Shown: positions 1-40,601 of the stretch, one piece after another | Layout of the letters: every line of letters begins with the position of its first letter | Numbering within the stretch: the first letter of the stretch is position 1 | Virus record (IMG/VR): IMGVR_UViG_3300025133_000010 | Coordinates: 1 to 40,601 of that record | DNA from: a virus | Taxonomy: Duplodnaviria > Caudoviricetes | DNA: 40,601 nt | Direction: 5' to 3' (one strand) | Notes under the pieces: model-generated | What the model was told of the DNA's origin: nothing | Databases searched by the model: none | The model's input: the letters and a program-made list of their open reading frames with translations, nothing else | Program-made: the position numbers and the translations under genes

Positions 1-127
1 CAGAGGAACTGGTGACTGGCGGTAAGGGCGAAGGTCTTGGTCCCGGTAAAGGTCCAGGAGAAGGTGAAGGTCTTGGTCCCGGTAAAGGTCCAGGAGAAGG
101 TGAAGGTCTTGGTCCCGGTAAAGGTCC
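1..127. repeat. 127-bp direct overlap with 40475-40601 (assembly circularisation overlap)
   Basis: 1-127 is identical to 40475-40601. It falls inside an open reading frame, and 127 is a common assembler k-mer size. Confidence 0.93.
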
Positions 128-2378
128 GGGGGAAGGTAAAGGTAAAGGACCAGGTAAGGGCGAAGGCTACGGTGGTAAGAAAATCAAAGGGACCGTCCTG
201 AAACCCGGAGAACGTGAACTCGTTGATTGGTCAAGGGCACAGAAACAGGTTATCGAGGAGATCGGTGAAGGCAACTTTGAGCAAGGACTCAAGCGTGTAC
301 GGGCTGAGATGAATAAGTTTGCTGAGGCGTACAAGGCCGACGAGACAGGCAGGGGGGCTTTGAAACTCCTCCGAAAGAAGGACAACGCTCTGGTCTCCTA
401 CTGGATGAATGCCATCCTGAGTGGACCATCCACACACTTTGTCAACATCGCTTCGGGTCTTGCTACCACGTTGTTCCTTCCACTTGAGAAGGCTATTGGT
501 CGTGGGATGTCTGAGCGTAGTTTGTCTGCAATGGGGGAAGAACTCTCCACCTATATGTACCTATTTGAGTCGTTTGGTGACGCGATGGGTGCAGCAAGGA
601 TGTCCTTCAAAGAGGGCAGGAACCGTCTTGACCCGAATGTACGAGCGATGGAGTACCAACCAAGGGGTGGGGCGACTGATATAAACCCAGATGTGGATGA
701 CCTCGCCACCACGGCGAAGAAGTGGGCCGGTAACACCATAAATGCCCCTAGCAGGTTCTTGACGGCTGAAGATGAATTCTTCAAGCAACTCAACTACCGC
801 GCACACATCAAGCGAGACCTATGGAAACGGGTAGGATCAGACCCATCTCTCATGGGTAATCGAGTAGCTCAAGCAACAGAGGTTGACCGCTTGTTTGAGC
901 AGATGGTGAAAGATGATCAGATGTACTCTGAAAAAATTCTTCTTGAACGAGCACACGCTGAGGCAACGATGAAGGGTCTCGATGAATCCTCCAAAGAATA
1001 CAACGATCATGTGAAGAAGTACCTTTACAAGAACTGGGATCAGAATGCTGGTGAGATTGCTGAGAGAGCAAGAGAAGTAGCCAGAACGTCTACCTTCACA
1101 ACCCCGTTGTCTCGGGACCGTGGGATGGTTGTTGGGGTATCCAGGGGTGTCAATGACATCATCAACAAATACCCCTCTCTCCGATTCATCGTCCCCTTCG
1201 TTAGAACCCCCACGAACCTACTGAAGTTCTATCTGGATCGCTCCCCACTCGCGTTGAAAGTTCTCCTAAAAAAAGAATACTGGAAGTCTATGAGCAGTGA
1301 CGCGGCTGTCCGTGCGGACTTTATGGGAAGGATGGCTACAGGAGCAATGGGTCTCTTTGGCATGGCTGCTCTTGCAAGGGGTGAGCTTCTTACAGGGAAT
1401 GGTCCAGCCAACCGGCATGAACGCGAAGCACTGACACGTACTGGGTGGCAACCCTATTCCGTCAAGATTGGTGAGAACTATGTCTCTTATCGGAGACTGG
1501 ATCCCTTCGCAACCTTCCTGGGTCTTGCTGCTGACTTCAATGAGACAATGGCGGTGGCTGCTAGTAATAATGATGAGGAATCCATCTACCAACTTGAGGG
1601 GATGATCCCAGCGATTGCGATTGCTGTTGGTAAGAATGTTGCCAGTAAGTCATATCTCACAGGTCTTCAACGATTCTTTGGTGCAATCACGAACCCCGGT
1701 AGAGGTACTGCCTCGGCTCTCACAGAACAGTTCGCAGCATCCTTCGTACCAGCATTTGTTGGTCAAACAGGCACAGCGTTCGGTGACAATGACCTGAAGG
1801 CAGTCCAAGGGATGCTTGATGCTATACGCAGTCGTGTGCCTGGTCTCTCGGCGGACCTTGATCCTCGCCGGAACTTCCTTGGGCAGACCATCAAGCACCC
1901 CGGTCAAGGTGAACTGTATAACCCCTTCACATACTCAACTGGTGGAAGTTCCTTTGTGGCGAAAGAGATTGCCAATGTCGGCCACGGGTTCACACCCCCC
2001 GGTGCTGTGAAGAATGGGGTAGACCTCCGTGGGTACAAGAATCGCAATAATCAGTCCGCATACGACCGATGGTTGGAACTCCAGGGTTCTGTAAAGGTTT
2101 CCGGGCGGTCCATCGAGCAGGAACTCACACGCCTGTTCAAGTCCTCCCAGTACAAGCGTCTTCCAGAAGAAGATATCGAAGGTCTAGACAAGTCCCCCCG
2201 TGTTGCGGCAATCAACCGCGTAGTGTCCAAGTATAGAGCAAAGGCGTTCAGTCAAATGCTCAAAGAATTCCCAGAAGTCCAACGAAGAGACGAGATCGGA
2301 GCCTTGATCAAGCAGCATCGCAGATCAGGAAACACTTCTCAGGTTAATCAACTCCTCGCACTTATTGAAAGCCAGTAA
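1..2378 (+). CDS. C-terminal part of the gp16-like internal virion (ejection) protein; continues from 37759-40601 across the junction (about 1697 aa in total)
   Basis: In frame with the ORF starting at 37759 (position 12 equals 40486, and 40486-37759 is divisible by 3). Motifs PFVRTPTNLLK, GWQPYS and SYRRLDPF. Lies between the gp15-like gene and the tail fibre. Confidence 0.88.
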   Translation, partial: EELVTGGKGEGLGPGKGPGEGEGLGPGKGPGEGEGLGPGKGPGEGKGKGPGKGEGYGGKKIKGTVLKPGERELVDWSRAQKQVIEEIGEGNFEQGLKRVRAEMNKFAEAYKADETGRGALKLLRKKDNALVSYWMNAILSGPSTHFVNIASGLATTLFLPLEKAIGRGMSERSLSAMGEELSTYMYLFESFGDAMGAARMSFKEGRNRLDPNVRAMEYQPRGGATDINPDVDDLATTAKKWAGNTINAPSRFLTAEDEFFKQLNYRAHIKRDLWKRVGSDPSLMGNRVAQATEVDRLFEQMVKDDQMYSEKILLERAHAEATMKGLDESSKEYNDHVKKYLYKNWDQNAGEIAERAREVARTSTFTTPLSRDRGMVVGVSRGVNDIINKYPSLRFIVPFVRTPTNLLKFYLDRSPLALKVLLKKEYWKSMSSDAAVRADFMGRMATGAMGLFGMAALARGELLTGNGPANRHEREALTRTGWQPYSVKIGENYVSYRRLDPFATFLGLAADFNETMAVAASNNDEESIYQLEGMIPAIAIAVGKNVASKSYLTGLQRFFGAITNPGRGTASALTEQFAASFVPAFVGQTGTAFGDNDLKAVQGMLDAIRSRVPGLSADLDPRRNFLGQTIKHPGQGELYNPFTYSTGGSSFVAKEIANVGHGFTPPGAVKNGVDLRGYKNRNNQSAYDRWLELQGSVKVSGRSIEQELTRLFKSSQYKRLPEEDIEGLDKSPRVAAINRVVSKYRAKAFSQMLKEFPEVQRRDEIGALIKQHRRSGNTSQVNQLLALIESQ
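30..137 (+). repeat. 36-bp tandem repeat (3 copies) encoding (EGLGPGKGPGEG)n
   Basis: Unit GAAGGTCTTGGTCCCGGTAAAGGTCCAGGAGAAGGT at 30, 66 and 102; the third copy has synonymous changes. Confidence 0.9.
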
Positions 2379-5300
2379 TGCCTATTTACTCATACAACAG
2401 GTACGAAAGTACGGGGCAAAGTGAATTTGCCATCACATTCGATTATCTCTCCGAAGAACACATTGAGGTCTACCTCGATGGTGTAGAGCAGACCACTGAG
2501 TACACCATTGATGAGGGGACCAACAAGGTTACCTTCGCATCTGCTCCAGATTCTGGGACGATTGTGTTGCTCAAAAGAGTAACCCCGAAGACTAAGGCTG
2601 AGTATCAGGCTCAGATCGCGGACTTCCAAGACGGCTCCGTGTTGACGGAAAAGGACCTTGATACTGCTGTGCTGGGGTTGTTGTATATCTCTCAGGAGGC
2701 TGAGGATTCTGCTACCAGTGACGCTCTGGGGGTTGACCACACAGATGAACAATGGGATGCCCTGGATAAACGTATCAAAGATGTCGCAACTCCCACAGGG
2801 GCCAACGACGCGGTTACCAAGGAGTATGTGGATGGGCTTGAACTTTACGATGCCCCTTCGATTCCGCAACTTTACTCATTCACTGCAACAGCAGACCAGA
2901 CCACCTTCGTGATGAGTCCTGTCCCCACATCAACGAATGTAAATACATTTATTGTGGATCTCGATGGTGTGGTTCAGAAACCCACCACAGACTTCACCAT
3001 CTCAGGGGCCACCTTGACACTTGGCACAGGTGCTTCCGTGGATCAGGTGTTGACCGCCAGAAATATCGGGGTCAGTCGGGACATCCTTGAAGATAACCCG
3101 TCAGTCGCTGGAGACCTTACTGTTGGGGGGGAACTGGACATAACAGGCGACACACGAGCGGCGGGGACTCTGAGTGCCCTAACCAATGCAAATGTATATG
3201 GGACACTCGCACTGCTTGGGGATGTTTCGGGGGACATCGGCGCGGGAACTGTAAAGAGTACAGGGGCATCTTCAAATAGATCACTGGAGTCCAGGTTTGC
3301 CGAAGTTGTAAACGTAAAGGACTTTGGAGCTACCGGGGATGGAACTACAGACGATTCTCAGGCTATTAAGGATGCTATAGCCTATGCTGAAGATATCTGG
3401 GACAACGGAGACTGGGATCCTAACCAATCAGAGCCAGCAGTTCTTTATTTCCCCTCCGGTGTTTACGAATGCAATAATACCCAGTTTACAATTAAGGCTG
3501 CTGGTGCCTCGGCGGATAATACAGGGGGGAAATGGCCCGCGAGGCCAACCATTAGGGGAGTTGATAGGAATGCCTCTATCATTAAAAACGGAGGTTTCTT
3601 AATCTGGGGGGGAGCTGGAAGCATACTGAGTGAGTCAGCTAGACCTTATGATGGCTTAGTAAGCACAGCGGCGGATGTAGATTACGACCCAGATGAATAC
3701 AGCCGCGCCAGTATGAACCACACTGAAATAAGTGATATGGGTTTCTTAGGGCCTTGGTTAAAATCTGGTGGTGCGTATTACAACAACGATGATCCAGCGG
3801 TCGGTGATGACAGATATAACAACTCAATGACAGCTTGGTTTACCAATGATGATTGCCCTAGAATGACAGGTACACTCATATCAGATGATTCCCCAATCGT
3901 CATAAAGGTTCCTTGGTCTGATTCTTCGGGAGTTTCAACGACAGTCCCTTCAACCGCGATAGAAATCGGGTGGGAAACAAGACATACCAAAATTAATAAC
4001 GTGTGGATCTGTGGGTATAACTATGGGGTACACGATTCCACTGGAGGAGCTTGGGATATCGGAGCCGCTACTGGTTTCATTCGTGATGCTGTTATGCAAG
4101 ACGTGGAGCGAGGAATCGTTATTCAATCTTCTGGGTGGATGATTAAAGACTTCTGGATCCACACTTGTGCAAAGGAAGGCATCTTAATTGAATCACCAAG
4201 GGTTGGCGGGAGGATTGAGAACACCCAGATTATGGATGGAGAGTGTTATAACTGTGGTTATGGTGGGCTTGTCATACGCACGGCGGAAAAAGACCTGGAC
4301 AAGCAAGGCCGGTACACCACACACAACTACGAAGACGGAGTTATCCCATCTGAAACCACGGAGTATGGAGCGGGGTGGTTAGGCGACTGGGGAGAAACCA
4401 CAACAAACAATGATTGGGAGTATGACGATACCACCGAGGAATGGACAGATCCGTGGGGTGTAAAAGGAGTTGCTGCACCAATAGTTCCTTTTGTCTTTAA
4501 TACAAGAGTTTCTCAGTGCTCGTTTGGCACGACGCAAGGAAAGAACCTCCAGCCGTGGAAGGTCAAAGCTCTTCATAAATACTCTGGAACGCCTATTACG
4601 TGGTATGGTGACGCTGGCGAGGAGGACGACGAGTGGTGTGAGATCGAGTTTGACAGCACTAACAACGACATCACAGACCCCACCAGGCAAAAAGAGTTTA
4701 ACAGGGGCGGACGTTTAGGTACTCACTTCCCGAGAGGGATCGCCAATAAGATGTCGTGTACCAGTGTAATTAAATCCATTGCGGATGCGGTAGGTGGTGG
4801 TGACGCCCTAAACTACTCAACTGTCATTGGGGCTACTGACACACATAGAATTGTGATCAGTGCAAAATATGCTGAAGTTGCTCCTGCTGGCTACACCGAA
4901 GGTGCTGATCTACACACAGACAGTGAAATATCCCCTGTGATTGATGTGGTATTCGGTAAAGGCAACTTTGAGGGGATGATCACGGATAACCGATTTAATC
5001 ACACCTACATGGGGGGGTGTGCGTTCTATAGGTTTACAAATAACCGCCTCAAATCATCTTTCTGGATGGCGGATACCTGCGTAGGTCTTTCATTCACTGG
5101 TTCCAGAACCGCCATCAACCAACAATGTTATATTGGATCTGTGGACTGCGGTATCGATGATTGCGATGGTGTATGGGAGGAGCATGTAGAGGACGGTGTG
5201 CATGTCTACGCGAACAGTGCTGGTCTAGACACATGGGGCGACCGCCTGTTTAATGGCCCCGGCGCAGTGTCTGGTTGGGTCTCTATGGAGATGGTGTCAA

Positions 5301-5722
5301 CCAAAAACACTCCGGAGGGCCCGATTGTTCCTAAGATTAGGGTAGAGGTGCCCAAGGAAGGGACCACAACTCAGTTCGACGGAGCCCCTGAGCAACTCGT
5401 CGGTATTGTCGTATCGCCTACTGGAGTTGAAATCCAAGGTCAATTAGATAAGGGCACTGAAAAAAGTTTAACCACTGGCGAAGAACTTCAAGATGTGGGC
5501 AGCGGTACTTATTGGATAACAGCAGCCCACGATCAGGCCCCAACTGTGGTAGATGATGAAACTCACTGGTTGGTAGAAAACCACAGAACTGCTGCTAGTG
5601 AGGACGAGCGGTATCCCATAGTAAGGGGGTGGAAAGCCGCTGGGTACACCACAACAGTTTATGGTGGGCACATCGACGCTGATGGGACTGACACATGGAG
5701 TCGGTTAGACCACGATGCCTGA
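2378..5722 (+). CDS. Tail fibre/tailspike with T7 gp17-type N-terminal anchor and pectate-lyase-like beta-helix
   Basis: The N-terminus (F.YL...I.V..DG...DF.DGSVLTE.DLD......LY.SQE) is of the T7 gp17 anchor type. VNVKDFGATGDGTTDDSQAI...LYFPSGVY is a beta-helix start motif. Confidence 0.88.
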   Translation: MPIYSYNRYESTGQSEFAITFDYLSEEHIEVYLDGVEQTTEYTIDEGTNKVTFASAPDSGTIVLLKRVTPKTKAEYQAQIADFQDGSVLTEKDLDTAVLGLLYISQEAEDSATSDALGVDHTDEQWDALDKRIKDVATPTGANDAVTKEYVDGLELYDAPSIPQLYSFTATADQTTFVMSPVPTSTNVNTFIVDLDGVVQKPTTDFTISGATLTLGTGASVDQVLTARNIGVSRDILEDNPSVAGDLTVGGELDITGDTRAAGTLSALTNANVYGTLALLGDVSGDIGAGTVKSTGASSNRSLESRFAEVVNVKDFGATGDGTTDDSQAIKDAIAYAEDIWDNGDWDPNQSEPAVLYFPSGVYECNNTQFTIKAAGASADNTGGKWPARPTIRGVDRNASIIKNGGFLIWGGAGSILSESARPYDGLVSTAADVDYDPDEYSRASMNHTEISDMGFLGPWLKSGGAYYNNDDPAVGDDRYNNSMTAWFTNDDCPRMTGTLISDDSPIVIKVPWSDSSGVSTTVPSTAIEIGWETRHTKINNVWICGYNYGVHDSTGGAWDIGAATGFIRDAVMQDVERGIVIQSSGWMIKDFWIHTCAKEGILIESPRVGGRIENTQIMDGECYNCGYGGLVIRTAEKDLDKQGRYTTHNYEDGVIPSETTEYGAGWLGDWGETTTNNDWEYDDTTEEWTDPWGVKGVAAPIVPFVFNTRVSQCSFGTTQGKNLQPWKVKALHKYSGTPITWYGDAGEEDDEWCEIEFDSTNNDITDPTRQKEFNRGGRLGTHFPRGIANKMSCTSVIKSIADAVGGGDALNYSTVIGATDTHRIVISAKYAEVAPAGYTEGADLHTDSEISPVIDVVFGKGNFEGMITDNRFNHTYMGGCAFYRFTNNRLKSSFWMADTCVGLSFTGSRTAINQQCYIGSVDCGIDDCDGVWEEHVEDGVHVYANSAGLDTWGDRLFNGPGAVSGWVSMEMVSTKNTPEGPIVPKIRVEVPKEGTTTQFDGAPEQLVGIVVSPTGVEIQGQLDKGTEKSLTTGEELQDVGSGTYWITAAHDQAPTVVDDETHWLVENHRTAASEDERYPIVRGWKAAGYTTTVYGGHIDADGTDTWSRLDHDA

Positions 5723-5751
5723 TGATCCCCAAAATTCTCTAGGAAACCAAA

Positions 5752-6504
5752 ATGACTACTAAACAAGTGCAACTTCGCCGTGGCTCTGACAGCGACCACG
5801 ATTCATTCACAGGGGCTATTGGTGAACTTACCTATGTGTCTGATGATAAAACCCTGAGAATCCACGACGCTTCAACCGCTGGTGGTGTCAAGGTCATCAC
5901 TGAAGGCACTGGAACCACCAACATATCTAACGATGTGGCTGTGAATACAGACAAGATGACCGTGGACAGTGCTACGGGGAACACTGTGGTTGCTGGGACT
6001 CTAGATGTAACTGGGATCACTTCGTTGACCACAGATCTAACGGTAAACACTGATAAGATGACTGTGGATGGTGCTACAGGTAATACGGTTATTGCTGGGA
6101 CTCTAGGTGTAACTGGGGTCACTTCATTGACCACAGATCTAACAGTGAACACTGATAAGATGACTGTGGATGGTGCTACGGGGGATACAGCTGTTGCTGG
6201 GACTCTAGATGTAACTGGGATCACTTCGTTGACCACAGATCTAACAGTGAACACTGATAAGATGACTGTGGATGGTGCTACGGGGGATACAGCTGTTGCT
6301 GGGACTCTGGACGTGACAGGCAACACCACATTAACTGCGATTTTACTTACAGAGAAATCCGCAGACCCAGGTGACCCAACAGAGGGTTCAACAGTTATTT
6401 GGATGAGTGATGGTACAGAAGCGGGGGATGATGGGGATATCATGGTGAAGATTACAGCGGGGGCTACCACCAACACCTTCACTCTTGTGGATTTTGACGC
6501 ATAA
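5752..6504 (+). CDS. Second fibre protein with Mtd-N-like N-terminus and internal repeats
   Basis: VQLRRG...FTGAIGEL.......LRIHD..TAGG resembles the major tropism determinant N-terminal domain. AGGA RBS upstream. Confidence 0.75.
   Translation: MTTKQVQLRRGSDSDHDSFTGAIGELTYVSDDKTLRIHDASTAGGVKVITEGTGTTNISNDVAVNTDKMTVDSATGNTVVAGTLDVTGITSLTTDLTVNTDKMTVDGATGNTVIAGTLGVTGVTSLTTDLTVNTDKMTVDGATGDTAVAGTLDVTGITSLTTDLTVNTDKMTVDGATGDTAVAGTLDVTGNTTLTAILLTEKSADPGDPTEGSTVIWMSDGTEAGDDGDIMVKITAGATTNTFTLVDFDA
5941..6318 (+). repeat. 102-bp (34-aa) tandem repeat, about 3.7 copies
   Basis: VNTDKMTVD.ATG.T..AGTL.VTG recurs at 5941, 6043, 6145 and 6247. Confidence 0.9.
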
Positions 6505-6540
6505 GAACCTTCTGTTGCGGGCTAAGCCCGTGGACTAACT

Positions 6541-7326
6541 ATGACTACCAAAGTGCCAACTGATATGTTGGCGGATGTAACCTCCAAAATTCTAACAACA
6601 TCATCTGCCACTGATGAAGGGGATGTTGTTCAACTCGACAGTGACGGCAAAATCAGGCCCGCGCTCCTTACAACTGGGACACTTGCCCAGGGTGACGTTC
6701 TCTATTACGACGGGTCTGACCTTGTGAATCTCGGTGCGGGCACCAGTGGACAATTCCTGAAGACTCAGGGGGCTGCTGCAAATCCAGTATGGGCTACTGC
6801 TGGTGGTGGAGCAATGGAGTTTATCTCGAAGAACACCATTGGTTCATCTGTCTCTGAACTTGTAGTGAACTTTGATGAAACCGAGTACAACAATTATATC
6901 CTCCGAATAGAGGGTCTGCATGGTGTCAGTGATGGTAATTTTCAGATGCGGTGGTCTAACGATGATGGAACCACGTTCTCTGACCAGAATTATGGCTTCA
7001 TGCAGGGCGGTGGTCGTGGTGGTTCGACATTTGATACAGGTCAAAATGCGTCTTCCTATGGTCTTTTAACCCCTACAGCGTGGAATGATGCGGGTGCAAA
7101 ATTATCAGCAACGCTCAACTTCACTGTAACATCTGGCGATGACAACAACGAGGTTGCATATTGGTGGACGGGATACTGCTGCCAAACATCCTCAAACTAT
7201 CAATCAATGGTAACTGGTGCCATTGCGGTTGTAGCAGCAGACTACAACACCGCATTTGAACTCAGTAACTCTGGGGGCAACATTGATGAAGGTGTTGTTA
7301 TCCTCTACGGCCTTAAAGAAAGTTAA
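6541..7326 (+). CDS. Tail-fibre-related structural protein
   Basis: GDVLYYDG...LGAGTSGQFLKTQG..ANPVW fibre-type repeat and a beta-rich C-terminus ending LYGLK. Located in the fibre cluster. Confidence 0.7.
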   Translation: MTTKVPTDMLADVTSKILTTSSATDEGDVVQLDSDGKIRPALLTTGTLAQGDVLYYDGSDLVNLGAGTSGQFLKTQGAAANPVWATAGGGAMEFISKNTIGSSVSELVVNFDETEYNNYILRIEGLHGVSDGNFQMRWSNDDGTTFSDQNYGFMQGGGRGGSTFDTGQNASSYGLLTPTAWNDAGAKLSATLNFTVTSGDDNNEVAYWWTGYCCQTSSNYQSMVTGAIAVVAADYNTAFELSNSGGNIDEGVVILYGLKES

Positions 7327-7331
7327 ATCAA

Positions 7332-7541
7332 ATGAACGAAGAATTACTGCTGGCCCTGGGGAGGCTGGAGGGCAAAGTAGATTCCTTAATCACCTCCTTG
7401 GCTGTTCACGACGAGGAACTGAATCGCCTTGATCATCGAATTCGTAATCTCGAACAATCCAAAAGTTGGATGTTGGGGGCCGCTGCGGTCATTGGGGCTG
7501 CTGCGTCATTTCTCTTTCAATACATTAAGGCAGATCAATAA
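7332..7541 (+). CDS. Small coiled-coil protein with C-terminal transmembrane helix (XhlA-like or lysis-associated)
   Basis: Heptad pattern followed by WMLGAAAVIGAAASFLF. Translationally coupled to the next gene. Confidence 0.6.
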   Translation: MNEELLLALGRLEGKVDSLITSLAVHDEELNRLDHRIRNLEQSKSWMLGAAAVIGAAASFLFQYIKADQ

Positions 7542-7849
7542 TGCTTATTCACAAATTCAAAGAAACCGGCGGGTCATTCCCGATTGATGAGGCAACCACC
7601 TCTGATGTTGTCACACTCGATGTCAACAAGACCCGAACTGGGCTATTCCAAACTACTCAGGGGGCATCGGACGATGTTGATGTCACCCTCCAGGGTTCGA
7701 TGGACAACTCCAACTGGGTTGATATCAAAGCCTTTGTTGATGTCAACAACACCACCAAAGCGGCTGTTGTGACTTTGTTCCCGCACATGCGGGTGGTCAC
7801 TGCGAATGCGGCTGGGACAGTTACAGTCAGTTCATACATCGGAGAGTGA
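7541..7849 (+). CDS. Small beta-rich putative virion protein
   Basis: TAATG coupling to the upstream gene. VTLQGS.D..NW.D motif. Confidence 0.6.
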   Translation: MLIHKFKETGGSFPIDEATTSDVVTLDVNKTRTGLFQTTQGASDDVDVTLQGSMDNSNWVDIKAFVDVNNTTKAAVVTLFPHMRVVTANAAGTVTVSSYIGE

Positions 7850-7852
7850 CTT

Positions 7853-8707
7853 ATGCCTTTGCTCAAGCCGGAACATATCACCGGGGATCTTCGACTGTGG
7901 CTTCGGGCAGACTCCTTGAGGGGCACTTCAAAGTCCACCATCAGTGTCTGGCCTGATGAAAGTGGTAATGGCTATCACGCCGCCCAGTCCACTGCGGATG
8001 ATCAACCATCTTTTCTGGAGGCACACCAAAACGGGCTCCCGGCTTTAAACTTCGACGGCACCTCTGAGTTTATGACTCTTGATGGGTCGGACACCGCTGG
8101 GGACAACTCTCCACTTGATGCGGGCGCAAGTTCTATTCTCTGTGTGACCGTATGCTCACCAGACGATTCTGGGGCTACCGAAGCGGTGTGGTCCTTCAAC
8201 GAGGACACCAGCCAAAGTGCTTTTTGGTGGCGATGGAACCGGCGGTTTACCTTCTTCTACTACGCGGGGTCCACCGCTCTCCAATCCACCCAGTATGTTG
8301 CTGGGGACACTGTGGTTGCTTTGGCATCTCTCGATGCAAGTGATGAACTTGTGTGGCGGGTTGATGGGACAGAGAAAGCCACTCGGTCTGGTGAGACGGG
8401 CGGCACAGATGCTGGTCCTTTCTACATCGGCGCAGAGGATGGTGCGTCTAGTTTCTTCGACGGGAAGATCTACGAGATCGTCGTCTTTCACACAGACCTC
8501 TCTGACTACATCGAAGAGATTGAGGGATACCTCCATCACAAGTGGGGGTTGGAATCCAGTCTCCCTTCTGCTCACACCTATGCAGACGCCCCTCCAGTTG
8601 CTGGTCCCACGGTCATCGGCACAACCTTGGCTTCTACGGACCTCTCAGAAACTTTGGAAGGGGACATCGATGCCCCCCTTAACATGCGAGACAAATATCA
8701 TGGATAA
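7853..8707 (+). CDS. LamG/concanavalin-like domain virion protein
   Basis: LWLRAD...WPDESGNG.HA.Q......P....NG.PAL.FDG ... FDGKIYEI...IEGYL.HKWG. Confidence 0.75.
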   Translation: MPLLKPEHITGDLRLWLRADSLRGTSKSTISVWPDESGNGYHAAQSTADDQPSFLEAHQNGLPALNFDGTSEFMTLDGSDTAGDNSPLDAGASSILCVTVCSPDDSGATEAVWSFNEDTSQSAFWWRWNRRFTFFYYAGSTALQSTQYVAGDTVVALASLDASDELVWRVDGTEKATRSGETGGTDAGPFYIGAEDGASSFFDGKIYEIVVFHTDLSDYIEEIEGYLHHKWGLESSLPSAHTYADAPPVAGPTVIGTTLASTDLSETLEGDIDAPLNMRDKYHG

Positions 8708-8918
8708 GAAGGAACTGGGGAAGTTGCACGAAGCACTCTCGATGCTCCTGATGGAACGTATCGCTTCAGGCGAAGCTGGTTCAGGTGAACTCAGTGTTGC
8801 TCGGCAGTTCCTCAAGGACAACGGGATTGATGCCAACATCAACCAAAGTGAACCTCTGCTGAACTTGGCGAAGGTTCTCCCGTTTGATCCAGAGGCAGAG
8901 ATCCCAGAGTCCGCATGA
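8700..8918 (+). CDS. Terminase small subunit (T7 gp18-like)
   Basis: L..LH.........I.SGEA...EL.VARQFLKDNGI...LPF. Directly upstream of TerL. The real start is the ATG at 8700, inside the 8217 track ORF. Confidence 0.88.
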   Translation: MDKKELGKLHEALSMLLMERIASGEAGSGELSVARQFLKDNGIDANINQSEPLLNLAKVLPFDPEAEIPESA

Positions 8919-10603
8919 ACATCGACCCACGCCTCAAGGACTTCAGGAACTTCCTGTTTATAGCGTGGGATCACCTTGGTCTCCCTGACCCCACCCCGAT
9001 CCAATACGACATTGCTGACTACATTCAGTGTGGTCCTAAGCGTCGATGCGTAATGGCCTTCAGGGGCGTTGGTAAGTCTTGGATCACTTCTGCATTCGTA
9101 TGCCACCAGCTCCTGATGGATCCCACCAAGAACATCCTGGTGGTGTCTGCGTCTAAGCAACGTGCTGATGACTTCAGTACATTCACTTTGCGGTTGATCT
9201 CTGAGATGGAGATCCTGCATCACCTGAAACCTCACGAGACTCAGAGGAACTCCAAGATTGCCTTTGATGTTGGTCCTGCTCCGGCAAGCCACGCACCTTC
9301 GGTGACTTCCAAGGGGATCTCCTCACAGATCACAGGTGCTCGTGCAGACCTGATCATTGCGGATGATGTGGAGTCTTTGAACAACTCAGCGACCCAGATG
9401 ATGCGTGACAAGATCGGTGTTGCGGTACAGGAGTTCGATGCTGTTCTGAAACCAGAGGGTCATGTGATCTATCTGGGGACTCCTCAGTCTGAGCAGAGTC
9501 TCTACAACGAACTCCCAGACCGTGGATATGATGTGAAGATCTGGCCCGCTCGGAAGCCTACCGAGAAACAGGTGGTGGGTTACGGCCCCAGGATCGCCCC
9601 AACAATCCTTGAGATGGACCTTGAGGAAGGTGCCCCAACAGACCCCAAGAGGTTCAATCAGTTTGACCTCATGGAGCGTGAGGCGTCCTACGGGCGTTCA
9701 GGGTTTGCTCTCCAGTTCATGCTGGACACCACCCTGAGTGATGCTGACAGGTATCCTCTGAAGCTACATGATCTAATCGTGATGCGTCTGGATGCTGAGA
9801 ATGCTCCTGAGAAGGTGGTTTGGGCGGGGTCTCCTGAGTATGCCTATAAGGATATCCCGTGCGTTGGCTTCAATGGTGATCGGTATTACATGCCGATGGG
9901 GACCAACGGTGAACTCCTGAAGTATCAGGGATCCGTCATGGCGATTGACCCCTCTGGTCGAGGTGCTGATGAGACGGCCTATGCAGTGGTCAAGATGTTG
10001 AACTCTCAGCTCTTTGTCACAGCAGCTGGTGGGCTACCGGGGGGTTACTCAGAGGAGACTTTGAAGGCCCTGGCAGTGATCGCTAAGGAGCAGGAAGTCA
10101 ACGAAGTCTTGGTCGAATCCAACTTTGGTGATGGCATGTTCAACGCCCTTTTGACCCCAGTTCTCTCAAAGATCCACCGAGTCACGATCACGGAAGTTCG
10201 CCACAATATCCAGAAAGAACGACGCATATTGGATGTTTTAGAGCCTGTTATGAACAGGCACAAGTTGATCGTGGATGAGCGGGTCATCCGAAAGGACTAT
10301 GACTCAACCAAACATCTCCCGGCTGAGAAGGCCCTGAAATACCAACTCTTCTACCAGATGACCCGGCTAACCCGAGACAGAGGTTCATTGGCCCACGATG
10401 ACCGCCTGGATGTCCTCGCGATGGCTGCTCAGTATTGGGTGGATCAAATGTCCAGAGATGTTGATGAAGCAATGCACACACAACGCTCTGAGAAACTCAC
10501 AGAAGAACTAGAGCTATTCCAAGATCACTGCTTGGGGGGCTCACCAAGGAACTCCATGACATGGATGTCGAACTCCTCAGATCGTCCCTCGATGACTTCA
10601 TAA
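8915..10603 (+). CDS. terL: Terminase large subunit (T7 gp19-like)
   Basis: AFRGVGKSW Walker A, ARADLIIADDVE Walker B, IDPSGRGADET and HDDRLD nuclease motifs. Confidence 0.97.
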   Translation: MNIDPRLKDFRNFLFIAWDHLGLPDPTPIQYDIADYIQCGPKRRCVMAFRGVGKSWITSAFVCHQLLMDPTKNILVVSASKQRADDFSTFTLRLISEMEILHHLKPHETQRNSKIAFDVGPAPASHAPSVTSKGISSQITGARADLIIADDVESLNNSATQMMRDKIGVAVQEFDAVLKPEGHVIYLGTPQSEQSLYNELPDRGYDVKIWPARKPTEKQVVGYGPRIAPTILEMDLEEGAPTDPKRFNQFDLMEREASYGRSGFALQFMLDTTLSDADRYPLKLHDLIVMRLDAENAPEKVVWAGSPEYAYKDIPCVGFNGDRYYMPMGTNGELLKYQGSVMAIDPSGRGADETAYAVVKMLNSQLFVTAAGGLPGGYSEETLKALAVIAKEQEVNEVLVESNFGDGMFNALLTPVLSKIHRVTITEVRHNIQKERRILDVLEPVMNRHKLIVDERVIRKDYDSTKHLPAEKALKYQLFYQMTRLTRDRGSLAHDDRLDVLAMAAQYWVDQMSRDVDEAMHTQRSEKLTEELELFQDHCLGGSPRNSMTWMSNSSDRPSMTS

Positions 10604-10731
10604 AGGCGTGGGAGAAGTTCTTGTTAGATCAACTCACCACCGTGGAATTGACGGATGCCCTTGTGGATCATATCAAGGTCATTGACATACTGGCACCAGA
10701 ACCCACTGAGGGGGACGAGGAGGACTCCTGA
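10561..10731 (+). CDS. Hypothetical acidic protein, 56 aa (not in the ORF track)
   Basis: Manual translation MDVELLRSSLDDFIKAWEKFLL...GDEEDS*. AAGGA upstream; overlaps the end of terL. Confidence 0.5.
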   Translation: MDVELLRSSLDDFIKAWEKFLLDQLTTVELTDALVDHIKVIDILAPEPTEGDEEDS

Positions 10732-11070
10732 GAGCGTTCAAGCCTTCAGGAATGCAGACCTCCCTTGAAATATCCAAACGCCTTAGAAGCCAACTGAGAG
10801 TCTCTGAGAGGATCTAAGGATTCAGGGAGATTCTGGAGGGGTGGAGGTGTATTAGGGACACGTTCTGAAGAACAGAAGGTTCTTTGGAAGCGAAAGACTC
10901 AGAAGACTCAAGTGAACGCTTATCTGGACACGCAAGTGGACTAGGTTCATTTAGGTCTAGAGTTTCTCCCCCATTCACCTTCACGTTGATCACCAGGTTC
11001 TCATCCTCCTTGGTGGTCCGTGGGGGGGTTTGGGGGGGAAGCTCTAGATCTAGAAGATCTAAGTGAACCT

Positions 11071-11195
11071 ATTAAACTACTTAAAACTACTTAAAACTAC
11101 TTAAAACAATTTAGATATATCTAAGAAGATTTAGAGAGTCTTAGGTAATCTTAGGTAATTACTACTACATTACTACTACATTACTACTACATTAC
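11071..11195. repeat. AT-rich short tandem repeats in a non-coding region
   Basis: About 3 copies of TTAAAACTAC, 2 of CTTAGGTAAT and 3 of TACTACTACAT, in an AT-rich island after terL. Confidence 0.85.
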
Positions 11196-11282
11196 CTTTA
11201 TATTACCTCTATATAACTTATATAAGAATACATAGAAGTAATTCTTATATAAATAACCCAAAACAAATTAGGGGTAACTTCT

Positions 11283-11444
11283 ATGTGCATGCCTAATCCA
11301 CTTAACTTTGCAAAGTCTCCTTTACCTGCCCTTCGATGGATGAGCAAAGTGAACCCAATACTGAAGATGGGGCAGGACAAACATGATCGTGATGAAGGTG
11401 AACGGTTAGCCCGAGAAAGAACTTTGAAGATTCGACGGCAATGA
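11283..11444 (+). CDS. Hypothetical protein, 53 aa (not in the ORF track)
   Basis: Manual translation MCMPNPLNFAKSPLPALRWM...KIRRQ*. Its stop overlaps the next ATG (ATGA). Confidence 0.45.
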   Translation: MCMPNPLNFAKSPLPALRWMSKVNPILKMGQDKHDRDEGERLARERTLKIRRQ

Positions 11445-11815
11445 ACCTACACATTGGTCCTCTTCTGGTTCCTGTGGTCTATGAAGATCTTACCAAGGAA
11501 GAAACTTGGGGGGAATTTCAATGCCTACCGCATCCTCAGATTGCCATCAACAAAGATCTTCCAAGAAATATACAGGCACTGACAATCCTGCATGAAGTCC
11601 TTGAGTGCATCACGGAAATCTATGGGCTGAAGTTGTCTGAGGGAGATATCAGAACCCTGGAGATGTCCCTTGCAGATGCTGTGAAGAAGAATGCAAAGGA
11701 GTTCCAGACATGGGCCGAAGATCTAACCTCAAGTGGTCATACAGAATCTGGTTCAAAATTCAAAAGTGTTTCTGGGGGTTCTTTGGGTGTCTTGGGTTCT
11801 TCTATGGAACCTTGA
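11441..11815 (+). CDS. Small zincin-like protein with degenerate HExxH motif (HEVLE)
   Basis: WGEF......I.IN......QALTILHEVLECI resembles phage mini-metallopeptidases. Confidence 0.55.
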   Translation: MNLHIGPLLVPVVYEDLTKEETWGEFQCLPHPQIAINKDLPRNIQALTILHEVLECITEIYGLKLSEGDIRTLEMSLADAVKKNAKEFQTWAEDLTSSGHTESGSKFKSVSGGSLGVLGSSMEP

Positions 11816-11865
11816 GGATGATGATACTGCTGATGGAAAGGGTCCCGTATCGGGTGTATGTGTGA
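11710..11865 (+). CDS. Possible 51-aa membrane peptide (not in the ORF track)
   Basis: AAGGAG upstream. MGRRSNLKWSYRIWFKIQKCFWGFFGCLGFFYGTLRMMILLM... Overlaps the 3' end of the upstream ORF. Confidence 0.35.
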   Translation: MGRRSNLKWSYRIWFKIQKCFWGFFGCLGFFYGTLRMMILLMERVPYRVYV

Positions 11866-12058
11866 GGATGTGAAAACAAGAAGACGAAGTGTGTTGGATC
11901 GAACCGAAAACTTTCACTTCATGGTGTCTGTGGATGACACGGGAAGGCCAGTGGAATTCTTTGTTGTCGGGAGAGGCAAGACAGGTTCCCAACTCGACCG
12001 TGAACTTTATGAGATGGGTGTGAAGGTTTCACGGATGATGCGGGAGGATTTTGGTTGA
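11858..12058 (+). CDS. Stand-alone protein resembling the C-terminal (TSCPD-type) domain of class II ribonucleotide reductase
   Basis: VS.DDTGRPVEFF...GKTGSQLD......GVKVSR pattern. Confidence 0.5.
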   Translation: MCEDVKTRRRSVLDRTENFHFMVSVDDTGRPVEFFVVGRGKTGSQLDRELYEMGVKVSRMMREDFG

Positions 12059-12325
12059 AAAATCTGACAGGGTGCATCAAATGTAGTGCTAAGCATTGCC
12101 CCCCATGCCCCCTTCAATATCGCGCCCGCATCCTTGAATGATGCCACCCTCCCATCGAATCACCTACTACTGTTGTAGTTTCCACTGGACCTATGATCCA
12201 GTACACGGCTCGATTGTCGGCCATCCTGCCGTCGACTCCTTGAATGCCTGCCTCTATTTATTGGCAGGCATTGTTGGCGCGCGAAGAAATCTTCACCAAT
12301 TCTCCGGATTCTCTATTGCAGTCCG

Positions 12326-12353
12326 TGGACCTGCTCCGATATCTCGCTATGAT
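12326..12353 (+). promoter_or_regulatory. Putative host sigma70 early promoter
   Basis: TGGACC-N16-TATGAT, just upstream of the first early leader. Confidence 0.4.
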
Positions 12354-12401
12354 TCAACACGTCCGCAATGGTGCGGGCGAATACTTGAGGATGAAACAAT
12401 G
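12353..12401 (+). repeat. Early leader element, copy 1 (hairpin B plus GAGGATGA RBS)
   Basis: TTCAACAC-GTCCGCA-ATGG-TGCGGGC-N8-GAGGATGAAACAATG. Confidence 0.88.
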
Positions 12402-12701
12402 CTTTCACACTGCTTTCCTTCAGAGCCTTTGACTACCTTAGAGCATGCCAGCGACTGGTTGGTGGCGCTCTATGATGCTGGGTTGGTGTTCCACTTTGAC
12501 GACCCTCCACACAGTATTCACAACCAACACGGCCGGACGTTCACAGATGCGCAAGCGGACATCGTTGTGGCTCGCTTGGCTGAGTTCACAGCGCTTGCGG
12601 ATCGTCACGGGGTCTGTGTGTGGGAGCACGCCGATACTGTTACCGATTGGGCCGGCTCGTTGCGGGGGGGGTTCTTCGCCGCTACTGGAAACCGGGAATG
12701 A
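12399..12701 (+). CDS. Early hypothetical protein, 100 aa
   Basis: Start reassigned to the ATG at 12399, after the leader/RBS. Contains GLVFHFDD.P. Confidence 0.7.
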   Translation: MLSHCFPSEPLTTLEHASDWLVALYDAGLVFHFDDPPHSIHNQHGRTFTDAQADIVVARLAEFTALADRHGVCVWEHADTVTDWAGSLRGGFFAATGNRE

Positions 12702-12713
12702 TGGCAGCGAGTC

Positions 12714-12794
12714 TCCGCTCCACTGCCTGACGGTACTGGAGTGGATTCAACACGTCCGCAATAGTGCGGGCTGATTCATGAGGATGAACCAATG
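12714..12794 (+). repeat. Early leader element, copy 2 (hairpin A, hairpin B, RBS)
   Basis: TCCGCTCCA-C-TGCC-TGAC-GGTA-C-TGGAGTGGA-TTCAACAC-GTCCGCA-ATAG-TGCGGGC-N8-GAGGATGAACCAATG. Confidence 0.9.
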
Positions 12795-13037
12795 CTTACA
12801 TTGAAAGCAGTACCGAACTCTCCCGAACTCATCGTACCTTGCGTTGTTCGGATTGAACAATTCGCCCCGAATCATCCCGTCAAGGGTGGGTTCTATTATT
12901 GGTGGGCAGAAGGCATCGTGGAATTGTTCTGGCAGTCCCCTGACTCTTTGCGCCTTGACGATCCCGATACTGATTGGCGCGGACCATTTGAAACTGAGCA
13001 GGAAGCCATCGACGACTGCTATGGGCAGATGCCTTGA
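12792..13037 (+). CDS. Early hypothetical protein
   Basis: Follows leader copy 2. GG.YYW...GPFETEQEAI.D motif. Confidence 0.72.
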   Translation: MLTLKAVPNSPELIVPCVVRIEQFAPNHPVKGGFYYWWAEGIVELFWQSPDSLRLDDPDTDWRGPFETEQEAIDDCYGQMP

Positions 13038-13042
13038 TCTCC

Positions 13043-13122
13043 ACCGCTCCACTGCCGAAAGGTACTGGGGCGGTTTCAACACGTCCGGAATTGTCCGGAC
13101 CGATACTTGAGGATGAACAATG
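13043..13122 (+). repeat. Early leader element, copy 3 (hairpin A, hairpin B, RBS)
   Basis: ACCGCTCCA-C-TGCC-GAAA-GGTA-C-TGGGGCGGT-TTCAACAC-GTCCGGA-ATTG-TCCGGAC-N8-GAGGATGAACAATG. Confidence 0.9.
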
Positions 13123-13563
13123 AAACCAGAGCAAACCATATTCAGACTGGACCTAGACCAGATACGCAAGGCTCTGCGGGATTCTCTGCATGAACGGATC
13201 CCTGTTGATGATTATATTGACGAAATGTACAGCGCGCGACCTATCACAGACTTCGAGATCGACGGGCAACACGAGATCCGCAGTATATATTCCTCCACGG
13301 GTAATCCCATTGTCTGCGAGATTGACAACACCGTCGATGCGCCTGAACAAGGTGACTATATACTCACGCCTTCGGGACCACTACTGGGCCTCACCAGTCT
13401 GTCAACCCATGAAGGCCAGCATATTGGAGAATATCAAACGACCGACGTAGCCTTGGAGATAGTCGCTAGTCGCATGGAGGCGGAGCAATTCTACCCCAAT
13501 ATTTGGTGGATCTCCGATCATGGCAACCTTTGGCAGATTGACATACACGGGTGCGAGATATGA
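13120..13563 (+). CDS. Early hypothetical protein
   Basis: Follows leader copy 3. C-terminal FYPNIWWISDHGN motif. Confidence 0.72.
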   Translation: MKPEQTIFRLDLDQIRKALRDSLHERIPVDDYIDEMYSARPITDFEIDGQHEIRSIYSSTGNPIVCEIDNTVDAPEQGDYILTPSGPLLGLTSLSTHEGQHIGEYQTTDVALEIVASRMEAEQFYPNIWWISDHGNLWQIDIHGCEI

Positions 13564-13706
13564 CTCACGATATCCTACTACTGATCGTCGCCTTCGGAAT
13601 TATCGCGTTGTGCGCGTGGTTCCTGAGCCTGGCGATAACACCCAACAAAGACGCCGGGAACTTCCCCGGATACCTTCCAACCGATGAGGATGATGAACAA
13701 TGTTAA
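13560..13706 (+). CDS. 48-aa single-pass membrane peptide (not in the ORF track)
   Basis: ATGA coupling. MTHDILLLIVAFGIIALCAWFLSLAITP...EQC*. Confidence 0.55.
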   Translation: MTHDILLLIVAFGIIALCAWFLSLAITPNKDAGNFPGYLPTDEDDEQC

Positions 13707-14059
13707 AGCAAACAATACGCTCCGCCGGGCACATGCGGGATGAGTTCCAACAGTATGACCGCGCCGATCAATTCTCATACCACGCTTATGACGCACTGTT
13801 CGAGTGGTACTGGGATCTTGGCGAAGATATGGGGACCCCGGCCAAGCTCGACGTAATCGGGATATGCTGTGACTGGTGTGAGTACGATAGTGTTTCGGAT
13901 CTCGCTGGTGATTACAGTATCGCCCTTGAGGATCTAGTGGACCCCGCTGATATCCCCGACATGGATGAAGATGAGATAGAGGAAGCGTACGCCGAAGAGT
14001 TGAATAATCGCGGCGTGTTGCTGCGGGTTGAAGGCGGAAGCGTACTATTCTCCGAATGA
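13700..14059 (+). CDS. Acidic early protein
   Basis: GAGGATGA RBS at 13686. FSY.A..ALF.....LDVIGICCDWCEY motif; very D/E-rich. Confidence 0.72.
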   Translation: MLKQTIRSAGHMRDEFQQYDRADQFSYHAYDALFEWYWDLGEDMGTPAKLDVIGICCDWCEYDSVSDLAGDYSIALEDLVDPADIPDMDEDEIEEAYAEELNNRGVLLRVEGGSVLFSE

Positions 14060-14137
14060 CCCTTCCCGATCTTCTGGCCTAACGGCCTGGGGATCGTTTC
14101 ACGGCTCTACCTTAGTTTCAAGTATGAGGATGCACCA

Positions 14138-14332
14138 ATGAACAAAGAAACACGGCTCACAACTGCGGCCCCTGAAATGCTCGATATGCTGTACACGGTT
14201 CTGCCTTATTTGGAAATGGCCCAGTCCGACGACTGCTACAAACCAGGCAAGGTGGCTGCTGCAGCCGCCCAGGCTTGGGTAGTCAGATCAGTGCGCGCTC
14301 TGATTGCCAAGGCGGAAGGAGGCGCAGCATGA
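14138..14332 (+). CDS. Early hypothetical protein (RL..AAPEML motif)
   Basis: GAGGATG RBS at 14126; common phage AAPE motif. Confidence 0.7.
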   Translation: MNKETRLTTAAPEMLDMLYTVLPYLEMAQSDDCYKPGKVAAAAAQAWVVRSVRALIAKAEGGAA

Positions 14333-14580
14333 AACCACTAAGTCCAACCGAATGGAGAAACGCCTCTTTCGACCCTATCGAGGAGCACATCAAAGACTTC
14401 GGATTAGAGGGGGATTTGAAGCTCACGGTAACTCGCATAGATAACAGGATCACTCACGTTAGTCTCGACGACTGGACCTTATATCACGATGAGGACGACT
14501 CATTAGTCAAGGATGATGCGTTAGTCCGCGATCTCTTCGATTCAACGTATCTACTGGACCTGGTGATCTCCCTTTCGTGA
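14329..14580 (+). CDS. Early hypothetical acidic protein
   Basis: Start reassigned to the ATG at 14329 (AAGGAGG RBS, ATGA coupling). Confidence 0.65.
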   Translation: MKPLSPTEWRNASFDPIEEHIKDFGLEGDLKLTVTRIDNRITHVSLDDWTLYHDEDDSLVKDDALVRDLFDSTYLLDLVISLS

Positions 14581-14595
14581 TCTGTTACAATACTT
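14580..14595 (+). promoter_or_regulatory. Extended -10 promoter, copy 1 (16-bp direct repeat)
   Basis: ATCTGTTACAATACTT contains TG-n-TACAAT. Identical copy at 14964-14979. Confidence 0.65.
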
Positions 14596-14605
14596 CCTAC
14601 AGTTC

Positions 14606-14635
14606 TTAGTAGTTAGTTAGTAGTTAGTTAGTAGT
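14606..14635 (+). repeat. 11-bp tandem repeat TTAGTAGTTAG, about 2.7 copies, in a 5' UTR
   Basis: Directly visible between the promoter and the GAGGATGA RBS of ORF 14647. Confidence 0.85.
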
Positions 14636-14646
14636 GAGGATGAACA

Positions 14647-14853
14647 ATGAACAACCAAGAAACAACAACCAGATGGTTAGCTGAGGAGTTGATTGACAGG
14701 ATAGCGGAGATGATTTTCGCGGAGATTCAACAGCACCCAAGTCAGCGAGTCGCATCGCGTGAGGGTGCGATTGAGATACTTGAGCAACTAATGAACAACG
14801 CAGACCCCGGATGGTACGGGAATCAATCTCTAGAGGGTGAGGATAGGGGGTAG
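14647..14853 (+). CDS. Hypothetical helical protein with its own promoter
   Basis: GAGGATGAACAATG start, downstream of the extended -10 element. Confidence 0.7.
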   Translation: MNNQETTTRWLAEELIDRIAEMIFAEIQQHPSQRVASREGAIEILEQLMNNADPGWYGNQSLEGEDRG

Positions 14854-14963
14854 TCGAGGCTAGACCACTACCGAAAAGGTGCTGGAGGTGGGAGGCGTGA
14901 GTATACAGCCCTAAATGGGTTCCGCCGACTACTGGGAAACCACCACAGCACCCTGCCCACCTT

Positions 14964-14979
14964 ATCTGTTACAATACTT
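14964..14979 (+). promoter_or_regulatory. Extended -10 promoter, copy 2 (candidate sRNA promoter)
   Basis: TG-T-TACAAT at 14967-14975; identical to 14580-14595. Confidence 0.65.
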
Positions 14980-14982
14980 TCC

Positions 14983-15045
14983 ACATTAGTTGTCATCCTC
15001 GCACCCCTCCTTGATTAGTTTCTTGGGGGGGTGCTTACTTTTCTT
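14983..15045 (+). ncRNA. Candidate trans-acting antisense sRNA (about 63 nt) with anti-GAGGATGA seed
   Basis: Lies between an extended -10 element and an intrinsic terminator. The unpaired 5' segment CATTAGTTGTCATCCTC is complementary to the GAGGATGA..AATG start regions. Confidence 0.62.
15001..15045 (+). terminator. Intrinsic terminator
   Basis: GCACCCCTCC-N14-GGGGGGGTGC stem followed by TTACTTTTCTT. Confidence 0.7.
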
Positions 15046-15119
15046 GATCTGGGTCAAGGCGCATTCTCTTCAACTAGGTCTTAGTTGTGAAAAGTTCCTG
15101 TTTGCTTATGGAGGCTCAC

Positions 15120-15389
15120 ATGCTTCTCAAATTAGTCGCCGGAGATCTTTTTATTGACTTCTTTGATCCACCGGCGCATGAATTTCACAAGTTTGAAACC
15201 TGGATTGAAGAGGATGAACGCCATGTCACCTGCTGTACCATTAGACTCATCTGGACCCCGCGAAAAAAGCTCAAACAACTCCGTGCTGCGAAAATTGCTC
15301 AGGCAAATCGAATGTTTGAGGACGATAGAGTCGGAGATACAAGCCCAAGCCTTATCCACTTTCCTGGTGACGGCAATACACGACCCTGA
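15120..15389 (+). CDS. Hypothetical protein upstream of, and overlapping, the MarR-like gene
   Basis: GGAGG RBS at 15110, then ATG at 15120. Confidence 0.5.
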   Translation: MLLKLVAGDLFIDFFDPPAHEFHKFETWIEEDERHVTCCTIRLIWTPRKKLKQLRAAKIAQANRMFEDDRVGDTSPSLIHFPGDGNTRP

Positions 15390-15600
15390 ACCAGTGGCGA
15401 TGGGAGCTATTGCCGCTCAAGTTGGGATTGCTCAGAGTTCGTGCTCACGTAATGTTGCTCTGCTTGGTATGATTCACAGGCGGGGCCACCCCGGTCATCA
15501 GTTAGTTGAGAGTTACGAAAACCCTCTCGATAGAAGAAATAAACTGGTGAAACTGACCCCGAAGGGTCGAAGACTTGCTCAGACATTGATAGGAGGATGA
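15223..15600 (+). CDS. MarR-like winged-helix transcriptional regulator
   Basis: IAAQVGIAQSSCSRNV..L HTH and LV...ENP.DRR.KLVKLT.KG wing. Start is the ATG at 15223 after GAGGATGAAC (alternative GTG at 15283). The same position before int is seen in marine temperate T7-like phages. Confidence 0.85.
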   Translation: MSPAVPLDSSGPREKSSNNSVLRKLLRQIECLRTIESEIQAQALSTFLVTAIHDPEPVAMGAIAAQVGIAQSSCSRNVALLGMIHRRGHPGHQLVESYENPLDRRNKLVKLTPKGRRLAQTLIGG

Positions 15601-15602
15601 AC

Positions 15603-16637
15603 ATGAGCATCAAACAGAGACGATCTAGTTTCGAGGCTACGGTAATGCACCAAGGTGTTCGATATCGAAGATCATTCAAAGAGAAACTTGAAGCCCAGAT
15701 ATGGGAGGCTCAAGCGAGGGCTGACCTGATTGCTGGGAGAAGCCCGGAGGTATCACGACAAGCAGTTAGTCGTGGTCTTCCCCGAACTCTTCAGGAACTC
15801 AGTGACTACACCTACAAGACTGTGTGGGCTGGGACTCGAAGTGAGGAGACGGCCATCATCAACTCCAACGTGGTAGTTGAGACGATTGGGGCGAGTACAC
15901 CTGTGGGTGAGATCGACAAGGCCACCATCGATTTAGCGGTGGCTGAGTGGAAGGGTGTTGGGAACTCCAACTCTACTTGCAACAGGAAACTTAGTTCCAT
16001 CGGGAAGATGTTATCGGTTGCGGTGGAACTGGGGATCATTGATCGCAAGCCACCCATCAAGAAGTTCCGTGAACCTCAAGGTCGTATCCGCTGGTACACT
16101 GATGAGGAACAGAAGCGAATCACGCGGATGTTCAATCATCTTGGGGCACCTGAGTATGGTGAGATCATCCGGGTGCTTCTTGACACTGGTATGCGGTGTG
16201 GTGAACTCTTCAATCTGAAGTGGGAGGACATACAGGGGAACCTGATTGTCTTGAATGAGACCAAGAACTTCTCTCCGAGGTCTATCCCGATGACGGCTGT
16301 GACTGGTCGTATCATCAGTTCCCAGCAATCTTCTGTTGGCCCCTTCAAGTGGACTCACCTTGAGCGTACCCGAAGGATATGGAACAAGGTTCGGTATCAA
16401 CTGGGTTGGTTCGATGATCCTGGTGCTACCTTGCATGCTTGTCGGCACACCTTCATCAGTAACTTAGTTCAAGAGGGTGTACCGATTGCGATGGTGCAGC
16501 GACTTGCAGGTCACAAGACCATTCAGATGACCTTGAGGTACACTCACCTTGCTCCGAAAGATCTGGAGTCTGCTATTGAGAAGCTTGAAACTAGACGCAA
16601 CAATGTTGTAAGTCTAGTTGCAGAGCGTGTGGCATAA
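15603..16637 (+). CDS. int: Tyrosine integrase
   Basis: TGMRCGEL, LHACRHT, LAGH and TLRYTH catalytic motifs; adjacent attP. Confidence 0.95.
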   Translation: MSIKQRRSSFEATVMHQGVRYRRSFKEKLEAQIWEAQARADLIAGRSPEVSRQAVSRGLPRTLQELSDYTYKTVWAGTRSEETAIINSNVVVETIGASTPVGEIDKATIDLAVAEWKGVGNSNSTCNRKLSSIGKMLSVAVELGIIDRKPPIKKFREPQGRIRWYTDEEQKRITRMFNHLGAPEYGEIIRVLLDTGMRCGELFNLKWEDIQGNLIVLNETKNFSPRSIPMTAVTGRIISSQQSSVGPFKWTHLERTRRIWNKVRYQLGWFDDPGATLHACRHTFISNLVQEGVPIAMVQRLAGHKTIQMTLRYTHLAPKDLESAIEKLETRRNNVVSLVAERVA

Positions 16638-16710
16638 TTTGGTGGCAAATTGAGACGGGTGTGGCAGAATGAAACCACGCGACAACAGAAAAAATCCTTT
16701 ATTATCAAAG

Positions 16711-16751
16711 GCCCGCGTGGTGGAAATGGTAGACACGCAAGACTTAAAATC
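16711..16751 (+). other. attP core: 5' half of a tRNA-Leu(TAA), not a complete tRNA
   Basis: GCCCGCGTGGTGGAAATGGTAGACACGCAAGACTTAAAATC supplies the acceptor 5' strand, D-arm and anticodon loop CT-TAA-AA. Similarity stops there. Confidence 0.88.
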
Positions 16752-16768
16752 CCGTCTCAAACCTCCCG

Positions 16769-16812
16769 CCAGTGGATTGGTGTATAATCAGCAGTCCACT
16801 GGTATTCTTTAT
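16769..16812 (+). terminator. Putative terminator between the attP core and the RNAP gene
   Basis: CCAGTGGATTG-N12-CAGTCCACTGG stem followed by TATTCTTTAT. Confidence 0.5.
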
Positions 16813-16886
16813 CAACTATCCACGGATGGATGAGTTCTTCAAATTCTGAAACTTGTGGCACATAGTGTGGCACTGGGGATGCAAGG

Positions 16887-19280
16887 ATGCGACAAACGGA
16901 TCTTGAAAAAGAGATGGTGGATCTCGGGAAGCAGCGGTACTGGGCTTCCGTGTCACGGGGCCGGGAAAAAGGTACTGAGACATACTCACCAGCGGCGAAA
17001 CGTCTTCTCGGAGAATCGATAGAGACGCTTCGTGATGAGATCAAGCGGTGGATGCGGAACTCGTCGGATGGACCAGGGCGAAAGCACCGAGTTCTTCCTT
17101 ACTTTGAACTGATACCTCCTTCTGTCATGGCGGCGTTGACTGCTCGGACCGTCCTTGATGGGATCTCACAACAACGAACCCTTACATCCATTGCGATGAA
17201 GCTTGGGCAATATCTGGAGGATGAGCATAGAGCGAGGAAGTTGAAGGACGAACATCCTGGTTTATATCGTGATCTATTTGAGAGAACGAAAACCAATCCG
17301 TCCTACGATTCCACTCGACGACTTTGGTATAAGACCGCGCGAGCCAACGATATCTTTCTCCCAAAGTGGGGCGGCAAGGATCGGTGTGCTATTGGGTTGG
17401 TTCTGATCGAGTTGATGCGGACTGCCACTGGTCTCGTTGAGATTGAGACGGTGACGAACATCTTCTCTCGTTCCGTCACATTGGTGCGTGCAACTGAGTC
17501 ACTGTTGCATTGGTTGAAGCAAGCTCACGCATTCCATGAAATCTTGACTCCGGTGTATATGCCGATGGTTGTTGAGCCAAGCCCGTGGAAGAATATGTGG
17601 CAAGGTGGATACCTCAGTGATGAGGTTCGTCGGCGTCCCTTGGTGAAGACCTATGACAAGGGGTATCTGGAAGAACTCGACAACACTCACATGCCTGAGT
17701 TCTATAATGCGATCAATTCACTGCAAAAAACTAAATGGGAAATCAACGACGATGTTCTCCAGTGCATGATGTACTGTTATGAGAATAACTCAGGTGTTGG
17801 GGATCTCCCTGCGAATTGTGATCGTGAAATTCCCACACGCCCTTCAGATAAGGATTGGATCGACGAGGAGATTCAGAAGCAATGGAGGCGTGCTGCTAAG
17901 GAGGTTCACTCTCTAAACCAGCAGGATCGTAGTAAACGACTACACCTCACCAAAGTTTTATACATGGCTCAGAAGTTTTCGGATCAGCCCATCACGTTCC
18001 CCAAGAATTGTGACTTCAGATCCCGTGTATATGATGCTCCTGCTTACCTCAACCCCCAAGGACCTGACTGGGCACGCTCAGTTCTGAGGTTTTCAGAGGG
18101 CGACCCAATCGATACTCAGAATGATGCGAACTACCTTGGGGTACACCTCGCTAATTGCTGGGGGCTTGATAAGAAAACCATCGAGGAACGTCTGAACTGG
18201 GTGTGGGGCCACGAGGATCTATTCAAGGCAATTCACCAGGACCCGCTGGGAACCACCACGGAGTGGTGTAAAGCGGAGGAACCGTGGGGATTCCTTGCAA
18301 CTGCTATGGATATGGGGGAGTTCCTGTTGACGGGTTATGGACACGTATCGAAGATACCCGTTGCTCAAGACGCATCCAATCAAGGGCACCAGATTTACGC
18401 GATGCTGCTTCGGGATCCTGTCGGGGCTAAGTACACCAACGTCCTTCCTTCGGATCGTCCTTACGATCTCTATCAGCAGGTTGCGGATCTTGTCATAGAG
18501 AAGCTGAAGGTCTCCGATGATCCCCGTGCGGCTACTTGGCTGGCCTTCGGCATTGATCGGAGTACATGCAAAAGACAAGTTATGGTTGCCGTCTACGGGG
18601 GCACCCAGCAATCCTGCAAAGAGTACACCGCTCAGTGGTACTTCGATCTCACCAGAAGTGGCAAGCGGCCTAAATCATTCAAGGATCACCCGTTCAAGGC
18701 GTGCATCTTTCTGAGCAATCTCATCTACGAATCCATCGGAGAAGCTGTGCAGTCTGCACAGGCTGGGATGGACTGGCTGCGATCCGTCGCTGGGATCTGT
18801 ATGGAGCATGATGTTATCCCCATGTGGTCCACACCCACAGGGTATCTCGTCAAACAACTTTATGAGAAGCAAGCCTCGATGGAGGTGAAGACCAGCATTG
18901 GGCAGAAGATCCGCCGGCATCGCTTGAGGTTTGGCAAGGGGGATCTTTCACCGATGAAACATAAGAACTCGATTTGCCCGAATTTTGTTCATGGGTTGGA
19001 TGCCGCGTTGATGATGAAAACCACTAACCTAGCAGTACTTAACGATGTCACCCAGTTCTCCATGATCCACGATAGTTATGCGACGACCGCTGCTAAATCT
19101 GGGATGCTTTCCTCATGTCTTCGCCAGGCGAGCGTCGATATGTTTTCTGAGGATCTTATGGAAAATTTTGCGAAGCAGATAACACACCTGCTCCCCACTG
19201 GGGTAGAGTTACCCCCGATCCCCTACGTTGGGGGGTTGGAGATAGAGTCTGTATTCGATTCACAGTATTACTTTTCGTGA
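16887..19280 (+). CDS. T7-like single-subunit DNA-dependent RNA polymerase
   Basis: Motif A DASNQG, motif B RSTCKRQVMVAVYG, PNFVHGLDA and motif C IHDSY. Confidence 0.97.
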   Translation: MRQTDLEKEMVDLGKQRYWASVSRGREKGTETYSPAAKRLLGESIETLRDEIKRWMRNSSDGPGRKHRVLPYFELIPPSVMAALTARTVLDGISQQRTLTSIAMKLGQYLEDEHRARKLKDEHPGLYRDLFERTKTNPSYDSTRRLWYKTARANDIFLPKWGGKDRCAIGLVLIELMRTATGLVEIETVTNIFSRSVTLVRATESLLHWLKQAHAFHEILTPVYMPMVVEPSPWKNMWQGGYLSDEVRRRPLVKTYDKGYLEELDNTHMPEFYNAINSLQKTKWEINDDVLQCMMYCYENNSGVGDLPANCDREIPTRPSDKDWIDEEIQKQWRRAAKEVHSLNQQDRSKRLHLTKVLYMAQKFSDQPITFPKNCDFRSRVYDAPAYLNPQGPDWARSVLRFSEGDPIDTQNDANYLGVHLANCWGLDKKTIEERLNWVWGHEDLFKAIHQDPLGTTTEWCKAEEPWGFLATAMDMGEFLLTGYGHVSKIPVAQDASNQGHQIYAMLLRDPVGAKYTNVLPSDRPYDLYQQVADLVIEKLKVSDDPRAATWLAFGIDRSTCKRQVMVAVYGGTQQSCKEYTAQWYFDLTRSGKRPKSFKDHPFKACIFLSNLIYESIGEAVQSAQAGMDWLRSVAGICMEHDVIPMWSTPTGYLVKQLYEKQASMEVKTSIGQKIRRHRLRFGKGDLSPMKHKNSICPNFVHGLDAALMMKTTNLAVLNDVTQFSMIHDSYATTAAKSGMLSSCLRQASVDMFSEDLMENFAKQITHLLPTGVELPPIPYVGGLEIESVFDSQYYFS

Positions 19281-19301
19281 ACCAATCCACTGGAGAAACA
19301 T

Positions 19302-19955
19302 ATGCGTAAACGGAAGCACATCAAACTGACTACCCCGAAGGGGACTGCGATCTATCCGTGGCTCAATGAGCCAAACCGAAAGTTCGATCAGATCGGCGTC
19401 TACTCCGTGAATCTGCGGATGACAGCACAAGATGCTGCGGAGTTCGTTGAGATTATCACCAAGGTCCGTGATGAGTACCACAAGGAACAAACCAAGGAAC
19501 TGAAGAAGAAGTTGAAGAAGAATGGAGAAGAAAAGGAGTTGAAGAAGGCTGATCTTCCTGTGTTGGATGTGATCGACGATCAGGGTGAGGAAACGAACGA
19601 GGTGGACCTAAAGATCAAACTCAAAGCTGCCTATGAGTACGATGGGAAGACCATCACCCAACGACCCACCCTGATTGATGCGAAGCAACAACCTATCGGG
19701 AACGATATCCAGATCGGATCGGGAACAACACTCCGGTGTGGCGTGGAGGTCGCTCCTTGGTACGTACCTACGATGGGCATCGGGGTCTCCCTGAGATTGC
19801 GTGTGGCACAGATCATCGATCTCGTTGAGTTCGGTGGTGGTGGAGCTGCTGCGTATGACTTCCAGAACGAAGAGGGATTTGAAACGGTTGCTGCAAATCT
19901 CAGTGAAGATTCTGATGACGGCATCACGAACAATCCCCTTGAAGGAATGATGTGA
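19302..19955 (+). CDS. Single-stranded DNA-binding protein (T7 gp2.5-like)
   Basis: TTPKG.A.YPWL..P..KF...G.Y, GVSLRL..AQIIDLVE and an acidic tail. Confidence 0.9.
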   Translation: MRKRKHIKLTTPKGTAIYPWLNEPNRKFDQIGVYSVNLRMTAQDAAEFVEIITKVRDEYHKEQTKELKKKLKKNGEEKELKKADLPVLDVIDDQGEETNEVDLKIKLKAAYEYDGKTITQRPTLIDAKQQPIGNDIQIGSGTTLRCGVEVAPWYVPTMGIGVSLRLRVAQIIDLVEFGGGGAAAYDFQNEEGFETVAANLSEDSDDGITNNPLEGMM

Positions 19956-20326
19956 ATTCTCTTCTCCTCCAGATCCCAGTCACTCCTGTGCCAGCGAGTA
20001 GACCTCGCGTTTCCAAGTGGGGAACCTACTATGGAGCGCGCTACTCAAAGTTCCGCAAGGACGCAAAGCCCGCAGTGGAAGGAGCCTACGGGGGTGACCC
20101 GCTTCAAGGTGGTCTTGAGGTCCGCGCAATCTTTTATTGCAAACGGCCCAAGACCACGAAGCGGAGGGATCCGAGGGGGGATGTTGATAACTATGCCAAG
20201 GCGATCCTCGATTCTTGCAACGGTATTGTGTGGCAAGACGATGATCAAATCCTGAGATTAACCACAAGCAAGCGATGGGAGGATGAGTTTGGACCACGAA
20301 TCGAACTCCTCATTTCTGCGGCATGA
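19952..20326 (+). CDS. rusA: RusA-family Holliday junction resolvase
   Basis: PVPASRPR, DVDNYAKAILD...W.DD.QI. Confidence 0.9.
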   Translation: MNSLLLQIPVTPVPASRPRVSKWGTYYGARYSKFRKDAKPAVEGAYGGDPLQGGLEVRAIFYCKRPKTTKRRDPRGDVDNYAKAILDSCNGIVWQDDDQILRLTTSKRWEDEFGPRIELLISAA

Positions 20327-21899
20327 GGCATGCCCCGACTGTGGATCGAGGAACAACCTCGCTCGCTACGATGATGGTCACGGGTTCTGCTTTGGATGTG
20401 GGCGGTGGGAACCAGGCGACAACCAACAAGTTTCAGAGTACCGAGAGGATGACACGGTGCAATCAGCATTCATACAATCAGAGGCTCGCTTCATAAAGAG
20501 CCGTGGTCTCTCCGAGGAGACCTGCAAGAAGTTCGGGTACGGCATCGGGGAGTACAACAGTACACTCTGTCACGTTGCGAACTACCGTGGTGGTGACGGG
20601 AAGATCGTCGCTCAGAAGATACGACTACCTAACAAAGACTTCAGGATGCTTGGCAAGGCCACCGCGTTGTACGGTGAGCATCTCTGGAGGGATGGCGGGA
20701 AGTTCATCACAGTATGTGAGGGGGAGATAGATTGTCTCTCGGTCTCTCAGGCGTTTGGCAACAAGTGGCCTGTCGTGAGTATCCCCAACGGTGCGAAGGG
20801 AGCTGCGAGGGCCATCACCAGAAGCATCGAGTTCCTTGAGAAGTTCGATCACGTTCATTTCTGCTTCGATCAAGACAAGCCGGGTGTGGAAGCCGCTACC
20901 GAGTGCTCCTTGTTACTGTCGCCGGGGAAGGCGAAGATCGTCACACTGCCCTGCAAGGATGCCAACGAGTGTCTGGTTGAGGGCAAGGTCAAGGAGATGA
21001 TCAACGCGGTCTACGGTGCTCGCACCTACAGACCAGACGGGGTGATCATTGGTGAGGATCTCTGGGAACGGGTGATGACGGATCAACTGGTGGACTCCGT
21101 TCCGTATCCGTGGAGTGGTCTCAATGATCTCGCTCACGGTATCCGCCAAGGTGAACTCGTCACCCTTTGCAGTGGCACAGGGGTCGGCAAGTCTTCGGTG
21201 TGCCGGGAACTGGCGTACTGGTTGATGGGTGCTGGCAAGAAGGTTGGCTACATTGCACTGGAAGAGTCTGTCGAGAAGACCGCCAGGGCGATGATGGGTA
21301 TCTATCTGAACTGCCCTCAACATTACTGGGATTTTCCTGAAGAAAAATTAAAGGAAGCATTTGATGCTGCCATTGGGAATGATCGGCTGGTTCTCTACGA
21401 TCACTTTGGATCGATGGCTTGGGATAACTTGGTATCTAAGATCCGGTACATGGTTCTCCACCTCGGAGCCACCCACATCTTCCTCGATCATCTCAGTATC
21501 ATTGTCTCAGGTATCGGTGATGGTGACGAAAGACGAATGATTGATCATGCCATGACTCGCCTTCGGTCGATCACAGAAGAACTGGGGATCGCTCTGATAC
21601 TGGTTTCTCATCTACGTAGACCGGAAGGACGCGGCCATGAAGATGGTGCTCAAACATCACTTGCTCAACTACGCGGTTCTCACGCTATCGCTCAGCTCTC
21701 TGACATTGTTGTTGGCTTGGAGCGAGACCAGCAAGACGAAGACAACCCAAACGTCACGACTATCAGAGTTCTTAAAAATAGATTTTCAGGAGAATGCGGT
21801 GTCTGTTCAAACAAACTCAAATACGACCGAGAAACAGGAAGACTTGCAGAGTGGATTCGTTCGGACTCTGCTGAAGATCTATCCGAGATCCCTTTTTAA
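20283..21899 (+). CDS. DNA primase-helicase (T7 gp4-like), with probable internal start at GTG 20457
   Basis: C4 zinc finger CPDC...CFGC, TOPRIM EGEID, SGTGVGKS, LDHLS and LRGS motifs. Confidence 0.96.
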   Translation: MSLDHESNSSFLRHEACPDCGSRNNLARYDDGHGFCFGCGRWEPGDNQQVSEYREDDTVQSAFIQSEARFIKSRGLSEETCKKFGYGIGEYNSTLCHVANYRGGDGKIVAQKIRLPNKDFRMLGKATALYGEHLWRDGGKFITVCEGEIDCLSVSQAFGNKWPVVSIPNGAKGAARAITRSIEFLEKFDHVHFCFDQDKPGVEAATECSLLLSPGKAKIVTLPCKDANECLVEGKVKEMINAVYGARTYRPDGVIIGEDLWERVMTDQLVDSVPYPWSGLNDLAHGIRQGELVTLCSGTGVGKSSVCRELAYWLMGAGKKVGYIALEESVEKTARAMMGIYLNCPQHYWDFPEEKLKEAFDAAIGNDRLVLYDHFGSMAWDNLVSKIRYMVLHLGATHIFLDHLSIIVSGIGDGDERRMIDHAMTRLRSITEELGIALILVSHLRRPEGRGHEDGAQTSLAQLRGSHAIAQLSDIVVGLERDQQDEDNPNVTTIRVLKNRFSGECGVCSNKLKYDRETGRLAEWIRSDSAEDLSEIPF

Positions 21900-22218
21900 T
21901 GCGATCCGCGAAGTGGAAACAGGTGGGCACCCAGATCCCAACAACGCTGAAGGTGATGGGGGCAAGTCACTTGGTTCCTACCAGATCTCAAACGACTATT
22001 GGTTTGATGCTCTTGAGCAACACCCAGAGATCGGGGGAACCTACGAGGATGTCCGCAATCCGTACTACGCGGAGATGGTGATGCTCGCTTACTGGGATCG
22101 CTATGCCCCTGATGACACCCCCGAAACCCTTTGTCGGATACACAATGGGGGTCCTCTTGGTTATCTCAGAACAACAACAAGCCCGTACTGGGAGAAGATC
22201 CAGCGATGCCTACCGTAG
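21844..22218 (+). CDS. i-type (destabilase-like) lysozyme, candidate endolysin; start uncertain (TTG 21844 or ATG 21637)
   Basis: AIREVETG..GDGGKSLGSYQI...YW.DA ... RIHNGGP.G....T..YW.K. Confidence 0.78.
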   Translation: MQSGFVRTLLKIYPRSLFNAIREVETGGHPDPNNAEGDGGKSLGSYQISNDYWFDALEQHPEIGGTYEDVRNPYYAEMVMLAYWDRYAPDDTPETLCRIHNGGPLGYLRTTTSPYWEKIQRCLP

Positions 22219-22234
22219 ATGATGGAGGATGGGA

Positions 22235-22417
22235 ATGAAACCAATGCCCTATAAGCAACTCGCTGCTCACCTCAAAGATACCACAGGGAAAAAGATATCT
22301 CATCAACGGGTGCAGCAGATTGAGGCCACCGCACTTAGGAGACTTAGGAAGTTGTTGGAAGAGGACCCGGTGATTATTGAATATCTCAAGGAACATTGTA
22401 AATGTACCGCACCCTAG
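22235..22417 (+). CDS. Small sigma70 region-4-like HTH protein
   Basis: ISHQRVQQIEATALRRLR matches the sigma region 4.2 pattern. GAGGATG RBS. Confidence 0.7.
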   Translation: MKPMPYKQLAAHLKDTTGKKISHQRVQQIEATALRRLRKLLEEDPVIIEYLKEHCKCTAP

Positions 22418-23244
22418 ATCTATTCGCGGGTATCGGAGGGTTCAGCCTTGGTCTCGAACGGACTGGGGGTTTCCAGACGGTTGCGTTCTGCGAGATTGAT
22501 AAGAAGGCTCAGTTGGTCCTCAAGAAGCATTGGCCTGGTGTACCTATCTACGAGGACATAAAGGATCTCACAAGTGAAAGACTGCAAGCAGATGAAATTA
22601 TTCCCGATGTCATCACCGGAGGATTCCCATGCCAAGACATCAGTGGAGCCGGAAAAGGAAAAGGAATTGTTGGGGAGAGATCCGGTCTCTGGTCGGAGAT
22701 GTTTCGACTCATCGGAGATGTACGGCCAACGTGGGCAATTATTGAAAATGTATCAGCCCTTCGATCTAAGGGACTTACCTTGGTCCTTCAAGATCTCTAC
22801 TCGGTCGGGTATTGCGCTGAATGGCATTGTATTCCCGCTAGTGCCGTTGGCGCGCCTCACCAGAGGGACAGGATCTGGATTATTGCCAACCCCAACAGCC
22901 AACAGCTCAATAGCTTGTTCAATGGAAGCAGCCAAGAAGGAAGCGGAGAGGTTACACCCACAGGGGGGGTACACTCTGGCAACCAAGGTAGCAACCGACC
23001 CAAGAACATGGTGGCCCACACCAGATGCGTCACCCCACAAGTATCGTCTACGGGGCGATTCCCAGCAATCCAAATCTTTGAACGGAGTTCATGGTGGGAA
23101 ATTGAACCCAACGTGGGTCGAGTGGCTGATGGGGTTCCCAAGCGGTTGGACAGACTTAAACAACTCGGCAACTCCGTAGTTCCCCAGATCCCCGAACTAT
23201 TAGGACGAGCTATTCTATCCACTAACGCATTACATGAAGGATGA
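22402..23244 (+). CDS. DNA cytosine-5 methyltransferase, alpha-type chain
   Basis: Motif I LDLFAGIGG, IV GGFPCQD, VI ENV, VIII HQRDRIW and X LGNSV. Confidence 0.93.
   Translation: MYRTLDLFAGIGGFSLGLERTGGFQTVAFCEIDKKAQLVLKKHWPGVPIYEDIKDLTSERLQADEIIPDVITGGFPCQDISGAGKGKGIVGERSGLWSEMFRLIGDVRPTWAIIENVSALRSKGLTLVLQDLYSVGYCAEWHCIPASAVGAPHQRDRIWIIANPNSQQLNSLFNGSSQEGSGEVTPTGGVHSGNQGSNRPKNMVAHTRCVTPQVSSTGRFPAIQIFERSSWWEIEPNVGRVADGVPKRLDRLKQLGNSVVPQIPELLGRAILSTNALHEG
22574..23179 (+). CDS. Nested alternative-frame methyltransferase beta-type chain (carries motif IX and PTP repeats)
   Basis: 201-aa ORF wholly inside the MTase gene, with LPTP/WPTP and GKLNPTWVEWLMGFPSGWT. Confidence 0.72.
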   Translation: MKDCKQMKLFPMSSPEDSHAKTSVEPEKEKELLGRDPVSGRRCFDSSEMYGQRGQLLKMYQPFDLRDLPWSFKISTRSGIALNGIVFPLVPLARLTRGTGSGLLPTPTANSSIACSMEAAKKEAERLHPQGGYTLATKVATDPRTWWPTPDASPHKYRLRGDSQQSKSLNGVHGGKLNPTWVEWLMGFPSGWTDLNNSATP

Positions 23245-23246
23245 CC

Positions 23247-25043
23247 ATGCACTCAATCATTATTGATATCGAAACGAACGCCATCGAGGATTGGAGAGAA
23301 CTCTCGGATCTTCAAGAAATCCACTGCATTGTTATCCGTAACAAGAACAAGGTGGAGACCTACAACCACCAGAAGGAAAACATCTACGAGGCGTTGCGGG
23401 AGATTTCCTTGGCTGATGAGGTGATCGGGCATAACGCAATGTCCTTTGATATCCCCGCCATTCAGAAGTTGTATCCAGACTTTCGGATGAACGGATGTCT
23501 ACGGGATACCATGCTGTTGTCTCGATTGGTGTGGCCCGACATCCGCGACGAGGACTTCAAGCGCGGCGATGAGTACCCCAAGAACTTGATCGGGTCTCAC
23601 TCACTGAAGGCTTGGGGTCACCGTCTCGGAGAATACAAAGGTGACCACACCGACTGGTCTGCCTGGTCTCAGGAGATGGAGGATTACTGTGTTCAAGACA
23701 CACACGTAACCCTGCGGTTGTGGCAATCCATTCAGCGGGAAGACCCCTCGGTTCCCAGTGTGATGCTGGAGCACGCCTTCGCTGAGATCATCATCGAACA
23801 ACAACGGCATGGATTCCGGTTTGATGTGGATGCTGCCAAGGAACTCCACGCAGAACTTCTAGATAAGAAGGCGGAGTTGGAGCGGAGGATGCAGGAGATC
23901 TTCCCACCTGTCGAGATTCCCATGAAGACACCTCAATACTGGTTGGCGGATTGTGAACAGTACCCCACGAAGACAGCAGCTAAGGCCGCTGGATACAAAG
24001 ACACCCAGATCACCAAGGGGCCACTCAAGGTGAAGACCATCCCCTTCAACCCTGGATCTAGAGACCAGATCTCCAAGTGCCTTGTTGAGAAATACAGGTG
24101 GAAACCACGAGAGTACACCGCCAATGGGAAACCGAAGATTGACGAGACGATCCTCAAGTCAATGGATTTTTCAGAAGCAAAGCCCTTGGTGGATTACTTA
24201 ACAATCTCCAAGCGTCTTGGGCAACTGGCTGAAGGCAAGGAGGCGTGGCTCCGCTGTGTAGAGAATGGCAGGATTCATGGTCGGATAAACACCAACGGAA
24301 CTGTGTCGGGCCGGTGTTCGCATTCTCGCCCGAACGTCTCTCAGGTCCCCTCTGTCTCATCCCCCTATGGATCTGAGTGCAGAGCCTTGTTCCTTCCTGA
24401 TGATGGGCATGTCCTTGTGGGGGTGGACGCAAGTGGCTTGGAACTCAGGATGCTGGCCCACTACCTCGCGTACTTCGATGGTGGTGCGTATGCCAAGCAG
24501 GTGTGTGAAGGCGACATCCACACCACGAACATGGAAGCCGCCGGGTTGGAAAATCGTAACCAAGCGAAGCGATTCATATATGCGTGGTTGTATGGTGGTG
24601 GTGATAATTTGATTGGAGAGATCATTGACGGTGGAGCGCGTGAGGGGAAGCAGATCAAGAAGCGGTTCATGGATCGCCTTCCTGCATTCAAGAAACTGAA
24701 GAAGCACATTGAGAAAACTGTAGATGCCAAAGGGCACCTCCACGGTCTCGACGGGCGTGTCCTGCCGGTTCGCTCAAAGCACTCTGCTCTGAACTTGTTG
24801 CTGCAATCTGCCGGTGCGGTGGTAATGAAGGAAGCCACCAAACAGTTGCATGTGGATCTTCGGGAACTCCACCAGGTAGCCCACATCCACGACGAGATTC
24901 AGCTTAGTGTTCATCCAAGTGTTGCGGAAGAGACAGGGAAGATTGCTGTGGAGTCCATCAGAGCGGCTGGTGAGACTCTCAATCTCAAAGTCCCTCTCAC
25001 TGGAGAGTACAAAATTGGAGCAAACTGGAGTGAAACACACTGA
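23247..25043 (+). CDS. Family A DNA polymerase (T7 gp5-like)
   Basis: Exonuclease DIETN and YCVQD; polymerase motifs DASGLELR, AKRFIYAWLYG and HDE. Confidence 0.97.
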   Translation: MHSIIIDIETNAIEDWRELSDLQEIHCIVIRNKNKVETYNHQKENIYEALREISLADEVIGHNAMSFDIPAIQKLYPDFRMNGCLRDTMLLSRLVWPDIRDEDFKRGDEYPKNLIGSHSLKAWGHRLGEYKGDHTDWSAWSQEMEDYCVQDTHVTLRLWQSIQREDPSVPSVMLEHAFAEIIIEQQRHGFRFDVDAAKELHAELLDKKAELERRMQEIFPPVEIPMKTPQYWLADCEQYPTKTAAKAAGYKDTQITKGPLKVKTIPFNPGSRDQISKCLVEKYRWKPREYTANGKPKIDETILKSMDFSEAKPLVDYLTISKRLGQLAEGKEAWLRCVENGRIHGRINTNGTVSGRCSHSRPNVSQVPSVSSPYGSECRALFLPDDGHVLVGVDASGLELRMLAHYLAYFDGGAYAKQVCEGDIHTTNMEAAGLENRNQAKRFIYAWLYGGGDNLIGEIIDGGAREGKQIKKRFMDRLPAFKKLKKHIEKTVDAKGHLHGLDGRVLPVRSKHSALNLLLQSAGAVVMKEATKQLHVDLRELHQVAHIHDEIQLSVHPSVAEETGKIAVESIRAAGETLNLKVPLTGEYKIGANWSETH

Positions 25044-25497
25044 AGAAGATCTTGCGTATGCTGCTGGATACTTAGATGGCGAGGGGTGCTTCAAGTTCAC
25101 CAACGGAACCCCTGAAGTCTGTGTTGAGAACACCTATGTTCACACCTTGGGATGGTTATCAGAGATGTTCGGAGGGGCTTGCCGTGCTAAAACTAAACCA
25201 GAGAACCCTAAGTGGCGTCAAGCGTTCGCGTGGCACGCCACAGGGGACAACGCCAGGAACTGTATCAAGGCAGTTCTCCCATACCTTCAAGAGAAACTTC
25301 CACAAGCTAAGATACTTCTGGAGATCTCCGCGTACCCTCCTCGCTCACACAAACGAGCCCAACTCTGTGAAGAACTCCGCAAACTGAAACGGATTGAATA
25401 CGAATGGACCCACTTGAATACATCGAAACCTCCGCATTACTCAAAGAACTCCAGAAGCGGTTTGATGACTCAATCTTCATCGCCACCGCGAAGATGA
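25030..25497 (+). CDS. Free-standing single-motif LAGLIDADG endonuclease-like protein
   Basis: DLAYAAGYLDGEGC, L...FGG and LPYL..K..QA. GTG start at 25030. Confidence 0.8.
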   Translation: MKHTEEDLAYAAGYLDGEGCFKFTNGTPEVCVENTYVHTLGWLSEMFGGACRAKTKPENPKWRQAFAWHATGDNARNCIKAVLPYLQEKLPQAKILLEISAYPPRSHKRAQLCEELRKLKRIEYEWTHLNTSKPPHYSKNSRSGLMTQSSSPPRR

Positions 25498-25625
25498 CAG
25501 GGGACGCGGAGGATATTGTTCTCTCACTTAATGGTTCTTATCACTCGGTTCTTGGACTTTCAATGGTGGCTAGGATGGCCGCAGAAGCTGGAGACGGATC
25601 TCATGCTGACGACACTACTGATTGA
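25404..25625 (+). CDS. Hypothetical protein
   Basis: 73-aa ORF bridging to the exonuclease gene. Confidence 0.6.
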   Translation: MDPLEYIETSALLKELQKRFDDSIFIATAKMTGDAEDIVLSLNGSYHSVLGLSMVARMAAEAGDGSHADDTTD

Positions 25626-26346
25626 CGGGGATATTCTTCTCTACCGAGAAAGTTCTGCGGTAGAAGAGGCATTTGATTGGGGGGATGATGTTTGGACTTT
25701 GACTGGGGATGCTGCGGCAGCAAAGCAAGCTGTAGACGTTTGGATCGCTCGACACAAAGAATTGCTTGGAGCTGATAAAGTTATCATCACCCTGACTGGA
25801 CCAGAGAACTGGCGGAAAGATGTCCTGCCAACCTACAAGAATAACCGGAAAGGCACGCGGAAGCCTATGGTGTTCCCTGCTCTTCGTGACTATTGCCGAG
25901 GGACCTACAGGACCATCGAGTTCAACAACCTTGAGGCGGACGATGTGATGGGTCTGCTCGCAACTGGGGGGCTGAAAAGGATTGATGGGAAGAAGATCAT
26001 CGTCTCTGAAGACAAAGACATGAAGACGATCCCTGGATATTTATACAACCCAAACCATGCAGAGGAGGGCATTCAATGCCTGAGCAAAAAACAAGCGGAC
26101 CTCAATCATCTGTCCCAAGCCCTGACGGGGGACAGTACAGACGGATACTCGGGGTGCCCCGGCGTCGGCCCCAAGACAGCGGAGAAGATACTGAAGCAGG
26201 GGACTTGGGAGGAAGTGTTGGGAGCGTACGCGAAAGCGGGGCTGACGGAGGCGGATGCACTGGTTCAAGCGAGGGTCTCTCGGATATTGAGAAGGGGGGA
26301 GTTCAGTCCAAAGAGGCAGAAGGTAAAATTGTGGAACCCCAAATGA
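25603..26346 (+). CDS. 5'-3' exonuclease (T7 gp6-like)
   Basis: LLIDGDIL, YK.NRK, LEADD, DKD and GDSTDGY.G.PG.G. Start reassigned to 25603. Confidence 0.93.
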   Translation: MLTTLLIDGDILLYRESSAVEEAFDWGDDVWTLTGDAAAAKQAVDVWIARHKELLGADKVIITLTGPENWRKDVLPTYKNNRKGTRKPMVFPALRDYCRGTYRTIEFNNLEADDVMGLLATGGLKRIDGKKIIVSEDKDMKTIPGYLYNPNHAEEGIQCLSKKQADLNHLSQALTGDSTDGYSGCPGVGPKTAEKILKQGTWEEVLGAYAKAGLTEADALVQARVSRILRRGEFSPKRQKVKLWNPK

Positions 26347-26672
26347 CCCGAGAGGGATACCTAGATTTTCACCGTGGGATGTGCCGGGAGGCCCTCTCCC
26401 TAAGTGTGAGGAAGAACCGAGATTACACTGGGAAGGAAGATGATAAACCCTTTGCGAACTTCCAGAGGTGTGAGGCGATGGGCATCACAACTACCGAGAA
26501 GGGGTTCCTGGTTCGTCTCACTGATAAGTTCTCTCGCCTCAGTACCTTCTGTGAAACAGGATCCTTTCAGGTTGCAGATGAATCCTTGAGGGACACTTTG
26601 CTCGATCTCATCAACTACACCATCCTACTGGGGGCCTATGTGCAGTCCAAGAAGGAGGCGAATGGTGAATAA
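26343..26672 (+). CDS. Nucleotide-modification-associated (DUF1599/Nmad1-like, MazG-fold) protein
   Basis: KNRDY...PFANF...VRLTDKFSRL...DES..DTL.DL.NY. Start reassigned to 26343. Confidence 0.75.
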   Translation: MTREGYLDFHRGMCREALSLSVRKNRDYTGKEDDKPFANFQRCEAMGITTTEKGFLVRLTDKFSRLSTFCETGSFQVADESLRDTLLDLINYTILLGAYVQSKKEANGE

Positions 26673-26865
26673 AGAGCATGTATATGAAAGGCCCCCGCCG
26701 ATTTCTGTTGAATTGGTTCAGTGGCTTGAGCAGCAGTTCCCACTGAAGAGCCCTGATCTCAATCAACACGAGCGAGCGATCTTTCACCAAGTCGGCCAAA
26801 GATCAGTTGTTGACCACCTCGCCGCAATTCACAAAGAACAATCTGAGAATGTTCTGGAGCGATAG
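26662..26865 (+). CDS. Conserved hypothetical protein preceding the morphogenesis module
   Basis: AAGGAGG RBS. L..WL...FP..SP...GQRSVV..L motif. Confidence 0.75.
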   Translation: MVNKEHVYERPPPISVELVQWLEQQFPLKSPDLNQHERAIFHQVGQRSVVDHLAAIHKEQSENVLER

Positions 26866-26867
26866 AT

Positions 26868-27104
26868 ATGTGTATTGAACCATTTACTTCGATTTTTTCT
26901 TCCCCAAGTCCCCCACCCCCACCGCCACCGCCACCCCCACCGCCACCACCACCAGAGAAGATGGCTGAAACAGCCGCTTCTCCAGGCAGAGGTCTGGCAA
27001 GGCGAGAAGGTCGGGCGAGCCGATCAAGGCGTAAGGGTGTTTCGGGTCTGAAGATCAGAATGGATAACGTGGGTTCAGGAACTGGTGTGGGTGGAGCTTA
27101 TTAG
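26868..27104 (+). CDS. Small proline-rich virion protein (T7 gp6.7/7.3 position)
   Basis: MC start, poly-Pro run and RKG.SGLKI C-terminus; immediately before the portal gene. Confidence 0.75.
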   Translation: MCIEPFTSIFSSPSPPPPPPPPPPPPPPPEKMAETAASPGRGLARREGRASRSRRKGVSGLKIRMDNVGSGTGVGGAY

Positions 27105-28664
27105 ATGGATAGTGCTAAAGGTCTCTACACAAAACTGGAGACCCAAAGGTTCTCGTTCCTTGAACGTGCCAGAGATTGTTCTCGGCTGACACTGCCCACG
27201 GTGATCCCAGATGAGGGGCACAGTTCGTCGCAGAAATTTGTAACTCCTTATCAGGGGGTGGGGGCTCGGGGGGTGAATAACCTCGCTTCCTCATTGCTCC
27301 TCAGCCTTCTCCCCCCCAATGCCCCATTCTTCCGGCTGGTCCTTGATGATCAAGCCTTGAAGCAAATAGAGGGCATCCCAGAAATTAAGACGGAAATTGA
27401 GCGGTCACTATCAGATATTGAGAAGGCTGTTATGAAGGAGGTGGAGACGAACAATGTTCGCGTCTCCCTCTTTGAAGCCCTCAAGCATCTCATCATCTCA
27501 GGTAACTGTTTAATGCACTTCCCCTCAGATGGTGGGGTGCGGGTCTTCCCCCTTGCGCGGTACTGCGTTGAGCGGGATCCTATGGGGAACCCCCTAAAGA
27601 TTGTTACGAAAGAATGTGTCGCCCCAGCCGCTCTACCTGAAGAGATTAAGGGTGCTGTTGGAGCCATATCACCAAACACCGATGGATCGGTAGACCTGTA
27701 CACTTGCATACACAAACGCATGGACAAGAAGTGGGAGGTCTACCAAGAAGTCGGTGGAACTGAAATTCCAGGTTCTCGTGGTACATACGCAGAAGACAAG
27801 ATGCCCTTCCTCCCACTTAGGATGTATAAGGTTGAGGGTGAGAACTACGGAAGAGGGTATGTGGAGCAATACTTAGGGGACCTCCGCTCATTAGAGGGAT
27901 TGACCCAAGCCATTGTGGAAGGTGCTGCGGCTGCTTCCAAGATTCTGTTCATGGTCTCACCAAATGGCACAACTCGTGCGAGAACACTTGCGAAGAGTCC
28001 CAATGGGGCCATCGTTGAAGGGAGTGCCCAAGATGTTACGGTTCTACAAAGTCAGAAAAGTGCGGACCTCTCTATCGCGGCGGGTACGGCTCAGACGATT
28101 ACAGATCGGCTTGCGTATGCGTTTCTCCTTACGGAAGGGACCATCCGGCAAGCCGAACGAGTAACCGCTGAAGAAGTCCGCCTGGTTACCCAGTCGATTG
28201 AGCGGCAACTCGGTGGGGCGTTCTCCCTGCTTTCACAGGAACTTCAACTTCCGCTGGTAAACAGGATGATGGCGAACCTTCAGAAGAAGAAGAAACTTCC
28301 AAAACTCCCGAAGAAATACATCTCACCTGCTATCATCACAGGCATCGAGGCGTTGGCTAGAGGATCGGACCTCAACCGTCTCGACTTCTTCTTGCAAGGT
28401 ATGGCCCAGACTGTGGGCCCAGAGGCGATTGCTCAGTATGTCCACCTCGGTGAATACATCAAACGACGCGCAACTGCTCTTGGTATCGACACCCAGGGTC
28501 TCATTAAGACTGAAGAAGAAATGATGATGGAAATGCAACAAGCCCAGCAGGATGCTGTGGTTCAACAATACGGTGGTCAGGTGATGGGGATTGCGGATCA
28601 ACAGTTCCGTGAGTCTCAGAAGGCCGAAGCTGACGTAGCCAAGGAGATGGTAAAGAATGGCTGA
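27105..28664 (+). CDS. Portal / head-tail connector (T7 gp8-like)
   Basis: PYQGVGARGVNNLAS.L...L.PP..PFF, YGRG.VE.Y.GDL and ERVTAEE. Confidence 0.97.
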   Translation: MDSAKGLYTKLETQRFSFLERARDCSRLTLPTVIPDEGHSSSQKFVTPYQGVGARGVNNLASSLLLSLLPPNAPFFRLVLDDQALKQIEGIPEIKTEIERSLSDIEKAVMKEVETNNVRVSLFEALKHLIISGNCLMHFPSDGGVRVFPLARYCVERDPMGNPLKIVTKECVAPAALPEEIKGAVGAISPNTDGSVDLYTCIHKRMDKKWEVYQEVGGTEIPGSRGTYAEDKMPFLPLRMYKVEGENYGRGYVEQYLGDLRSLEGLTQAIVEGAAAASKILFMVSPNGTTRARTLAKSPNGAIVEGSAQDVTVLQSQKSADLSIAAGTAQTITDRLAYAFLLTEGTIRQAERVTAEEVRLVTQSIERQLGGAFSLLSQELQLPLVNRMMANLQKKKKLPKLPKKYISPAIITGIEALARGSDLNRLDFFLQGMAQTVGPEAIAQYVHLGEYIKRRATALGIDTQGLIKTEEEMMMEMQQAQQDAVVQQYGGQVMGIADQQFRESQKAEADVAKEMVKNG

Positions 28665-29391
28665 ACAACGAGTACAAATGGAGATGGGTGTCACAGGCCC
28701 AGAAGCACCAACCGAGGAGGTAAGTGATTCACAAGAGCAGGTATCGGAACGACCAGAGTGGCTACCAGAGAAGTTTGAATCTCCAGAGGCCCTCGCAAAC
28801 GCCTATGGTGAATTGGAATCCAAAATGGGAACCAATCAGCCCATTGAATCTGCTCCCGAGTCCGTTGATGCTATTACTGAATCCACCGGGATGTCCTCTG
28901 AAAATCTTGCGGAGTACACTAAGGAGTTCTCTGAGTCTGGTGAACTCTCTGCTGATTCTTATGAGAAGATCCAGAAAGACTGGGGCGTCCCTGAGAATGT
29001 GGCCCGTGCGTATGTGGAAGGTCAGAAGGCGTTGATCTCTCAAGCTCAAGAAACCATCTTCAACGAAGTTGGGGGACAAGAGCAGTATGGTGAGATGATC
29101 GAGTGGGCAAAAGAAAACCTCTCTGAAGAAGAAGTCACCTCCTATGATCGGACGATGGACTCCGGGGATATGAATGCGGCAACGATGGCTGCTCGTGGTC
29201 TAGCGGCACGTTACGCCCAAGCCACTGGAAGCAACCCCAGTCTTCTTAAAGGCACCGCTCCATCCACTAAGGGTGGCAATCCGTTTCGTTCGTGGAATCA
29301 AGTATCTGAAGCGATGCGAGACCCACGTTACTCTAAGGATCCTGCGTTTCGTCAAGAGATTCAGGATCGTCTCGCAATCTCTCAACTTTGA
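28657..29391 (+). CDS. Capsid scaffolding protein (T7 gp9-like)
   Basis: RPEWLPEKF, VGG...Y..M..WA and AM.DPRY..DPAFR. Confidence 0.93.
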   Translation: MAEQRVQMEMGVTGPEAPTEEVSDSQEQVSERPEWLPEKFESPEALANAYGELESKMGTNQPIESAPESVDAITESTGMSSENLAEYTKEFSESGELSADSYEKIQKDWGVPENVARAYVEGQKALISQAQETIFNEVGGQEQYGEMIEWAKENLSEEEVTSYDRTMDSGDMNAATMAARGLAARYAQATGSNPSLLKGTAPSTKGGNPFRSWNQVSEAMRDPRYSKDPAFRQEIQDRLAISQL

Positions 29392-29399
29392 GGTGATCA

Positions 29400-29588
29400 A
29401 TGAAACCTGGAATTAAAACTACTGAGTTCTGGCTCGCTGCTGCTGCCACCGTTGTTGGTGGTCTCATGGCGTCTGGAGTCATCGCAGAGGATAGCGGTCT
29501 TGCTAAGGTCATTGGCATTGCTGCATCCGCTCTGGTGGCTCTTGGATACACAGGTGCGCGGCTTGCACTGAAGAAGAAGGTCAGCTGA
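29400..29588 (+). CDS. Putative holin (two transmembrane helices)
   Basis: KPG.KTTEFW, two hydrophobic helices and a basic C-terminus. GAGGTGA RBS. Confidence 0.65.
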   Translation: MKPGIKTTEFWLAAAATVVGGLMASGVIAEDSGLAKVIGIAASALVALGYTGARLALKKKVS

Positions 29589-29590
29589 GA

Positions 29591-29764
29591 ATGTGGGCTG
29601 CCATCATGGCTGCATTCTCTTCAATCTTTAAAGTATTTCTAGAACTCATCATGGAGAAGGCGAATGAACCGACTCTCGCAAACGATGCCCCTGAAGTGCC
29701 TAAGCGTTATCGTGATGCTTGGGCTGAGCGGGTGCGAAAGTTCAAGAGTCGTCTTCGTCCCTGA
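29591..29764 (+). CDS. Putative i-spanin-like small membrane protein, 57 aa (not in the ORF track)
   Basis: MWAAIMAAFSSIFKVFLELI...KSRLRP*; overlapped by a lipoprotein ORF. Confidence 0.55.
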   Translation: MWAAIMAAFSSIFKVFLELIMEKANEPTLANDAPEVPKRYRDAWAERVRKFKSRLRP

Positions 29765-29915
29765 AAGTGATGGATTAGTAAGGCTTGGCCCTGGAATACG
29801 GGGTCATGTCTATTTCTGGAATGGTTCCTCATGGGAACTTTCCGGTAACGAGGTAGACCTCCCTGAAGGGTGGTTTGCTGGTGACGTTCAAGTGGATATT
29901 CAACCAACTGACTGA
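29685..29915 (+). CDS. Lipoprotein, putative o-spanin
   Basis: Signal peptide with lipobox LSGC; overlaps the preceding ORF in another frame. Confidence 0.65.
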   Translation: MPLKCLSVIVMLGLSGCESSRVVFVPESDGLVRLGPGIRGHVYFWNGSSWELSGNEVDLPEGWFAGDVQVDIQPTD

Positions 29916-30025
29916 CGCGGCCCTCTGCGGGGGACAACCGGACTGATCGGGTTAGGAACCGAAGCCATCGAATAACGTCGATGTTTTCAACGTATCTTTA
30001 ACTCTTTTAGAAAGGAAAGCCTCAA

Positions 30026-31051
30026 ATGGCAGATACATATACTGCTTCACGGCTGGGTCTTGCTCAGGGGGGTTCGGACAACTTCGAGCTGTTCCTCAAG
30101 ACCTTCAGCGGTGAAGTTCTTTCCGCGTTTGAAGAGCGCAATCTTATGATGCCTCTTCACACCGTTCGTACAATTACGAGCGGTAAAAGCGCACAGTTCC
30201 CCCTGACGGGTGTTGCGGCTGCCGCATATCACCTGCCGGGTGAGGAACTCGTTGGTGCTTCGATTGACCACGCAGAGCGTGTGATCAATATCGACAACCT
30301 GTTGGTGTCACACACCTTCATTGGTAATATCGACGAAGCAATGAACCACTATGATGTTCGTTCGATTTATTCCCGTGAACTCGGGTTTGCTCTTGCTAAC
30401 CACGCAGATAAAGCGATCATTCGCTCGATCATCGCCGGTTCGCTCGATCAGGCTGATGTTCTTGGGGATGCCTACACTGGTGGCACAATCACTGGTGGCA
30501 CGACTGGGGACAACATCATTGATTCAATCATTGATGCAGCGAAATACCTGGACGACAACAATGTCCCCGTTGGTGATCGCTGGTGCGTTCTCACACCTAC
30601 TGCGTTCTACACGGTCCTTAAGTCTGCTGGTGGTTCTGACACGGCTGCTGCTCTGCTCAACAAGGATTACGGCCAAGGTGCTTCGATCCTTCAGGGCGGT
30701 CAACAGGCGATGCAGGTCGCGGGTGTTACTTGCTTTATGAGCACGCATATCCCGACTGCTGACGAAGGTACTGCGACAGGTGCTCTCGGTGACGATGACA
30801 CCCGCAACGATCCGTTCGTTGATGCTGGTGCTACTGGTGCCGTGGCTGATGAAGGTTACTCGGGCATTGACTTCTCGGACTATCAGGGCGTGGTCTTCCA
30901 CCGCTCTGGTGTTGGTACAGTCAAGCTCATGGACCTCGCAGTCGAGAGTGACTACATGGTGAACCGACAGGGTACGCTCATGGTTGCTCGTTATGCAATG
31001 GGGCACAACTACCTCCGCTGCCAAGCATGCGTGGGTATCAAGTCCGCCTGA
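30026..31051 (+). CDS. Major capsid protein (T7 gp10-like)
   Basis: LFLK.FSGEV..AF, RTI.SGKSAQFP, HYDVRS.YS.ELG and YAMGH..LR. Confidence 0.97.
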   Translation: MADTYTASRLGLAQGGSDNFELFLKTFSGEVLSAFEERNLMMPLHTVRTITSGKSAQFPLTGVAAAAYHLPGEELVGASIDHAERVINIDNLLVSHTFIGNIDEAMNHYDVRSIYSRELGFALANHADKAIIRSIIAGSLDQADVLGDAYTGGTITGGTTGDNIIDSIIDAAKYLDDNNVPVGDRWCVLTPTAFYTVLKSAGGSDTAAALLNKDYGQGASILQGGQQAMQVAGVTCFMSTHIPTADEGTATGALGDDDTRNDPFVDAGATGAVADEGYSGIDFSDYQGVVFHRSGVGTVKLMDLAVESDYMVNRQGTLMVARYAMGHNYLRCQACVGIKSA

Positions 31052-31079
31052 TTGACTTAACGGTCAACAAAAACTAAAT

Positions 31080-31118
31080 GGGTTGGTCTCCGAAAGGAGG
31101 CCACCCCTATTTCTCTTT
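31080..31118 (+). terminator. T-phi-like terminator after the capsid gene
   Basis: TGGTCTCC-GAAA-GGAGGCCA stem followed by a T-rich tail. Confidence 0.8.
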
Positions 31119-31133
31119 CATAGGAGCCTATAG

Positions 31134-31745
31134 ATGGCCCTCGCACTCACAACAAAGTTGGAAGCTATCAACACGATGCTGAGTAACGTGGGAGAAGCTC
31201 CTGTTAATTCGTTGACTGGATCTCTCACCGCTGATGTCCGCCTCGCTCAGAATATCCTTGACGAAGTTTCCCGTGAGGTTCAATCCGTTGGGTGGCACTT
31301 CAACACTGAGAAGGATGTCCCTTTGGCCCCCAACTCAGAGAACCAAGTTGAACTGAGTGGCGGGGTTGCTCGTGTGGATCTTGAGGGGGATAACATTGAC
31401 TCAAGCTATGATGTTGTGGTCCGGGGTTCCAAACTCTACAACCGCAAGAATCGTACCTACACTTTCACAGCCACCAAGAAGTACACTGTCACTTACATGC
31501 TGGACTGGGAGCAACTCCCCGAGAGTGCCCGCCGGTACATTATGATTCGGTCTGCAAGGATCTACCAAGATCGCCTTGTTGGTTCAGAGACGCTCTCCGC
31601 ATTCTCCCGGTCAGATGAGCAGTCCGCTCTTTTCTCTCTCCGCGAGTATGAGATGGAAACTGCTGACTACAGTGTGTTTGATAACTGGGATGTCGCCCGG
31701 ATTATCGACCGCAGTAGTGTGGTTGACAAATTGGGGCGCAGTTGA
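31134..31745 (+). CDS. Tail tubular protein A (T7 gp11-like)
   Basis: LEAIN.ML..VGEAPV, VQS.GWHFN and LPE.ARRYI. Confidence 0.95.
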   Translation: MALALTTKLEAINTMLSNVGEAPVNSLTGSLTADVRLAQNILDEVSREVQSVGWHFNTEKDVPLAPNSENQVELSGGVARVDLEGDNIDSSYDVVVRGSKLYNRKNRTYTFTATKKYTVTYMLDWEQLPESARRYIMIRSARIYQDRLVGSETLSAFSRSDEQSALFSLREYEMETADYSVFDNWDVARIIDRSSVVDKLGRS

Positions 31746-34264
31746 TGCTTGTTTCCAAGACCATCCCGAACCTCATTAACGGGGTTTCACAGCAGCCTGA
31801 CTCACTAAGGTTTGCAACCCAGTGTGCAGCTCAGGAGAATGCCTATCCATCAGTGGTCGATGGTTTAGCCAAGCGTCTCCCCACAGAACACCTTTTGAAT
31901 ACAGGGATCACCGGGGACGCCAAGACATTCGTTCACACCATCAACCGTGATGAGACCGAGCGGTACTCTGTGATCATACGGGATGAGTCTATTACGGTCT
32001 TTGACCTGGTGAACCTTAATGAAGAGACCGTGGACACCCCTGATGGTGTCACCTACCTAGGCACAGACAACGCAGACACAGCCTTTCGGGCTGTTACGAT
32101 TGCTGATGTCACCTTCGTTGTAAACACCGAGACAGTGGTGGCGATGGATACGGATGACACCCCATCCTCTGTGAACGCCAATGAGGCTCTGGTGTTTATC
32201 AAGCAGGGGGGTGATGCTGGCGACTACGAGATTGATGTTGATGATGGAACCACCACAGTCAACGCATCTATAACAGTAGCTTCCCAGTCCTCCTCAACCA
32301 TCGCCGCAGACCTTGCGGGCGACATTCACGGTCAGGGTGACTTCTCAGCCACTGCTGGGAACAATGTGGTCTACATCACGAACAGCAGTGCTGACTTTGA
32401 GATCAACGTCTCCCACACTGATAGCACCACCGCCATTGAGGTCTTCAAGGGCTCTTGCCAAAGGTTCACAGACCTCCCCACATACGCCAAGGACGGTCTG
32501 ATCCTGAAGGTTGAGGGGGAGCCATCAGAGACGCTGGATGATTACTATGTGAAGTTTGTATCACTAGGGGCCGCTGGAAGCATTGGTGAAGGCACTTGGG
32601 AAGAGTGTGCTGGCCCCGCACTAGATGGCGCTTTGAAGTTTGATGCGGCCACTATGCCCCACGTCCTGATCCGCCAGGCTGATAGCACGTTTGTGTTTAA
32701 GAAGGCTGATGGAGATACCCACACCAGTGGGACTGACCCATACCCAGAATATGACTACTCCACGTTTGGGTGGGGCAACCGGCTGGTTGGTGACACAGAC
32801 ACCAACCCCAATCCCAGTTTTATCGGTGAGAAGATCAATGATGTCTTCCTGTTCAAGAACCGACTGGGGTTCCTTGCAAGTGACAACATTCTCCTCAGTG
32901 AGTCTGGAGAGTTCTTCAACTTCTTCCGAATCACTGTGGTAGACCTTCTGGACACATCTCCGATTGATGTGGCATCTGCTCACAATCGAGTTGCAGTGCT
33001 GCGGCACGCTGTTCCATTGGCTCAGAGGTTGATCCTGTTCTCCGATACTACACAGTTCATCCTTCAGGGTGGGGATACACTGACTCCAAAGACGGTCTCA
33101 ATCGCTCACGCAACGAGTTATGACTGTCTCTTGAGTTGCCCCCCGGTTGCCGCTGGCTCCTCTGTGATGTTCCCGTTCAATCGTGGATCTTTCTCAGGTG
33201 TTCGGGAGTATGTCCCAAAGCATTCAGTGGAAGACCTGTTTGATGGTGTTGATATCTCAGCCCATGTCCCAAAGTACATCCCAGGCAAGATTACTAAGAT
33301 TGCTGGAGCGACCCACGAAAGCGTTCTGGTGTGTATGACGGATGGGGATCCTGATGCCCTATACATTTACAACTATCACATGGCGGGCGAGGAGCGTCTC
33401 CAAAGTGCTTGGCATCGGTTTGAGTTTGGTACTGGGACTAAAATCCTTGGGGTAGACTTTGTTGAGACCAATCTCTACATGGTGGTCCACAGGTCTGAAG
33501 GCGTATTCATCGAGAAGTTGGCCTTTGAGTTGGGGAAAAGTGACCCAAATTCTTTATACATGGCACGGTTGGATCGAAGAACTACCGCTGGGACCCTCGA
33601 CAGTACTGGCAAAATCCTTACCCTTCCTTATGAGGTCACCGAAGGTCGCACCAACATTGAGGTAATCACTTCAACGGGAACCCGAGTTCCTTTGCTCTCC
33701 CCACCATCGGTTGAGGATACAACTGTGGCCCTTCGGGAGTCCCTCCTAGATATCGAGGACTTTGGTACCCTCACAGAAACAGCCTCTACAGCGGATGACT
33801 GGGGTACTTTAGGGTCCGCCAGTTTAACAGGGGATTATGGAGACGTGTCGGGGGTGATTGACGCGGTGGATTTCTATGTAGGGGAATCCTATGAGATGTC
33901 CTACCAGATGTCAGATGTCACCCTCAAGGAACCTTCTCCGGGTGGGGGTCGAGCTGTAATCACAGATGGGCGGGCCCAGATCCGTTATGGAACTCTGGTG
34001 TATGCTGATAGTGCCTACTTCTCAATGGAAGTCCAACAAGATCACAGAGACAACAATTCTCATGTCTTTACTGGCCGAGTCCTTGGTTCTGCTCTGACCC
34101 TTGGTGAAGTTCCTTTGGAAAGCGGGGAGTTCCGATTCCCTGTGTTTTCTAAAGCCGACCAAGTTACAATCACGATTAAGAACGATAGCCCTCTTCCCAG
34201 CAACCTGATGTCAGCGGAGTTTGAACTGAATTGGAGTCCAAGAGCGAAACGAATCGGCCTGTAG
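31745..34264 (+). CDS. Tail tubular protein B (T7 gp12-like)
   Basis: IPNLINGVSQQPD, TMPH.L.R, PSF.G..I..VF.FKNRLG and QSAW..F. Confidence 0.95.
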   Translation: MLVSKTIPNLINGVSQQPDSLRFATQCAAQENAYPSVVDGLAKRLPTEHLLNTGITGDAKTFVHTINRDETERYSVIIRDESITVFDLVNLNEETVDTPDGVTYLGTDNADTAFRAVTIADVTFVVNTETVVAMDTDDTPSSVNANEALVFIKQGGDAGDYEIDVDDGTTTVNASITVASQSSSTIAADLAGDIHGQGDFSATAGNNVVYITNSSADFEINVSHTDSTTAIEVFKGSCQRFTDLPTYAKDGLILKVEGEPSETLDDYYVKFVSLGAAGSIGEGTWEECAGPALDGALKFDAATMPHVLIRQADSTFVFKKADGDTHTSGTDPYPEYDYSTFGWGNRLVGDTDTNPNPSFIGEKINDVFLFKNRLGFLASDNILLSESGEFFNFFRITVVDLLDTSPIDVASAHNRVAVLRHAVPLAQRLILFSDTTQFILQGGDTLTPKTVSIAHATSYDCLLSCPPVAAGSSVMFPFNRGSFSGVREYVPKHSVEDLFDGVDISAHVPKYIPGKITKIAGATHESVLVCMTDGDPDALYIYNYHMAGEERLQSAWHRFEFGTGTKILGVDFVETNLYMVVHRSEGVFIEKLAFELGKSDPNSLYMARLDRRTTAGTLDSTGKILTLPYEVTEGRTNIEVITSTGTRVPLLSPPSVEDTTVALRESLLDIEDFGTLTETASTADDWGTLGSASLTGDYGDVSGVIDAVDFYVGESYEMSYQMSDVTLKEPSPGGGRAVITDGRAQIRYGTLVYADSAYFSMEVQQDHRDNNSHVFTGRVLGSALTLGEVPLESGEFRFPVFSKADQVTITIKNDSPLPSNLMSAEFELNWSPRAKRIGL

Positions 34265-34716
34265 ATCTCTACATCCGTATCGCGGAACTTGAGGATTGCT
34301 CTTGGGTTGCTGAGAATATCCGAGAGGCGGATCGCAGAGAGATCCTCGCCTTCAGTGGGTGCTCCCCAAAGGAGGCCATTGTAAATGGGTTTCATTACTC
34401 AGATATCCCATTCACTATTGTTGTTGGTGGGGAACCCGCTGCGATCTTTGGTGCTGGTCCTGTAGAGCAGGGCGTAGGTGCGATCTGGTTGTTGGGTACT
34501 GATGGGATTCTGAAGAACACCACTCGGTTCCTGAGAGAATGCCGGTTCTGGCTTGATCAATGTGCCCGACCGTATGACATGCTTTTCAACTATGTGGATG
34601 CCAGGAACACTGTCCATATTAAATTTATCAAGTGGCTGGGATTCACTGTGATAAACACCCATAAAGAGTTTGGCGTTGAGAAACGTCCTTTCCATGAATT
34701 CGTAAGGATTTGCTAA
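34231..34716 (+). CDS. T7 gp13-like protein (acetyltransferase-like fold)
   Basis: R.AD..E, IWLLGT, NYVD.RN.VHIKF.KWLGF; gp13 position. Confidence 0.85.
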   Translation: MESKSETNRPVDLYIRIAELEDCSWVAENIREADRREILAFSGCSPKEAIVNGFHYSDIPFTIVVGGEPAAIFGAGPVEQGVGAIWLLGTDGILKNTTRFLRECRFWLDQCARPYDMLFNYVDARNTVHIKFIKWLGFTVINTHKEFGVEKRPFHEFVRIC

Positions 34717-35444
34717 TGTGTGACCCAGCTTCTATGGCAATCGCAAGTTTTGCCGTATCTGGCGCATCAACTGCTGCGTCATTCTATGGTCAACAACAAC
34801 AAGCAGAGAGCCAAGACGCTTTCAACCGTCAACGCCAAGCGTTGGGTACTCAAAGAGCTTTGGCGAACTACACCAACCAATCTCGTCAGGCTAGAGAACG
34901 CCAACTCCAAGAACGAGAAGCTGCTGCTAACGAGATCAACGCGGTCTACCGAGAGTCTCGCAAGAGGATTGCGACTGCTCAGGTGGCTGGTTCAGAGGCG
35001 GGGGTTGCTGGTGGATCTCTCCAAGCCTTACTGAATGACTTCCACAGACAACACCTAGAGTTCGGCACCAACGTCCACAGGAACCTAGAGTTCCGCGAAG
35101 ACAACATTGAGGACCAACTTGAGTCTGTCCGTCTCGGGGCACAGGCCAACATCGAGAACCTCCAGTTTATGCCTGCGGCAAGACCTTCGTTCCTTGGAGC
35201 AGCTCTTAGGATTGGTTCTGCTGGCCTTGGTGTATACAACCAATACATGACAAACACTGGGGGTTGGGGGCCAAGCCCTGGAGCTGGTGTTGGTGGTGCT
35301 GGTGGTGCTGGTGGTGCAAGAGCCTTTGGCGAGTCAGGCATCCCCTATGCCCCCCACTCAGGAAGCCCCTTTGGCTATGGCGGCATGGGGCCACCTTATT
35401 CCGATGGCTACTGGGGAGGAATGCGATGGAATCAATATGGGTAG
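34716..35444 (+). CDS. Internal virion protein (T7 gp14-like)
   Basis: MCDP start, Q/A-rich helices and E.GV.G.S motif; gp14 position. Confidence 0.82.
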   Translation: MCDPASMAIASFAVSGASTAASFYGQQQQAESQDAFNRQRQALGTQRALANYTNQSRQARERQLQEREAAANEINAVYRESRKRIATAQVAGSEAGVAGGSLQALLNDFHRQHLEFGTNVHRNLEFREDNIEDQLESVRLGAQANIENLQFMPAARPSFLGAALRIGSAGLGVYNQYMTNTGGWGPSPGAGVGGAGGAGGARAFGESGIPYAPHSGSPFGYGGMGPPYSDGYWGGMRWNQYG

Positions 35445-35455
35445 TGAGATAAACA

Positions 35456-37759
35456 ATGGCTAATCGACAACAAGTCGGGGACTTCAATCCCTATAAAGCA
35501 TTACAGCCGTCCCAACAGGTAACTGATCAGTACATCACTCCCGGTTACTTCCAGATGCCCCAGAACGAATGGATCGACATTGCTCGGTCTCTCTCAGGTC
35601 TCTCTGGCACCTTGTCAGAGGTCACTGGGAATATGCAGAAGGCTGAGGTAGAGGCTGAGATCCAGCAAGGAACTGCTCAGGTCGATTTGATGACTGAGGA
35701 TCAGTTGGATGCCGCTCTAGCCCTACAGTGGCGTCAGGCTGGTCTCCCAGAGGGTGCAAGCCCCCTTGCTCAGAAGTCCATCCTTTCTCATGCGGGTTCT
35801 AAGAAAGCTCGCAACGCTCTTGAGCAGTTCCGCATCAGCAACCTAGATCGCTTTTCTGATCCGTACAGTACCGAAGACCCCCGTGCTGCAATGCAGCAAG
35901 CCTTTGAGCAACTTGGGATCTCTGGGTTCTACGCAGGGAACGCTGCTTCTGCTGAGTTCTCTAAACAAGCCAATGCGTTCTCTGAACAGGTGTATCAGGC
36001 GAGGGCTGCGAGGACTTCTAAGCAACTCCGCGAAGATCTAACAGACAACCTTTCGGAAGCTCTAAAGGGCTGGCGGGGGGATCCAGACGGGGCATTTGAT
36101 CAGGTGGAGGAACTCATCGGAATTGGTTATTCAAGACATGGTATCGCGGGGGATGTTGAGTTCTTCAACGCTTTCCGTAACATCTATTTGGAGGCCAGAG
36201 AGGACCAAGATCCAAAAGCGGGTGATCTACTCACAAAGTTTGAAAGCATCAAGGTCGGCTCTGCCACGATGGGTAAGAGATACGCTTCAGAACTGTATGA
36301 CCTTGAGAATGCTGGGGATCGTGCGGAAGAGTCCACTGAACGGAAAGAGAGGAATGACAGGACAGACCAACTTCTAAAAGCGAGTGATGCAATTTCTGTC
36401 CTTATTTATGAAAACCGGCCAGAACTGGCTGAGATGGGTGCAGCGAACGCTCAGAATTTCATTGAAGACGCACTAGAGTCAGATGAAACCTTGGATAAGG
36501 TTGGTGTTGCGAAAGCTATGGAGCAGTTCACAACTCTTTACGCGAAGGCTGTTGCACCTACAACTGACATCACAGACCGTGACGCTTTTGACAGTCTTTA
36601 TCGGGAGGTGTGGGAGGGGCGGATTACCGTCAGAGACGCGCAGTTGCAAAGTCTCGACATAACGATGTCAAGTGAAGATCTGGTCCGCATGGAGAAGGCG
36701 ATTAAAACCCTTGAAGATGACCAAACCAATGACCGGCTTCGTCCATCCAAAAGGACGATGGAGTTGAATGCTAGGGGTTTAGTTGGTGTGAGAGACGAAA
36801 TTACAGGGGAACTTATCTCACGTTTCTACGCACAGGATATTGATCTGAAGAATGAGTTCGATGCGAGATCAAGGGCAGCGAACCAACTGAGACTCAAATT
36901 TGGTGGGGAAGTGAGTAGAAAAATAGATTCTCTCATTTCAAAACACTGGGATGATGAGGCGGATGTTGGAGATATTCTGTCGAAGATTCGGGAAGACCTC
37001 GACCCGTGGGCCTCAGAACGAATACAAGTGTTGACGGAGGGTGTGGAAGCCCCCGCACGGAAGGGTGTGGATGTTATCAAAGGGGAGAAACCAAAACTTC
37101 CTGTGGATATTGCTGCCGATGTGGTGGCTGAACAATCATCCATCTGGTCCTCCCAACAATTCCCTAAAGTCACTGAATCGTTTGTGGGCACTCTGCGAAA
37201 CCCAGAGTCAACTCTTGAAGAGAGGCTCGCGTCATTCGGAGCAATGGAACAAGCATCTTCTGATCAGTTGGTAATTTTCAGAACACCTACCGCCACAAAC
37301 CCAGACGGGGTGTTGGATTACACATTCCGTTCTGATGGTATTCACAAGTCTGTGAAAAAACTACGACGTACTGGTCCGCGTGGCACAGACTTTAAGTACA
37401 TCACCCAAGAAAGTCCACAACCAGATGAGAATCTGACCAAGCACTACTTTCTCGCTCGATCCTTCGCTGAACCCTTGACTATCGAAGAGTTACAGGCTGG
37501 GGAAACTAAAGATGGGGTTGGGATCACCACTGCCCATAAAAACCCAAAACGATATCTGTTTGTAAACAACCGCGTGGATCTTGAATCAATGGTGGCTGAA
37601 TACGACCTGGCTCTTGAAAACAACACACCTGTTGGTGAGACGCGGGTTGGTGCACTTCTGATCGCTCTTGGTACTGATGCAGGTCTGCCCGCAGATTTCT
37701 TCCGCTACCAGTCCCTGCAACTTGGTCTCAAGCCCGCTGACGTTAAAGGATCTAATTGA
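35456..37759 (+). CDS. Internal virion protein (T7 gp15-like)
   Basis: 767-aa helical protein between the gp14-like and gp16-like genes. Confidence 0.75.
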   Translation: MANRQQVGDFNPYKALQPSQQVTDQYITPGYFQMPQNEWIDIARSLSGLSGTLSEVTGNMQKAEVEAEIQQGTAQVDLMTEDQLDAALALQWRQAGLPEGASPLAQKSILSHAGSKKARNALEQFRISNLDRFSDPYSTEDPRAAMQQAFEQLGISGFYAGNAASAEFSKQANAFSEQVYQARAARTSKQLREDLTDNLSEALKGWRGDPDGAFDQVEELIGIGYSRHGIAGDVEFFNAFRNIYLEAREDQDPKAGDLLTKFESIKVGSATMGKRYASELYDLENAGDRAEESTERKERNDRTDQLLKASDAISVLIYENRPELAEMGAANAQNFIEDALESDETLDKVGVAKAMEQFTTLYAKAVAPTTDITDRDAFDSLYREVWEGRITVRDAQLQSLDITMSSEDLVRMEKAIKTLEDDQTNDRLRPSKRTMELNARGLVGVRDEITGELISRFYAQDIDLKNEFDARSRAANQLRLKFGGEVSRKIDSLISKHWDDEADVGDILSKIREDLDPWASERIQVLTEGVEAPARKGVDVIKGEKPKLPVDIAADVVAEQSSIWSSQQFPKVTESFVGTLRNPESTLEERLASFGAMEQASSDQLVIFRTPTATNPDGVLDYTFRSDGIHKSVKKLRRTGPRGTDFKYITQESPQPDENLTKHYFLARSFAEPLTIEELQAGETKDGVGITTAHKNPKRYLFVNNRVDLESMVAEYDLALENNTPVGETRVGALLIALGTDAGLPADFFRYQSLQLGLKPADVKGSN

Positions 37760-40601
37760 TGCCTCTTTCAGATTATCTGGATACCCCCGAATACGGCAAC
37801 ATGTGGGAAACCGCAACAAAACCAAAGACTGTTGACGCGAGGCAGGAAGAGTTTGGATTCTTCGATTATCTCGGAGACATCGCTGCCGCTCCATTCCGGG
37901 GTATCGAGGGAGCCTTCCAGGGTGTCTACAACCTTGCGGACTACATGACCTTTGATGCTTTGCCCGACTATGACAACAGGTTGTTGGGGAAGTCCTCCAC
38001 AATGGTTGGTGGTCTGGTTGAGGGTATCTCTCAGTTCGCCATCCCGTTTGTTGGTGTGGGTCTCGGAGCTGCTTCTAAGATTGGTGCACTCACCAAAGTC
38101 TCAGGGGTACTCACGAAGGCTGAGAAGGCTGCTGGGACTGGCAGGAAGGCTGCTGCGATTGCTAAGGGGAGGGAGCTTGGTAAGTATGCAGTCGCTGGTG
38201 CGGTCACTGACTTCGCTGTGTTTGATGCACACGAGGCTCGACTGTCAAACCTGATTCAGATGGCCCCATCGCTCCAGAACCCAATCACGGAGTATCTCGC
38301 ATCTGATGAAGATGACTCGGAGATTGAGGGTCGATTGAAGAACGCCATCGAGGGTCTTGGTATTGGTGGTCTCATGGACACCTTCATCCAAGGACTGCGT
38401 GGTTTCCGTCACGGCCTCAAGGCTAAGGCTGCTGGGAAGTCTCCTGATGAAGTCATGCAAGCCGTTCAGGACGGTGTTGTTGACATGAAGGGCTACCAGA
38501 AGGTTGCGGAGGTTCGTGAGTACACCACCTCTGTTGCCAAAGCACTGAACATCGAAGAGGACCAGGCAACTGGTGTGGTCTCTCTGATTAACAGCCTTGG
38601 TATAGACAGAAAATCTATTCAGTTTGAGAAACACGATCCACTGGTAGATAAGGGTTACGCCAAGTTTGAGGACACACTTGTTGATACCCGGACCACTCAA
38701 GGTCTCGTTCAATTCAAGGAAGATGGGACGGCCATCATAACCGGGTTCAGAAGTGCAGATGTCTCAACTGGGATCCATGAAGTTGCCCACGTTGCTCGTC
38801 GTTGGTTGTTGAACCGGAATATGCCGGAGCAAGCACGGAGAGGGATCAACGAGAAGGAACTGGATCGTATTGAGAAATGGGCCGGTGTCACCGAAAATGG
38901 TTGGGTTCGGGATGCTGAAGAGAAGTTCGCCAGAGGATTTGAGCGGTACATCCGTGACGGCAAGGCTCCCACCAAGGGACTTCAGGGTCTCTTCACGAAA
39001 CTAGGTGGATGGATGCGGGATGTCTACGAAGATGTCTCAGGTTCCCAGATCGACATTGAGATGAATGCAGAGATTAAGGACATCATGGGTAACCTGATGA
39101 CCCGTGAAGGTCTCCCGTCTCGTCCTGCTCCTGGTGGGGTGAGGTCGTTGGCTCAAGGGGCGGAGGAAACCCCGGAGTTCAAGAACTGGTTTAGGGATGC
39201 CTCGGTGGATGTAAAGACACCTGAAGGAAAGCCACGGCAGTTCTATCACGGGACAAAGCGTGATTTCAGTGAATTCAAAGGCGACCAACGTGTAGGCGAT
39301 GGTGGTTTGATCTATTTCTCTACGGATCCTAAGTTTGCCGCAGATTGGCCTCGGGGAACTGGTGGGCTTCGTAAACCACCAAAGGACATTGCGGAATCCG
39401 TTGAGGAGATGAAGAGGTATCAAACCGAACTCGTTGGGTCAAACGAGGAATTGAAATTGCTTTCATTAGATGAAGTCTCTGCCAGGGTGGATTGGGCGAA
39501 GACTGAAACCGTAAAGAAGTTTGGGTTCAAGACACCTTGGGAACTAGAGAGTGCAGGTGGAATTCGGGTTATACCTGCCTACCTCTCGCCTAAAAAGGTG
39601 TTTGATCCGCGAAAAGATTATCGAGAGGTAGAAGATTTTCTACTTGCAAACACTGAAACCCCATCTCTTATAAAAGCCGGGCACCACAAACACGGTAACT
39701 GGATTATTTACGAAAATAAGGCAACAATCCAAGAGCTTGATCGCCTTGGGTATGACGGGATTTGGCTTACTGAAACTGTGGATGGTCCTCACAAAACAAT
39801 GGCGGTTTGGAACCCTACCCAAATCAAATCCGCAACCGGCAACCGTGGAACCTTTGATCCTGCGGACCCAAGCATCCTCCGCCAGAGTGATGATGAGTTG
39901 TACGACCTTGACAACTATATGGATGAGGTCCGCGCCGTCTCTGACGAGGAAGCCTTAAAGACTCCCGCCCAACGACAAGCGGACCTGAGAGCTGGTAAAG
40001 ATCCTGTGGGTGGTAAGGTAAATGCTAGCCGTCTCACCACCGAACCAGAAGTGATGAAGATGATTGCCCGTGAAGCAAGAGATTTTGAAATAGACCCAAG
40101 TAAAACTTTGGGGGAGTCCGCCGGGCAAGGACGAGAAGAGTTGGGTGAGGTTGCGGGTTGGCTCAAGAATGTTACAGATGATGGTACTCTTGAGGCTGTG
40201 GCGAAGAATACAGAGGTTGCAACTGAACAGCTTCAGTCCGCTCTCGCCAAAGCAAACGGGATCCGAAACTCACTGAAGAAGCTCTCAGCGGATATGTATG
40301 AGGTGGCAAGATTGGGAGAAGGGGCTGGTTTGGATGATGTTCTGAAATTTGTGAGAATGAAGCAGGTCCACGGTGTCTTCCTGAAAGCCTCTATTAACAC
40401 TGGCCGCAACATCGCACAAACTTTGGCTGGTCGGAGGTTCACACCATATATCGAAACTGATGCTCGCGTGATGCCAGAGGAACTGGTGACTGGCGGTAAG
40501 GGCGAAGGTCTTGGTCCCGGTAAAGGTCCAGGAGAAGGTGAAGGTCTTGGTCCCGGTAAAGGTCCAGGAGAAGGTGAAGGTCTTGGTCCCGGTAAAGGTC
40601 C
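37759..40601 (+). CDS. N-terminal part of the gp16-like ejection protein, with HExxH peptidase-like and ADP-ribosyltransferase-like domains (missing from the ORF track because it runs off the end)
   Basis: TGATG-coupled start at 37759 (MPLSDYLDTP...). The segments I translated by hand are open and in frame with 12..2378. Motifs RLSNL..NPITEYLA...EGRLKNA, HEVAH, FYHGT and QIKSATGN.GTFD. Confidence 0.88.
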   Translation, partial: MPLSDYLDTPEYGNMWETATKPKTVDARQEEFGFFDYLGDIAAAPFRGIEGAFQGVYNLADYMTFDALPDYDNRLLGKSSTMVGGLVEGISQFAIPFVGVGLGAASKIGALTKVSGVLTKAEKAAGTGRKAAAIAKGRELGKYAVAGAVTDFAVFDAHEARLSNLIQMAPSLQNPITEYLASDEDDSEIEGRLKNAIEGLGIGGLMDTFIQGLRGFRHGLKAKAAGKSPDEVMQAVQDGVVDMKGYQKVAEVREYTTSVAKALNIEEDQATGVVSLINSLGIDRKSIQFEKHDPLVDKGYAKFEDTLVDTRTTQGLVQFKEDGTAIITGFRSADVSTGIHEVAHVARRWLLNRNMPEQARRGINEKELDRIEKWAGVTENGWVRDAEEKFARGFERYIRDGKAPTKGLQGLFTKLGGWMRDVYEDVSGSQIDIEMNAEIKDIMGNLMTREGLPSRPAPGGVRSLAQGAEETPEFKNWFRDASVDVKTPEGKPRQFYHGTKRDFSEFKGDQRVGDGGLIYFSTDPKFAADWPRGTGGLRKPPKDIAESVEEMKRYQTELVGSNEELKLLSLDEVSARVDWAKTETVKKFGFKTPWELESAGGIRVIPAYLSPKKVFDPRKDYREVEDFLLANTETPSLIKAGHHKHGNWIIYENKATIQELDRLGYDGIWLTETVDGPHKTMAVWNPTQIKSATGNRGTFDPADPSILRQSDDELYDLDNYMDEVRAVSDEEALKTPAQRQADLRAGKDPVGGKVNASRLTTEPEVMKMIAREARDFEIDPSKTLGESAGQGREELGEVAGWLKNVTDDGTLEAVAKNTEVATEQLQSALAKANGIRNSLKKLSADMYEVARLGEGAGLDDVLKFVRMKQVHGVFLKASINTGRNIAQTLAGRRFTPYIETDARVMPEELVTGGKGEGLGPGKGPGEGEGLGPGKGPGEGEGLGPGKG

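Follow-up and report, generated by a model that had tools for sequence, protein, structure and literature searches.

T7-like phages are the textbook case of control by polymerases and protein inhibitors. As regards control by RNA, the CI RNA of phage P4 is related to the C4 RNA of P1 and P7, and RsaE, AbcR and the csRNAs are, like NmsR-A/B of Neisseria, bacterial small RNAs (sRNAs) that act against the Shine-Dalgarno (SD) sequences of multiple targets. C4 is described as a trans-acting phage RNA whose unpaired segments occlude the ribosome-binding site (RBS), with seed and target varying together and thereby setting specificity (PMC5320573), and NmsR-A/B lower translation through an unpaired C/U-rich motif on the SD of several mRNAs, the siblings having a common seed (PMC5362039); pairing over the RBS or SD thus hinders initiation in these characterised cases (PMC5320573, PMC5362039). 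Other phage sRNAs, namely Sar (P22), OOP and aQ (lambda), STnc6030 (BTP1), 24B_1, VpdS and PreS, tune lysis, lysogeny or exclusion by pairing; as far as the accessible text of a 2025 review goes, they either lie antisense to a single gene in cis or are linked to Hfq and have few targets or targets in the host, and none of the phage sRNAs covered there addresses a regulon via a private RBS tag (PMC12197685). For the temperate LUZ100-type phages a MarR-like protein has been proposed as repressor, and neither 'sRNA' nor 'small RNA' occurs in that paper (PMC10134795). The literature that we searched, which covered few subscription papers, contained no description of an anti-SD phage sRNA directed against early genes, and a search on translational shut-off of T7 early mRNAs returned no relevant paper.

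Here we describe a promoter-seed-terminator cassette (unit B) in a T7-like phage genome, predicted to give a ~63-nt trans-acting RNA that likely blocks ribosome loading on the tagged early, MarR, integrase (int) and some replication mRNAs as a group, a reading to which we assign a probability of roughly 0.6. Unit B itself is a real, conserved and covarying element. Akin to C4, it is phage-encoded, predicted to act in trans and endowed with an unpaired, RBS-facing segment that covaries with its targets; C4, however, has three stems, is cut by RNase P and acts on an antirepressor operon, whereas unit B has a single stem, its own -10 and terminator, and ~12 unrelated predicted targets. No antirepressor was found among the PHROG matches of the genome, and it is early, MarR, int and replication starts that carry the tags. 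NmsR-A/B are chromosomal and face the generic host SD, whereas the targets of unit B have an extension particular to each lineage, which changes together with the seed. Cis-antisense action of the Sar or OOP type was considered and rejected, as unit B lies on the strand of its targets, with 7-10 perfect pairs and the targets 0.2-8 kb off. By analogy, unit B would work like C4 or a bacterial anti-SD sRNA while belonging to neither family.

The window, by which we mean the whole 40,601-nt stretch analysed, is a complete, circularly permuted 40.6-kb T7-like genome with direct terminal repeats. PHROG matches place terL at 8915-10603 and a block of small early ORFs at ~12400-14850, and further identify ssb, an endonuclease, a primase-helicase, a methylase, DNA polymerase (Pol), an exonuclease and the usual virion genes. 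A large internal virion gene spans the contig ends (~37760-40601 on into 1-2378), and a 33-nt repeat at the contig end marks the junction. The order of early genes, MarR, int, att and RNA polymerase (RNAP) is common to the window and the temperate T7-like phages LUZ100, HTVC019P and Pasto:

15223-15600, plus strand, MarR-like transcriptional regulator (phrog_9665, E 2.4e-27; Pfam MarR_2, E 0.02, under the cut-off)
15603-16637, plus strand, tyrosine integrase (PHROG match; ATG at 15603)
16711-16751, plus strand, 5' half of a tRNA-Leu(TAA), between int and RNAP
16887-19280, plus strand, T7-like RNAP (PHROG match)

The MarR start is backed by a protein of the relative L084 that aligns from residue 1, and this gene, lying between unit B and int, speaks against the view of an earlier, sequence-only reading of the locus that the phage has no recognisable repressor. 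The half tRNA is likely attP, and a whole tRNA-Leu(TAA) is present between int and RNAP in 9 of 19 relative loci scanned. As a host query the half tRNA gave generic tRNA matches only, a host scan of genomes yielded nothing beyond an archaeal MAG contig that is probably mis-binned and a distant integrase from the Desulfovibrio group, and the nearest cultured-phage RNAPs have only ~35% identity. An ORF at 15087-15389, between unit B and MarR, has no annotation and no PHROG or Pfam match, and a similar frame is present in L018, L037 and L074. An ATCCAC motif occurs at 11296, 16818, 19285, 23217 and 29262, that is 5' of RNAP, ssb and Pol and near the capsid region; it is kept in relatives and is a candidate core of the phage RNAP promoter.

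The sequence-only reading had placed an extended -10, a seed, a stem and a U-tract at 14967-15045, and all of these positions proved correct:

14967-14975, plus strand, extended -10 TG-T-TACAAT (TG 14967-14968, T, TACAAT 14970-14975), predicted host sigma-70-type promoter of the RNA
14983-15045, plus strand, predicted ~63-nt small RNA (unit B), its start placed by the spacing from the -10
14983-15000, plus strand, unpaired 5' segment of 18 nt (CATTAGTTGTCATCCTC at 14984-15000)
14993-15000, plus strand, core seed TCATCCTC, abutting the stem
15001-15045, plus strand, intrinsic-terminator-like 10-bp stem (15001-15010 / 15025-15034) with U-rich tail (15035-15045)
14583-14591, plus strand, second copy of the extended -10, 5' of ORF 14647, in a 22-nt repeat 91% identical to the unit B promoter

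All 18 bases of the 5' segment are free in the minimum free energy fold of 14983-15045 (-24.5 kcal/mol, z -5.5; none of 200 shuffles did as well), with unpaired probabilities of 0.7-1.0, and the minus strand folds worse (-18.1 kcal/mol). Taken alone, the -10-like match is at chance level for this genome (11 promoter-like sites against 17.5 expected); it is placed above chance because TGnTAnnnT is kept in 19 of 20 close loci, where its middle bases and the upstream DNA are variable and unit B as a whole is present in 20 of 20 at an identity of at least 69%. Over 10500-17000 there were three chance-level Rfam matches, none of them to c4, and no family for unit B; blastn of the unit against cultured phages gave 18 partial matches at chance level. 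A 9/12 promoter-like match at 15091-15063 on the minus strand, again at chance level, points back over unit B and could, if real, give an antisense decoy. The terminator loop (15011-15024) contains TTAGTT in the window's clade, and TTAG-rich repeats lie just 5' of several tags (window 14607-14635; L011 ~6985-7035 and 7360-7408), together a possible site for an RNA-binding protein.

The earlier statement that the unit contains no ORF holds for its plus strand, save for a TTG-start frame of 55 codons beginning at 14990. On the minus strand, frames of 42 and 5 codons begin within the seed, one of them behind an AAGGAGG in the stem, as would suit the RBS of a small minus-strand gene. This explanation of the reverse copy is scarcely credible, as frames starting in the seed range from none to 73 codons across 11 loci with nothing common beyond the closest pair, the stem depends on G-U pairs, and its U-tract is on the plus strand. 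A T7 class II pause or terminator was likewise rejected: ATCTGTT, which we take to be its motif, occurs at 14580 and 14964, but is altered in L046, L049, L051, L052 and L077, which retain TGnTAnnnT.

The complement of the seed, GAGGATGA, is found 13 times in the window against 2.9 expected (sd 1.7), a count that none of 100 shuffles reached. Eleven copies are on the plus strand, nine of them at a start or candidate start (those at 11814 and 17217 are not), and the two reverse copies, the unit B seed and a hairpin loop at 11001, are both unpaired parts of structured units. The earlier figure of about a dozen gene starts is thus correct for nine exact copies and is reached only with one-base variants (14126, 22225, 23237 and RNAP at 16875). 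The dominant start motif of the window is GAGGATG(A), and the tags (all GAGGATGA unless noted) are distributed as follows:

12387-12394, plus strand, tag before early ORF at 12399 (100 codons)
12780-12787, plus strand, tag before early ORF 12792
13109-13116, plus strand, tag before early ORF 13120
13686-13693, plus strand, tag before early ORF 13700, with the best predicted duplex among starts (-17.8 kcal/mol)
14126-14133, plus strand, variant tag GAGGATGC before early ORF 14138
14636-14643, plus strand, tag before early ORF 14647
15210-15217, plus strand, tag before the MarR-like gene, inside an upstream ORF
15593-15600, plus strand, tag before the integrase ATG 15603
16875-16881, plus strand, weak tag GGGGATG before RNAP (6 perfect pairs and a G-U)
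20279-20286, plus strand, tag at the primase-helicase start, not kept in L015 or L049
20445-20452, plus strand, tag before in-frame GTG 20457, a candidate internal helicase start (10 perfect pairs)
22225-22232, plus strand, variant tag GAGGATGG before small HTH-like ORF 22235
23237-23244, plus strand, variant tag AAGGATGA before the Pol ATG 23247 (8 perfect pairs)
12322-12396, 12715-12789 and 13044-13118, plus strand, three copies of a 75-nt hairpin cassette ending in the tag

On window starts that were picked by hand with the motif known, at least 7 perfect pairs with the seed are formed by 8 of 9 early, MarR and integrase starts, 4 of 14 middle starts and none of 20 late starts (12 of 23 early and middle against 0 of 20 late, Fisher P 1e-4). 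Among 44 hand-curated starts the top 13 by duplex energy comprise six early genes, the internal helicase candidate, RNAP, ORF 22235, MarR, Pol, int and primase, and no virion or packaging start lies under -10.7 kcal/mol; in the genome at large, 5% of all 26-nt plus-strand windows reach -12 kcal/mol or lower and the two best lie in coding sequence, so that duplex energy alone is not start-specific. By local accessibility (0.2-0.6 unpaired), tags at starts could not be told from internal copies. The suggestion that the whole early and replication programme is addressed proved too broad, since RNAP has 6 perfect pairs only, the ssb, endonuclease, methylase and exonuclease starts carry no tag, and primase is a weak target whose tag is not kept in L015 or L049. 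The intra-primase tag (window 20445-20459; codons ~52-58 in L015, L017, L061 and L063) is clade-specific, GAGGATGAC versus AAGGATGCAC, and is followed by an in-frame GTG or TTG in the window's clade only. The 75-nt cassettes consist of one or two hairpins, a TCAACAC linker and the tag, and could be processing sites or units of early-gene recombination.

The predicted seed-tag duplex spans the SD and extends to the start codon. Tagged starts pair with a canonical anti-SD at about -6 to -12 kcal/mol, and late starts have an ordinary SD, so the description of the tag as a non-canonical RBS is not supported: because tagged starts pair normally, we regard the tag as an SD core with a private extension of conserved spacer bases. 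An unusual host ribosome with a variant 16S tail was also considered, to which the tag would be fitted, the seed being incidental. This explanation is most improbable, given that the tag is at 0 of 20 late starts, some of which pair strongly with the canonical anti-SD (-16.4 kcal/mol at 29400), and that a single genome, L074, has two different tags. With the minus-strand frames and ATCTGTT not conserved, and the late genes arguing against a host-ribosome explanation, RNA-RNA pairing over the SD and spacer is left as the mechanism.

A second unit carrying the same seed, absent from the sequence-only reading, follows terL:

10950-11054, plus strand, unit A, a 105-nt hairpin with seed TCATCCTC at 11001-11008, mostly in the apical loop

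Unit A folds at -68.3 kcal/mol (z -9.5) on the plus strand and at -42.7 on the minus strand, and G-U-rich counterparts are found in L015 (~6560-6650), L017 (~6010-6105) and L053 (~5075-5170). Its loop is TCATCCTC in the GAGGATGA clade and GTGCATCCTT in phages with the tag AAGGATGCAC, each matching best the starts of its own phages. No seed loop was seen after terL in the GGAGAAAC loci inspected, and five other terL loci (L096, L098, L101, L102 and L104) have a shorter form of the hairpin that lacks the seed loop, and this backbone may serve a purpose of its own, in packaging or processing.

The conservation of unit B was assessed by a terminator search, made without the seed, in the 1 kb before int of 69 integrase-relative loci, many of them near-duplicates. 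A hairpin with the seed directly 5' was found in 33 loci (13 of these from the distant GGAGAAAC group), a hairpin without it in 3, and no such terminator in 33. Across seven aligned loci the eight columns of TCATCCTC are invariant, while flanks and stem arms diverge; for the stem, a set of four sequences, leaving aside L046 (near-identical) and L051 and L077 (one-column shift), has 40 of 40 cells paired, with 4 of 10 pairs altered on both sides. The unit lies before MarR and int or before RNAP in relatives, and was not found in L066, L084, L058 or L053; the distant MarR relatives L001-L005 have no GAGGATGA unit. MarR is more dispensable, being present in 10 of 21 loci by tblastn and not found in L049, L015, L052, L031 and L075, which retain int. 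A complete relative, L158/G002, has no match to a tyrosine or serine integrase in a search run with a control, and keeps unit B directly before RNAP.

Other arrangements were seen before int in some lineages. L061 and L063 have a promoter, a generic anti-SD-like tract and, by eye, a possible pseudoknot in place of unit B. The succession of TGnTAnnnT, pyrimidine tract and possible H-type pseudoknot recurs before int in L017 (~9943-9975), L061 (~3983-4015) and L063 (~9598-9630), the first stem appearing by eye to be altered on both sides between L017 and L061/L063. Within the GGAGAAAC clade a small hydrophobic ORF runs at its end into the -10, or the -10 is missing (L060 and L018), and for this reason the seed of this clade may be an mRNA 3' end. 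The ORF 5' of the GGAGAAAC-clade seed has 25-29 residues ending in P-E-D/E (L018 ~1788-1866, L037 ~115-203, L074 ~4610-4688).

The dominant start motif is specific to each lineage, and the lineages separate on a terL tree (an RNAP tree was made in a quick version only). Tags that change with the seed across distant clades are GAGGATGA, CAGGAGAAAC, AAGGATGCAC, GAAAGGAA and AGGATTGAT; thus, GAGGATGA goes with TCATCCTC, CAGGAGAAAC with GTTTCTCCT before the terminator, GAAAGGAA with TTCCTTTC, CAAAGGA with TCCTTTG in L098, and AGGAGGA with TTCCTCCT in L093. The seeds of L098, L093 and L115 were located by searching for the complement and are not blind finds. A covariance model built from the GAGGATGA clade alone and run over 46 sources did find blind, before int of L102, a unit whose seed ATCAATCCT is the mirror of that phage's own tag AGGATTGAT; the model also matched L017 (minus strand) and L169. 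Two further loci, L099:14186-14266 and L106:8310-8386, have the promoter-seed-terminator layout with no matching tag among called starts and were left uncounted.

When starts were chosen by the canonical anti-SD alone, five GAGGATGA-clade seeds matched 3-5 starts of their own clade versus 0-1 in five GGAGAAAC genomes, and six GGAGAAAC seeds matched 3-7 of their own versus 0-1 in the GAGGATGA clade. Of 19 phages, 14 had a seed that exceeded its shuffles on their own starts (P<0.02), the failures being L074, L079, L115, L061 and L063, and over seven clade representatives the true assignment of seeds to genomes ranked first of 5040 permutations with 7-nt matches (P 0.0024 with 8 nt). Seed and int start change together in the GAGGATGA and GGAGAAAC clades and in L053, seed and Pol start in the window's clade only; the RNAP start, of the form GGGATGC, is a better fit to the seed of the AAGGATGCAC phages than to its own, and in the other clade a bulged GGACGAAAC stands in its place. 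On its GGAGAAAC backbone, L074 combines two early starts of the GAGGATGA type, a second seed TGTCATCCTC in the terminator loop and a separate sigma-70-like promoter 3' of the terminator. Thus the marks of a trans-acting sRNA that were found at unit B are a promoter and terminator, no conserved ORF, a conserved unpaired seed facing several starts, and covariation of seed and target, the last amounting to only ~5-7 independent changes with 5 of 19 seeds failing.

Could the cassette be an end-of-early terminator or a MarR-int leader, its seed an inverted remnant of a cassette or a protein site on DNA that works in either orientation, like a stoperator? Repeated cassettes ending in the tag do make up the early region, for which reason shared ancestry can explain part of the spread of the tag, and promoter-like matches are at chance level genome-wide. 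We nevertheless consider this highly unlikely, because the seed does not vary where flanks and stem arms do, and between clades is exchanged together with the tag, in some genomes at two places, because the tag is also on genes outside the cassettes (int, Pol and inside primase), and because the additional promoter of L074 follows its terminator.

It is also conceivable that the pairing is real and its main outcome a different one, the RNA acting generally as an anti-SD RNA on host mRNAs, or guiding the processing or stabilisation of early mRNAs. All seeds are pyrimidine-rich and anti-SD-like, those of L061, L063, L079, L115 and L158 fit starts in several other phages to the same or nearly the same extent as starts in their own, and hairpin cassettes precede three tags. 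The window seed, however, matches 5 starts of its own genome and none in six other clade representatives, the canonical anti-SD used as a seed matched only 0-3 starts per genome, and the duplex would cover the SD up to the start codon, an arrangement that hinders initiation in known cases, all of which makes such an outcome quite doubtful. Since seed and tag changed together across lineages, the predicted RNA likely turns down the tagged genes as a group. The kept unit and the covariation thus support the core of the sequence-only reading, one phage RNA facing an RBS motif common to many of the phage's own genes, and the comparison with related genomes that it had proposed came out in its favour, with relatives keeping the unit and seed and motif covarying across clades.

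Taken together, the most probable role of unit B is that of an RNA repressing the translation of multiple targets, with unit A as its late twin. Host RNA polymerase would make a discrete RNA from unit B, whose unpaired seed would pair over the SD and private extension of the tagged mRNAs, and this pairing, judging from the likeness to C4, Sar and the bacterial anti-SD sRNAs, would repress translation. T7-like phage DNA enters left end first, and with this order of entry unit B, at the far end of the early block, would be expressed after its targets, while late transcripts would supply the same seed again through unit A. The best-fitting purpose is a brake on the early programme, because the integrase-less L158 keeps unit B and unit A sits in the late region. 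A role in lysogeny is possible in integrase-bearing members, because the promoter is of host type and int is tagged; the same RNA could there damp int and incoming early genes in the lysogen, alongside MarR and not replacing it.

This differs from the purpose originally proposed, a master repressor of RNAP, int, primase-helicase and Pol that would maintain lysogeny and immunity instead of a protein. The host-type promoter within the MarR/int cassette, the steadiness of unit B relative to MarR (20 of 20 close loci versus 10 of 21 tested), an int start that tracks the seed and the precedent of RNA-based immunity in C4 of P1 and P7 (PMC5320573) all speak for it. Against this, MarR is present in the window phage, the RNAP start is weak and did not follow the seed, the twin unit A is in the late region after terL, and L158, without integrase, retains unit B, so that the master-repressor role is unlikely.

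A joint reading, tentative and in our judgement somewhat short of even odds, is that a private RBS barcode marks a whole gene class that is switched off by one or two mirror small RNAs. In this T7-like group two RNAs would take part, one made from a host-type promoter where the early block ends and one in the late hairpin that follows terL, and the system would have been re-keyed at least 5 times. It would serve early shut-off and, in temperate members, RNA immunity whose specificity groups are set by the barcode; the SAS of cluster K phages, treated below, would find its explanation in the same logic. A regulon-wide RNA brake on translation would add to T7-like control a layer not found in the literature searched, and the seed-tag pairs would constitute natural orthogonal sets, of at least 5 keys, useful for multiplexed translational control. 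As opposed to the window, four cultured temperate T7-like phages (LUZ100, Pasto, ProddE and HTVC019P) have no common tag, no 7-mer being present in more than 2 of the first 10 starts.

The SAS of cluster K phages is an asymmetric SD-plus-extension element found at non-structural starts in one orientation, except for one reversed copy in each K1 genome, and the authors who described it left the matter of an RNA partner open (PMC3203893); its function is still given as unexplained in the accessible text of later papers (PMC11373665, PMC12699233). The window tag resembles it in its one orientation, its place at non-structural starts and its extension beyond the anti-SD pairing. The SAS belongs, however, to another phage group and has another sequence, its 13-bp consensus being absent from the window tag, and the available portions of these papers name no RNA partner for it. 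Within the 39.6 kb of the Adephagia genome that we examined, 16 SAS copies are forward and one is reverse, and the reverse copy (L170:38683-38695 = 58,682-58,694) has 9 of its 13 bases in the loop of a long hairpin in the gap between genes 92 and 93. This placement suggests the same logic, as a lead from one genome. Late transcription in Adephagia has been reported to appear to start in the same gap (PMC11373665).
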